Assembly: GCF_052425735.1 (NCBI RefSeq) | Contig: NC_135770.1 | Span: 29,698,001-29,762,000, forward strand | Source of the DNA: Oculina patagonica | Taxonomy: Eukaryota | DNA: 64,000 nt | Direction: 5' to 3' | Shown: positions 1 through 64,000 of the stretch, one piece after another | Position numbering within the stretch: the first letter of the stretch is position 1 | How the letters are laid out: each line of letters opens with the position of its first letter | The notes under the pieces: generated by a model | Seen by the model: the letters and a program-made list of their open reading frames with translations, nothing else | What the model was told of the DNA's origin: nothing | Databases searched by the model: none | Program-made: the position numbers and the translations under genes

Positions 1-327
1 TTTCAAAACTGTTTTCAAATATGACAAGTTCGCCACCGGCGGAATCGATCTTCTTTCTGTCTCTTCCTGTTCTTTGAAATCTTGGCATTCTTGAAAAACA
101 ATTGGTTCAAAAGTTTTCTTTTTCGCAACAAAAACCAAAAAGAAATTTTGGATATCTTTTTTTGTTAATTTAACGCCCAGACCATAAGGGTCATCGCCAA
201 ATTTTTTTTTGTCTTTTAGCCACTTGAGTCTTAAAGATTCAACAAAGTTATAATAAATCGTAATCATATTATCACTAAAGCCTGCAAGGAAAGAGGGGTC
301 ATCGCCAAAATATTTTTTTTCTTCCAT
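1..327 (-). CDS. Polinton hypothetical protein, N-terminal part (runs off window)
   Basis: Manually translated open frame from ATG at 327 to position 1 (MEEKKYFGDDPSFLAG...), with a repeated KKxFGDDP motif. Divergent from the integrase with 29 bp between them. Not in the ORF track because it has no stop in the window. Confidence 0.6.
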   Translation of the reverse strand, partial: MEEKKYFGDDPSFLAGFSDNMITIYYNFVESLRLKWLKDKKKFGDDPYGLGVKLTKKDIQNFFLVFVAKKKTFEPIVFQECQDFKEQEETERRSIPPVANLSYLKTVLK

Positions 328-356
328 GTGGGGTATATTAAGTCTTTTAAGTTCAA

Positions 357-1355
357 ATGGAAAATAATAAATTGGAGTCACGTTACTACAGCCCGCAAGG
401 ATACTGGAAAGGAATTTCTGCAATAAAAAAATTAGCCAAAGCCGCAAAGGTTTCCGAAGATACTGCAAAAAGGTGGCTCGGAAAACAAGCTTTTTGGCAA
501 ATCTACCTTCCCGCACCACGATACGTTCCTCGTCCAAAGTTTGATGTATCTTCTCCTAACACGGTCCACCAGGCGGACCTTCTTTTTCTTCCTCATGACA
601 GATTGCCGCGAGGGCGAAAAGTTTACAAATACGCGTTGACTGTTGTTGACGTTGCCAGCCGTTACAAAGAGGCCGAGCCTTTGACCTCCAAAGATTCAAC
701 TGAGGTTGCAAAAGGTTTTCAGGCAATTTACAGGCGTAGTGCACTGAAACGGCCACAGATGCTGCAAGTTGACCCCGGGCGCGAATTCATGGGCGCTGTT
801 ACCAAAGAAATGGAAAATCGAAAAACAGCTATTCGACGCGGGCGTGTTAACATTCACAGAGATCAGGCCATTGTTGAACGTTTCAACCGCACACTGGCAG
901 AGCGCCTGTTTGGTTATCAGTACAGTGTCGAGTTGACCCTGCCATCTGGCCAGCGGTCGACAGCGTGGGTTAAGAGGCTACCCGAAGTTATTGCCGCTCT
1001 GAACGACGAAGTTACACGGCTGACGGGCAAAAAACCCTCAGAAGCTATTACATTAAAAGCCGTTGCTGCCAAGCCGTCGACTCCTTATTTGAGGCCTGTT
1101 GGTAAGAGCGAAAAAAAGCTCCCCTCCTCCGTGAATGTAAGATATTTGTACCAGCCGGGTGAGTTGGAAGGGGGCGGAAAACGCGCCACCGATCCAATCT
1201 GGTCTTTGAAAGTCTTTTCGCTTGAAAGAGCTGTAATGAAACCGAACGAACCTGTTTTGTATTACTTGCAAGACGGCCCCAAGCGCGGCCTTGTGCGCGA
1301 GGAGCTGCTCGTCGTACCTCCTGATACCTCCCTTCCACCAGTCAATGCCAGCTAA
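357..1355 (+). CDS. Polinton retroviral-like (rve) DDE integrase
   Basis: Catalytic motifs HQADLL, QVDPGREF and IVERFNRTL; intronless 332 aa; stop overlaps the PolB stop. Confidence 0.95.
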   Translation: MENNKLESRYYSPQGYWKGISAIKKLAKAAKVSEDTAKRWLGKQAFWQIYLPAPRYVPRPKFDVSSPNTVHQADLLFLPHDRLPRGRKVYKYALTVVDVASRYKEAEPLTSKDSTEVAKGFQAIYRRSALKRPQMLQVDPGREFMGAVTKEMENRKTAIRRGRVNIHRDQAIVERFNRTLAERLFGYQYSVELTLPSGQRSTAWVKRLPEVIAALNDEVTRLTGKKPSEAITLKAVAAKPSTPYLRPVGKSEKKLPSSVNVRYLYQPGELEGGGKRATDPIWSLKVFSLERAVMKPNEPVLYYLQDGPKRGLVREELLVVPPDTSLPPVNAS

Positions 1356-4300
1356 AGGTGATATTCAATCGGTTCGGTATGTATTCCATCTTCAAGCACC
1401 CAACATTTGTCGTAATAGGCGCTCAAACCCAGTTTTTCCTGCTCGTAAGTTACCATTTTTCCTTCCTTCATACGGAAGCCTCTGTTATTCGCTTTATCAA
1501 CGCTGCCTTCAAGAGCTGCCTTGAAACGCTGCCAAGTTACTTCGTTTTGCGTCTTTGACATACCCTTGGTGCTAAACTTCTTTTTTTCACCCTCTTGTTC
1601 CTCGATGAAATAACACTTTGAGCAAAGCGCAATCATCCGGCTGCCCGTACACTCAAGCTTAAAGAGACCAGGGGTGCGGCCGCTCCACTTGTCCCAAGCC
1701 AGCCATTGTTTTTTTTGGGACTCGAATTCAAGTTTCAGCGAGAGTTTTACAATGTCTTCAAGCTTTTGTGCCGAAATACCCATGTAACAGCTGTCTGTGT
1801 CCATCTGAATGAGCTCAAAGTCTTTTCGATCAAAATACTTGTCTAAAAAGTCATAGTAAAACTTGAGCATGCGCAGCTTTGCTAACTGGTAAACCGCGAT
1901 CCCAACTTGAAAAGGCCTGCTAATAGTTATCCGGGGCTTGCGGCTTTCCAACTCGTACGCTTGCCCGATTTCATCTAAGTCGCTGAAATACGCGCTTCGC
2001 AGGGCTCGGTCAACCACTTTTTCGTCTTTTGTATAAATTACGTTTGTTTGCCTTTCTAGAGCCTCGATCAGCTTCCCGTAAGCACTGTTTCCTAACAGCT
2101 TAAACACGTCAGCCAGCAAGGCCTTGCTCTTATCAACATCGCCTGTTCTCCGCGCCTCTGTCACTTGTTCCACAAACCAGGGGAAGATTTTTTTCGGTTG
2201 GTAGTCAATCGTTCGATGAACCGCCGTTATCTCTGCCCCGTGTTCCACCTACCAGCGCAGCAGTGGAGCATACAAAAGAATTTTTTTAGCAGAAAGGGCA
2301 CCAACGAGCTTTTTACCATCTCCACGATTTCGTTTTGTTTTTTTCAAGTATTCATACATGTGTTGTGGAACAGCTTCGCCTGGAACCTCTTTGTTGTAAA
2401 AGAATGGCGGCATCTCTTCAAACTTTTTCCACAATTTTTTTGGAATCTCAATGTCAACTTCAGCAAATCCAAACCATTCGCGTATGTAAGAAGGATTTTC
2501 TCCTTTCAGATTTTCCGTAAGTAACTTCGCCTGCGCTTCTTCAACTCCTGAAAATTGGTGGACTTCTTCCTTTCCGCAGGGCATGTTTTCCAACATTGTT
2601 GACAGATAAAGGGCATTTGCATCGTAGCCGACAATGTTTTCGCAAAGATGCGGAGCGGGGTACTGGTGATCTCTGATCTTTGTGACGCCAACTTCGTGGT
2701 ACCTTGTAAATACTATGCTTGGCCCTCCAACAACAGCCCCTTTCAGCATTTCGTACGCTTCTTCGCAAGGAGAGAAAAGTTCAGCCCCTCTTTCAACAGA
2801 TCCTCTGAGCAGGTAATGTAAGCTAACCCCGGGAATACTGACTGCGTCTTTAAGAATGTCGATCCTCTTTTCAGTGTAAAAAGCTTTCATCTTTTCAAGA
2901 GCTTCCAGGCCAGGAGACACGTCGAGATTGTTGTAATAGCGCAGCCAGTCTGCAAAGGTGCGCATGCCCTTTTCCGCAAATGTGCGCTTACACCCCTCCC
3001 ACTCCTCCCTTGTGAGCACGAATTGACCTTTCAACTTCGAAAACCACGCTGGGTAGTCAGGAAGCCCAGGGTAGTCAAGCTTTTCGGGGGAGTCAAACCA
3101 CTCGTAAGGAAACCACGATTTCTTTGCCTCGCATTCATAAGCCTTAACCCACTTTTCATAGCTTGTTCCCGGCCCAAGGTAGTTGATAATGTCAAGGAAA
3201 CGGAAGCCCTGAGTGAGCAAGAACATGATTTTGTTACCATTTTTTGCCACTCTGACTTTGCCGGTTGTGTCAGCAAGGCGTTCTGCGAAGTTATTTTTGA
3301 TCAGATTCAGATCGTAACTGCCAGAGTTGAACCCAACGACAGGTACCTGGTTGCACCATTCCTCAATTTTTTTTCGCTGCGATTTTGGAAGCAGGCCTAC
3401 GTCTTCTGGCATAAATTCCGCTCTTACTTGAGCCCGGATGTTTTTTCCGCGTCTCTCTAGCTCTTCCATAAACTTGCGGACCAGCTCCGTGGGGTCTTTT
3501 TCACAGATGTGGGTGGGCTCTCTTTCAAGAGTGTCACCGATGCTTACCGAGATTGGCACGTGCGCGTTTTCGATCGTGAGTGTTGGCGTCGGTTCCTTTC
3601 GCTGATTATTGTCGCCATACGCCTCGAAATCGTACAAGATCGCGTGCGGGTAGCTTTTTGTTTGCGCCCGCGGTGGATCAACAACGATTTCCCTTACTTC
3701 GCACGCCCAAGCCTCGATCACGCGGTAGCCGGCCCTTCGAAGCAATCTTGTACGTTTCATTGTGGCTTTGAACCTGTCTTCGCGTGTTTGGTCGTTGCGG
3801 TCAATGATTTTGTTACGATCTTGCGGGTAACATTTTCGACACCCGTGCCAGTGGCACCCGTGGTATTGAAATACAGTTTTTGAAATAGGGTCGTACCCGT
3901 CGACAGGTGCGCGCTCAACCCAACGCTCGCCACCATGCCCGCACATTGCGTGGTGTATGTGAATTTTCCGCCGCTTGGCTTCTTGGTCAAGCCACCGAAG
4001 CGATTCTTTGGAAGCTTGATGGCTTGGATAGAAAGCCTTCTCAAAGCTTGTCTGCGGTTCCTCTACCTTTTTGCCCGGGCAATCGATTATTGTTTTTCCT
4101 TGGCTGCAAGTTTGGGTATGCCGTTTAAGGTTACAAACTTTTGTAAATCTCGCGTTGCAATGGGCGCATGCATACGTCTTGGCTAACCTTTCAATATCTT
4201 TAATAACAAACGCGTGCCCTTCCCAAATGCCGATCGTCAAAATGTTCTTTAGCATAGCTGAAGGGTTTCTTGTTAGGTTCCATACGACTTCCTCATCTTT

Positions 4301-5311
4301 TTCTCGCACAGGCTCATAAACTCGAATGCCGAGCCAATCAGAGAAAGCAGCCCCCTGATTCAAATGCCTTTCAACTTTATCTAATTCATCAAGAGATGTT
4401 TTTGGACAGTCGGTCGGCTCAGTTGCGAGTTTAAAAAACCTCTTTGCGAGACCACGAGCTGCTGCTGTGCTTCGATGTGGGAGTGCTCCTTGATGCACAG
4501 CAATGCAACGCCATAGACACAAATTATCTTGATAGGTATCTAGCGCAACCATTGGACCCGCACGCCCACGCGCAAGATTGCGCAGCCAGTCTGGTAAGGG
4601 GCCTGTGCCTAACAGCGGTTGACGGTCAAGCACAACCTTTACATCAACATTAAAAAAGCTTACAAACTTCCACTTTGTAGAAGGTCTTTTGATATTGTCA
4701 GGAGCCAGGCGTTTTGTCTCCTGTTCGCTCAACCATTTTTCCGCTGCAGAAAGCTTATTAACCCAAGGTGAGCCTTTGTTAATGTAGTAGACAATGACCG
4801 TATCATCATCAATGTTGCGCAACCGATACGAGTAAGCATGCCTGATATAAAACGCTGTGTTTACATTTTCTCGAATTTTTTCCATAAAGTTTGGTGTAAG
4901 GTCTTTTTCCAGACCTCTGATGAAGCGCCATCGAATAAAACGCCGGCCACTATTTTCCTCCCCCTCGTATTCCGCGACATCAAGAAGGTTTAAAATCTCA
5001 TTCTGATAATTTGTTACCACCCGATTTTCGTGTGGTACAAAAGGATCAAATTCATTTTGAATGTTCTTCCTTTTTTGCTCCTTCTTTTTCTTGCGACGAA
5101 GTCGCTGAGGGGGTTTTGGGTGATACTTTTGTGAAAGCAACGGTTTTAGCAAACGCTCTTGCACTTCAAGAGGGATCGGCTCATCCAGTATATTACGGAC
5201 AACTTCACGAAGTGGGCCGGACATTTGAGGCATTCGCTCAATTTGTTGCTCAACAAACTCGTCAAATTTACTTGCTTTGTTCGCGGTCAACAAGGTCTTG
5301 CTGAAAGCCAT
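1352..5311 (-). pseudogene. Protein-primed family B DNA polymerase (pPolB) interrupted by a single in-frame TAG at 2249-2251
   Basis: ORFs 2249..5311 and 1352..2248 are in the same frame (LLRW*VEHG). Motifs: ExoI ILYDFEA, ExoII GFNSGSYDL, ExoIII YYNNLDV, A GYDANALY, B KLLGNSAYGK, C MDTDS. The N-terminal region has an OTU-like Cys/His pair (DNLCLW...GHAF), a zinc finger and a Vsr-like nuclease motif. Confidence 0.93.
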
Positions 5312-5594
5312 GTACCTAAAAAGCGCAAATGTTCAATTGACATGAAGCCGCGAGCGGCATGCAAATTTGGGGGGGGTAAAAAAAAAAGCGTCGCGTGACG
5401 TGACAGTCAAGGGCATGTTTGCACATGTCAAGGGCTTGCCTGAACATGGTATGCAAATTTCGTTTTTTTCCGCGTGAGTAAACAAAGTCGGGGAACTTAC
5501 CGTGACTCATTAAAACTTGCCAAAAAACGAACTCCAGCTGCGATAAAAGCGGTTAATTCTGAGGTGTTATTCATTTGACTCACCTATTACTACT
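5260..5594 (-). repeat. Terminal/subterminal repeat (TIR) of Polinton element 1
   Basis: Reverse complement is homologous to 56539-56770 at the terminus and again around the ATG (ATGTCAATTGAACA...GTACATGGCTT...CCGCGAACAAAGCAAG). Confidence 0.8.
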
Positions 5595-6219
5595 CGAGGA
5601 AACAGCCTATTTTTTTTTCATTCATCAGAAAAGAAAAAATGCGCGAATTTTTTATTTGCTATTTATTTGATTCTAAAAAAATGGTAGTTATTTCAATGGA
5701 ATAACCAACTACACGGTAAACCCTTAACTATATTCCCCTTTTTTGTATTTTATTGAAATGTACTGACATGTACAATTTTGCTTTGCTATTATTATTATTT
5801 TTATTTGTAAACCACTGGCATTCAAGAGATTTTTACATGAACATATGTTATTTATGTATACAGATTACATACATATTGCATAGAGGTGGCTCTAATGTGC
5901 CAGTTGTGAGTAGAAATCAAGATCGTTTGTGACCCTACAACATCAATACATTGCTGTAGGTTTTTTTTATCAGTACATTGCTGTATAATGGCAGTCAGAA
6001 AAACAAAAATTCTACAGAAAAACAAAAGTTCTTACCTACATTTAACACTTGCAAAAAGGGTTAGGGATATAGGTAACTGAATTTTGTCAAATAAGTGGAT
6101 GTACCTATTTTAATTACTCCATATCTTGAGTATGCAAGCTCAAGTAAAATTCTTTCAATGGACAGTTTCATGTTTATTGACTCCTGTATGTTTAAATTAA
6201 TTTAAAGTTTTGTTTTCAG

Positions 6220-9200
6220 ATATTCACTTGCTTGAATGCTATTGGAGTCACCCAATCTCAGAAGACATGGGTAAGAGCAATGGATCGAATTGGCAGTGGT
6301 TTGGTATCAAAAGTCCAAAAGCTAGTTCAAGAGGGTCTTGAATTTCGTGTCAACTTTGACAACCTTGACTTCAAGATCCTAGCAAATCAGGTTCTCACGA
6401 ATCACCGTAACACAGATGTGCATTGGATTAACCAGTACATCACCTTTGACCGAGTGCCATACACACATCTTAATGATCAGAAACCACTGGTTGATTTGAA
6501 AGAACTGCCTCTGACGGAGTACGTACTTAGTCAGGAGGAAGAAAAGAAGTTCAGAAGTAATATCACAGTGTTGGCTGCTAGAGTACTTACAAAGATGGTT
6601 CCATGCTTGGGTCATCTCAAAGATGCTGTGCCTAAACATATCCCACATCCTTACAGTAAAGAGATGGCTAGAAAATCTATTATAATCGGTTTGCCAGTAC
6701 AACCTTTTAACCAGACAAAACATGCAGATGTTGTACAATATCTAGATTACCTGGAAAGTATTTTTGCTGAGATTCATGCACCAGAAAATGAGCAGATCCC
6801 TGAAAATGAAACATCAAATGCAAGACAGGCCAGATTGGATAGAAATTTGACAGGCATTAGAGTGCCCCTTGGTGGAGATCAGTTAGGGAGGGAGAGAGTA
6901 ACTGGTGCCAAAAAATTATTGGGTTGTGACAGTGCCACAGCTCGACTGGAACATGTCGAAGAAATGCCAGAGCTATGGCATGCAAAACAAGGTTTTTTAG
7001 GTGTAAGTTTTAAATTATAATTATATGCTCAAGCCATATTACCCATCTTCCATGGTATTCCATAGGGTGGGGCACAGGCTCTTTTCCCCTTTTTATTACA
7101 AGGATGCCATCTTCTTTCTATCTCCCAGGCCTATTATATTAATTAAGTTTTCTTTTCATACCACTTTAATAATATACTGCATTTTAAACTACAGTTTACC
7201 TTTATCCTACCAAATTAATGTAGTTAAAAGTAATTCTAAATTTCTTCAGGTGTAAAATGTCCCTAACTGTATATCTACCATTTTCTTCTTTTTAGTTCAT
7301 CTGGGAAAAGTTGTACAAAACACAGTCTTCACGTGACATGGGTACCCTGTTCTATTTTCGACAAAAGTTTGGACGGACAAATGTCCCTTCAAAAGTCAAG
7401 AAAAATTATGCTGGTGCAGAGGCTCTAATGCTTCAGGTGACCCGTGCCCACATTTGCGAAGCCTTCATGACATGGGCCGGAATGGAAAACTTGGAATCAA
7501 GGCCACTGAATATAGAAGTACCTCCACAATCGGCAAGTGTTCAGGAGAAAAGTGAGTTCCTGGAGGAGTGCATTGGCAGTTTTGTGGACAAGTATGCTGT
7601 GGTCATTCCAGATGTGAAAGGAACATGGGAGATGGAAGAAGCCCAGCATAAAGAGTCAGAAGTTTCCAGCCATATGTTGTCACAAAGAAATCAAAATCTA
7701 TACAGGCCAGGTAATAAGTTATAAAATATATATTATTGTTTCTGATAGCAAAAATAATTTGTTAAAAATGTATTTGCTTACTTATAACTAGTTGTCCCCT
7801 CCAATACTGAAGGTAATGACAAATGTATAAATGTCAAAATAAAAAGAAAACTAATTTCACATATAACTTTTCCAGCTACTTAAAAATAATATTGGTGGTG
7901 CTTCTATTTTGAGTTGGCCACTGGATCTGAGTTCAAAAGGGCTTCTTAAAACAGTTTTAAAATGGCCTAAAAATATGAATCTTTTTGTTATGATCTTTAT
8001 TTTTCTTTATATTATTTTAGGCACCACAGTTCTGCTCATGAAGCAAACCAGCCAAGAAGTAGTGTCCCAATGTGTTCTGGTTGCTGCTGGTAAAATCGTC
8101 AATGAAGACTCTGTGAGGGCAGAAAAGCTAGCCTCAACTGAAGTTGCAGTTCAAGTCATAGCCTTGATGAACACAAGCCCACATTGTGAATTACAGATAG
8201 GTCAACTGGTAGTATGGCCCAAGAACAGTATGGCAATCTTTCAAAGTGAACCTGTTTTATTACACCATGAAAAACAAAGTGAAGGTAAGTGTGTCTAAAA
8301 AAAAATAATTCCCTTGCAATTGCTGCCAATTATTATCCCATTCAATATTCTCCTCTATATTCCTAGTTATAAGGATGTTTGGTATGCCAGCTGTGGAAGT
8401 GTAGACATAATTTAATGGGACATACAGCAAGAAAAAATTGGAATTAAGGAGGGGGAGAAGTGAGGTGTTCCTAGACCCACCACTGTAAATAAGAAGTTCT
8501 ACATAAATTTTTAAGAAAGAGATTTGACATTTACAGAAAATACCTATGGTTCCAAATGGTGGATGGTTAAGTGAATACCTATCTCATCAAAAGATCTACC
8601 CTCGATCACATTAGAAAAGGAGGTTTGTTTACCATCTCACTCTTCCACAAACCCTAGAGTCATTTCCACAACACAACAAAAATACAGTATCTTTTAAGAC
8701 AAATACACTTTTTACTGTGCATTTTAATTAACAAAAAGCAAATTATATAATATAAATCTCACTATGCTGTCTTGTTTACACAGCACAAAATGAACATCCC
8801 ACATCACAAGCAACCAGAAATGCAAGTACCACAGGACATGTTTCAGAAGGTGCTAAAACTAATGCAAAGAGGGTAAACAACAATAATAAACAAGGTAAAT
8901 CTTATGATCTATATGACTTTGCATGAAAATGAGCACAAATCCTACTGGTAGCCTGTACAACCATTGTGGGTCATCTTTTTAAAATAATTATAAAGCACTA
9001 ACTTCCAAATTTTGTATGCTCACTGGCTTTTATCTTATGATATTTAAAAGTAGCAAACATAACTTCATATCCACCATGCAATAACAATTTAGTTTCAATA
9101 TTAGGAAAGTTGAGTCTCTAAACAAACCGATCCTTACAACATTTTTAAAAATAAATAACAAGTAAAAAGTTATATATACACTGATAATAATTTAAGAGTT

Positions 9201-9993
9201 CTTATAATTTCTTTTTCTAGGAATTCAAGAAAATCCCAGTGACCATGTTGAAAATTACGCCAGACAAATACTGCAAATGGGTCTATTTTTGATGCATCTA
9301 AATGATACAGAGCGAGAAGGAGACGGCAACCGCATGATTATTAACTGGAAGATGCTCCTTTTATTTTTTCGATCACGCAAGAGAAGCATGAAATATGGAT
9401 TTGAGTCCATGAGATTTATTTCTCACATCAAGGCACTTTACACAGAAAAAATGGCCCATCGTGCCATACACGGAAGATTCGTGAACTATTTCGGAGGGGA
9501 GGGGCAAAATGTAGCCAATGACCTAAAGCAAGAACATTTTGTGAAGAAAAATAAGAAGCTGATTAATGCTTTAGGGGCTCAAAAGACTCTGACAGCTGTA
9601 AATCGTGCAACTAGTGCTTCCCATGGAATCGATGCCATTGTTTCCAACCTAGAGGAACAAACAAATATCCACAGACAGTCCAGCAAACATACTGTTGCTA
9701 GTGCTGAAGAAGATGAGAAGGCCATGATCAAAGTCTTGAGAGAAGTAAAGCCCTTTAAATCTGTCCCTAACAGGAAGCACTCCTATTTTCCTAATATATC
9801 AAAAAGCCCTTTTGACGAGCTTGATGCGACGCTTTTTAAAAACTGGCTCAAAAGACACAAAGCTTCACTTGCAAGAAACAGGATTGCTGCAACTGAAGAC
9901 AATGAGTCTGATGGAGAGGAAGATGATGATTCAGATGATGACTTCATACAGACAGAAGGATTCATTGACAACAGCGGAGATGAGTGTGATTAG
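6220..9993 (+). CDS. Putative AcademH transposase (DUF6589-like), 3' exons 6220-7002, 7296-7710, 8021-8284, 8784-8894, 9221-9993
   Basis: All exons are bounded by AG/GT and join in frame without stops. Candidate catalytic motifs NFDNLD, GGDQL, ELWHAK, EREGDG and NDLKQEH; acidic tail. 5' exons not visible. Confidence 0.78.
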
Positions 9994-10055
9994 TGTGAGG
10001 TTCAATATTTTACAACTATTCTGTGCATAATGTAGAACATTAACAATATTTGCCA

Positions 10056-10292
10056 GGGGCCAGTTTCTTTAAAGGCCAGGAAACTTTTCAGGCCTGCAAA
10101 GCCATTTTTAAAAATCTGTATCCAAAAAAGAGAAGGCCTGAAACTTTTCATGAAGGGAGCTTATATATGTTCAAATTAAAAATATACAAATAAAACAGCT
10201 CTGTAATCATAAGGGTTTGGGATTTCCCTATGGCTTTCAGGGTGTGAAAAGTTTTCAGGACCTTTGGAAGTATAGCTTCAAGAAATGGGCCC
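10056..10292. mobile_element. Degenerate PIF/Harbinger-type MITE between transposase and helicase
   Basis: Imperfect terminal inverted repeats GGGGCCAGTTTCTT...AAGAAATGGGCCC, with inner repeats GAAACTTTTCA/TGAAAAGTTTTC. Confidence 0.5.
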
Positions 10293-10403
10293 AAGATCTG
10301 AAACAATCTTATTATTACTGATATACTATAACATTCTTGGCATGCACTTGAAGCTGGGGGAAATTAAATTCAGAAGCATGAAAACAAAGAAATAAACAGT
10401 AAG

Positions 10404-12377
10404 TCAATTGCTTCTTTTTGTTAGGCAATCATTACAACTGCAGGTCAAAGCACAGTTGTCACAGCATGAGTGCTTCAACACCTCTTTATCACTATCTGGA
10501 ATGTTAAATCCAAAGTACTCCAGTATGACTTTCCTTCTGCAGTTCTCAGTTGACACAAAGTTTCTCATGACTGGCTGAAAATCCTTCAGGGCCTTGCTAA
10601 CATCATAGTAATTGAATAACACTCTTGATATTGATGGCTTTCCATCTCTCCCAGCGCTGCCACTTTCTTGGAAAAACTCTTCCATGGTATTTGGGACACC
10701 TATATGTACCACTTCTCTTATGCTGGGACAATCGACGCCAATCCCAAATGCAATTGTAACAAAGAGGACTCTTATTTTCCCAGGCCCTTTCAACAAGTCT
10801 TCCAGGATGTCATTTTTCTCCTTCTCTGGGTAGTTTGCGTGGAACTGGGCAAAAAGTCTGTTCTTTGTCAAATGCGGAGAGCCAAGTGGGGTATACTGCT
10901 CTTCACCAAGATAACGATCGAAAACACTGAAACACTCGCCACATACCTGCAAATTGGAGTAAATCACCGTAAGAGGCATCTTCTCCCTCATCACTTGCAG
11001 TTTTGCAATATACGGCAGTAGCAGCACTTCAATTTTGTCATCACCAGTAGGTGGCCGTGTTGAACAAGTGTAGAAAATGTTCTGCCTGTTGGGGTTGACT
11101 GAAATTACCTCTGGATCCACCATTCCAAGAGAACTTGATATTAGACGCCGTGTTTTCTCTGTTGCAGTTGCAGTTAGTGCGACTACAGGAACGTTTGGAA
11201 ATATTGCACCTAGCATACCTAGTTGGGCATATGCAGGCCTAAAACTCTTCCTGTAAATACAATGCATGCAATATGAAACACATTCAGATTCTGAGCATAA
11301 CATTTTTATAATGTGGGAGTCAGTGGCACTGCATTAAAATCATAATGAATTTTGTGAATGTTAACCCCAAACAGTTGTAAACTAATGCAAGGGTAGCCAT
11401 GCAAAAGTACTGCCAAACAAGATTTCCTACATATATGGTATTGTATTCTACTAGGTCAGACAATAATTTGCAGGCTAAATTTTTAGTTGAAAGTTACCAA
11501 TAAAAGTTTTTAAGGATTGGGATGGTCTGAGTGAATCCATGAAATAAAGATGATAAAATACAGTGTAACCTTAAAAAAGGAACATACTATTAATACTTTA
11601 ACAACAAAAACATACAACTAGTCATGTTGTCAGTTTCAAAATGGAGTATTTTAATAAGCTATTCTATGTCCTCAAAGCATATTGTCTATAGTTACAGCAC
11701 TCTACTTTTTAGATGTGCTTGAAGGTGGGAAAAGACAAAAGTAGAAAATTCATTTACAGCATGTAGTATTATAAATATAAGTCATAACAACATTTTGTTT
11801 ACAAAATTGATTCACTTACAGAACCTTATATATTATTACTGTTGTCAATGGAAATAACTAAACACAGATACTAATTAATAAATACTTGCCACTCTACAAT
11901 GAGATGTGCTTCATCAATTACAACAGCTTTCATTTTGCATCTCACTTCTTCGCAATCCAACACCTTTCTCAATTTTCCAACAAATGCCTCCGGGTGGCCA
12001 TAAATTATTCGATACTTTGATTGCTTGATGTTGTTGATTTCAACTTCACTAAGCGACTCGGTATTACGAACCATTAGACAGGTGACATTTAAATCATTGA
12101 GCTTCACTGTTTGGTCTCGCATTAATGCATTTAGTGGCGAAACAACCAAAATAAAAGAATTAGTTTCTCCAAGCCAGGAGTCAAAAACAAAGGGCAATAA
12201 CTGAAAAATTAACGACTTGCCAAAGCCTGTCGGTAAAATAACAAGAGTGTCTTTCTTTAGAAGGACAATGTTACGAATGGCCTCTTTCTGTTCAACACGG
12301 AGGGAAATATTTTCCAAACTGAGACCTCCAAGCGCCCGTGACAAAGACTCTTCGAATCGTGGCTCGACGGCCGCCAT
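10404..12377 (-). CDS. RecQ-like SF2 helicase, two exons (12377-11890, 11250-10404)
   Basis: Motifs I LPTGFGKS, Ia VSPLNALMRDQ, II DEAH, III TAT, V TIAFGIGVD, VI QESGSAGRDG, and RQC Zn motif CRR...CCDNC. Exons join as HLIVEWKSFRP through a GC-AG intron. Confidence 0.9.
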
Positions 12378-12741
12378 AATAATCGCATACAGTCTATAGA
12401 CACCTCACGACTGCATACATGAAGACCGGAAGTCCTAGAATCTAGGACTTGAAAATCTCTGTCCCCAGAGCCCTTTGTTTCCTCGTGCCTAGGCCCTGCC
12501 GGCTAAGAGAAACAAAAAGGGCTATGGGGACGAGAATGCCCCTTCTTAAAACCTAGCTCTTCAAATTTCATTTAAATTCACGTTTAGTCCCGCCTTAAAA
12601 CATTTGAAAACACTTCAGGCTTTTAAAATCGTTTTAAAACATAAACAGCGTTCAGCCAAAAGTACGACGTTTTTATATTTGCATTTATTCCACTCATTTT
12701 ACTTTAAGCTTTTACGTGGCCAAAGGTCTAACTTTGCAGTT

Positions 12742-14732
12742 TCAGCTGACACACCGTTTTATTCTCATTTTCTTGGTGTTGTTGTTCAGTTTCTTGTTGT
12801 AGTGCACTTTGTATTTCTCCAGCATTGTCTCAACGGCATCAAACACTTTGTTTGGGTAATGAACTTCATCTGTTATTGCATCAGGATACGAATCGGTCAG
12901 CGGATACACGTCTATGACGTCAAACCCCGCTTGACACATGGCGGACATCGCATAGGTACTGAACAGTTGAACTCGCTGAATCAGAAAAAAAGTATCGAAC
13001 AAGATGTTAAAATATGGATTAAGCAGCTCTTAAGTTACACTACGAAAATGGATGAGCCCTCGCGGGCGTTCACGATTTTTATCTGCGAAATGTCGATCTG
13101 GGAAACTTTTCACCATTTGACTGAGCATCCCATAGACTAAACATGTTTCAAGATGTCATTGGAAAGAAACTCAAACATCAGCGAGGAAATGCAAGTTTTA
13201 CTTGAGTGGAGAAGCTAATTGTGAGAATATCAAATCGCGTATTTTACGATTACGTTGCTTGATTCACGGAAACACCTGAGAGTGTAAGGGATTTACAGAA
13301 AAAAAAAACTGATTTGATAACATTCGCCATTTGAAGCAAAACAAATCCCTGGTTCGCCAGTTTAACTGCGATGTTATTGGCTGTTAAGACTCGTGGAAAG
13401 TTCGTAAACTGGCCATTTGCTGTTAGTTTTAATCGAACTTTAGGCTGGATTTCCAACTGTTTTGAGAGTTTGGTATCAATCCCTGTGGGAGGGGGGGGAG
13501 GTACTCCCTATAGTGGACTGTACGGAAAGGATGCGCCCGGAAAAGGTTTTTTTTGAAGGCTGAAGGTATATTTAAGGGTAGGGATTTCGCGAGTTGAAGT
13601 ACAGGGAAGGGTAGGGAAAAATGTTATTAAGTTGTTTAATAGAGTCTTCTAAAAAACCTGAAACAGACGCGCCCAATGAGAAGTAAAAAGTTTAAAAAGG
13701 CACAGTATGAGAAAGGGATAAATTTTTTTTATGAAAGGTATACAAAAGGGTTACCTTTTGTGCCAAAAATGGCATGCAAAAAGGTAAGGGTTTGGACCTC
13801 GGGGCGGAGCCTCCCCGTAGAAACCTTTGTTGAAACCCCCCGCATACCCCCCTCCCCCCATCCCCGGACCTTAACTCCGTCAGTCTGTTGTTAGCCAAAT
13901 TTGTGCCGGTTCTGTTTGCAGTCAGAAGTTCCTCGTCAATTTTTTACGGTCATGAATAAGTTGATTCAGTTGTCGCGCTGCTGTGTATTTTTGTTGGAGT
14001 GCTGATAAGTGTGATAAATACCTGCGTGGTGAAGAATCTCCAACTGGTCTTGTTTCTGACTTCTGCATTTTCTTTGTGTATAGCGGTCGATGATTTCCAA
14101 ATCACCTTTGCTTTATATTTAGGGACTCTAATCCCTTGTGAATTTACTTCAGTCTCCTTCAAGTTGTTTATTACATCGCCAATGAATCTCTGGTACGTCG
14201 TAAAATTGACACTGATTGGAAAATGCAAACCAAGATTCAAAAGCAGAACACTGTCTTTTCGCTGCATTTCTGGTCGGCGTAGAACACTCAGGATCGTTTC
14301 TAAGACCTTTCCAGGCTGAAAATCCAGATTATCGTCCTGTTTCTTACTTACTGCCTCGCTGATTATGGGATAGATCCAGTTGTAGCTGTTGCGACATCCC
14401 ATATAGAGCCTTGTGCAAAGATAGCGCGATTTTACGGATTGCGAGAAGCGTACACCAAGAGAATCACCGTAGATCCATAGCACACCCGTCGGATGATAAC
14501 TGATTGGCAACGACCAGTTGTAGAACTCTATTCAAAGTAAAATAAGCAAGGAAAACGAAGCGTATTGTCAAACAAAAATAATGAAATTCCAATTGTCAAA
14601 TTTTTAAGAAAAACTCCTCCGTGGGGTTCTGTCGCCGGAGAAAGAAGGGAACAGGAGCTCGTAGGGGTGACGGGAGGGGGTGAAAGTTGTGATTTTTATG
14701 AAGAAGTGGGGGGCGGGGGGGGAAAAAACCCC

Positions 14733-14765
<33 letters not shown>

Positions 14766-17015
14766 AAAGAGAGGGAAAGAAAAAAAAAAAAAAAAAAAGG
14801 GATACCGAAAGTGATATCAGAAATTATTTACCTCACCACACCCCGTCCAATCTCACTTTCCTTTGTAATCACAGTTTGCACGAACAATCAATAAAAAACA
14901 TATAGCATGATAGATATTTCAGTGATTCACGACGTAGGTATAACGATCGAGTTGGGTGCTAACCTTTAAGGTATGGTTTCCATTCGTTATTTAGCCACTG
15001 GCCAAATCCATCCCATAAGTGATTGCAGGTGTGAGCGCAGGAATCCAGGCCCTCGCTAAGTTTGTCTGACAAAACAAAGGGAGTTAAAAATCAATTCTTG
15101 GGATGTTCTTTTCTAAATTAGGTTCTGACTTTTCTCCAAAGGAACGGACACCTAACTATATCCTCCTCAAAAAAAGCCATCTGATTATTATTGCTGCAGT
15201 TACAAAAAGCTGTCATCATGACTTTGAGAAACCTGAAATCTTTTTAACGTCAACTTTCGAATTTTTCCATACCCACTGTCTTTGGAGTCAGGGAACGGCA
15301 CGAGTTAAAAGAGTCATCTATTTTCTCGAGTAGTACCACTGAAATTCGCTTTGAGATTTCCACTTGAAAGCTTGTATAATATACATTGAACTGGGGTGTG
15401 TAAGAGAAAGTGTTTCAAAAGTCATGAGAAGTTGTTGGTACCTTGTACTAGGAAGTTCACTTTAAAGAAAGAGCTTGTGATACTAGTTGCGGAACTTGCG
15501 GTTAACGAGAATGATCACACGCACTCGAAGAACAATCAAAAAGTGAAGATCACAAGAAATGATGAAATGTTTACAACAATTTCTTGTCTAAGAGTCTCCC
15601 AGCATGTAGTATCAAATTAATTAACCCACGTTTAAGAGTAAGCATAAAACTGATTTTTCGAGTGTTATTATGGAGCGAAAGTTTCGTTTGCACACCATTT
15701 TGATACTATAGTTTCATAGAAAACTAACCTCAGGAACAATTTAAAGGGAAGAGAAAGATTGTGTTCACGAATACATACCCACCAGAGATGTGTTCATCTG
15801 TGCCTCGGGCACGGTTATAATCAAGGGGTTCCCATTGTTTAATGACTGTATCAAGTAGTCGTCCAATGTGCCTAGAAGTCCATCTTTCTGAAACTTTCCC
15901 TGAGCGTTGCCTTTAATGAACCAGCCACGTGGCGGGTCTCTGAAGCCATCACAAAGACTATAATCAAGGTAAATCATCAGCTGATAGACACCAGGCTTCG
16001 TGATGAGAAATAGAGCTTCGTAAGTTCCGTTATTGTGATCAAAAACAGTGGCCGCAACGCTTGATGGGCCACGTACGTAAACCCTCCACGTGTCTCCACC
16101 AATCACCTTTGTTCGATTATCTGAGGTTTTTGATTGGATGAAAATCTTGCTAAATTCTCCTGCTGGCCTGATGTCCCAAAACACGACATCACTAGCAATA
16201 GCGCTACTTCTGTTTACTTTGCTCCAGCCGTTCTTTACTTTGCCCCAGGCCATATTTTCAACGCACGGTTTAATCATACTTTGCCAGTCTACGCGTGCGC
16301 GGCGTTGGCGTAACCACTGACGACGGAAATCTTGAAATCGATGTGAAATCGGCGAACTATGTTCTGTTTTAAAGTTCGGAATGGCCTGAACCAACTTTAA
16401 ATCAAACTTATTATTACCAGGCGTTTGACTGGTGCTGGAGATGTTTGCTTGATCAACTGTTGAATTATCTGCCATCCGCGTGTTATTTTGTTTTCCGTTC
16501 AAATCTTCGCTGTGAGCACTAACGTTGCTAAAGTTTGTAAAATTTAAATCAGATGTAACTGCGGAAGTTAAGACATTAACTACACCTTTATCAGTATCCT
16601 TCGAAGATGACTGCAACTTATAGTTTTTATCTAATGGATTTTCTAACCGCGTCACGAAGCCGTCTTCCGACTTGTGCCAGGCGTAGCCACTGAGTCTATC
16701 CACAAATCCTGGTCTTTTTCGAGCTCTATACTTGCTCTGCAATTTCTCAAACAATTCATTCGGCGATGATATTGCAACTTTGTTCGATGAGAAGGCATCC
16801 AATGGTCGAAAAAGGTTGTCATGAATTACGGCCGCAGGAGGAGGCGTCCCATAGTCCCTTTCGTCCATCAAGTAATACCGGAAGTACAGATAAACAGCAA
16901 CGCAAGTGAGAAGATAGCACGCAAGAAAGCGTGCAAGACTGGGGCACGTTCTACCGTGTTTCATGGCGACGTTTTGTTTGTCCGCTCTTAGATTCCTTAC
17001 TGAGAATGTTGCCAT
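12742..17015 (-). CDS. NXPE-family (neurexophilin/PC-esterase, SGNH-like) type II membrane protein, paralog A; exons 17015-15779, 15065-14964, 14527-14022, 12975-12742
   Basis: N-terminal TM anchor, Ig-like GGDTWRV...DHNNGTY motif, YGDS catalytic motif and C-terminal DEVHYP (DxxH). Canonical GT-AG junctions with consistent phases. Confidence 0.85.
13483..13867. mobile_element. Non-autonomous DNA transposon with G-run/C-run termini in NXPE-A intron
   Basis: Starts GGGGGGGGAGGTACTCCC, ends CCCCCTCCCCCATCCCCGG; internal AAAGGG/AAAAGG repeats. Confidence 0.5.
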
Positions 17016-17287
17016 GGACACGTGGTACTCCTCATGCTTCTTCGAGCAATTGAGTGTTTCAGCGTTGATAAGGTCTCATGGGAAACCATTCAATCATAAG
17101 AAACTGCCAAAAAAGTTAAAATTAATCGATTAACATATTTTGGTAATTCTGTAGCAACTTTTACCGGCAACTGCAAAGCGAAGACTGTCGAACAAAGCCA
17201 GGCTTAAACGAGACTAAAAACTATGATATTTGATTTGAAAATCGTTTCAACAGGCGAGAAAGCAAACTAGTCTGGTACCATAGCTGT

Positions 17288-17546
17288 GAGCGCTTTCCAT
17301 TTGACCAACAGTACAGAGCGAATACTACGAAAAATTTCGTGGGAAAGTTTATGAAATATCCAAAAACTGTGAAATTTCCTTAATAAGAACCATTTGACCG
17401 AAAATTCGGGAGCAAAATCAAATTGAATGGAAATTTTTGAAAATAAAATTTGAAAATTTCGGTATACCGAGCGAGGTTGTCCTCTGTTTCGAGAATTTCG
17501 AAAACGTTTTATTCAAACCGGAGCTTTTGGTCAAATGGAAAGCGTT
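17288..17546. mobile_element. PIF/Harbinger-type MITE
   Basis: TIRs CGCTTTCCATTTGACCA / TGGTCAAATGGAAAGCG; same TIR family as 46048 and 50567. Confidence 0.65.
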
Positions 17547-18128
17547 GTGTATTTTGAAGCTTCATTAAGCTGCTCAATTATGATTTCATGCATGCGTGCG
17601 CTAGACGCAGCAGACCAAGCCTGAAATTATGAACGATAGTCAGCACATTTCAACGACAAGAGTTGACAAATTTTTGAATGTAAATCAGCTGAAATTAGTT
17701 GTAAATCAATTCAACTTAGTTTTCGTACATGACGAATTACTTCCTTTGTGTCAAAGTCGTTTATGTTTTTGAGTTTCTTAGTCGTGTTTCTGATCTTTCC
17801 TGTGGCAATGAAACCAAGCGCATTCTATGGAATATCACCTACCCATTTTCCTGCAACTCAACTTTTGATGACCTTGGGCTAAACCAGCTTTAAAGCATTT
17901 GATAAAGCGTCTTGCAGTTTAAAGGGTACTGATATTTTTTTTATGTTCCGGCAAACAAAAGATCAGTAAATAATTGTCGTATCGCGCATGTCGTGTTAAG
18001 CTTTGTCCTTGTTTAGCCCAAAGTACCTGTTGCTATATGCCGTAACAGGTGTTACCAGTTGGCGTGTCAGACAAGCGCTGTATTTCAAGTTTATGTTTCA
18101 TTAAAAGTTTCATGCGGGTATTTCATGA

Positions 18129-18344
18129 TATTCTCGTCCACAGAGGCCGCGATTCTTTGGTCAGAACCGAGGATAACCTTGTCCCCAGGGTCTTCTCGGC
18201 GACGAGTTTTCAAAATGGCGGGTCGTCTTGAGAAGACCAGCCGCCATTTTAAAAACGGAGAATGTCCTGGGGACGAGGTTGCCTAAAATCAATTTTGGAA
18301 TTTCGGTGTTGACCAAAAGGATCGCAGCCACTGAAAACGAGGAG
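18129..18344. mobile_element. Two nested short hairpin elements with CTCGTCCCCAG-type ends (inner 18174-18281)
   Basis: Outer arms ATTCTCGTCCACAGAGGCCGCGATTCTTTGGTCA / TGACCAAAAGGATCGCAGCC...CGAG. Inner arms AACCTTGTCCCCAGG / CCTGGGGACGAGGTT. Confidence 0.6.
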
Positions 18345-19592
18345 GAGCTCATGTTCGCCTCAATAAGTATTGCTGGACAGGTTCGAAATTGCTAAAATGT
18401 TCGCTGGGTTTGGAATTATTTTGTCGCTGGGGTTAAAGTAAAGCCTAGATAAATATAATCCTTCTGTTTCCAATTTTATGTTTTCAGGGCATTTTCAATT
18501 TGCGCTTCTAATCAATTGCTGGTTTCTCTTAGCACGATATCACATATGGCTTGTTAAAACAAGTTAAAACAAAAGAAAATCTTCCCAATCGAAGCGTTTC
18601 ATCCTTCTACTGAAATTACAATATGAAATAGAAACAAAAAGAACAGAGACGAAGAAATGAAAACCTCTTGCAGGAAAAATAAATGTTCTTTATATACACC
18701 ATTTTTTTATTCCTAATCTTCCTGATAGGACCAGAGTCTCATTTTATTTACAGTGTACCACATTCGCCATGTTCTGTTTTTATTTTGACCTTTCAAGGCC
18801 CAAGAGTGAACAAGATCAAATTTCTCCTCATAATATCAATAGTTCATTAAGAGAAAAGGTTATGAGAATCAATAAAATGATCACCAAAGGGAAATTGCTT
18901 TGATCTTTTGACAAATTCTCCCAAATAATTCTATTAGAAAATGTATGGCGATTAAACACGAGAATTTGTATGTAGATATTGGGGCTTAAAGGGTACATAG
19001 TTCAGTCTCTAGTTGTAATAACTGTTTATTTTCCTCCTCCTGTTCTCTGCCCCTTCTTTCGACTTCTTGTTCTTGTATTTCTTAGTAGTGTAAGTAGTGT
19101 AGAGACTAACTATTCGGCACTCAGTTGATGTAGTGAGACAATAGCGAGAATATTTTACAGTGCAATTTTCCTTTTTTTTTTTTAAAAAAACATAAACAAA
19201 CGTTCATAAGATCCATTGGTCTTCATTGGCTAAAGCTAATCCTAGCTCTGAAAAATTAATTACTTTCAAAAACTTACCGGTGGATTATAGCTTTGTGCAG
19301 GTTGGATTTACATTTACATTATCTACAGTTATGATTTCACAGCTAACAAACGAAAACAATAATTTCTACATTGTATTTTCTATGTTTTTTACAGCGAAGC
19401 GAATAAATAAAATTAAACCAAATAATCATTTCCACCTCCTTACAGTAAGTAAGGCATAGTATTGTAAGTAGTGTATACTGTGTTCTGTTGGTAATTGTAT
19501 TGTAAGTATTTTAAAAAATATTGTATAAAGAAATCATGTTTTATGCAGTTCCCATTCTTTCAGGTAACTACGGATGACAGCCACAAACTGTT

Positions 19593-22500
19593 ATGGCTAC
19601 GGGACGTACTCGCACTGTTTTGAAGCGAACTCTCTTTTATCTTCTCTTGTGCGCGTTAACTTTGCTTCTTTTCAGTAATTACTTGTGGAACTTGAGAAAT
19701 GATTTGTCATTTCCTTATATACTTCAAACAGACGAAATTAATAGATTAGAAGATTTCCGTCGCGAGTGGTTACGTCAGCGCTGCGCACGCGTAGACTGGC
19801 AAGGAATAATGAGACCGTGTCATGATAAAATGGCCTGGGGCCAAGTGAAAAATGGCTGGGGAAAACTCAATAGAAGCAACGCAAATACAAGTGACGTCAT
19901 ATTTAAAGACATCAGGCCAGCGGGGGAGTTTAGCAAGATTTTCATCCAATCAAAAACCTCAGATAATCGAACAAAGGTGATTGGTGGAGACACGTGGAGG
20001 GTTTACGTACGTGGCCCATCAAGCGTTGCGGCCATTGTTTTTGATCACAATAACGGAACTTACGAAGCTTTATTTCTCATCACGGAGCCTGGTGTCTATC
20101 AGCTGATGATTTACCTTGATTATAGTCTTTGTGATGGCTTCAGAGACCCGCCACGTGACTGGTTCATTAAAGGCAACGCTCAGGGAAAGTTTCAGAAAGA
20201 TGGACTTCTAGGCGCATTAGACGACTACTTGATACAACCCTTTAAGAATGGGGAACCTTTAAAAATAAACGTAACAAAAGCAAAAACTAATATGTCTTTT
20301 ATAGGTAAATCCTCACAGTTGTTATCTAAAAAGCTTGCTTTCGATTATTAAAATAACGTACTGATGTACGGATCGGAAAACAATTAAGGCATGTTTACTT
20401 CGCTGTGTACATATCTACAAGATGCCCAGGCACAGTGCGTGTATGATTATTTACTTATTTGCTAGCAGATTAGAGTGGTTTAACTTGAGTGTCGAAAGTA
20501 ATTCACGTTTGCATTGGTTTTGCATTACGACGCTTAGTAATTGGTTTAAAACTCTCGCGGCACTTTCTTACCAATCAGAAGTAAAACCAAAACCAATCGT
20601 GACTCGCTCGCGCACGTTTTCCCGCGCTTCGTGCCGGCTACAAGTATTTGCTTCGAGTTTTGATTGGTTTACTGGATTGTCTGTGTTCTTTGTGATTGGC
20701 TAGAGTGATTACTTTAGTTTTGGTTTTACGACACTCAATTGAAAACTGCTCTATTCCTTTGCTGTCGCTTGCACTGATTTTAACGATTAACTGTAGTCTC
20801 TTAGCCAAATGGTGGTTACAAAGTTATAATGTATACCATAGTTATTTAAATGTGACACGATATACAATTTGTAAACCTCGCCTGCATGGTCGGGAATGCA
20901 ATTTACCGCACTGAGGGAAATCAATCGTCGGTCTACCTGTGTTTTTTTTCCCTTACAGACCTTGCTACTTTCGATTTTTCTGGTATTGTTTTTCTAGTTT
21001 TGCACAATGCAGCCAAAAAGCTAGTCATAATTAAACAGCTAGCTTTCTCCCTTGACTTTGTGACTCGTATAGGGAGTTTTGAGCACGTACTGAAAGCAAA
21101 GCAGCGAAATAAGAGAGGATTTTCTTGATAGTTAAACCTATGGGTATTAGATATTTAAAGGACCCTAGTCGTCCACGCCTTTGTGTTTGTTTACATACGA
21201 GAATTTCAGTATTATATTTTTCGCGGAGCGTGTCTAAAGGAAAGAGATCTATATGAAACTGCCAAAAGTGATTAAACAGACTTCAAGTGCAATAAGATTA
21301 CGCTTAACCATACAGTTCATAATTTCGATGGCATCGAAAATGGCGGAGGCTGACTAGGATCCTTAAAGTTCAATTGATAATTTTCACTCCAAACAAACAA
21401 AAGAATGATAAAGGATAACTAGTCAAAAATAAGCACCGATAATTTTAAAGAGCATTTGTGGCAGTTTAAGACCTCAGTAAAGCAAACGTTCAAGGATGGA
21501 CGAGGATTTCTATTCAACATGCGAAATGTCCGAATTTAGATGACAGAGAAAATGGCGGAGGCTGACTAGGACCCTTTAATCTGAATCTAATTGTTTCGTT
21601 TCTTTAATTTTTGCCAGATAAATTGGACTCTTGTGCTTACAGCTGCAACCACTTATGGGATGGATTTGGTCGATGGACAAATGACAAATGGCGGCCATAT
21701 ATGGATGGTTAGTTCATATCTTTATAACAGAAAGGCAAAATTGCTGAATTCTGATTGGTCAAAACAAAATAGATTTTCTTCCCAAGACTTGCGCCGATTG
21801 CTTGAGCGCTGAGCTCGATATTTCTCGCAGAAAAAATCTGCTTAAAACGGTTTTTGGACTAGAAAATCGCTATAGCTTATTCAAAATCACCTGCATTAAA
21901 TTTGATTTATAAATTTGAAATAGATTTTAGTTTTTTACTCGAAACAAAACACTAAAGAGTGTGTGTTATTTCATTTCAAAACACCGAGAAGAGAGTTGAA
22001 AACACGGCACCCAGGGCAGTATTCTAAAGGGAATTAAAGTGTTTGCTAATGTGATAAAACAGTGTCCCTAGTGTTTAACACGGTACTTAAAAGAAAATGA
22101 AATAAATTTGACGTACTGAAATTTAAAAAAAATATCTGTAATTCTAAAGATAATATGTACATTTGGCTTAAAAAATTAGAGTAAAAAAACACGGTCAAAC
22201 TCAACTTGTTCTTTGCCAGTTTAATATCTTGTCTTTATCTTATCCGTTTTATGTTTGCCTGGCTATAGAGCTCTACAACTGGTCATTGCCATCAAACTAC
22301 AACGCTTCCGGTACTCTGTGGGTCTACGGCGACTCATTAGGCGTTCGTCTATCTGGTTCACTTAACTCCCGTGCCTTGTGTAAAAAGCTCTACGTAAACT
22401 GCAAGAACAGTTATAACTGGCTGTATCCCATAACGAACGCGGAGCTGAGCAGAAAACAGAATGATGATCTAGATTTCAATGCTGTAAACGTCCTAGACGC

Positions 22501-25500
22501 CCTTCGCAGCGTTCTTAATAGGCCAGAAATGCAGCAGAAGGACAGTGTACTGCTTTTAAACCTTGGACTTCACTATCCAGTCAGTGTTAATTTTACAACC
22601 TACCAGAAAGTTATTGCAGATGTGATAAAAATCTTAAAGGGGACTGAGGTAAATTCACAAGGACAAAGGGTTCGAAAGTATAAAGCGAAGATTATTTGGA
22701 AATCAACAACTGCCATATGCAAGCATAAAGGCAGGTTCCCTCACATAACGAATTCTAGATTCTTAACGACGCAGGTACGTACATCATACAGGTAAACATC
22801 CCATAAGAAAGCTCTCTGTAGGTTCTCAGATTTTTCGCCTCTCGGCGCGACACTTTGTAACTATGCAAGCGGGACCACTTTTGTTGAGTATTGAAATTGG
22901 TTGGCCATCGCGTTGAGTAGTTTTCTTAAAAAAAAATCTGCATACATCTGTTGAAGATGATTTCCAGTACTGCGTAACAGGCTCAAGGTTTGTTGTCATT
23001 ATACGTTACACTGCGGTATTAGCGTATACACCTGATTGAAGACACGTTGCCCCTGAAAAGCGTAATCGATAAACGATGCGACCCAAATGTTTACTGGGAA
23101 ATCGGAAAAAGTAATCGTCTTCTGTGACAGAATGAACATAATAATAAGACAGGTTTCATAAATCATGCTTTCAAAGCTCTCAACGAAAAAAAATGCCTTG
23201 ATTATAAATAAATTGAACATTACTAAGCTTACCAATGCTGTCTACCCAGAATCCCATTCAGTCTTATCGTTCATGGTTTGTGCTTTTCAGGGGCCAACGT
23301 TTCTTAAATCAGGTATATAAAGTTTCTTGATTCGCCACTAACTCATTCTTGTCACAACAAAAATATACAAAATTGACCATGTTGCATTTTCTATTTAATA
23401 ACTCCAAAGGTATTTACAGTAATGAAGTCTCCAAGAACTCATTTAAAAGGGTACAAAATATGCTTTCTAGGAAAAAAATATAATCTTCATGAAAACGTCG
23501 AAAACGTCTTATAGTAAAAAATAAGTCAAAAATTTAGCCAAAACTGAAATAGTGCAAAAACGCCCTACACTGCAAATTTTGAGGTCTATTAAAGCAATAT
23601 TTTTCCTCGTTCTAAGAAACATCGGTCCTGGCAAAAACACGACAGACAAAACACAGCCAAAACTGCACTGAACTACGATTTTTCTTACGTAAACAGAAGG
23701 ATCTCATTTCAGTTACAATGGCAACGGCTGGTCAGAGCTCATGTTACATTGTGCACGTGTCGCTACTCACATCTGCACATCTTTACATTCCCAAACACGA
23801 CGAAAGACACATTATTTATGGTATAGGCGAGTTTCTTAACATATAAAAACGGCGATCCGAAAAGTATTTATTCGCATTTTGAAGAACATGTGCTCATATC
23901 GCGAACAGACCCAAACACATGCGAAGCAAAATAAAAGATTATTTACCTTAATTTTTCGCTTCGAATTTCGAGCTAACCGTCCAAATTACTTTCTCTGACA
24001 CTTGGAAAAACCTTTTGGATCATCCTCCTCCTCAAAAACCATCTTCACAGGCTTTTAAAACCTGTTATAGTTCGCTTCCACTGATGATTCGCATCGAATC
24101 TCAAATGAAGACTTCGGTTCGTCGAAACAAGTTTTCATCGCTTGCTGCTCTTCTTTTGACATCGTAGCGAGAATTAAAACTGTTTCTTCCATTTTTAATC
24201 TTCTAAATGTACGTTAACACTCCAATAATGCGAAACTTTGGTTTTGAATATCGAGCCACTGGCGAACGCGGCGGCCATCTTCTAAAATATTCTTGTTGGA
24301 GTTGAAATGGATTCTGATTGGTTTACGAGGATTTATCGATCGACTTTGGCAGAACAATTTTGCTCCAAAATCGAGATATGGCGTGCAAATTAGGATTGGA
24401 GCCCGCAATAAACTAAGATGAAAAACCGGTACGTGATAGGCTGATAATAAGAAAACAAAACAAATAACGGTAGAAGATAGAGATAGCATACAACTGACAA
24501 ACATAATATATATCAAGTTGCGAAATATTGGGCCAAAATAAATTTATAACATCAGTCCCTAGCTGTTTGATCAGCCCTGCATTTGAAGTTTGTTTACTTT
24601 TGTTATTGCTTAGACTCTAAACAGTTCCTCTAACAATTCTCTTTTCCCTGACCTCGTCGTCACGTCGATCGTGGAGTCGCCGACTTGGATAATTTAACGA
24701 AGAGGACTGTAGTTTTGTCTACTCTAATCGCCAAATCATTTCAAGTTGTGACTCTACGATCAAAAGTAACAGTCCTACGATTTCAGCGAAAAAATTGAGG
24801 GACTGTTTAAAATCTAACAAGCGTTTCACGAAAGCAACGCATTAGTTATTAAATATGTGATAGCTTTTTGGTGTTTTTAGTGTTTTGAGTCTTGTATAAT
24901 CTGGCTTTTTTGGTGAATTCTACGCATGATGATTTACTGAAAGCGTCCTCAGCCAGATGTGGGTCACGGGAGTAACTGGTTACTAGTTCCTAAGGTAATG
25001 CGGATCACATGGGCCACTAGTTACCAGTTCCTGACGCTGATAGGAGTCACGTGAGCCAGTTGTTGGGGCTAATGTGGATCACGTGAGCCACTCGTTGCTT
25101 TCCGCTTCCAAAAAATTCTACAAGGCAGAAAGATGGTGCTATGGTTAGAGCGCAGGGCCCGGTTGTTCAAAGGGTGGATAGCGCTATTCACCGGATAAAT
25201 CACTATCTGGTGCCGGATAGCGTAGTATGTTTAATTAAGACTTATCCATTTATCCGGTGGATAGCCTCATCCACCCTTTGATCAACTGGGCCCAGGTCGA
25301 CAAAATGATTGAAGTCAATATCGATCTTTAAAATTCATTAAATGCCAGTTTTTTTTTTCTTTAGCGGGTTCTCCTGTTTAGCGCTTTCGCGATGTCAGCC
25401 ATGTGTCAAGCAGGGTATGACGTCATAGACGTGTATCCAATGGCTGATTCGTATCCTGGTTGTACATTGGACCTGGATGCCGTTCACTATCCAAATAAGG

Positions 25501-25604
25501 TGTTCGTCGCCATGGAAACGTTACTGGAGAAATATAAAACAAACAGGAACCAGAGACTGGGCACGGATGAAAGGAAACGTAGAATTAGACGCTGTACCAG
25601 TTGA
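19593..25604 (+). CDS. NXPE-family protein, paralog B; exons 19593-20304, 21618-21707, 22269-22774, 25365-25604
   Basis: Same exon structure and phases as paralog A (exon 3 is 506 bp in both); TM anchor, GGDTW/DHNNGTY, YGDS and DAVHYP motifs. Confidence 0.85.
20471..20753. mobile_element. MITE
   Basis: TIRs TAGAGTGGTTTAACTTGAGTGTCG / CGACACTCAATTGAAAACTGCTCTA; internal CCAATC/GATTGG repeats. Confidence 0.65.
25156..25292. mobile_element. PIF/Harbinger-type MITE with CAG target duplication
   Basis: TIRs GGCCCGGTTGTTCAAAGGGTGGAT / ATCCACCCTTTGATCAACTGGGCC flanked by CAG on both sides. Confidence 0.75.
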
Positions 25605-26009
25605 CGAAAACTCTGTAATCGTGTTACACTTAGTTTAAATATTTTCCATTATTGCACATTCAACCTCAATATATTTTAATAGATAATTAATAAGAAAATT
25701 AATTAGATCCTTAATAGATTTTTTACTTTTAAACACACGTACACGTTCAAACGATGTGTATAAATAAATTTGATTTGATTTGTTTTTGACATGACGTCTT
25801 GGCAAACGACCACGTATTGTGAAAGGCATTCATGCATCTTGTAGCCATTTCCCCTTATCACTGTAAATATAATGTCTGAAAATAAACGAGCGTTTATTTT
25901 TAGATGTCAAATTTACGCTAACGAAGGGATTACCGCGGGAACGTTTGTTTTGTATGGCACCTAATGAAATCCTAAAATGCTTTTAACCTCTTATTGTTAA
26001 GTATTCTCA

Positions 26010-26550
26010 GGGCCTGTTTATATGGAGGAGAGTTGTCCCTGGTAGGAGGGTTACCCTCCATACCGAGCCACCCCGGGCGAGAGCGCTTTTCATAGGTTCC
26101 TTTATAAATAGCTGCGAACCGGATAGGGTGGCCCTGGGTGTAGGGTCACTCGCTTTGAAGGTAGGGTGACCCTGGGGAGCGAACCAACTTTTTCACCATG
26201 TAAACAGTTTGGTTATTTTTGCCTCGCCTATCAGGGACAAGTTGACACATACGGAGCATGCGCAAACGCTAAAATCAGCAAAAACAAAATTGCAGATAAA
26301 TTGAAATCGAAGTCGGCGGTAAATTAGTCCAAAAAATGGTCGTGGTCGATGATTCAGCGTTCCTGATTTTAGAAAAAGCAGCCATAATAGATGTTTCAAA
26401 ACAACTCTCGCCAGTCTTTTGAACGCAGAGGGCCAAGTTTTGGCTCGGTCAACAGGGACAACTTTCTCATCTAAACGCTCGGCAAAAGATGGCTCGTTGG
26501 AGAGGGTAACCCTCCTACCAGGGACAACTCTCCTCCATATAAACAGGCTC
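26010..26550. mobile_element. PIF/Harbinger-type MITE with TCA target duplication
   Basis: Near-perfect ~49 bp TIR (GGGCCTGTTTATATGGAGGAGAGTTGTCCCTGGTAGGAGGGTTACCCTC) with TCA on both flanks. Confidence 0.85.
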
Positions 26551-26940
26551 TCAGTGTGTCGACAATGTGATAAATTATCTTGCAGCGAAATAGGAAAAGT
26601 TAATGGTCAGGTACGCATTGAAACCGTATTTGTAAAACTGGATCACTGTAGGAAACGTTCAATAACTTGAATCAGAGAAGAACAGAAAGATTTTGGCACT
26701 ATGGAAGCATATTGCAGCTTCCAAGCGTTACTAGACTAATGTTTGAACGGGATAGATATTGGACTGCAGAGTGCTGAAAAGTGCCACTTGAAAACAATGC
26801 ATTATATGCAGAATTATAATTATAACACGTTTGTCAATGCTTTGCTGATCATCAACTTAGGAAACTAGCATCGAATTGAGGATAATATTTGGTCATTGGG
26901 TTTGTCCCATAAACTCACAATCAAAAAAGAATGGAACTTT

Positions 26941-27707
26941 AACCAAGCTAGCACTTTTAGTTCAGTTCAAGATAGATTTGTTTGGTGGAGTAGAATGCGG
27001 AAAATTCCATGCAAATGCCTGTGGCTGGTTTGTTATCAAAACACAAAAGTTGCCTACTTTAGATAAATAGATCAATAGATAATAACAATTAGCTTTTCAA
27101 AAAAAATGCTCACGTCGATGGCAGCTTTGTGCCAAGGAAACAGAAAAAGTTTACTCAAGCAAAAAAAAAAATCTTTTAAAAAAGGAATGAATTAACGGAA
27201 TTAAAGACCTGTGTTAGTGCGGACTCCGTGTTCCGGAAAGGAGTTGATGAAACGCCTGAAAACGCTAGATACCCTTAATGGTTTGAATTTACGAGTAGTA
27301 CGGAAAAATCTTGAACTTTAACTTTAACCTTAAACATAACTTTAACCTTAAGCTTTAACCAAGCCAGTACTTTTAGTTCACTACAAGATAAATTTGTTTG
27401 CTAGAGTAGAATGCGGAAAATTTCATGCAAATGCCTGCGGCTGGTTTTTTATCAAAACACAAAAGTTGCCTACTTTAGATAAATTGATCACTTGATAATA
27501 ACAAAACACATTAGCTTTTCAAAACAATTTGCTTACGTCGATGGCAGCGTTGTGCCAAGGAAACAGGAAAAGTTAACTCAAGCGAAGAAACATTTCTTTT
27601 AAAAAAGGAATTAACAACCTGTGTATGAAAGGACTCTGTGTTCCGGAGAGGAGTTATTGAATCGCCTGAAAACGCTAGAATTTACGAGTAGTACGGAGAA
27701 ATCTTTA
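26941..27707 (+). repeat. Tandem duplication of a ~350-400 bp unit
   Basis: Units starting AACCAAGCTAGCACTTTTAG (26941) and AACCAAGCCAGTACTTTTAG (~27357) share long identical blocks, e.g. GAGTAGAATGCGGAAAAT and TATCAAAACACAAAAGTTGCCTACTTTAGATAAAT. Confidence 0.85.
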
Positions 27708-27788
27708 ACTGACAGATGCTAGGCTGCTGAGGAAAAATTGATCTTAAGTGGCAAGTATTTCACAATAATTGAATGTCACTAATTAGAG

Positions 27789-27988
27789 AATAGACCTCTT
27801 TAGCTTCGTTCGTTTGTTGTCGCATTTTAGACCATGTGATGTTACCTTTAAAAATTCTCTCTTTTAAATTCAAACACATTCACGTTTAAATGAATGTATA
27901 ATTTCCAAACAGACAAACTAACAATTCTCTAGAGAACATCACTTCATCCGAAATGGACAATTTACATACGTAGCTAAAGAGGTCTATT
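27789..27988. mobile_element. MITE
   Basis: TIRs AATAGACCTCTTTAGCT / AGCTAAAGAGGTCTATT. Confidence 0.75.
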
Positions 27989-29794
27989 TTGATAAGGGTT
28001 GCGTGCACGGGATTGTATGCACAGGAAACGAGCGTCATCTTGGTTATTTGTTAGAGAAAGGCATTTCCAAAGGGTGTTCAGTCATTTCAAGAGTCTTGTC
28101 TTAAGTTCATCAGCAAAAGAGTTTGGAAACAAGCGTAAGGTAAGTGATAGTTCGACATAACGTGCTTGTAATAACCTGGACAGCCTGTCCCGACAATCAT
28201 AACATGATTACCATTTAGAAAACACGAGATATGGAAATAATAGTAAATATTAATTGCTGAATGTTAAAATAATCCACTGTGCAAAATTACGGAATTACTA
28301 CAGGTCATTTGGAGACAGAATCTTGAACATTTGTACGCTTCTTTGTGAACGCTGTTAGAGCCACTTGAGTTCCACAGTTTGAATTGAGCAAAATAATTAA
28401 GCCTAGTCTCGTCTTGGGCTCGGAAAATGCGAACACTACTTGTGTTTAAAAACAGGGCGCATCAGAGATATCTAAAACGTTGTCTGCCGGCAATCGTGTT
28501 GACGAAAGTACAGATCCACTCCTTTGTGCTTTGGAGCAAAAATATTTCTGTCTTTATTGTGAACATACTAAAAGTCACTAGTAATTGGTAATGATAGTTT
28601 GGTTGCTTGTTTTATCACTGCCATCTGTGTGTCAGTAGTACATGTTTTTCTCTTCGGCTGCTGTTAACAAAAAATGATTTTAATGTTCCAAGAAATTAAA
28701 AGATAATAAATACAAATAATAATATCAAGATTTGTTTACAAACTATGTCTGCTGTACACCCTACACTGATCATAGACCTCTACAAAGCTGGTGAATATTT
28801 CGGCAGGCAAACAGGAAAAAACTACTCGAGCGAGAACTCGGAGTCCAATATGCAGATATTTGGTATTGTGTCGTAGTTTAGAACATCAGTTGAAAACAAC
28901 GTGCAGACCTATGTATTTTAAGGTCGCGGGGGACACCTTAGGCCCAGTCCAAGCGTCGAACTTCACACGAGTCGAACCCAATGCAAATGACCAAAAACAA
29001 GAGGTTTTGCTCATTTGAAGTTCGACATTTGGCCCGGGCTTTAGGCTCATCATTATGCATTTATTTAAAGCGTATGCACGAAGTGGAACGATTAACATCG
29101 AGATATTTATGACTGAATAAAAATATGGGTGCGTGCGCGTGATTTGAAAAATAATTACCATAATTACATCCCTCCTTTGGAAACTGATCGTGTTTTGGTC
29201 CGGACACCTTCGGAAATTTCAAAGCTAGGACTTTTCCGAAAATTTGGGGCAGAAAATACAGCGCAGATACAGAACTTCATGACCTGCCACTGCAGATATG
29301 TAAACTATGAATACTGTAGTGTGTCATAACAGAAGCGGAATTCTAAAAGAGCGCTTTTAGAAAGAGGTTGAAGGCATTAATGTCAAACTTGCGCATTTAA
29401 ACCACCATAACTTGCTGGCAAACTTTAAACTAATAAGTGTGCTTCTGTTATGACACTCTAGAGGTATTGACTGATTAGTTTTTGACTAGATCACAGTGTG
29501 CTGTCTCCTACTCGTTCCGCGAACTCTGCCACAAAATCATGTTCTTCCCAATTTGGAACTAACGAGGCTATAACATCGCCGTTAAGTGCAATCTACCAAA
29601 TAAAAGATGACAATCATAATCTTTCATCATTTCTTTATGTCTCTGTAAAATTTGAGCTTTATCGCACCCATAACAGCTGAGAAATAAGCGTTTTCAAAGA
29701 TGCAGGTCAAGCAAAATTTCCCTTCATGAATTTATTCATGCTGTAGGTATCCCCCGCGACCTTAAAGAGTTGAAAAAGATGAAATGTTCATTAT

Positions 29795-29990
29795 GTCACG
29801 AGCGTAGGACAAAGAAAAAATCTGAATCCCCGACGAATATCGAACCTATGGCCTCCCAGATACCGGTTAAGCACTTTAACCACTGAAGCGACAAGAAGCT
29901 ACGACAGACTCGTTGTGAGCTGGGCCATTTACTAAGTTGATATGTGACACGGGCCCTGCATACTGCTAGGATCAGCAATGTCGAAATCAT
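29795..29990 (-). mobile_element. tRNA-derived SINE-like repeat
   Basis: Minus strand has A-box-like CAGTGGTTAAAG and B-box GGTTCGATATTC in a degenerate tRNA-like segment. Confidence 0.5.
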
Positions 29991-32242
29991 CAAATGTGTA
30001 ATAAGTAAAATATAGATGGTAAGTTTTGTTGTTTGTTATAAGAAAACGCACGACACTGACAGTTGATTTTATCAAACATGCAGAAATCGTATTAACATAA
30101 TCATACGAACACTTTGTGCTTACAAGTTTTCTCGAAAGAAACTTGATCTTGTGATAGCTGAAGTGTAGTAGATCCATGATAACAGTGATAACCGTCACGA
30201 ATAGAGCAACTCTATATATGGTGTCTGTAATACAGTAGTACCCAGCTGGAGAACCATAAGATCCAACATTCAAGTTAGGTAGGTTAAGGTGAATGTGGTT
30301 TATGTTCTAGTAAGATGAATTGCTGATATACTGGCATTTATATTTTTTCATTATACTTGCATTCTAACGATAGTGTATCTTGTAGCTTCCTGGCAGCGAT
30401 CAGCTAGTTCGAGGGAATTAAGCTAATTTCATATATCTGGGCATGCTTTGAATTGAGAGTCAATCTCGTTACAATGATCACCACTTCGAATAGTTAAATG
30501 AACAATTATTGTTAGCAATTCTTTCATTTTGTTTTTGTTATGTTATTTTCTACCTTACTAGATATCTTAGTTAATGAAATAATATGTAATTAAATTTAAG
30601 TTGCTTTTGCAATACTACCAAATTCATATGTAGTTACGTAGTCATGCAAGTAAAGCTTGTTGTTGTCGAGTGAGGATTCTCGTAGCTTTCTAATTTCTGT
30701 CAGTAGTTTTCCAGTTTCTTTTGTTCATCTGCCGATAGGCTTGCATTGTACTTCTTTTTCTATCTTGGCCAAAGTTGTGACAATAACCGTCTCGTGTAAC
30801 ATACCGTTGTAGAATCTCGTCACGGTTTGTCGCTTTAGTGAGTAAATGAGTAATGAGTAATGGGTAAATGTCTTCCAAAATGAAATCAATGAAGCCTTGA
30901 GTTAATTGGTTAATTACTTGGTGCGTTTCATTCCTCACTTACACAGCAAGGCTGGGAAATCACGTAAAGCGTTGTACGCTTTAGAGTTATTGACTTGTAG
31001 CTTAATTACTGATAACGGATAAAACTTTGGCTTTCATTACGGTTAATTTATTTTCATTACGGTTAACAGAAGTTAAAAATTAATTTCCATTGTTTTTTAA
31101 AGTTAAAAATTAATTTGCATTATTGAAAAACATAACTCTTAGGACCATTCTGAAACGATGAATTGATGGAGTCTGTTTTATTTAAAATTACTGACCGATT
31201 TTTTTACGGTTAACACATTTTAAGGCTTACGGTTAAAATGTTCCAATTTTAAACCTGACGGCTAATTTTTACGCCGTTTTACGGCTAACGGTTAACCCAA
31301 TGGAGACCCTCTACATAGCGACCATCTTTCGACATGTATTAAATGTAAACAGGCAGGCAATTTTTATGGTAATTGGCAAAAGAAAAGGCAAATTATTGTA
31401 AATTGCTGGATTCAAATCATGGTATTAATGTCTTAGTCAATTGATTTACGATTGAGCCGGCAGACCCACTACAAAATGGCATTACTAGTATTGTACATTT
31501 ACTTCGATTCACTTCAAGCACAAAATAGTTTGAAAAAGCAAAAACGAGCGTCCACTCAAGGTTTGATATGAAAAGAGCTGCTGATCACATTGTTTCTCGA
31601 CTTATCTTTCCTACAATCCTTATTGAGTTCCTTTTCTTTTCAGATTTCCTTAACTATAAAAATCGTCAATGGCTGCAGAGTATAATCGTCTAGAGTCAAA
31701 AACCAAACAAAATCCCAAGGAAAACACCAACATATTTTCCATTCTTGCATTCTGGTGGGTGGGAGAGCTTCTTGCCATCGGAAACAAGCGTCCTATTGAA
31801 ACTGACGATCTATTTCCTTTAACGGACGAGGACAAAACTGCACCGTCAACGGAAAAACTACAGTTTACATGGAGTGAAGAAACTGCTAGACGTGTTCCCG
31901 GAAAAAGTGGAAATGTACATCGACTGTTCAGAGCGCTCATTGCAATGTTCCCCTGGACTGATTACATGTTCGTTTTGAGTACAACTTTGTTAGTTGGCAT
32001 TGGAAATGTTCTCCAGCTAGGTGTTTTTGAGTTTGCTGTTACCAGAATTGATGAAATCTGCCCACGAAGAGCTGGCATGGGCATATATCTACGCTGGCGG
32101 AATCTGCCTGAGTTCTTTCGTGCGATTTGTTGCCCAGCACCATCAATTTTATAATGCTTATTTGATGGCCCTAAGATGGAAGTCAGCAACAATTGGTATC
32201 ATATACAAAAAGGTAAAAATGAAGATCGAGGTCGTTGTTCAG

Positions 32243-32462
32243 TGGGCGGCGCAGTGGCCTAATAGCTATAACCCAGCCGACTCTGGATTAAGCGGTCCGG
32301 GTACCCGCTTGCCGGGATCATTGTGTTTGTGTTCTTCGGCGACACACTTTACTCTCAGTGCCCTTCTTCATCTAGAAGTATAAATGGCCACTGGTGAGCT
32401 GTAAGGGAAACTTGAAAAAATGCTTGGGGATATTAAACCTGCGATAGACATAATCCCATGCA
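32243..32462 (+). mobile_element. tRNA-derived SINE in ABCC intron 1 (matching copy at ~50178-50350)
   Basis: Head GGCGCAGTGGCCTAAT (A box) followed by a SINE body; present at the same intron position in both ABCC copies. Confidence 0.65.
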
Positions 32463-33335
32463 GGAACTTGACTTGAACTGACTTGGGACCTTTTGCTCTT
32501 CGCACAACATAGGACACTAACAAAGTACCTCTACTGAGCCCGGTTTTGGGCCACCTTGGACGACACACACAGCATACCCCCAAAAATCACCAATTAACTG
32601 ACCTCTTAATTTAAAGTCTAGAAAGCTCAATACATTTCTTTAAGGATGCCCTTGTGAAAATTAAATCACAATCAAAACATTTTTTCTCTCCAACCAAGCA
32701 CGTTCTATTAATACGTTCTATTTATTTTCTTGGTAGGTTATCAGTCTGAGCCAAGCGGATCTATCAAGAATCACAAGTGGATACATCATCAACCTCATCG
32801 CCTGTGATCTACAACGCTTCGAACATTCTGTTTCTTGCATGTTTCTGCTAATTCAAGCCCTCTTTGAAACGATCAGCATTTCGTTCCTTATGGCTTACTT
32901 ATTTGGATGGAGACCTTTTTTGGGAGTGGCTTTTTTGATCTTCCTTTCCGCGTATTACGGTGGAATGGCTAAAGTGTGCGCGACCCTACGATCACGAATC
33001 TCTAAAGTGGCTGATCAGCGCGTCAATATTATGAACTCTATTATCCCTGGGATTCGTACCATTAAGATGTACGCTTGGGAGTGGCCGTTCTTCAAAAGAG
33101 TGAAACGACTACGAAGGTATGTAAAGACAAGTCGAACATGCTATGTTTACGCTTATGACTTATGGCGGAACTATTATTGCGCCTTCCATTAACAGAACCT
33201 CTGTAGCTCAAAACACATCATCATCAACATCATCATTTGATCGTAAAAAATATTGTGGTTAATCATCGTGGTAGAGTACAATAATAATAAAGTATTTTCC
33301 GTTTGTCTCACGACGTAGTGTCACTTGTGATGTAG

Positions 33336-33379
33336 ATCGCGACGTTTCGACTGCACACTGCTAGTCTTCATCAGGCGAT
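33336..33379 (-). ncRNA. Minimal type I hammerhead ribozyme in Penelope terminal repeat (intact core)
   Basis: ATCGC-CTGATGA-A-GACT(agcagtgtgc)AGTC-GAAAC-GTC-GCGAT: helix I ATCGC/GCGAT, helix II GACT/AGTC, palindromic minimal helix III and GUC cleavage triplet. Confidence 0.85.
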
Positions 33380-33403
33380 AAGGTCGACTGGTCTGGTGTA
33401 ACC

Positions 33404-35668
33404 TTATAAAGCACGCTGCTGCGCTGTGATTGGTTGGTTTTCAACAGCTGTGATTGGTGCATTTCGATCCTCGCTGTTCCGGTGTGCTGTTGTTCCCTCA
33501 GGGATCCGCTGTCGTTCAGTTCTCCTGGTGTTGTGTTTTTTGATCGTGGGCATCCATGCTTCGGGAATTTCAATTCCACTATCCCTGTTGATATTGTTAG
33601 GGTGAAGTCTTATCTGAATTGCCTCTTTGACCCTGCGTGTGCACCAGTGTGGTTCACGATCAATAGACTTTTCCTTATTCCAAAGCGGGTAGTGTCCGGT
33701 GTTGTGGGTGTGCTCTGAAACGGCGGAGGTCTGGATACGGGCGAGTCGGATGTCCCGGTCGTGTTCTTTGATCCTGTCTTGCATAGGTCTTCCAGTCTCG
33801 CCGATGTAAACTTTGCCGCACTCACAGGGAATTCTGTAAACAACGCCATCTTCCTTAGTCGGATCAACGGCGTCTTTCGGCCGTACTAGGTGTGATCTTA
33901 ATGTAGTTTCCGACTTGAAAACAGCGCGTACGCCTTGTTGTTGTAGGCTGCGTCTACGTTGTTCAGAAAGACCTTTGACATAGGGTAGAACCGCAGTAGA
34001 TTTAAACTCGGTCGTAGGCTCAGCACTGGCGCTCGGCTTTCTGGTCTTGGTGATCTTCTGCAAGAAAGAAAAAGGATAACCATTAGAAACAAGAACAGGT
34101 GACAGATGTTTTTTCTCCTTGGATATAACAGATGGTTAAGTTACGAGGCGTTTAGCACGATCGTAAAGACACTTAACAATACCGCGTTTTACTGATAGAG
34201 GGTGGTGTGAATCATACGCTAAGTATTGATCAGTGTGTGTTGGTTTCCTATATACGCTGGTGGTGAGCCGGCCGTCTGGTTCTCTCGAAACTGTGGTGTC
34301 GAGGAAGGCGATTTTGCAGTCATTCTCTGTTTCTATGGTGAAGCGGATGGAAGGCTGCTGGTTGTTAAGATGTTGTAAGAAGCTGTCGACTCTTCCGCGA
34401 TCCAAAATGGTGAAGGTGTCGTCCACGTAGCGTTTCCATATCTTAGGCTTGCAGGATGATGAAGTTATTGCCTGCTCCTGAAAGCTCTCCATGTAGAGAT
34501 TAGCAACAACAGCGGAAACCGGACTTCCCATGGCTGCGCCTTCCCGTTGTTCGTAAATTGATCCGTTATACTGGAAGTATGTGGATCTCAATACGAAAAT
34601 CAGGAGGTCAGCGATCTGAGCAGGTGTTAGCGTTGTGCAATCGGCAAGGCTGGGATCGTTCTCTAGTTTCCGTAGCGCGGCTTGAACAGCGCCGTCGATA
34701 GGAACGTTTGTAAACAGCGACTCCACGTCAAACGACACCATGATCTCGTTGTCTAGGATCGTCTCACTGCTGATGGTGGATACGAAGTGGGCTGAATTGG
34801 TCACTGCGAAATCCGAGTTACCTGTTAAAGGAGACAAGATGTTAGCTCGGTAGGCGGACAAATCATACGCAAAGGTGTTTAGGCATGATACAATAGGTCT
34901 TAAAGGTACGTCGGCCTTGTGGATTTTAGGCAAACCGTAGATTCTTGGTGGCTGTTTGTGTCGAGGTCTGATCTTGTTATAAACAGCCTCTGATAAATCT
35001 CCGCTTCGTCTCAGGGTAAGCAGCTTTTCGGACAGCTTTCTGGTCAGACGGTCTGTCGGGTCTTTGTTCAGGAGCTGGTACGGTCTGTTCTCGATCAAGG
35101 TAGACATCTTAGTGCGGTAGGTATCAGTGTCCAGGACTACGCTAGCACGCCCTTTGTCAGCTGGGAGAATCATGATGGAATCATCCTCTTTTAGGCTTTT
35201 AAGCCCGTCTCGCATTTCTTTCGTGATGTTAGGCTCTGGTGGTTCTGCCTGTTGAAGAATGCTGTTGACGGCTCTTCTGACACGGTCTGCTTGCTCGGTG
35301 TTGAGTTGTCTGACAGCTGATTCGACACTGGCGATAATCTCCTTGGCAGGGATGTTCGTAGGAGTTACGGCGAAGTTCAGTCCTTTTCGCAACAGAGCTA
35401 TCTCGGCGTCGCTGAGGGACCTAGAAGATAAATTAATAACCCAGTTAGTTTTGTCAACATACGGTGTATCAGCAAGGGACACAGCCGCGTGTTTTTCGCG
35501 CACAAGTTTTTCAAACTTCTGCTTTTGTCTGTCTTTGGTGGAATAAAAGACTCGTTGGGTGTTGATCTTGATCTGTTCTAGTATTCTGTCTGCGGCCTCT
35601 GTCGAGAGAGCGGATGTTATGCTCTGTGCAGTGGTGTCTGCTTCCTTCTTCGAATCTCCCTTGGCCAT
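33404..35668 (-). pseudogene. Penelope RT/GIY-YIG endonuclease ORF with one in-frame stop at 34136-34138
   Basis: ORFs 34136..35668 and 33404..34063 are in the same frame, separated by one TAA and 24 open codons. Confidence 0.9.
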
Positions 35669-36161
35669 CTGCGTTGATCCGACTAAGCAAGATGGCGTTG
35701 TTTACAGAATTCCCTGTGAGTGCGGCAAAGTTTACATCGGCGAGACTGGAAGACCTATGCAAGACAGGATCAAAGAACACGACCGGGACATCCGACTCGC
35801 CCGTATCCAGACCTCCGCCGTTTCAGAGCACACCCACAACACCGGACACTACCCGCTTTGGAATGAGGTAAAGTTTATTGATCGTGAACCACACTGGTAC
35901 ACACGCAGGGTCAAAGAGGAAATTCAGATAAGACTTCACCCTAACAATATCAACAGGGATAGTGGAATTGAAATTCCCGAAGCATGGATGCCCACGATCA
36001 AAAAACACAACACCAGGAGAACTGAACGACAGCGGACCCCTGGGGGAACAACAGCACACCGGAACAGCGAGGATCGAAATGCACCAATCACAGCTGTTGA
36101 AAACCAACCAATCACAGCGCAGCAGCGTGCTTTATAAGGTTACACCAGATCAGTCGACCTT

Positions 36162-36205
36162 ATCGCCTGATGAAAACTAGCAGTGTGCAGTCGAAACGTC
36201 GTGAT
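36162..36205 (+). ncRNA. Hammerhead ribozyme copy in inverted arm (helix II G>A variant)
   Basis: ATCGC-CTGATGA-A-AACT...AGTC-GAAAC-GTC-GTGAT; the G-C pair closing helix II is broken. Confidence 0.7.
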
Positions 36206-36769
36206 CTACATTACAAGTGACACTACGTCGTGAGACAAACGGAAAATATTTTATTATTATAATCATTTTAGACCTCCAAGAAACCACAAGGCTTATGGGG
36301 GAGGCCACCTCGGGTTAATAATTGTGAATCCCGCTGCCTTTAATCAAATTTGCGATAACAATCAATGAACCTTTGAAAAAAGAAAAGAAAAAAACTAAAT
36401 GGATCGAAATCTACCAATGATAAGACACAGACGTGACCTCTGAATCCGTTAAGGTGTACTTTTGTTTCCTGGGAGGTCCGCTGAGATGATGAAAGGCAGC
36501 CGGAGAAAAACGCAAACGTTGATTGTTAAAAGGCGCAGTAACGTGAAAATAATTCTTCTGCTCAGAAAAAATTAAATTTAACGCACTAAATGAAGGTACG
36601 TTTTCATTTGGGGCGGTAGAGGGCAGCGTGTTGATGAGATTACGCTGCAAAACGGTAATAAATGAAGAACAAGAAAGAACGGGAGAATCGAGATGGGGAA
36701 TGGTCACATAGTTCTATCTTCCCTGTTAAGGTAAGGTAATTTGAGAAACATGAGTTTAACAGCAAGGAG

Positions 36770-36952
36770 CACCATAAATTTGTCCACAAAAAAATAACAA
36801 ATCCTGCAGCCCTCCCTCCCAATGAAAAAATACACTTTCCTCGCACCTGTTATCCGATATGCTACACCATAAATTTGTCCACAAAAAAATAACAAATCCT
36901 GCAGCCCTCCCTCCCAATGAAAAAATACACTTTCCTCGCACCTGTTATCTGA
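36770..36952 (+). repeat. Recent ~95-bp tandem duplication just upstream of ABCC exon 3
   Basis: CACCATAAATTTGTCCACAAAAAAATAAC...CCTCGCACCTGTTATC occurs twice, essentially identical. Confidence 0.9.
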
Positions 36953-39776
36953 TCATGCTACGCCTCACGGCAATATTTTTTCTTTTAGCCTAGAATTAAA
37001 ACTAACCCGATGGAAAACAGCAATATTGGCTACCTTCCAACCTCTTCTTTATACTTCTCCATCAATTGCTGCTTTTATATCCTTGGTTTCACTGGTATCC
37101 TCAGGAACTGAACTCACTTCATATAACACGTTCATGATTTTATCCCTGACAACTGTCCTAAAGAATTCTGCGTCTTGGAAATTATTTTTTCCTGGAAGCA
37201 TGCTTGCCGACTTTACCACAGCTTTGAATCGTATTCAGGAGGTACTTGAATTCCAGAATGACAACATCCACAAATACCTACACGATACTTTCACCAAAAA
37301 GGGATGCACTTCCCTGGGAGAAAATGACTTTCCTTTTAATCACAAAGATGGAAATTTCCAACTTTCCAGTAAAGCAAACACTAATGGCATTCACTTTGGC
37401 GAAGATCCATTTATTTCACTGCAAAATGTTGTCTGCAGTTGGTATTCTGACTGCAACAAACCAACACTGAAGTCTCTCAGTTTATCTGTTTATAAAGGCG
37501 ATTTAGTGTTCATCACAGGTCCCGTTGGTTGTGGCAAGTCATCCCTACTGTACGCTATCTTGCATGAAATTCCACTCTTGAAGGGAAAGATATCGTGTCA
37601 TGGCAAAATTTCCTGGGTTGGTCAGCAGCCCTGGGTGTTCTCCGATACGATACGGGAAAACATTTTGTTTGGTAAGCCTTTCGATCCGCAGAGATATCAT
37701 GCGATATTACAGGCCTGTGACTTGCAGAAAGACTTGCAAAAGTTCCCAGATGCAGACATGACACTAGTTGGAGAACGTGGAATAGTTCTGAGTGGTGGTC
37801 AGCGCACTCGTGTTGGACTAGCACGCGCTTTGTATTCTGATGCCGATATCTATCTTTTTGATGATCCATTAAGTGCCCTGGATACAAAAGTTGGATATCA
37901 CGTTTTCAAAACCTGTATCACCGGTTTACTTTGTGACAAGACCCGGCTGGTGGCCACTCACAATTTGGAAATCCTCAGGGATGCTGATAACATAGTGTTA
38001 ATGAAGGAAGGATCCAGTTTAGAGAAAGTCGATTTCAAAGCACTCGTCAAGTCTGGGTTTGAGATTGCTGCTATTGACAAGACAAAAATTGATGGAAGAG
38101 TCACGTCTGCGGAAAGAGCAACAGCACAACAAGAGTCAGCGACGATATTGGACACAGAATACGCCAGGCTAGAAACTGCTGAAGAAGATCGTTCGATAGG
38201 TTCTGTGTCCTGGACGCTGTACTTGGATTACATACGTGCTGGAATGCGTACAGCTTCAGCTGTGGCTCTGGTGATATTTTTCCTCATCGTTCAAGGTTAG
38301 CCTTAACATCATGCTTGTAAAACATTCAAGGAACTACACGCGAGTTCAAGTTCATTAGGAACTAACTAGAAGATGGTTTTTCATATTCTATAAAAAATAT
38401 TGTAGATATTGCAAGCTTAATGTCTAGGAAAGCTGCTAGTGGATGCCCGAACCATTAGGCGAGGGCATTCAGCTGCTTTTCTAGTCCTCAAAAGTGCATT
38501 ATTGTCTATAGGACATAGTCGAAAACACATCTTCTTGTTGGTATAGAATATAGCATAAAAATGTTTCTCCAAGACTGCTGATCTTACAAGACTCGCTTTC
38601 ACTTACGGCAGTCACGAATGCACCCAACACTGGTAAAGTGAAGGTTCAATTTATCCTTTTCTTTGGTGACTTCTTCATAAATGAACTAAGATACCATTTC
38701 ATTCATATTTCAAATTCATAGTCCTTCCTCCGACTCGAAAGAGATTCTAAAAGGTCGACAAAGGCGACAATCCTTGTAGAATTTAGACATTCAAATTTCA
38801 ACTTCATTCATGACCTCTAGCGTACGTCTGGCTGTAAGTTTTTAAAATTGGTCGCTAAATTCGATTTGAAAAGGACAAAATTGAAGTTTTCTGACAAATT
38901 ATGGCTAAAAATTTTTTCTTACCCTTAAGAGTTTCTAAACGCTCGCATTTGCATTTGTTTGCAGCAAAATGTTATTGAGTACATTATTATAAACATGGTA
39001 CATCAGCCCCCAGGTTTCATTTTCACCGTGTCGGTTTTCTTCTCTTATTTCGTTTAAATTAGGATTGCGTATATTCGCGGATTGGTGGCTTCTTCATTTG
39101 ACTAGCGGATCACATGACCGGAAGCATCAAACTGTCGATCTTTACATATATGGCTGTATGGTAGCCGGGGCCTTTCTTCTCTCTATCGCTAGAACAGTCG
39201 TGTTTGTCAACGCTCTGTTGAACTCCTCTCAGCACCTACACAACTCCATGATGTCAGCAGTGTTAAAAGCACCGGTTTTGTTCTTCGACACAAATCCAGT
39301 TGGACGAGTACTAAACAGGTTTTCGCGAGATATAGGCATTATGGACGAACTAATGCCGGATGTATTTCTGGAAGCAGTTGAGATTGTTCTGTATTGCATT
39401 GGAGCAGTTGTTCTGCCGTCCATCCTGAATCCATGGATTATTCTGCCAGCTATCCCGCTCATGGTCCTGTTCATGTGGTTTGGGCGGTATTACCTAAGAA
39501 CATCACGTGATCTGAGGCGACTGGAAGGAGTAACTCGAAGCCCAGTACTTTCTCATTTTAGTGACACGTTGGATGGACTGGTGACTATTCGCGCATATAA
39601 GAAAGAAAATGCGTTTCTGGAAGAATTGTACAGGTTTGGTCTAGCATTTTGTCGATAAAATATCGTGTTAATCTTGTACGATGCTATCCATACATCTTTG
39701 CAGAGGATTAACTTGACTTCACTGAGTTACTCTCTTAGTCAATATAAATGATAAACTCGCTTAAGTGTTTGCAGTA

Positions 39777-40499
39777 AGGCTCATTTACACGAGCAATTTT
39801 TATGTGACAATTTTTATTCGCTCATGTACATGAGATAAAATGGAAAGTTTTTATGTGACAAATCAAAATTGCTCGTGGAGACGACTCGTCACATACAATG
39901 TGGCAAATATTGCATCAGCATACCGTAAAATTCCGGTTATAAGCCCTGGGCTTATACAACTTCGTAAGGGGTTTTGGGTGGGCTTATAAACGGAGGGGCT
40001 TATATCCGGAAGGGCTTGTAAGCGGAATAAAAAAAAACGTTTCGAAACGAGCCACGGGAGTGTTGATCGAAATACGTTTTTAAGTTAAAACGCATAATAA
40101 AGCAACATTTAGCCCTGTTTAGTACTGTCATCCGGCAGAGAGGGGCTTATATCCGGGAGGGCTTATAATCGGATGTATTTTTTTGTTGCCAGATAGATGG
40201 GCCTATAACCGGGGGGGGGGCTTATAAGCGGGAGGGCTTAAAACCGGAATTTTACGGTTTATAATCCCCTACGGCCTTATGTGCCCAAGGGCACGAAGAG
40301 GATTGATTGAGTGAGTGAGTTTATGGTCCCCAATCTCCCAAACACCCACTGGGCACTGTGCGCGCGTATCTCTGTCCACATCTCTGCTGTCCAAGGTCAT
40401 TAACAGCGCGCTAAGCTTTGAACTGCTGACCAGTAATTGCTGGCCATCTACACGATCAGATATATTTGTCACATAAAAATTGCTCGTGTAAACGCGGCT
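39777..40499. mobile_element. Harbinger-type MITE containing a nested TACCGTA..TACGGT MITE (39921-40258)
   Basis: Outer TIRs TTTACACGAGCAATTTTTATGTGACAA / TTGTCACATAAAAATTGCTCGTGTAAA. Inner TIRs ACCGTAAAATTCCGGTT / AACCGGAATTTTACGGT with many GGGCTTAT repeats. Confidence 0.8.
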
Positions 40500-41016
40500 C
40501 AAAGCTCAACTTAGAGCGGCCGTTTTCAATTTCTTTTATCCAATACCATTGTTGCAAGAACTCGAAATTAGTAAATGTATGATTTTGACAGTATAAAAGG
40601 TTCTTTAATTAACTTGTACGATCTATCTAAAAATATGGGTCAAATGTGGGTAGGATGGCAGGGAAGCTACTGCTACTCTATTATTTTTTTCAATTAATTT
40701 TCTTTTGTTGTCTTCTTTGCTTGTTTGTCTGGTTATTTGTTTCTGTGTTTATTAATCTTCAGTTTTCAAGACGGTCATAACCAGTCCTGGTTCGCGATTC
40801 TTTCCACAATCAGATGGTTAGCAATCCGTGTGGACATGATCTGCGTCATTTTCATGACGTTTGTACTTTTCCTCGCTATAGCTACTCACTCAGGATCAGG
40901 TAAATGATCGTGATTTATTGTATATGCCTTTAAAGTAGTATTCGTCCTACTGGCAAAACTGCTGATAGTAGGGTAACACCTTATCTCTCTGTGTAGCCTG
41001 AAATAACTCCCCGTGT

Positions 41017-43760
41017 TTAAAAGCTGACCCAAGACCTTTTACAAAGCTGAATTATTCCAGGGCCACTACATTGAACGGCCACAACATTGGTGTTTAAAAC
41101 GTTCAGTTTGGTTTTATAGCTGTACTTTAATGACTTCCATAGGGGCTTTAGGGTAGCGAAAGCATTTCTTGCAAGGGTCAGTCTTCGCTTGATGTCTACC
41201 TCCGTTCCACCGTGCTTGTCTAGCATTGCACTAAGGTATGGGAATGCTTCAAAGTCTTCCAGCTGGTTTCCTTCAAAAGTGATGAAGCGCTATTCTAGCA
41301 ATTCAGGCGCATGGTCTTGGTTTTTCTAGGGTTAATGCTAAGCCCAACAACCTCAGCCGTATCGTGGAGGCAGGGTGTCTTTTCCTGCATGTCGCTATGT
41401 ATCCTTGCTAAGAGTGCTATATCATCTGCGTGGTGAGATTCCAACACAGCTCTCTTCTTTTATCAAGCGTATTTCTCGTGACCCAATCAATCACGATAAC
41501 AAAGATGAAACCAGAAATGACACAGCTCTGCTACTCACCACTTCTCACCATAAACCAGTCTGATGTTCTTTTGCCCTCAAGAATGCAGCTTGAGCTTCGA
41601 TCGTACAAATCTCTAACGATGTTGATGGACATGCCAGTTATGCCGAATACCTGTATTATGGCCCATAGCTTCTCTCTGATGACGCTATCAAAGGCTTTCC
41701 TGAAATCAGCTTCTCATCTACACCCTTCTATATTCTGTCAATTGGAATTCAGCAGATAGATATTCGATGGCACTGATAGGAGAGATATACCACGGTAGTT
41801 GTCGCATATGGTCAAATTCCCTTTCTTCGGGACTTTCACAATGAGCGATATTCTTCAGTCTGATGGGGCCTCCTGCTCCGCCATGATCTTGTTGAATAGC
41901 TTATTGAGCGTCTTGTTTGCGTTGCCTTGCGTGCACGTAAGCATTTCTGCACTGATGGAGTCCATTTCTGGGTATTTCCTGTTGTTCAGTCCTGATATGA
42001 AACCTCCTATCTCAGCTTCCGATATTTCTGATGTTGTTATTTCTGGTAGTTTCTGTGCAGCAACAAAGCCGATGTTGCTTGGCATGTTAGTTCTTGCAGA
42101 GTCTATGTTAAGCACTTTATCAAGATGCCCCTTCCATCTTACAAGGATTTCCTCTTTGTTTATTAGCAACTTCCTATACTTTTCGCGATGGTTGTCATTA
42201 TGTTTCTCTTTGCCTGGACAATCTGCTTGTTCAGCCGGTAGAAGTCACCGATGTTGTTGCCCCTAGTTGAATTTTTGCTTCTTTTGCTATGTTGTCCGCC
42301 ATTCTCCTGTTATCAGCCCGTGCTCTCGTTTTTACCTCTTTATTTTTTCTCCTGTATTCTTCTCTCTTTTGCTCTGTTAGTTGCACAGACCTGACTCGCC
42401 CATGTTGCTCTATGATCTGTCTTCTCTAATCTATTTTCCTGTATGTTTCGGCACTAATCCAGTCACACTTAATTCTTCTTCTTTCTCCGAGGACAGCCTC
42501 TGCACACTCATTATATACGTACATTTCTTCAACTACAACCTGCCATGCTCTATACTGTCATCCTCATTGTTGGCCAATGCTTCGAATCTGTTTCGGACTT
42601 AAATGCAGAACTGCTTTTTGACTTGCTGATCCCTGAGTCTCATTGTGTCGCTCAATTCTTAGCTCTCCACAACTTCAGCCAATACAAGATGATGGTCGCT
42701 GTTGGCATCCGCACCTCTTATCGCTCTGGTGTTGAGCAGAGACCTCATGTACCGTCCATTGACTATGATGTGGTCAATCCTGGACATAGCTGATAAACTT
42801 GTGAATATCTCTGTGCTTAAACAGTATTCCACCGATGACGAAGTCGTTCAGTGTGCATAATTCTGCTCGCCTCTCATCATTCTCATTCATCGTTCCTATT
42901 TCATGCCTTCCCTTGGCTCTCTCCCATCTTTCGTTTTCTTCACCTACTTTGGCATTGGCGTCCCCCATGATGACCAGCATGTCATGCCTGGGTGATGTTT
43001 CCACTTCTTTTTGCAGCTGTTCGTAGAATTCATCCTTCATTCCTTCTTCTGCGTCATTAGTTGGTGCGTAGATCAATATTTCTGTGAGCCGTACATATCG
43101 TGATTGAATCTTGCACTCATAACCCTTTCACTGACCGGGTTCCATCTTAGCAGTGCTGTTCTTGCTTCTCTCTTCAGGACTAGACCTACTCCTCTCTGGT
43201 GTTCTTCCTCAGATCCGGAGTACAAGATGTATTCACCTGTTCCGGTCTTCAATTCCCCAAACCCAGTCCATCTCATTTCACTCAGTCCAAGTATGTCCCG
43301 TCTATACTTCCTCATTCACTACATTGGCTGTTTTGTTCACTTGGAACATGCTGAATGTTCTGCATGCAGCCATTTCTAAGAGTTGACTTTGGTGATGTCT
43401 GAGATGCAGTTGACAATGTGATTGGGCTTCTGGATTCCTCTTGGCTTTCTCCATAAGCCGTCATACTTGCAGTTTCGGGATTCCAAGATAGGAAATCATC
43501 CTTGGGTGTGCCGCATGTTGCCTGCCTGCATCTGTGGGTGGATCTTGCTAGTTCTGATATGATTCCCGTAATCTGACTTTTATTTTACTGTGTAGGGTTA
43601 TTGGCCCTACGCCAAATCCCCAATCTGCAGGTTCAGACACTGTCATTTCGCCTTGCTTCTTACCTTCGACCTGCCCGGCTTCTGCCAGGGATATTGCAAT
43701 CCCAGGCGGTATAACTTTCATAGTCATGGAAGCACGCAAACTCCCCCACCACTACAAGGC
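41017..43760 (-). mobile_element. Degenerate RTE-clade LINE in ABCC intron 5
   Basis: APE endonuclease fragments (DILGLSEMRWTG, QRGVGLVL, IYAPTND, MGDANAKVG) and RT remnants (YADD-encoding GCAGATGATATAGCA). RTE-type 5' UTR CCTTGTAGTGGTGGGGGAGTTTGCGTGC...CAGGTCGAAGG. Many frameshifts. Confidence 0.85.
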
Positions 43761-43819
43761 TACAGTATGCAAAAAACTGCCCAGCAGGACTAGTTTTCAA
43801 AACTTGAAGCTCAGAAAAT

Positions 43820-44300
43820 ACAACACCGGTTTTTCATGGATTGCACTGGCTTCCAATAAGACAACGGATTACATACAAAATATTACTCCTTTCGTACCAA
43901 AGCCACCAAAATATATAGTGGATTTTCTTCAGTATTGTACTCCGACGGCAACTAGATCCATTTCAAAAAATCTGCTTGTAATACAATATCAAATCGTAAG
44001 TATTATGGAGACAGATCGTTTCAAGTTGCTGCAAGCAGACTTAGGAACGCTTTACTTAATAGGATAAGATCCATTTAATGAATTTACGAAAGAGGTTAAA
44101 ACACTTCTTTTTAGAGCGGCTTTTTATTAATGTTATGTCAGTCTGATCCATAACTAAGTGAGAGTTTTTTCTTTATTTTTTTAGTCCCGTTTCTTAACAA
44201 AACGTATTAGATTTTATGTTTTTTTTTTCAATTTTAAATATTGTAAAGCGCTATTATAAAGCGCCATTGAGCTCTGGAAATGGCGCTATATAATTAATTA
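43820..44300 (+). mobile_element. 3' fragment of an L2/CR1-group LINE
   Basis: Degenerate coding for LHWLPIRQRI..., YGDRSFQVAA and KTLLF, followed by a TGTAAAGCGC...GCGCTATATAA 3' end. Confidence 0.6.
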
Positions 44301-46047
44301 ATTTATCTATCTACTTATTTATTCAGTTAGTGTATTGGTGAAATAACACGACCAAAGCTTCAAACCTTTTATTATTGTCATGACTATCGAAATTATCAGG
44401 ATTGATCAGTTAGACAACAGTGATGAGGTTCGAAATCAATTGGTCCTTCCGATAGTCACCATACAATCGCGAGTAATTAAATCAATTTGGATTAGTGACG
44501 TAGTCAGTGACGCTATTAATTATAATTCACATAATATCGATTAATATTTAAACGATACAGTTAGTTAGTTTGCTAAATAGCGTATTTTAACAAAAACGTT
44601 CATTGATACACACACATGTACCTTGAAGATCATTTAGGCAGCTCTTCAGTTAATCGTTGGAACAGCGAACAAGGTTACCTAAGTTGTTCAGGTAACTGGA
44701 TTTACCTGAGAAAATGCCGCTGAGGTTTTGGTATTTTTTTTTATTTTGCAGGTATCACAGCGTTGTCCCTTGTGTACACTCTTCAACTTGCATTAGATAC
44801 GTCAAATTACGGCGTCAGACAGTGTTCAGAGGTCGAAAATTACATGACGTCAGTTGAACGTGTCATCACATATACTCACATTGAGCAAGAACCTGGGTAC
44901 GAGAATCTATCTCAACCTCCAGAAACCTGGCCAGAGAACGGTCAAGTGACAGTAAAGAACCTGGGTCTAGTCTACTACCAGGGTGGACCAGAAATACTTA
45001 AAGATGTCAGTTTTACCATTGATGCTCACGAGAAAATTGGAATTGTTGGTCGCACAGGCGCTGGCAAGTCGTCTTTGGTTTCAGCTCTCTTTCGCATGCC
45101 TCAGCCATCTGGCGATGTCATAATTGATGATGTTATTATCAGTGATATAAACATTCAAAGCTCTCGTCGAGTAATGTCAGTTATTTCCCAAGATCCAGTT
45201 CTGTTTACCGGTTCACTGCGCATGAACTTGGATCCTTTTGAGGAGCACGAAGACAAGGAACTCTGGGATGCATTAGAAGAAGCAAGTTTGAAGACCATGG
45301 TGAAAAAGTTATCACAAGAACTGAGTGAGGAGATTAAAGAATGCGGGGCAAACTTCAGCGTCGGTGAAAGACAACTTCTGTGTCTGGCTCGCGCCTTACT
45401 GAAGAAATCCAAGATCATTGTTATGGATGAAGCAACAGCAAATGTCGATTACAAAACAGATCGGTTAATTCAAGAAAAAATTCGCACAAAATTTGAGCAT
45501 TGCACCGTGATTACAATTGCACATCGATTGAACACAATCATCGATTACGATCGAGTTTTGGTTCTGGAAAATGGGCAAGTTGTCGAATACGACAAACCAG
45601 AAAATTTATTACAAAACAAAGGAGGACAGTTTTCGAGACTTTACCATGGCTATGATAAAGATATAGATTAGAATATTGGTTCAGAAAAATGTATGACAAT
45701 AAATATCGTGACAAGGTTCCTTCGTGTGAAGACGATTTGATTACGTTTCAGTTGAAGACATTGAATTTTCTAAAAAAATCAGTCGGGATGGGAAGAAGGT
45801 TCGGCGCGATGGAAAGAAAGATCAGCGGGACAAAGGAACAAGCTCTGTGTGTTATGTGACTTCTCCTAGGAATTTTTTTTTGCTGTAGCAGACCCTGGTT
45901 TCCAGGAACTCTCAAGAAGGGTGTTTTTTCTTCTTCTTTTCTAATGGAGGACTAAACAAACTAAACAGCCCTGTAGTTAAAATGGTTAAGAATGAAATTG
46001 TCTTTCCGAACCCTTCCCATGTGAGCTGCCAATGGAAATACGTCTAA

Positions 46048-46260
46048 GGGCGCTTTCCATTTTGTCAGAACTGGCCGGCCGGTCCGGTGGTTTTGAATGT
46101 GAAATGGGCCTTTTGTACGGATTTTTCCCACAAATCCATTATAACAGTGTATAATATTTAGGCTGATTGAATGATTTGTCAGACAAATCTGACTAACAAT
46201 GGAATTCTGTTCTCGAATACACCGGTCTGGCCGGCCAGTTCTGACGAATGGAAAGCGCCC
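46048..46260. mobile_element. PIF/Harbinger-type MITE with TAA target duplication
   Basis: TIRs GGGCGCTTTCCATT..GTCAGAACTGGCCGGCC / GGCCGGCCAGTTCTGAC..AATGGAAAGCGCCC; TAA on both flanks. Confidence 0.85.
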
Positions 46261-48842
46261 TAAGTGTTCATCAGAGAATGTTGAGATCGATGCAGGATTT
46301 CAATGTCAGTTTAAATAATTGCCGTCAAAAACCAGCTGCCGTTCGCTTGATGCAAACTCGTTTGCAAAATGACTCGCTTCATGTGTAGGACCAGGATGAA
46401 GAAAAAAATCACATTTCCCTTTTGGTTACACGTACAATTTTAAAAATAGGAAAAACTGAATAAATACATTTTCATGACTGATATTCTGTTTATTAATCGG
46501 GGATTCGTTCAGTTCAGGCTGCGTCTACTATTGACGGCTTACACTTGAGTGTTGTCAAATCACTGCAAATAGTGATCCTAGTATTGGTTCTTGAAGGTTA
46601 CAGCAAATGAACAAAGCGAAAATTAAAGGAGAAGTTCACTCCAGAATGGCCATTTATTTTCTTTCGGGTTCGGTAAGTTTGATTGAGATTCTACGAAGTC
46701 ATTCGTCGGGGTCTTCCGGATTGTTTATTTTCGCCATGATGAAAGTTTTAACGTGCAACTACACCAAAGTTCGCTTGCAAGTGACTGCTCTGGTTTCCCG
46801 TGCATATCTCCCGTGACTCCTTAGCGACATTTACCAATGACGAAGTAGAATCGAACTCACGATAAAATTTGGTCAATCGAACAAAATAAAACGTTCGATT
46901 ACCGAACGGTTGATAATCGTACTCAATCGAACGTTCGATTACAGAACTGTTTGTTTGATTTTGATTTTTAGATATTACACTGATTAAAACAAAGTTCTGA
47001 AAACGTGCCTAAATGTTATCAAACTTGTGTATATTTTGCGGATATTTTGTACGGCATACGTCCCCCTTATCTTTTGTTAGGGTAATCATTGTCAAATCTG
47101 CACAATAACCACGTTTTCGGTGGAAATTGTGAAGGTTTAATTACTGCTAGTTTTCAGTGAACCCGAAAAGAAATGTCGAGAGCGTCAAGTACCCGAAGCG
47201 ATATTCAGGAGACCCAGCAGGAGACTGCATGTATCGAAATTACATGTGCTGTAAAAGGATATCAAGAATGCTGTTTTAGTGTTGATGTGAGAGAAGCGTT
47301 TCGCATTTTTAAGAAGATCGGTTCTAAAGAAAGAGCGTTCAAAGTGACTACAGCAAAAACCCGCTTATAAGAACTAAGATTTTCTAATTAGACTTAATAT
47401 GTTCTTATAGAAGTGGTATTTTTTAGTGGGATTTTAGGCTACTTAGGTTCTTAAATAGGTGCTGAATTTGATAGGGGCACTAGTATTCAGCACAGATAAC
47501 TACTACAGGGCATAATAATTATGTGATAAATAATATATATTTCTGTATTCAATAATTATCTAAAATACAGTTTGAAAGATAATGTTCTTTCAGCCACCAA
47601 ATTGCACAACATTTAAAAACTAATGTGTTACGTTCATCAAGTTCGCTATGCCTCATTGATTTAAAATTAGCAAAAGGTTATTTTCGAGACCCCGTGCGTG
47701 GCCATTTTTGTGGTTTGTAAATCGTGAAAAACCGCTGTGTGAATCGCGATTGAAGTATACCGAAAGTATCGTGAAAACGAAGTTATTTGTTCCATCATTC
47801 GTCAAATATGCAAATTAGTTTTACCTCCTTTTACCACCACTGAGTAGATAATAATGTCTTTCTGATTATGAATGATATCGAAGAAGAAATCACGATTCAA
47901 TCAGGGACGAATCAGATTGCGCGGTGGTCTGGGTATTTGTAAAACAATAAAAATGCAAGCAAGATAGAAATTCCCTTTTGATATTTATTCGTGTGTTACA
48001 ATTGCGTAAAAAGTACTTTTAATGTTAGAAGTTATGTGTTGGGTCGTTCAAGTATAAAATTGAAATATTTTATGTGCTTAGGACATAAAATTGTACTGAC
48101 TTGTTTCCTAGAGTTAACCGATCAAATGTTATATTCTCTTACACGTATCATTGTACACACATGTTGCGTTTTTCCTAGAAATCAATTCTTCAATGATATA
48201 GGAAATTGAGCATTTTAACTTAACTATTTTTAAATGGAACTTATAAACCGATTTCTCGGTAAAATTGGATTCATTATACTTCTTAGCATTGTTGTTGCTA
48301 AGGCATATTTTCTTTTTCCAGCTGCGTTAGCTACGAAATTTGTTTACATACACACGGTTGTCGTTGGCAATTATAACAAGATAAAAATTGAAAACCACTT
48401 TTTGAAAGCGCTCCTTTCAGAAAAAAGTTGCTTTGGACCCTACTTCATACTAATAAATTTTTGTGTGATTTTTCTGTCAAACTTTACTCGTTTTATTGAC
48501 TTTTTGCGGATGTTTTAGTCGCAATGTTCAATAGCTTATGTATTTCTTTCACACTTCGCACAAACGTACAAAATCAAGCATTGATGCTTTATGAGATATG
48601 TTTGTACCCCGTACTCGTACGTTTAATGATATGGATAACTCTGTACTGGAAACCACTCCCACGTAACTGGGATTTCGCAACCTATTTCTTGAAACACCTA
48701 TGTCGTTTGAAAATTTCATCAACAACCTTTACTGTAAATCTTAGCACAACTCTTAAGTTTTATTCCGTAAATATGTTCTTTGTAAATTTTATATTGATTC
48801 TGCTATCTTATTTAGATCTAACATATTTCTTACAGTAGAAAA

Positions 48843-49281
48843 ATTGGCCGTTTTTATGCTAGAGACGTTAAAGCTGTCTTAGACGTTAAAGCTGTCTCAA
48901 GACGACATTAACGTCTAGTATAAAAACGGTAAATAAGACAGACGCCTTTAACGTCTGATGGCTTTAACGTCTTTTCGTAAGAGCGTCTGAACGACGCTCT
49001 TATCGGACAGCTTTAACGTCTCAGACGTTAAAGCCGTCTAGTATAAAAACGGGACGTCGTTAACTAGTATGAAAACAGTAAATAAGACAGACGCCTTAAA
49101 CGTCTGATGGCTTTACGTCTTCGTGTCCAGTGTCCTCCGAGTGTCGAACCCAGTCTTCTTTTTATTTTTTTCTGAAAAGCTGTCTACTAAAGGCGTCCCG
49201 TTTTTATACCAGACGCCTTTAACGTCTTAGACGTTAAAGTCGTCTGACGACATTATCGTCTCTAGCATAAAAACAGCCATT
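48843..49281. mobile_element. MITE built from AGACGTTAAAG/CTTTAACGTCT repeats, just upstream of ABCC copy 2
   Basis: TIRs TGGCCGTTTTTATGCTAGAGACG / CGTCTCTAGCATAAAAACAGCCA with many internal repeats in both orientations. Confidence 0.8.
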
Positions 49282-49613
49282 TAGGAAAGAAAAGATCTCT
49301 TACAAGTAAATTTTTCGAAGGTGCATGCTTAATTATGCTAGTTTGGCATTTTTAAAAGCTGATTGACAGCTCGAGTCTGATCCATATAAAAGAGCGCGCG
49401 CCAAATCTTATCTTCTGAGTAGTAATAGTCAGGATCTAAAGTGATCGTCATGTAGCTGTGGAGCCTAAAAATAAAGCAAGTTGGAACGGTAGCTGTGATT
49501 GAGTGTTGAAGTTGAGGGTATCAATCCCCCAAAACCTTTCTTCAACAAACCTTTTTAAAAAACTTAAATGAGTTTCTTTTCATTTCAGATTTCTCTAATT
49601 TCAGAAAAGGTCA

Positions 49614-52600
49614 ATGGCTGCAGAGTATAATCGTCTAGAGTCAAAAACCAAACAAAATCCCAAGAAAAACGCTAACATCTTTTCCATTCTTTCATTCTCT
49701 TGGGTGGGAGAGCTTCTTTCCATCGGGAACAAGCGTCCTCTAGAAACTGACGATCTATTTCCTTTACCTGACGAGGACAAAACCGCACCGTCAACGGAAA
49801 AAGTACAATGTACATGGAGTGAAGAAAGACGTGTTCCTGGAAAAAGGGGAAATGGACATCGACTGTTCAGAGCGCTCATTGCAATGTTCCCCTGGACTGA
49901 TTACATGTTCGTTTTGAGTACAACGTTGTTAGATGGCATTGGCAATTTTCTCCAGCTGGTGTTTTTGAGTTTGTTGTTACCGGAATTAATGAAATCTTCC
50001 AATAAAGAGCTGGAATGGACGTATATATTCGCTGGCGGTATCTGCCTGAGTTCTTCCGTGCGATTTCTTGCTAGACACCATCTCGCTTATAATGCTTATT
50101 TGATGGCGCTAAGATGGAAGTCAGCAACAATTGGGATCATATACAAAAAGGTATCGTAGATCGTAGTTGTTGTTCAGCGGGAGGCGCAGTGGCCTAATGG
50201 TTAGCCCATTGGACTCCGGATTTAGCGGTCCCGGGCCCCGTTGGCCGGTGTCATTGCATTGTGACCTTGGGCTACGCAAGTTGCTCTGATAGTGCCCCTC
50301 TTCATCTAGAAGTATAAATGAGCATCGGAGAATTTTTAGGGCAACTTGATAAAAAAAGATATATGTTATTTGCCGGCCGGGAGGTCCGTATAGGGACCTT
50401 TCCTTTCTTTTTTCTTGCGTTGTTTAAAACTTGTCTATTGTTTAGACTTGTGACTTTATGGACAAAGAACGCTAATTAGTGCCCCGCGCAAGATAAGTGT
50501 GATTTTTTCGCTTTGTTTTAACAGTAATTAATTGAGCTATTTTAACAAAAGGAATAAACAACATTAGGGGCGCTTTCCATTCGACCAAAACTTCTGGTTT
50601 GAGTTTCCAGAAAATTCCAGTGCAAATGGAACAGCATTTTCCAACTTTTCCGGTTGACTGCACGGAAGGCAAAAAACATTTGCATATGGTCAGGTAGTGC
50701 GTCTAATATGGAAATTTCTTCGGTGCATTAAAATAATGCACTGTGGCCGGTTTCGCAAATAAAAAGCATTCCGAGCACTGAAAATAAACTCCGTGAATGA
50801 CATCGTGGCCGCAAATACAGGGACCTTTCAAAAGGCACACTACAAGCAACGAAAAGGTCGCCAACCCAAAAAGTTTAATGAGCGATAATGAGCGTAGCCT
50901 GCACGCACGTTATAAACATTTGTACATTTCTTTGCTGCCGCCTGCAAAACAACAACGAAAAGCAACCGAGTTCACCTAAATTTTTTATGCTTTTTCCAAA
51001 ATTTCCGGAAAAGTGGTCAACCTCGCAAGGTAGACCCAAATTTTCGAAAACAATTTCCGGGAACTTTCAGTTCCATTTGATTTTGCTTCTGGAATTTCCG
51101 GGGTTTTCGGTTGAATGGTTCGCATTTCGGAAAGTCAACACTTTCCGGATTTTCTGGAAACTTTCCCAGGAAATTTCTGTACCATTCGTCCTTGTTCCGA
51201 AATTACCGGAATTTTTGGTCGAATGGAAAGCGCCCCAGCATTACCCCAATCAAATGACCGGTATTTCGATCCTTCTTGAGTAAGTGTCTACTTATAAAAA
51301 CCCACTCAGAACAATTCTCATCATTCGTTCATGTTCGTTCATGGAAACTACTAAGGAAAATTTAAGCAATGCTCTATGCAATTCAGACATATGATCAGAA
51401 TAAAATTAGCGTTTCTTCTCTACACGAGTCGTAGGTAGTATGTCAAACATTAGAAGTCTTTACTTAAGTTAGGGGGCGACTGAACTTATTTGGGGGCGAC
51501 GTAACTTCAGTTTTCGGGCGACGTGACCTGAAATGGGGCGACGTTACTTGGAGTGACCGTGCAATGGGGCGACATGACCTACATCCGGGAAAAACTGTAC
51601 CCAGGGTCTTGAGGCCGTAGGCCGAGGGCCGTGCTCAAGACCGAGGGTACACTTTTTTCCCATACAGGTCAACCTAGGCCGGCAAATAACGTCTTTATTT
51701 TTTTTTCCTACTTAAATATGTTATGTAAAGAAATTTAGAAAGTTTGTGTCAAAAACTCTATGTGTGTTTAGGCGCGCATTCAATTTCGATGTTGAGTTGA
51801 TCGACAGGTTTATCGAATAGTGATTTCAACTTAAAGCACTGAACGACCCATCCACCTACCTGTCTCAGTTAACAGTAACCGAATACTTTGTTTACAGTCG
51901 TATAGCTAAATCTATACTCTTTACAACTATTTTAATTGAAAGTAAATAATGATCCGATTATTTTTCCACCCACTGAGCACTATACTTTCTATCAATTTCC
52001 TTGGTAGGTTCTTAGTCTGAGCCAAGCGGATCTATCAAGGATCACAAGTGGATACATCATCAACCTCATCGCCAGTGACCTACAACGCTTTGAACATTCT
52101 GTTTCTTGCATTTTTCTGCCAATTCAAGCCCTCTTTGAAACAAGTGGCGTGTCGTTTTTTATGGTTTACTTATTTGGATGGAGACCTTTATTGGGAGTAG
52201 CTTTTATGATCTTCCTTTCCCTGTATTACGGTGGAATGGCTAAAGTGTGTATGATCTTACGATCACAAATCTCTATGGTGACTGACAAGCGCGTCAATAT
52301 AATGAACTCTGTTATCCCTGGGATTCGTACCGTTAAAATGTACGCTTGGGAGTGGCCGTTCATCAAAAGAGTGAAACGACTACGAAGGTATGTAAACGAA
52401 ATTAAAATCTCCATAATAACCTCAGGACTTCAGGACTTGGGGCCACCGCGAGGAAACTATTATACCAGAAAAATTATATCTAGTAAAGCCTTTTACCAGT
52501 ATGTGGCTTTTAGCTCTCGGCGCGAATTCTGTAGCATGAAACGGATAGAAGTGTTGCTACTAGCCACCCCCCCCCCCCTAAATGGGATGATAGTCGATAG

Positions 52601-54062
52601 CGGGGACCCAGTTATAAAAGTGGGTGGAACGAGGAAGGGTAAGAGAAAAGAGTCTTGACCTATTGCAAGAACAGTAAACAATGCCCCGGCGAGAGTTCGA
52701 AACCAGCCCGCTCGATCAAGAGGCCAGTCCTATAACCATTAGGCCACCGGGCCTACCACATTAGACCTTATATATGGTAATGTCATATGTTCTAAATTCA
52801 CCACCAGGCCTCGTTTACGCAAATTATTCTCAACCTCTGCCACCTTCCTGCAGTTTTCAGGTGGGTATAAGGGAAATCCTTGCTGATGTCATTGTTTCCG
52901 TTTTGCCTCTTTAGCATGCAACTTTGCGTAGAGAAGACATCACGCTATATAGCAATTCACTCTAGATATGTTTTAATACTCGGCGAAATTTTCAGCTCTT
53001 TGCTTTCAATGTTCCAGGAGATATTAACTTCCAAAACTGCAAAATTTCTGGCTGGCAAAAGCGCTAATCGAGCCTATACATTCTTTGTGAAACTTTTAGT
53101 TTTAAAACTCCTATCACACGGGCTCAAATATATAGTGAAAGGTAATCGCGCAATGTTTTTTCAATATTCAGAATTAAAAGTTTTGTAGCTCGATTAGAAA
53201 ATGAAGCGTTTATACCGATGAAAGAAATATTGTAAACAAGGATTCTCCTATTCTTTTCATTTTTGCCGAATTGGTAATTTAATAGTAGCCCCCGCAGGGT
53301 TTGGTCCAGAGGCCACTTGCTCTCTTCCTTTTACAAAGTCTCGAAGACCGCGAAATTTGTCCAGAAACGAGTACGAAGATATCAACAAGTTTTTTCGCGA
53401 TTAACGATAAGCAAGAGTCAGTCCAATGCCGCCATTTGCCAGGCACAATCTACTTGAACGAAAAAAGTCTCGATCAGTCCACATCCGGACGAGATTTACT
53501 AGACAACATGTGGCATCAAGGGGATGTAATTCAAAATAGATCTCGAGACAATTATTAAAGACCCGCGGCAGGCTTTTGCATTGACATAGGTGAAAAATTC
53601 TTTCGGCATCCTTTCGACTCAGCTGTAAATCAAAGTTGATAATTCTTGCTTGGGAACTCAGCCCAAATATATTGGGCGCAATTGGTATTTTAAAACATTT
53701 TTCTGTTGCTCGCTGAGAACACTCATTACAGAAAAACACGGCAAAATGACGTCAAGCTGTTGCAATTAATTAAATTGACGTTATCATTAATCTTTCAGAT
53801 TTTTTTGCACAATTTCGCTTTTTTGTGATCACTTGGCTTTAACATTTCATTTTAAATCGTACGGACCCCTCGTTCCATCTTGAAGAAGAGAAGGCCAGAA
53901 TTAGAAGACACAAGCCGCCAGGGAGTGTTTTCATCTTCAAAAACATCCTAAACAGAAAATTGACTTCCAATCAATTTAGTAGATAGAGTCTAGATAAAAG
54001 AGGCAAGACACCAAGCGAAAGAATTGACCGTAGTAAGAGATGTGCTGAAAAAACAAAACAAC

Positions 54063-54093
<31 letters not shown>

Positions 54094-55691
54094 AAACCAG
54101 CGGGGGCAGCTGTAGTGTCAACTATTTCTAGTTTACGATAGGATTTACAAGTTTGCCAGGCCACTGGCTAGAGGGCCACTGGTTTTTCAGTTTTTAACTG
54201 TTACGTGTTCACCCTCTTTAAATAAAGTTGATTATTTTTATAATTATTACTTCGAACGCGAGGCTTTGTGGTGAAAATAGCCAGTCTGACGTAAACAGAA
54301 TAAATTAAGTTTAGCGGCTAACTGAATAACAGTTGTTATGTGAGCAAGTTATTCCTTATGGCAGTATTTGTTTTCTTTCAGCCTAGAATTGAAATTGACT
54401 CGATGGAAAACAGCAATATTGGCTTCTTTCCAATCTCTTCTTCACACTTCTCCATCAATTGCTGCTTTTATTTCTTTCGTTTCACTGTTATCCTCGGGAA
54501 CTGAACTCACTTCATATAACACGTTCATGATTTTATCCCTAACCACTACTATGAAGGTTTCTGTTTCCTGGCATCTATCTTTTTCAGGAAACATTCTTGC
54601 CGACTTTGCAACAGCTCTGACTCGTATTCAGGATATACTTGAATTTAAGAGTGATGACAACATCCACAAATACCCTCACGATACTTTTGCTGAAAATAAC
54701 TGCGCTGAACTGAAAGGAAATAAGTTTCCTTTTAATTCCAAGGATGAGAAATTTCAACTTTGCAGCAAAGTAAACGCTAATGACGTCCACGTTGGAGAGG
54801 ATCCATGTATTGTACTAGAAAATGTTGTCTGCAGTTGGCATGGTGATTGGAACAAACCAACACTGAAGTCTCTGTGTTTATCGGTTTCTGCAGGCCATTT
54901 AGTGTTCATCACAGGTCCCGTTGGTTGTGGCAAGTCATCCCTACTGTACGCTATCTTGCATGAAATTCCACTCTTGAAGGGAGAAATATCATGTCCTGGT
55001 AAAGTTTCTTGGGTTGGTCAGCAGCCCTGGGTATTCTCTGGTACCATACGGGAAAACATTTTGTTTGGTGAGCCGTTTGATCCGCAGAGATATCATGCGA
55101 TATTACATGCCTGTGACCTGCAGACAGACTTGCAAAGGTTCTCGGATGCAGACATGACACTAGTTGGAGAACGTGGAATAGTTTTAAGTGGTGGTCAGCG
55201 CACTCGTGTTGGACTAGCACGCGCTTTGTATTCTGATGCCGATATCTATCTTTTTGATGATCCATTAAGCGTCCTGGATACAAAAGTCGGATGTCACATT
55301 TTCAAAACCTGTATCACTGGTATACTGCGGAAAAAGACACGACTGGTGGCCACTCACAACTTGGAAATCCTCAGGGATGCTGACAACATAGTAGTAATGA
55401 AGGGAGGATCCAGTTTAGAGAAAGTCGATTATGACGGGCTCATTAAGTCTGGCTTTAAACTTGCTGCTTTGGAGGAGCCAAAAATTGATGGAAGAGGCTT
55501 TTCTTCCGAAAGATCATCAGCACAAGAAGAGTCAGCGATGATCTCAGACACAAAATACGCCAGACTAGAACCTGCTGAAGAAGATCGTATGATAGGTTCT
55601 GTGTCCTGGAAGCTGTACTTGGACTACATACTTGCTGGAATGCGTACAACTTCAGTTGTGGCTTTTGTGATGTTTTTCCTCGTCGTTCAAG
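49614..55691 (+). CDS. ABCC4/MRP4-like ABC transporter copy 2, first three coding exons (49614-50150, 52008-52387, 54382-55691); rest expected beyond Polinton 2
   Basis: Paralogous to copy 1 with identical splice positions; open frame; NBD1 motifs GPVGCGKS, LSGGQ and IYLFDD. Confidence 0.88.
50365..51690. mobile_element. Nested non-autonomous DNA transposons in ABCC copy 2 intron 1 (inner Harbinger MITE 50567-51236)
   Basis: Outer arms GTTATTTGCCGGCC / GGCCGGCAAATAAC. Inner TIRs GGGGCGCTTTCCATTCGACCAAAA / TTTTGGTCGAATGGAAAGCGCCCC. GGGCGAC repeat cluster at 51471-51585. Confidence 0.75.
52520..52754 (-). mobile_element. tRNA-derived SINE
   Basis: Minus strand GGTGGCCTAATGGTTA (A box) and GGTTTCGAACTC (B box); same head family as 32243. 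Confidence 0.6.
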
Positions 55692-55724
55692 GTAAGTCTT
55701 ATGTACCTAGCAACGTTAAGCAAC

Positions 55725-56538
55725 CGGTCAGTGTAAAACGCAGACTGCGGACTGCAGACTGCAGACTGCAGACCGGGGGTAAAATGCAGACTGCAGACTG
55801 CAGACTGCAGACCAAGGGTAAAATGCAGACCGAGGGTAAAGTAACGAAATACGAGTCACAAAGCCATTTTTCCCCGCCGGCTCCAAATTTCGAAGGAATG
55901 TATGTCAGACAACGTTTCCCCCCGTTTCCCATGAGCGATCACGAAAATGAACTAGATTTAATGCTGACACAAATTTGATCAAATTTAACTTTTTGATACA
56001 GCAAAGGCATTTTAAAGATTTTTGTGAAACTTAAACTTCAGTTTACAATTAATCTTCTACGTTTGTAAACCGGATGAAACTGAACGGTTTACAGATGTCA
56101 CAGATCATTTAGAAGAATAAATTTTTTACTTGCCGACACAGCAGGATCACGTTTACAGCGATCATATTATTCTGCGGCCACAGCTCTTTCAAGTGTTTTT
56201 AAGTGGCACAGATTAAACCCTTCCGCAGTTAAGTTATAAAAAAACGGCTTTGCTTCGCTAACCGTCGTAATAAAACACCATAAAAATAAAAGGTACAAAA
56301 CTTTTATGTTTAGCGAGGCCGGTAAACAAATGATGTGTCGACGGACGTAGTGCGAGCGCGTTTAAAATTAATTTCCGAAAAAGGCCGCGCTGAAAGGGCT
56401 GTAAACAGTTCAGTTTCATCCGGTTTACAGATGCAGAAGACTTGAAGTTGAAGGTTTAGTCTAACAGCGTTAAGTCTGTAAAAAAAAAAGAAAAATTTGA
56501 ACACATTTGTGTCGGCATAAAATTTATTTATCGCCAGC
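55725..56538. mobile_element. Repeat element starting with an ACTGCAG microsatellite; the insertion site of Polinton 2
   Basis: (ACTGCAG)n array at 55740-55830; internal inverted repeat TGTAAACCGGATGAAACTGAAC (~56064) / GTTCAGTTTCATCCGGTTTACA (~56408). Confidence 0.55.
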
Positions 56539-56716
56539 AGTAGTAAAGGGGGGGTCTCACAAATACCACCTGAGAAGTAGTCGCTTTTTTCACAGGCGGT
56601 ATTTGTTTACACAACTCTTTTTACCAATAAAAACTTAAAAAATCGCCCTTTCTTCTCGAAGCGCCAAAAGCCGCGAGCGGCTGAATGTCAATTGAACAAT
56701 TGTGATTACTAAGTAC

Positions 56717-57124
56717 ATGGCTTACAGCGAGACCTCGTCAGCCGCGAACAAAGCAAGACAGTTTGATTCGAACGAGTGTTCTTTGATTTGTTTATGTGAA
56801 AGTGAATGTTTTTGTCTTCCAAAACAAAAGTCTATCAAGGATGTGAAAAAGAAATATCTTTCGATTGACGGAAAGACATTTAAAAAATCAGCAAGCGTCT
56901 GGTCCTTAAAAGATTATAAATGCGAAGCTTGCGACAAAACGTTTACACAATGCCACTCGCTTCGATCCCATGAAAGGTATCATTGTAAAAAACGAGAAAC
57001 ACAAAAAACACCAAAAGAAAAATGCCTTAAATGTGGTAAAATGCTTCATATATCGACCGTTTACAGACACAAAAAAAATGGTTGCCCTGCTAGCGGCACG
57101 CAAAATCGCGAGCGGCTTACGTGA
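56717..57124 (+). CDS. Small C2H2/C2HC zinc-finger protein
   Basis: YKCEACDKTFTQCHSLRSHERYH and CLKCGKMLHISTVYRHKKNGC; ATG context is homologous to the PolB start of element 1. Confidence 0.75.
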   Translation: MAYSETSSAANKARQFDSNECSLICLCESECFCLPKQKSIKDVKKKYLSIDGKTFKKSASVWSLKDYKCEACDKTFTQCHSLRSHERYHCKKRETQKTPKEKCLKCGKMLHISTVYRHKKNGCPASGTQNRERLT

Positions 57125-57702
57125 GTTGCGTGACATTTTCAGAGAGAGTCTGGAAACCATATTTCTAGTTCTCAGGCCCTTGGACGAGCAGAAAGAAACA
57201 TGGCGGCCTAATCAGGATTCAGTGTTTGGGCCGATAAAAAACGAAACAGAACAGATATTACAAAAAAAATACGCTCAGTTAACGCGCTGTAATTTTTTGT
57301 GCCCCCACAGAAGCTGGCGAAGTGAAGCGAAGAGAAGAAATCGAGAAATAACAGGATTTGATCACAGAAGTTTATCGATCGATCGAAAGAACTTTCCCGA
57401 AACATCGGACTCAATCGGGCCTGTTTATTTTTTTTCCGCTTCAAGCATTGCATCCACGACTTGATATGTTATCTGTCTGACCTCATTTTGCCAAACGGGA
57501 GTAGAAAGTTCGGTTAAAATAAAGCAAATCGCTTGGAAAAGCACCATCATTTTAGCCTATTTACCAAACTTTACCAAGTGTCTAATTAATGATGACATCA
57601 TCCTGATGCCCAAAAGCGCATGCGCACTTGCTCAAATATTGCAAAATTTAGGTGAATGACATGGAAAAGGGTACCACAAGTGAAAAATGTGACAAAGTGA
57701 AC

Positions 57703-57740
57703 TATATATAAGTTAACGCGGCCGTAACTTTTTGTTAGTT
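57703..57740 (+). promoter_or_regulatory. TATA box plus initiator-like element
   Basis: TATATATAA at 57703-57711; TTAGTT at 57735-57740, about 30 nt downstream; GCGCATGCGC palindrome upstream at ~57616. Confidence 0.55.
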
Positions 57741-58045
57741 CACAAATTCTGGTGAAGTCAAGGGAGGTAGTGGATGGCCAACCACTTGAATCCTGTTATA
57801 ATGGCTTGTGCGGATGGTGAATTACGGGGTATAGGGGGACTCCTTTCAGTGGGAGATACCCCTGGGTGAACCCGCCTCGGCCCTACTGATAACGTGGGGG
57901 TGCTCAGAAATTCCTCGGGATTTCAAACCTCGGCAGAGGTAAAAATGCGGGACAGCCGCCTTGTCAGCGGCGGGGAAAAAGTCCTAGCCGGGGCTAGGCA
58001 AGAAACAGCCAACGAGCACCCCCCGACCAGGGTTTTGCCCTTTCG
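57737..58045 (+). ncRNA. Candidate structured non-coding RNA (~300 nt) of Polinton 2
   Basis: At least nine nested helices found by eye, G-U pairs and A-rich linkers favouring the + strand, upstream TATA/Inr, and no credible ORF. Confidence 0.6.
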
Positions 58046-58052
58046 TTTGACC

Positions 58053-58140
58053 TGTCACGCAACGTCACGCGTGACTGTCACGCTCTGTGTCACACAATGT
58101 CACGTTGTGTGTAACACAATGTCACGATTTGTGTCATGCG
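58053..58140 (+). repeat. Phased array of eight TGTCAC-like motifs
   Basis: Motif starts at 58053, 58063, 58076, 58088, 58098, 58110, 58120 and 58132 (spacing 10-13 bp). Confidence 0.8.
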
Positions 58141-58180
58141 TTAATTTTATTTTTCTGAACACTCAGATTAAATCCAGTGT

Positions 58181-58867
58181 TTATTTTCTCAAATCTGATT
58201 TCGACTCGGCTGATATTCTTTTTTTTAACCTATCTAATTCTTGTTGTCGAATTTCCTCTCTCAGTTTCTCAATGTCAGGCTGTGGGGATGACTTTTTTTG
58301 GCTTAAATTTTTTGAAAGGTGCCTGCGAACAGTCTCTTTGAGAGCCATGTAACGAGAATATTCATCCAAAATAATTTGGAACTCTTTGTCATCAACTTTA
58401 TTGTCAATGAGTGCGGCAGAAACAAGTCTATTGACTGTTTCACGTTTGGCAACAGCAAGCGAAGTAATTTCATTATTTTTCAAAATTTTTGGTTCAAGTT
58501 TTTTACTTGCTCCAGTGAAAGCGGCAGACAAAACGCCTGTAATGGCAGCACATGCAGCGAGAGGAACGCTTACCGGCAAACCAACGACCGTTACCGCGGT
58601 GCCAAGACTGGAAGCAGAGAGAACACTGGACAAACCACCCATTGAAATTGCGGAATAATGGAAAACAGACTTCACCTTTTTATACTTTTTCAAAACAGCT
58701 CGGTATTTAGCAACTTCTTTGTCAAAATCCGAACAAATTTGATTGATTTTTGTTAACCTAAAGTTTTCTGGTTGATTTGGCAAAGCAGGATACAGTGTTT
58801 GTTTTACGCTGTTTTCTTCGCTTACACCATAAGCAGGGGCACTCGGAAGAACATTAGCAGATGACAT
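58181..58867 (-). CDS. Polinton membrane protein with hydrophobic hairpin and PSAP/LYPxL motifs
   Basis: 228 aa; central Gly/Ala/Ser-rich double hydrophobic segment; DNKVDDKEF EF-hand-like motif; N-terminal PSAP and LYPAL. Confidence 0.8.
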   Translation of the reverse strand: MSSANVLPSAPAYGVSEENSVKQTLYPALPNQPENFRLTKINQICSDFDKEVAKYRAVLKKYKKVKSVFHYSAISMGGLSSVLSASSLGTAVTVVGLPVSVPLAACAAITGVLSAAFTGASKKLEPKILKNNEITSLAVAKRETVNRLVSAALIDNKVDDKEFQIILDEYSRYMALKETVRRHLSKNLSQKKSSPQPDIEKLREEIRQQELDRLKKRISAESKSDLRK

Positions 58868-58891
58868 GGTCTCGTATACAATAAAAAAATA

Positions 58892-59557
58892 TTAATTTAA
58901 TTCTAATTCAAAATGCAGCGGAGCTCCAACAAAGTCAAACTTACTGCCAGTTTTGTCTTTGACGGTCAATGTGACACTGTTCACACTCTGAACAGCGTCG
59001 ATTCGACGTGAATTATTGATAAAATTTTGAGGGTAATGAACCAAATCATAAGGTTTCCCGGTTATTGGTACACAAGCGAGAATGTCACTTGGCTTTCCAT
59101 TATACAAGTTATTTTCTTTGGAAAGTAAATCGCAGTGAATGTAATAAAAGTCTGGTATAGTAAAATCTTCAATTCTTGCGTTAGAAGCATCAACAATTGT
59201 GTTCTTAAAAAGTTTAGAAAGATTTTTATCAAAAGAAAAGCTTTCAATACTTTTTGTTTTTGTTATTGAAAAGCCTCTTTTTAAATCATCCCTTTTTACT
59301 GTTAGCTTTTGTTGATCTTTGAACTTATTAGTCAGGTAAGTTGTAATTTCATCAAAATTGTAGTTGCCTGGGAAAAAAACAGCAACATTGTTGCTCACAT
59401 TGTTTTGTTTAATGCTTATGGAGCCAATTTCTTCCAGATTACGCCAGCTGTTTTGTAACGAGCATGACAGCAGGCTGATAAACCTTGGTTTTTCAATTGG
59501 CTGGTCAAAGTAAACAGCTTCCCCGTTGGAACTCGCGTCGATTGTGAGCACAACCAT
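58892..59557 (-). CDS. Minor capsid protein (penton-like single jelly roll)
   Basis: 221 aa beta-rich protein with YIHCDLL...LYNGKPSDILACVP and a terminal DF.G.P.HFELE pattern typical of Polinton minor capsid proteins. Confidence 0.75.
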   Translation of the reverse strand: MVVLTIDASSNGEAVYFDQPIEKPRFISLLSCSLQNSWRNLEEIGSISIKQNNVSNNVAVFFPGNYNFDEITTYLTNKFKDQQKLTVKRDDLKRGFSITKTKSIESFSFDKNLSKLFKNTIVDASNARIEDFTIPDFYYIHCDLLSKENNLYNGKPSDILACVPITGKPYDLVHYPQNFINNSRRIDAVQSVNSVTLTVKDKTGSKFDFVGAPLHFELELN

Positions 59558-59597
59558 CTTTATAATTATCTTTTGAAAAATAAATCTTTAATATAAA

Positions 59598-61286
59598 ATG
59601 GCGCCGCCTATTCCGAGAGCTGATTCCAAAGAAAGAGATTTTATGAAGTGGATGAAAACCCCAGAAGCAACTAAAATTTCTGAAGCGGCAAAAGACAATG
59701 CGTGGAAACCTTTTCTTGCAAAATATCCAAACGCTGACCGAACAAAATTTGTTGCACAGGTTGAGTTCGCGTACAACCACACAGCAACGGCAGACATTTA
59801 TTACAAGGCAGAGCAAGGCCATTTGATAAATGTTTTTGGCTCTGACAGCAAATATTGGAGCCCAGAGATGAAAAAAGCACTGGGGGTGAATCAAATTTCA
59901 GGCGGTTTTCCACAACAGCTGTCACCAAGCGGCGCAAAAGGTGCATCTTTACCAATTCCCGCGGTTGGATTTCACGAAGCCGCACCGAGTTTGAAAAAAA
60001 TATTTAACAGCAAAATAAACATCTACGTCACACCAGATCAATATTTCACAACGAAATTAAGAGAGATTTTTCAAAAAACAAAACTGAAGCATTCATCAGG
60101 AAAAGAGTCAAAAAGGTGGCTTGCTAGCCCAAATATTGGCTACTGGCCTCAACAACTTAACTTTGCTGTCTGGTGCGCGACAACAGGCAGTGGGATAAGT
60201 CGTGAAATTTTTGATGAAGAACACTCAGCTCTCAGTTTGCCACCTGTTGTGCGTAATTTTTACCTCTTTCACGTTTATTTCACAATCAGGCGAATATTGT
60301 TTCAGATGGGCGGAATTCAGAGCGTAAGCGCCTTGCCAGGCGACCCAACGTTTAGCCAGTTCGACAACAAGTACGACGTGGCTTCGTATAAAAGAATATG
60401 CGCTGAGTTCGGTGTCGACCCGTCAAGCGATTTTCGTTTCACAAGAGGCGCCAATCATGGGCTTGGTGATGTTTATATTTGGTTTACTAACATTGGACCA
60501 AAAAATTCTGGAGCAAAATACCCCGATTACGATAAATTTTCGGACGAAGGGGGAGCTGCAAGCAAGGGTAACTTAATTCAATATATCGAGCCAGACGACG
60601 CTGCATATGCACAGGCAGACTGGTTTTGTCCTAACGCCGCAGAAGGTCTGACTCAGGCAGGTTTGTCGAGAGTAAACCAGTCGATAGAGGCTTTTGTCTA
60701 CTGTATTCTGGGTTCGCAGGTCAACGTTCGAAGTAGCATACTTGGCACAGGCGGCCGCGCAAAGGAGGCTCAAAGTGAGTTCCTCGTGTTGGTTGAAGAC
60801 GCTATAAGGCAACCAGATCTGGCAAAGTCAGTTCAAAGATACCAACTTTCTATCGATGAAGCGAAGGTTCGGCTTAACCTTGCTGTCTGCCCTGGTGCCT
60901 GGCTGATGCCGGGTAGTATGGTGATAAACACAGAAAGCGTTGTCGGCTACAACAATCAGCTGAAGCAGGCTGTAGCAGGAATGAAAATAGGATTGAATAA
61001 TGATGTTAATAAATCAACAAAAAAAGCAGCTCTTAAACTGATGGCCGGAGGACCATCAAAGGTAAACCCACCAAACAGCCACCCTTCAAATCCTATACAC
61101 AAGGAGTCTCAAAGGGACACAAAAAAAACTACGGCACCAGTGAGCACAGAAGGTGCTAAAGCTGAAAGCGCGCAAAGCGCAAAAGCGACGAAGGTCGAAG
61201 TCAATGATACACACGAAATAAACAAAGCAACTGTCGCTGTTGGCGCGGTTGGAGCTGCAGCTTTGCTCTACGCCATTATGCGTTAA
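59598..61286 (+). CDS. Polinton hypothetical protein, probably structural, with a C-terminal hydrophobic tail
   Basis: 562-aa intact ORF within the capsid module; YWPQQLNFAVWCAT block; ends AVGAVGAAALLYAIMR. Confidence 0.8.
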   Translation: MAPPIPRADSKERDFMKWMKTPEATKISEAAKDNAWKPFLAKYPNADRTKFVAQVEFAYNHTATADIYYKAEQGHLINVFGSDSKYWSPEMKKALGVNQISGGFPQQLSPSGAKGASLPIPAVGFHEAAPSLKKIFNSKINIYVTPDQYFTTKLREIFQKTKLKHSSGKESKRWLASPNIGYWPQQLNFAVWCATTGSGISREIFDEEHSALSLPPVVRNFYLFHVYFTIRRILFQMGGIQSVSALPGDPTFSQFDNKYDVASYKRICAEFGVDPSSDFRFTRGANHGLGDVYIWFTNIGPKNSGAKYPDYDKFSDEGGAASKGNLIQYIEPDDAAYAQADWFCPNAAEGLTQAGLSRVNQSIEAFVYCILGSQVNVRSSILGTGGRAKEAQSEFLVLVEDAIRQPDLAKSVQRYQLSIDEAKVRLNLAVCPGAWLMPGSMVINTESVVGYNNQLKQAVAGMKIGLNNDVNKSTKKAALKLMAGGPSKVNPPNSHPSNPIHKESQRDTKKTTAPVSTEGAKAESAQSAKATKVEVNDTHEINKATVAVGAVGAAALLYAIMR

Positions 61287-62737
61287 CGTCTCTTCTTGAT
61301 GTATCTTTCAACAAGAAAAGCAACCGCAGCAAGGATAAGCAGCCAGGTGTGCTCTGCAAGAAAGCCAATTACTTGGCCAGCGGTTTTGAAAAGAAAGCTC
61401 ACAATCGAGCCAATGAGACCGGGCAGAGCTGATGCTACCTTTGAGCCAACATCACTTAGGCCTTTTCCCAACGCTTTGCCGGTGGCCTTCAAAGAGTTTG
61501 TAATGGCACCAATTACAGCACCAATCGTGACACCAGCAGCAAGAAAGATCGCTGTAACTGTCACGCCATTTTTTTTGAAGATTTCTTTGATCCTCTCACG
61601 AAGTGGAAGCGCCCTTTCTCTTTCCGCAATCTGCGTTCGCAAACGCGCGAGCTCCTCGGTTCTTTCAGCAACTCTTTCTTCAGCAGCTTGTTTGTCAGTG
61701 GGGGATGTATTTTCATCCTGTATTACTGCTTGATCTTCATCGTTTTGTCGCTTCAGCTCGGCTTCTTGCTCTTTTAGATCATCCAACGCTCTTGTGTCGT
61801 TGAGCCTTTCTTGCAAAGTGTTTCTTTCTCTCTCTTTGGCAGCGAGGCTTGCCCTGAGTTGGTCGACCCGTGTTTGTTCTTTTGTCTTCTGCTTCGATTG
61901 TTTTTCAATGGCCACCACCTCTTTTTTCGCGTTGTCAAGATCCTTTTGATAATTTTTTTTCAGTTGCTGCAGTCTCCGTAGTTCTGAATCACTTTCAAGA
62001 TTCGAACCGTGTTCTTGAGTAAGTGCTTCAATCTGAGCTTGAGTTCGCTCGATTTTGTTTCTCAGATCTTGCACTTCTAGGGCGGCTTTTTCTTTTTCCG
62101 ATGCGAGTTTTTGGGCCTCTTGAAGTTGTTTTTCAGCTTCTCTTAATCTTTGGCGTTCAGCTTTTCTTAATGTTTGGCGTACATCTCTTATGCTCTCATT
62201 TTCTTGAGCAATAATATCTTCAGCTGACGGCCCAAGTTCATCTTTGAAGCTGTCTAAAAAGCTTTTCATGAAGCCTGACTCATTTTCTTTTAGAATCTTG
62301 TACTCGCCTTTTTTTGTTCCTACAGCAACAATTTTACCCTCATTTTTCCCTTTGCCTCTTCTGATTTTTATTTTTTCAAAGTTTGCTTTGGGAAATTTGC
62401 CTTTTATCATGTCTACTGCTTTTTTTAGTTTTTGTCGCAAATTACTTTCATTTTGAAGATCACTTATTGAAGGGGTTCTTTCAAGCAAAGGTGTTTCGTC
62501 GTAGGATGTTTCTGGCAGCCCGCTCTGTTCGTGCTGCATTGTTTGCATTTCATGTTGTTCACCCCCATGGTAGGGTGTGGATACCATCCCGGGCTGAAAT
62601 GGTCGGGTTGTGTCGACCTCTTGTTCCTCTTCATCATCGTTATCACTGTTGTGGTCAAGATCTCGGTCCAAATCAGGGTCCTCGTATCCAAAATCACCAC
62701 CACCTGTTGCCATCACGTAATTTATATATATTTTCAA
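61283..62737 (-). CDS. Coiled-coil protein with C-terminal amphipathic/TM helices (resembles the adintovirus 'GasderminX'-type membrane-active protein); likely start at the second Met (MATGGGD)
   Basis: Acidic N-terminus, ~200 aa of heptad-rich coil, and C-terminal GVTVTAIFLAAGVTIGAVIG...WLLILAAVAFLV. Confidence 0.75.
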   Translation of the reverse strand: MKIYINYVMATGGGDFGYEDPDLDRDLDHNSDNDDEEEQEVDTTRPFQPGMVSTPYHGGEQHEMQTMQHEQSGLPETSYDETPLLERTPSISDLQNESNLRQKLKKAVDMIKGKFPKANFEKIKIRRGKGKNEGKIVAVGTKKGEYKILKENESGFMKSFLDSFKDELGPSAEDIIAQENESIRDVRQTLRKAERQRLREAEKQLQEAQKLASEKEKAALEVQDLRNKIERTQAQIEALTQEHGSNLESDSELRRLQQLKKNYQKDLDNAKKEVVAIEKQSKQKTKEQTRVDQLRASLAAKERERNTLQERLNDTRALDDLKEQEAELKRQNDEDQAVIQDENTSPTDKQAAEERVAERTEELARLRTQIAERERALPLRERIKEIFKKNGVTVTAIFLAAGVTIGAVIGAITNSLKATGKALGKGLSDVGSKVASALPGLIGSIVSFLFKTAGQVIGFLAEHTWLLILAAVAFLVERYIKKRR

Positions 62738-62775
62738 ATTAAACTTTTCAATTTAACAATAAAACCAATCGAGAG

Positions 62776-64000
62776 ATGGATGCTGTTCAAGAAAACCTTC
62801 GACCGGGACGCGTAGAGAAAACCCTCGGCGCACTGAAAGCCGAGCGAGCTGTAAAACGAATCACTTTTGACCGCACTGAAGCCAATCCAGAGGAAACGTT
62901 GTATGTTTCAGTGCCAAAGCTGAACGAAAACGAGGTCATTGTGCCTGGCTCGCTGGCGCTGCGCTTCAACATCGACTTGAGCGGAGGCCATGCCAACAAC
63001 TTTCTGGTTGACAACGTCAGCCGAGCTCTGGTCGACAAGTTTGTTGTAAAGTACGAAGGCACCGTCGTGCAGGACACGGTGGGCTATGACATCTACAAAA
63101 TATTTGAGGATTTTTTCCTTTCGCAGGAGGAGCGCGACGACAGGGTGCCAGAGGGCATTCAGAGCGAGGACCTCAACAAAATTCGCTCAAATGCTGGCGA
63201 TAAGAAAACTTCAGGAGTCGAAGCAGAAAAAAAGCTGAATGAGCTATATGGAAATAAATACCGGATCCGTCTGGATCACCAGATTTTAACTGACCACGGG
63301 GCATTTTATCCTCAGGCACTATACAACGATCTTCTGTTCGAACTGAAGCTCGCGGCAGCCGAACATGTTGTAAGAGGCTCAGATGCAACAAAACTGAAAT
63401 ACAAGCTGACAAACATACAGCTGGAGTACGAGATGATAAGAAGCAAGGAAATTGCAGATGAGGCGTTCAGCGCTTACTCGGGCGGCAAAGAGTTCGCTTA
63501 CGACCACATCCAGCGTGCCGAAGTTGTTACTTTTGCAAAAGGATCCGACACACGTCTGAATCTTAAGGTCAACCCGCAGAGGAGGTCCCTAAAAGGTATC
63601 TTGCTACTTTTTATAGAGCAATATGCCAAAGGTGCAAGGATCTCGGAAAAGTACATTAACCCAGACCTTACAAAAGTAAGCGTCACTGTCAACGGCTCGC
63701 CAAACATGCTGTACAACAACGGCATCGAAGGAATGGACATATGGGAAGAAGTTAAAAGATTCTACATGAAAGAAAAAAATAAAACGCAGCACATGACCCT
63801 GCAAAAGTTTTACACAGAAGACAAGTTCGGCCTTCTGATTGATCTGCGTTCCATGGCTGACCACTCGATGCACGGAAGCGGCAAGCGCCTTGTGAACACA
63901 AAGGACGGTGTCCAGCTTGAGCTAGAGAGGAAAACAAGCGGCTCAGGTAATTTGAACTGCCACATTTACGTAATCAGCGACGCCCAAATGAATATAATTA
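62776..64000 (+). CDS. Major capsid protein (double jelly roll, hexon-like), runs off window
   Basis: Manually translated open frame from ATG 62776 to the window end (MDAVQENLRPG...ANPEETLYVSVPKL...VPGSLALRF...LTNIQLEYE...RSLKGILLLF...FGLLIDLRS...YVISDAQ). Absent from the ORF track because it has no stop in the window. Confidence 0.88.
   Translation, partial: MDAVQENLRPGRVEKTLGALKAERAVKRITFDRTEANPEETLYVSVPKLNENEVIVPGSLALRFNIDLSGGHANNFLVDNVSRALVDKFVVKYEGTVVQDTVGYDIYKIFEDFFLSQEERDDRVPEGIQSEDLNKIRSNAGDKKTSGVEAEKKLNELYGNKYRIRLDHQILTDHGAFYPQALYNDLLFELKLAAAEHVVRGSDATKLKYKLTNIQLEYEMIRSKEIADEAFSAYSGGKEFAYDHIQRAEVVTFAKGSDTRLNLKVNPQRRSLKGILLLFIEQYAKGARISEKYINPDLTKVSVTVNGSPNMLYNNGIEGMDIWEEVKRFYMKEKNKTQHMTLQKFYTEDKFGLLIDLRSMADHSMHGSGKRLVNTKDGVQLELERKTSGSGNLNCHIYVISDAQMNII

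Follow-up and report, generated by a model that had tools for sequence, protein, structure and literature searches.

A Polinton terminal repeat that extends past the start codons of two unrelated genes in Oculina patagonica

Introduction

The boundaries of inverted repeats move, by expansion or contraction, as far as the neighbouring genes or into them, as at US1/US12 of HSV-1 and in the "ebb and flow" of chloroplast inverted repeats. In human cytomegalovirus, the available text of two sources describes IRS1 and TRS1 as genes spanning repeat/unique junctions, with a promoter and 5' coding sequence in common and differing 3' ends (PMC3541802, PMC9319463). Terminal inverted repeat promoters also transcribe the two convergent genes of maize MuDR (PMC3310237, available part), and in the ambisense densovirus JcDV (p9/p93) promoters at both inverted terminal repeats are described, in the available part of the source, as driving different genes inward (PMC5978394). 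Polintons (Mavericks) are defined by a size of 13-25 kb, terminal repeats of 100-1500 bp and a target duplication of 5-8 bp (PMC10748475, available part).

Start codons inside Polinton repeats were not described in the available portions of PMC11131425, PMC11296320, 10.64898/2026.07.28.741278, PMC10748475, PMC11788076, PMC8472843 and PMC1864894. Polinton-directed literature searches, whose scope stopped short of supplements, Repbase-type entries and subscription papers, returned nothing on start codons within repeats, and the words "promoter" and "zinc" were absent from the main text of the stony-coral polintovirus survey. The arrangement itself is already known from cytomegalovirus and MuDR, and within that scope no report was found for Polintons.

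The locus analysed here is a stretch of 64,000 nucleotides of the Oculina patagonica genome (G000:C13:29698001-29762000), hereafter the window.

Results

Two Polintons in the window

The window contained parts of two separate integrated copies, element 1 and element 2, the ends of which are read inward throughout. Element 1 (15,278 bp) ended at window position 5594 and element 2 (15,766 bp, i.e. 15.8 kb) began at position 56539; both had an AGTAGT terminus and a 5-bp target duplication. Both elements are Polintons, and their sizes, the 216-bp repeat and the 5-bp duplication fell within the definition ranges of PMC10748475. The following features were located:

56534..56538, no strand: 5-bp target-site duplication on the left of element 2, the same 5 bases following its far end (G000:C13:29770304)
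62776..64000, plus strand, continuing past the window: double jelly-roll major capsid protein of element 2 (Foldseek match)
2249..5311, minus strand: pPolB frame of element 1 (1020 aa; Pfam DNA_pol_B_2)
357..1355, plus strand: RVE integrase of element 1 (Pfam rve, E 4e-7, slightly below the curated cut-off)

The polymerase matched DNA_pol_B_2 with E-values of 1.4e-12 in element 2 and 3.8e-6 in element 1, where a 172-aa ORF at 1352-1870 resembled the separated C-terminus of its pPolB. The rve match of element 2 (E 5.6e-7) was likewise slightly below the curated cut-off, on a short frame of 195 aa, and an A32-like packaging ATPase was present in both elements (Pox_A32, E 1.3e-11 in element 2 and 3.3e-17 in element 1). 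The capsid protein of element 2 had no match in a sequence search of solved structures; its predicted model (mean pLDDT 62) matched the iridovirus, PBCV-1 and PRD1 capsids in Foldseek, with a best E-value of 1e-10. Concerning the adenovirus-like protease, element 1 showed only a weak Peptidase_C5 match (E 0.03) and none was recognised among the subset of element 2 ORFs that was scanned. The closest named homologues were annotated from a stony coral.

The two elements (window 1-5594 with L002; 56539-64000 with L003) had closely related PolB and integrase genes and different middle modules, that of element 1 containing collagen-repeat, phospholipase A2-like and weak protease matches. Elsewhere in the window, inverted repeats of 589 bp (98% identity) surrounded a 510-aa ORF (34136-35668, minus strand) at 33281-36260, which is likely a young DNA transposon. 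Direct repeats at 31597-37557 and 49542-54953 (82-92% identity, spacing 17-19 kb) are likely exons of tandem host paralogues.

Terminal repeats and start codons

56539..56754, plus strand: left terminal inverted repeat of element 2 (216 bp, starting AGTAGT, equal to the right repeat)
56717..57124, plus strand: 135-aa zinc-finger gene of element 2 (Cys cluster and two predicted C2HC fingers, about residues 67-121)
56717..56754, plus strand: coding part of the element 2 repeat (codons 1-13, common to the far-end PolB)
56756..56767, plus strand: codons 14-17 (RQFD) of the zinc-finger gene, PolB-type and outside the repeat, matching PolB starts of other copies
5324..5594, minus strand: right terminal inverted repeat of element 1, stopping before the PolB start

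The left repeat of element 2 was identical to the right repeat (G000:C13:29770089-29770304) at 216 of 216 bases, and both repeats ended 38 nt downstream of an ATG. At the right end, outside the window, lay a 1299-aa pPolB starting MAYSETSSAANKA-L. As the repeat passes the ATG by 38 nt, this polymerase and the 135-aa zinc-finger protein have 13 N-terminal residues in common. Residues 14-17 are unshared in element 2 because its PolB carries a 75-nt gap beginning exactly at the repeat boundary; the same RQFD codons lie inside the repeat of the C2:13.4 copy, where 17 codons are shared, and are missing from the element 2 PolB. In the zinc-finger gene, codons 14-17 are what remains of a repeat that once reached further.

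The right and left repeats of element 1 were about 96% identical, with one gap of about 73 nt, and their match ended about 12 nt short of the PolB ATG at 5311. The opposite end of element 1 carried an unrelated 67-aa ORF without the shared peptide. Identical 5' coding sequence inside the repeat, followed by differing 3' sequence, was therefore found in element 2 (13 codons) and not in element 1.

An initial annotation, made from the two ends visible in the window, had proposed that the repeat reaches into coding sequence in both elements and supplies a tag of about 17 residues. The end sequences that it quoted are real (77 of 97 bases match between 56670-56766, plus strand, and 5262-5358, minus strand), and the similarity between these ends runs from 46 nt upstream of the ATG to codon 17 before falling to chance; this likeness compares two different subfamilies and not the two ends of one element, and within element 2 only 13 codons are shared. 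Extension of the repeat into coding sequence was borne out in element 2 and not in element 1. The polymerase predicted at the right end of element 2 was found with the same start, shared over 13 residues instead of 17, while the start predicted at the left end of element 1 was replaced by the unrelated ORF. Repeats ending upstream of the ATG and an opposite gene devoid of the peptide had been named as grounds for abandoning the idea, and both were observed in element 1. The claim holds in one of the two elements and goes too far as a general statement.

Survey of related elements

Both ends were examined in 39 elements; the queries that located them were element 1, element 2, the zinc finger and the motif. 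Of these, 33 were scored; six lacked the motif described below at one end, and the compound contig C1318 was left out. The 33 scored elements represent a few subfamilies recovered with the queries chosen here and are not independent events. The 5-bp target duplication was identified by script in 10 of 12 elements and read by eye in the remaining two.

The repeat crossed the ATG in 13 of the 14 zinc-finger-first elements, with 6, 8, 13 (four copies), 17, 61 (five copies) or 63 shared codons. The fourteenth (C14:0.03) was decayed and ambiguous, and showed no ATG crossing in the ungapped test. Among elements with another first gene, the ATG was crossed in 0 of 19, the end identity stopping 12-18 nt before it (the end pairing of one of them, C2:45.6, is less certain). 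Trees of three PolB segments (23, 23 and 22 rows; the divergent C4:12.7 type, unusable as an outgroup, was left out) placed all boundary states on closely related, recombining PolBs; no order of the boundary states was obtained from them, as the three segments gave conflicting, unrooted topologies. When contigs of four putative-RNA runs were compared with 56400-57400, two carried the 61-codon junction form; these may be DNA and show no start site.

Several copies had particular structures. At one element end (L016:920-1900, G000:C4:42651920 onward), several tandem re-copies of the PolB N-terminal segment were fused to only two CP-type fingers, another chimeric form. At L032:768-2400 (G000:C1318), a zinc-finger gene and a PolB lay in tandem at the same end, each with its own motif; in this zinc finger the PolB-like start was limited to a short stretch, and an in-frame Met preceded the Cys cluster. 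A high-copy subfamily (L034/L035, G000:C4:12714707-12730785) possessed the internal genes of element 2 with different end repeats and a different first gene, the block in common beginning inside the second finger (window 57055 onward). Its very divergent 1284-aa polymerase-like ORF aligned over only 174 nt (74%), and this divergent type recalls the two-polymerase swap of nematode Polintons as described in the available part of PMC10748475. In one copy (L024/L025, G000:C11:13082001-13098000), the capsid and ATPase genes and their neighbours formed an internal block, about 4.8 kb long, that occurred three times in tandem; this may be real or an assembly effect. Another first gene (L070, L049) of about 71-77 aa, Cys/His-rich and starting MATKSYSSEA, resembled the divergent polymerase start at YSSE and is possibly, judging from this resemblance, an older capture.

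The zinc-finger gene

The zinc-finger gene proposed in the initial annotation is real. Against the distant C1318 copy its dN/dS was 0.17-0.21 (dS 1.3-1.55), and among near copies 0.21-0.45 (10 pairs from 5 of 13 sequences); as judged from these ratios, the zinc-finger core is under purifying selection. In the predicted model the fingers reached a pLDDT of about 93-95 and the N-terminus was of low confidence. About two dozen small homologues had the core in common and varied starts, and homologues were present in outside assemblies and metagenome contigs; a search of IMG/VR returned no relative. Pfam matches of the ORF were below curated cut-offs (zf_UBZ was also matched by 6 of 21 zinc-finger homologues), and the fold comparison returned weak C2H2 arrays, the best being the CTCF fingers (E 0.013, none below 0.001), the fingers here being C2HC. 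A role of the protein as a regulator is plausible from the predicted fold.

Of 21 metagenome loci, 13 were inspected: AGTAGT was present within 900 nt upstream in 9 of the 13, whereas the motif TCAATTGAACA and both element ends were found in none of them. On one metagenome contig (L091:1270-2290), a start-less PolB and a zinc-finger gene were arranged head to head, separated by about 50 nt of sequence that contained no repeat, which could be a collapsed end-to-end junction.

A candidate promoter motif

56688..56698, plus strand: motif TCAATTGAACA, candidate core promoter of element 2, 29 nt before the ATG
5330..5340, minus strand: motif TCAATTGAACA of element 1, 29 nt before the PolB ATG
56624..56628, plus strand: putative CCAAT box-like word in the element 2 repeat (pattern scan)

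Each end of the elements scanned (7 of 7) had a single exact TCAATTGAACA, and all scored ends carried it before the inward ATG, mostly at 28-30 nt and at 38 nt for one gene type. Its distance to the ATG was near-constant, yet it lay 150-349 nt from the terminus. In the whole genome assembly (G000), the motif followed by 17-19 nt and an ATG gave 327 matches, compared to 14 for the reversed control; as this count includes copies of few families, it shows conserved spacing and not independent origin. The motif, the core of which is an 8-bp palindrome, was also found upstream of some second, internal genes and in the tandem zinc-finger/PolB pair (L070, L072, L032). No TATA box or initiator was found in the pattern scan. 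Taken together, TCAATTGAACA is a candidate core promoter or start-site element. That the same promoter stands at both ends of element 2 is plausible on the positional evidence of the motif, and this feature would be more general than the shared peptide.

Origin and constraint of the shared peptide

A profile built from 101 of 108 outside PolB N-termini gave 28.9 bits to the 61-codon zinc-finger start, a score reached by 0 of 300 shuffles, and no score to the element 2 zinc-finger start. At the sequence level, a polymerase origin is thus shown for the long (61-codon) form only, in which residues 20-61, approximately, are PolB-derived. The first 17 residues had no match among 108 outside PolB starts (62-185 of 200 shuffles scored equally), and the comparison with outside PolBs gave no polarity for the origin of the first 13-17 codons. 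A zinc-finger origin of the first 17-20 residues was also considered and dropped, 24-283 of 300 shuffles scoring equally. Among 28 outside homologues tested, weak PolB-like starts were detected in P0031 (0 of 300 shuffles) and P0011 (3 of 300), and these may be independent captures.

The tag had a pN/pS of 0.54 (15 non-independent pairs, 12 codons), compared to 0.32-0.39 for the PolB body, which suggests a constraint weaker than on the PolB body, not shown to be absent. It was predicted to be disordered, with a pLDDT of about 50, a low value that partly reflects the thin N-terminal alignment. In every aligned copy the junction fell short of the zinc-finger cluster's first cysteine by 2-5 codons. 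A junction that never passes this cysteine is what one would expect were overwriting confined to a dispensable leader.

Discussion

Probable homogenisation of element ends

Element 2 and the C10:4.72 copy differed at five bases in codons 2-13, yet the two ends were identical within each. The C2:2.5 copy is a recombinant, its PolB end being 93.8% identical to the element 1 type and its zinc-finger end 94.6% identical to the 61-codon type, with outer parts that do not differ between the ends until a 15-nt indel is reached; C8:1.19 and C14:0.03 had similarly mixed PolB starts. The reading that we favour, with a probability of about 0.7, is that paired ends copy one another during replication and so keep the repeats of element 2 identical, that this leaves both genes under the same promoter, and that the peptide is carried along passively as the boundary slides.

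In such a scheme, TCAATTGAACA would act as a core promoter or start-site element and the terminal genes would be co-expressed. The two ends would pair, by analogy with the panhandle formed by the ends of displaced adenovirus strands (PMC9863843, available part), and would be homogenised inward up to a mismatch or indel; we infer from this analogy that end pairing drives conversion in these Polintons. Elements of the zinc-finger lineage have the ATG within the homogenised zone, which ends after 6, 8, 13, 17, 61 or 63 codons, and the zinc-finger gene would tolerate overwriting because its N-terminus is unstructured, the junction staying before the first cysteine cluster. The peptide common to both genes is likely a by-product, given that sister copies differ in how far the overlap extends.

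Alternative explanations

That the ATG is crossed only in front of zinc-finger genes could also mean a selected fusion. A functional, selected peptide, serving to target, pair or co-degrade the polymerase and the zinc-finger protein or turning the latter into a PolB mimic, would account for the PolB-type start kept in 13 of the 14 scored zinc-finger-first elements, for the conserved PolB segment of the 61-63-codon form, for the weak PolB-like starts of P0031 and P0011 among the 28 tested, and for the pN/pS of the tag. We consider it unlikely given the tenfold variation in length, the element 2 PolB that is devoid of 25 of these codons and nevertheless exists in a near-identical second copy, the same PolB type without the shared tag in the element-1 group, and the unrelated starts of most outside zinc-finger homologues. 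A functional role for the shared N-terminal tag of the initial annotation is unsupported: among closely related polymerases the overlap spans anything from 0 to 63 codons, and outside this genome the tag is not conserved.

Somewhat more doubtful still is the possibility that TCAATTGAACA is a replication, packaging or translation-leader signal instead of a promoter, the terminal genes not being co-regulated. The motif does sit in terminal repeats, which in adenovirus are replication origins (PMC9863843, available part), and its palindromic core and the scan devoid of TATA box and initiator agree with such a role, but its spacing is set by the ATG and not by the terminus, and it also precedes internal genes and both members of the tandem pair. 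Finally, the short zinc-finger ORF with its sub-threshold Pfam matches might be open by chance downstream of a PolB start that was duplicated, or result from misassembly. This explanation is largely refuted and very improbable, given the dN/dS against the distant copy, the homologues in outside assemblies and metagenome contigs, and the same junction at separate insertions, each with its own target-site duplication.

Returning to copying between paired ends, a bolder extension is that end-homogenisation is a recurrent gene-building device. A PolB N-terminus grafted to a zinc-finger protein from the same promoter would yield a PolB mimic binding the repeat motif or PolB partners and setting the balance between replication and silence, with independent cases in other lineages (P0031, P0011) and TCAATTGAACA as the first defined core promoter of animal Polintons. 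We regard this extension as speculative and improbable.

The copies form a natural series (0, 6, 8, 13, 17, 61 and 63 shared codons) in which a repeat boundary slides into one gene and remodels a second. The switching-on of Polinton genes is barely described, and an ATG-fixed motif at both ends provides a handle for start-site mapping and reporter tests. This testable candidate promoter and the series of sliding boundaries are the useful outputs of the analysis, which also carries a warning for annotation, as short ORFs at Polinton ends risk being mis-called as polymerase fragments.

Comparison with known systems

The elements resemble the Polintons/Mavericks (Polintoviricetes), including the stony-coral polintoviruses, as described in the available parts of PMC10748475 and PMC11131425, in their size, repeats, 5-bp duplication, pPolB, RVE integrase, A32 ATPase and double jelly-roll capsid. 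Convergent genes that begin at either end, as in MuDR and the densovirus, were found here as well, with an inward ATG after the motif at both ends of the scored elements. MuDR is a cut-and-paste transposon for which the available text describes no shared coding sequence, and JcDV is an ssDNA parvovirus for which no shared N-terminus is described in the corresponding part of its source. Like IRS1/TRS1, the gene pair of element 2 spans the repeat junctions, with the same upstream and 5' coding DNA. According to the available text on these genes, about two thirds of the IRS1/TRS1 protein is shared, similarity in the 3' parts is about 50%, and the two genes are functionally redundant. Homologous 3' parts and a large shared domain were not found at this locus, where the bodies of PolB and the zinc-finger protein are unrelated and the 13 shared residues are predicted to be disordered. 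Unlike IRS1/TRS1, it is 4-45% of a small zinc-finger protein that is shared with an unrelated polymerase, across a boundary that varies within one genome.

Follow-up and report, generated by a model that had tools for sequence, protein, structure and literature searches.

A probable structured RNA gene with a U6-like upstream region in Polintons of Oculina patagonica

Polintons have so far been viewed as protein-only elements. Adenoviruses are linear dsDNA viruses related to them, and herpesviruses are unrelated. Type 3 genes of RNA polymerase III (Pol III) produce U6, 7SK and RNase P/MRP RNA and, among plants, ciliates and Hymenoptera, also telomerase RNA. Binding of host proteins by viral Pol III RNAs is well documented (PMC8223928, PMC6599070). 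The VA RNAs are transcribed from a type 2 promoter (PMC8223928); VA RNA contains a pseudoknot, and VA-I requires a 22-bp apical stem (PMC6599070). EBER1/2 of EBV and the TMERs of MHV68 are also Pol III RNAs that bind host proteins, the EBERs in latency (PMC8223928). Type 6 IRESs combine nested pseudoknots with a terminal pseudoknot ahead of an ORF (PMC10516663, PMC13273307, PMC12221177). Work on cellular RNAs describes a template and box H/ACA domains in cnidarian telomerase RNAs (PMC8480181), a repeated GAUC motif in the human 7SK 5' hairpin (PMC2954905) and a poorly known 7SK in basal animals (PMC2655684). No report of a structured RNA gene in Polintons or adintoviruses was found in the literature at the level of listings, most subscription journals being outside the scope. 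A look-up of terms found no mention in the coral polintovirus paper (PMC11131425), and none of non-coding or VA-type RNA in the adintovirus paper (PMC8502044).

The window analysed here is a stretch of 64,000 nucleotides (G000:C13:29698001-29762000) from the 529 Mb genome of Oculina patagonica. The initial annotation, made from the letters of the sequence, placed a candidate RNA gene inside a Polinton. This setting was confirmed: the element measures 15.8 kb between its 216-bp terminal repeats, and this size, within the 15-20 kb of Polintons and adintoviruses, its terminal inverted repeats and the kind of its ORFs are those expected of such elements. By reading of their translations, the ORFs between the repeats appear to encode a capsid protein, a packaging ATPase, an integrase and a protein-primed polymerase; a Pfam scan of eight window ORFs gave nothing significant. 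Roughly 1 kb inward of the left terminal repeat, the RNA gene is oriented toward a membrane-protein gene, which we take to be GasderminX-like, a putative label based on resemblance to a description in PMC8502044. The coordinates of all features are collected in Table 1. The GTCACG/CGTGAC repeats downstream of the RNA form a possible protein-binding array. A zinc-finger ORF (56717-57124) and the polymerase ORF (L113:5230-9126) start within the terminal repeats and have their first residues in common. The Polinton is flanked by exons (44844-55978) of a gene labelled ABC-transporter-like from its translations, with similar ones beyond the right end of the element.

Table 1. Position of the RNA gene, its predicted parts and its surroundings in the window
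Feature	Position	Strand	Basis or remark
Left terminal inverted repeat of Polinton, 216 bp, begins AGTAGT	56539-56754		100% identical to other end at G000:C13 ~29770304
Cassette common to Polinton lineages with differing neighbour genes	57074-58185	+	Similarity limits in 29 other copies
Distal element, DSE-like, GCGCATGCG	57616-57624	+	Identical motif upstream of host U6 genes
Proximal sequence element (PSE), GTACCACAAGTGA; CCACAAG from -63 (57674)	57671-57683	+	Host U6 -63 rule
TATA box	57703-57712	+	Found in 33/33 homologs with upstream sequence
Predicted RNA, 300 nt	57737-58036	+	5' end predicted from U6 spacing, 3' end predicted at first T4
Domain 1	57755-57807	+	P1 57755-60/57802-07, P2 57762-65/57791-94, P3 57769-73/57782-86
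Domain 2	57826-57878	+	Closing helix 57826-30/57874-78, two arms
Shared pseudoknot strand	57879-57884	+	GGCC 57879-82 for PK1, CCCU 57881-84 for PK2, overlapping
Domain 3, junction of four hairpins	57896-58023	+	Closing helix 57896-905/58014-23; 95-100% canonical, two-sided change in every helix
Domain 3 hairpins	B1 57907-24, B2 57927-40, B3 57955-71, B4 57983-98	+	Covariation
PK3, H-type	57933-57948	+	B2 loop GCA 57933-35/UGC 57946-48 past A-rich linker; 97% canonical
PK4	57952-58031	+	B3 loop CUUGUC 57960-65/tail GAC 58025-27 and AGG 58029-31; 95-97% canonical
T4 then T3, likely Pol III terminator	58033-58043	+	At least T4 directly after tail in 35/35
Conserved GTCACG repeats downstream of RNA	58053-58141	+	Present after terminator in most homologs
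Convergent membrane-protein gene	58181-58867	-	Homolog faces RNA in 35/35 metagenome hits

The genome holds about 100 copies of the RNA gene. In a DNA search, 40 of 108 candidates were scored, and all of these were at least 95% identical. The pattern of hairpin B4 gave 102 genome matches against 5 for the control, and 97 of the 100 matches listed were the B4 hairpin. Positions 57750-57899 are invariant in 29 close copies while the adjoining genes differ strongly, although this invariance is partly a matter of choice, the copies having been selected for likeness to the window stretch. Among 29 other copies, similarity starts at 57055-57121 and ends between 58185 and 59650, and in L003 and L018 it extends further left. 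RNA domains were also shuffled between lineages (L085, L087, L088). All copies with surroundings that were read, a part of the roughly 100, lie in Polinton sequence.

Homologs occur in related Polintons. Diverged RNAs were found in three of 20 own-genome regions around diverged membrane genes, and these led to further ones. Metagenomes were scanned with an alignment of the membrane protein, and among the best 80 of 165 loci, 35 held an RNA homolog (E 1e-7 to 1e-71); the proportion was 27 of 50 for loci having at least 600 nt beyond the membrane gene. The alignment used below, A6, contains 35 sequences. Twelve come from the own genome, and 23 are metagenome hits, left from the 35 after omission of nine fragments and three near-duplicates. 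Its full-length members are 60-99% identical to the window copy. One homolog (L157:1854-2140) has an additional hairpin between B3 and B4, and its 5' part is missing. In prokaryote genomes, 12 of 14 pattern matches were non-homologous and two were true homologs. The bins of both also contain Polinton capsid genes, and host contamination with animal Polinton sequence is the most likely origin of these two homologs in bacterial bins (L238, L245, L252-L255 loci). No relative appeared in IMG/VR, either by protein scans or by sequence patterns, and no further homolog in 22 cassette-less Polinton loci, L144, L146, U6 or U2. A loose GGTGAA pattern was discarded as a homolog probe (395 matches against 276 in the control, near background).

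The neighbouring core genes are identical in kind whether an element has the RNA or not, and in elements without it the slot is occupied by assorted small ORFs. The RNA gene is accessory, as many sister elements do without it. Among the elements compared, no partner gene tracking its presence was found.

The upstream region follows the design of host U6 genes. These carry GCATGCG, then CCACA(A/T)G at -63, then a TATA box, and counting from -63 hits the first base of U6 in six of eight host U6 loci. The candidate shares the three elements, which places +1 at A57737. In the homologs, GCATGC occurs at -93 to -119 in 30 of 35. The PSE lies at -61 to -64 in 30 of 35, two others lacking upstream sequence, and a TATA box at -29 to -34 in all 33 for which this region is available; for most metagenome homologs +1 was itself set from the PSE, which leaves the TATA spacing and the aligned 5' ends as the independent evidence. 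At the other end, a run of at least four T follows the fold in all 35 aligned copies, and one of at least five T within 20 nt in 18. With upstream elements arranged as in host U6 and a T-run behind the fold of every aligned copy, the candidate is likely a type 3 (U6-type) Pol III gene. Host U2 has a PSE-like element and no TATA box, while the candidate has one. This agrees with the selection of Pol III by TATA at such promoters (PMC6004067). Of the TATA box and Inr-like TTAGTT initially described, the former holds, but TTAGTT marks the start predicted from U6 spacing, and the promoter consists of PSE and TATA. The predicted RNAs of full-length homologs measure 262-304 nt. The 3' end of the window RNA is uncertain, since its terminator is weak (first T5 only at ~58150) and internal T4 runs, which could halt Pol III early, occur in 16 of the 35 copies; internal T5 occurs in none.

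As in adenovirus VA RNA I/II, a small structured non-coding RNA gene of a linear dsDNA virus lineage ends in a T-run and includes pseudoknots. Unlike VA genes with their internal type 2 promoter, the Polinton gene has an external PSE and TATA box; a B box was found in 0 of 35 homologs and an A box in 2 of 35, the VA patterns, like the IRES, ribozyme, telomerase and 7SK patterns used below, being consensus forms. EBER and TMER genes likewise have type 2 promoters, and the Polinton RNA matches them neither in sequence nor in fold. Its DSE-PSE-TATA layout is shared with U6 of its own genome, yet in contrast to host type 3 RNAs it has no Rfam match, telomere template or GAUC repeat, and among the copies read it occurs in Polintons only.

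The U6-type promoter pattern has 1018 matches genome-wide against 0 in the control (e.g., L121-L140, L079, L118). The listed ones fall mostly into repeat families whose promoter is aimed at a short-palindrome end followed by A's; these are putative Helentron/DINE-1 ends. Two host loci have the same promoter. At L146 (G000:C13 ~25686500, - strand), DSE, PSE and TATA precede a 75-nt GC-rich stem with a T6 end and no meaningful Rfam match, a candidate unclassified small Pol III RNA. At L144 (G000:C11 ~20675600, - strand), a unit of ~115 nt with pairing ends and a T5 end has no Rfam match and looks, by eye only, Y- or vault-like. Close to their 5' end, the host U6 genes L105-L107 contain a small insertion (length 109 nt, model 105 positions), and the U2 snRNA genes L232-L237 (G000:C1:45938000-45948300, C1187) form a tandem array with a period of 2005 bp.

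The predicted RNA region is a GC-rich block, as initially reported, with a GC content of 0.55 over 57737-58036 against 0.41 upstream and 0.44 downstream. Its folding energy compared with shuffles is modest: z = -1.86 (+) and -0.72 (-) for 57750-58040, and -2.75 (+) and -1.31 (-) for 57737-58036. The + strand folded better than the - strand in all ten homologs tested (z+ -1.44 to -3.25), and it is on the + strand alone that many positions switch between G-U and G-C or A-U pairs. The comparative evidence is strong. When motif anchors were used to position the helices, 2253 of 2325 cells were canonical, and 29 of the 65 proposed pairs, each at least 85% canonical, change on both sides, against 70 of 3924 cross-helix column pairs (1.8%) in the control and 0-2 for slid partners; the helices were picked by eye before the count, clades share changes and some two-sided changes come from single sequences, and such counts are not p-values. 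An independent tool working on plain alignment columns found covariation in 18 of 41 pairs (96.7% canonical); shuffles did as well in 0 of 500 cases on four of five measures and in 96 of 500 on the fifth.

The predicted fold consists of three domains and three or four pseudoknots, two of them having competing partners. All motifs listed in the initial annotation were located where it had placed them, and its helices of domains 1 and 3, including the closing helix and four hairpins of the latter, are kept across homologs. In domain 1, P1, P2 and P3 are 99%, 89% and 99% canonical, with two-sided changes in 4/5, 2/4 and 4/4 pairs; P2 had been missed, and the apical loop contains GGCC (57776-79). 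Domain 2 required more revision. Its helix GGGGU 57826-30/GCCUC 57874-78 is kept in 37 of 37 sequences (182/185 cells); one arm, GGGG 57834-37/CCCC 57859-62, bears the top hairpin. The register first proposed (GCGG/CCGC, GGGGUAU/AUACCCC) is an alternative fold open to most non-divergent copies; it fails in L245 and in the divergent clade, whose six sequences have a strongly reduced domain 2. The symmetric GGUGAA/GGUGAA internal loop is unconserved, and its second copy belongs to the second arm, the hairpin GGG-UGAA-CCC at 57864-73 (88/93 cells canonical). The final AGGG/CCCT hairpin was also abandoned, as none of its pairs changes on both sides and the 3' arm frequently consists of T-runs alone. 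Overall, 90 alignment positions are near-invariant, unpaired A runs among them, and the A-rich linkers are conserved.

A pseudoknot of AGGG with CCCU had been proposed; three others (PK1, PK3, PK4) had been missed. The proposed one, PK2, joins CCCU 57881-84 to AGGG 57833-36 and is 97% canonical with two-sided change in one of four pairs. It holds in the 29 non-divergent sequences (97%; U-A in 20, A-U in 7) but has no counterpart in the six divergent ones. PK1, between the domain 1 loop and GGCC 57879-82, is 98% canonical and nearly invariant, and shows no covariation. All three pairs of PK3 change on both sides, and it is longer in many homologs. The tail strands of PK4 are 97% and 95% canonical with no two-sided change, and the B3 loop has a competing partner, the flank ACA 57952-54 (99% canonical, two-sided change in 2/3 pairs). 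The overlap of PK1 and PK2, together with the complementarity of the B3 loop to both tail and 5' flank, suggests a switch or pairing between molecules.

The ORF at 57945-58352 is broken or absent in several copies and unconserved in homologs, which favours a non-coding RNA as initially supposed. No Rfam family, including RNase P, MRP, SRP, ribozymes and IRESs, matched the RNA, the limit being E 5 for the window and E 10 for nine homolog loci. ARAGORN predicted no tRNA or tmRNA gene in the window. No long complementarity of the RNA to the element, U2 or U6 was found (best 12 nt, E 0.23). Likeness to a group I intron, the HCV IRES or the RNase P P4 element was rejected because the words in question vary among homologs. 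A 9-nt word of the telomerase TTAGGG template occurs in 0 of 35 homologs and a 7-nt part in 4 of 35; ACA lies three bases before the end in only 7 of 35, and the two-hairpin layout of box H/ACA RNAs was not found. By the features tested, the RNA falls outside VA RNA, type 6 IRES, telomerase RNA and 7SK.

Sequencing data were available from 22 runs, one recorded as RNA (X16); seven were compared, as assembled contigs only. X16 contains one 363-nt contig at 57726-58090 with empty flanks. It was not accepted as a discrete transcript, because intronic repeats and further pieces of Polintons are present in the run at an equal depth of 3-5. In X14, a contig at 57798-58084 reaches depth 50, against 3-4 for its flanks; X14 may be a DNA run, however, and higher conservation could explain the difference. 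In X15, 57744-58065 is without cover, a gap that was given no weight.

Since homologs exist, the helices covary, the ORF frame is unconserved and the signal lies on the + strand, the locus is interpreted as a dedicated structured non-coding RNA gene of Polintons, which is very probably real. As for its role, the RNA may act as an abundant decoy for a host protein, comparable to VA and EBER RNAs, a reading given a probability of roughly 40%. It draws on the analogy with these RNAs, the Polinton RNA being accessory, compact and driven by a host-type promoter. SNAPc and TBP would recruit host Pol III at -63/-30, and transcription would begin at A57737 and end in the T-runs, giving a stable, uncapped RNA of 260-300 nt ending in U. 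PK4 would tuck in the 3' end, stabilising and protecting the RNA. A promoter of host type would permit RNA from integrated, otherwise silent copies. The target might be a host antiviral or RNA-silencing factor, with the swapped, variable 5' domains as a possible host interface and domain 3 as the core. The longest predicted helix, 7-11 bp in seven of seven homologs tested, counts against a VA-like decoy, as VA has an apical stem of at least 20 bp on a tetrastem. The Polinton RNA is also about twice as long and has three or four pseudoknots.

Another, unlikely reading is a ribosome-binding mimic: lacking a frame, the IRES-like fold would bind 80S ribosomes, trap them or tune translation. The order of elements resembles the type 6 (IGR) IRES of dicistroviruses (PMC10516663): the apical loop of a 5' stem with internal loops is predicted to pair past a nested domain (PK1), and a predicted pseudoknot (PK4) stands at the 3' end. 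The conserved A-rich linkers would fit as well. However, no conserved frame follows PK4 in 37 sequences (median 29 codons, differing in frame between clades). Known ribosome-contact motifs are absent too: no SLIV/SLV-like loops were seen, and UGAUC, the L1.1a motif, occurs in 1 of 35. The Rfam results point the same way, the RNA is larger (260-300 nt, whereas type 6 IRESs span 123-215 nt), and it has a four-armed 3' domain and its own promoter and terminator, in contrast to these IRESs.

The competing pairings could also belong to a new ribozyme or a two-state switch, in which the B3 loop and the GGCCCU strand each alternate between two partners. A compact fold with several pseudoknots, the overlap of PK1 and PK2, the complementarity of both B3 loop partners across clades (flank 99%, tail 95-97%) and the 90 near-invariant positions with their unpaired A runs speak for it. 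Nevertheless, G- and C-runs can produce chance registers, the divergent clade has no PK2, no Rfam ribozyme matched and CUGANGA is found in only 3 of 35, and this reading is improbable.

Similarly improbable is a host Pol III RNA that the Polinton captured, from a family undescribed in cnidarians, e.g., a 7SK-like one, and that would steer host transcription. 7SK and MRP RNA are similar in size to the Polinton RNA, its promoter is of host type, and other unclassified host RNAs with the same promoter exist (L144, L146). In basal animals, RNAs of this type are difficult to detect (PMC2655684). But every copy with surroundings read is in Polinton sequence, two GAUC motifs occur in only 1 of 35 homologs, and Rfam returned no 7SK, RNase P, MRP or SRP match.

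A virion or packaging RNA was considered quite unlikely. In this scheme, either the GGCC loop, which is self-complementary, or the B3 loop would pair copies with each other, in a ring like that of phi29 pRNA, for use by the packaging ATPase or the capsid. The palindromic GGCC is nearly invariant, the loop-flank pairing seems strained within one molecule, and in L011 the cassette adjoins the ATPase gene. On the other hand, about half or more of the sister elements with identical capsid-module genes have no RNA, and we know of no RNA in the packaging motor class of Polintons. Least probable of all is a cis structure acting without a transcript, as an ssDNA or read-through RNA signal (replication, barrier or terminator of the convergent gene), for although the fold keeps its place close to the left end, turned toward the membrane gene, and the RNA-recorded run X16 shows a DNA-like background at depth 3-5, G-U alternation is confined to the + strand and the fold is enclosed exactly between a promoter of its own and a T-run.

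In our judgement the Polinton RNA is a new family among viral Pol III non-coding RNAs, with a differing promoter type and an unrelated fold. A bolder version, in which the first Polinton RNA gene also founds a new eukaryotic class of multi-pseudoknot RNAs, a two-state machine (ribosome trap, ribozyme or self-assembling ring) driven by a host promoter, traded among coral Polintons as a cassette and expressed from about 100 integrated copies, is doubtful. Few new eukaryotic RNA folds combine three or four covarying pseudoknots; the present one is short, has definite limits and is easily testable. The rule of a PSE at -63 followed by TATA also points to further unclassified small RNAs in this genome. 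Through a conserved RNA gene with a U6-type promoter, Polintons would possess a counterpart to adenovirus VA RNA of separate origin, and integrated copies might act in the host even while their capsid genes are silent.
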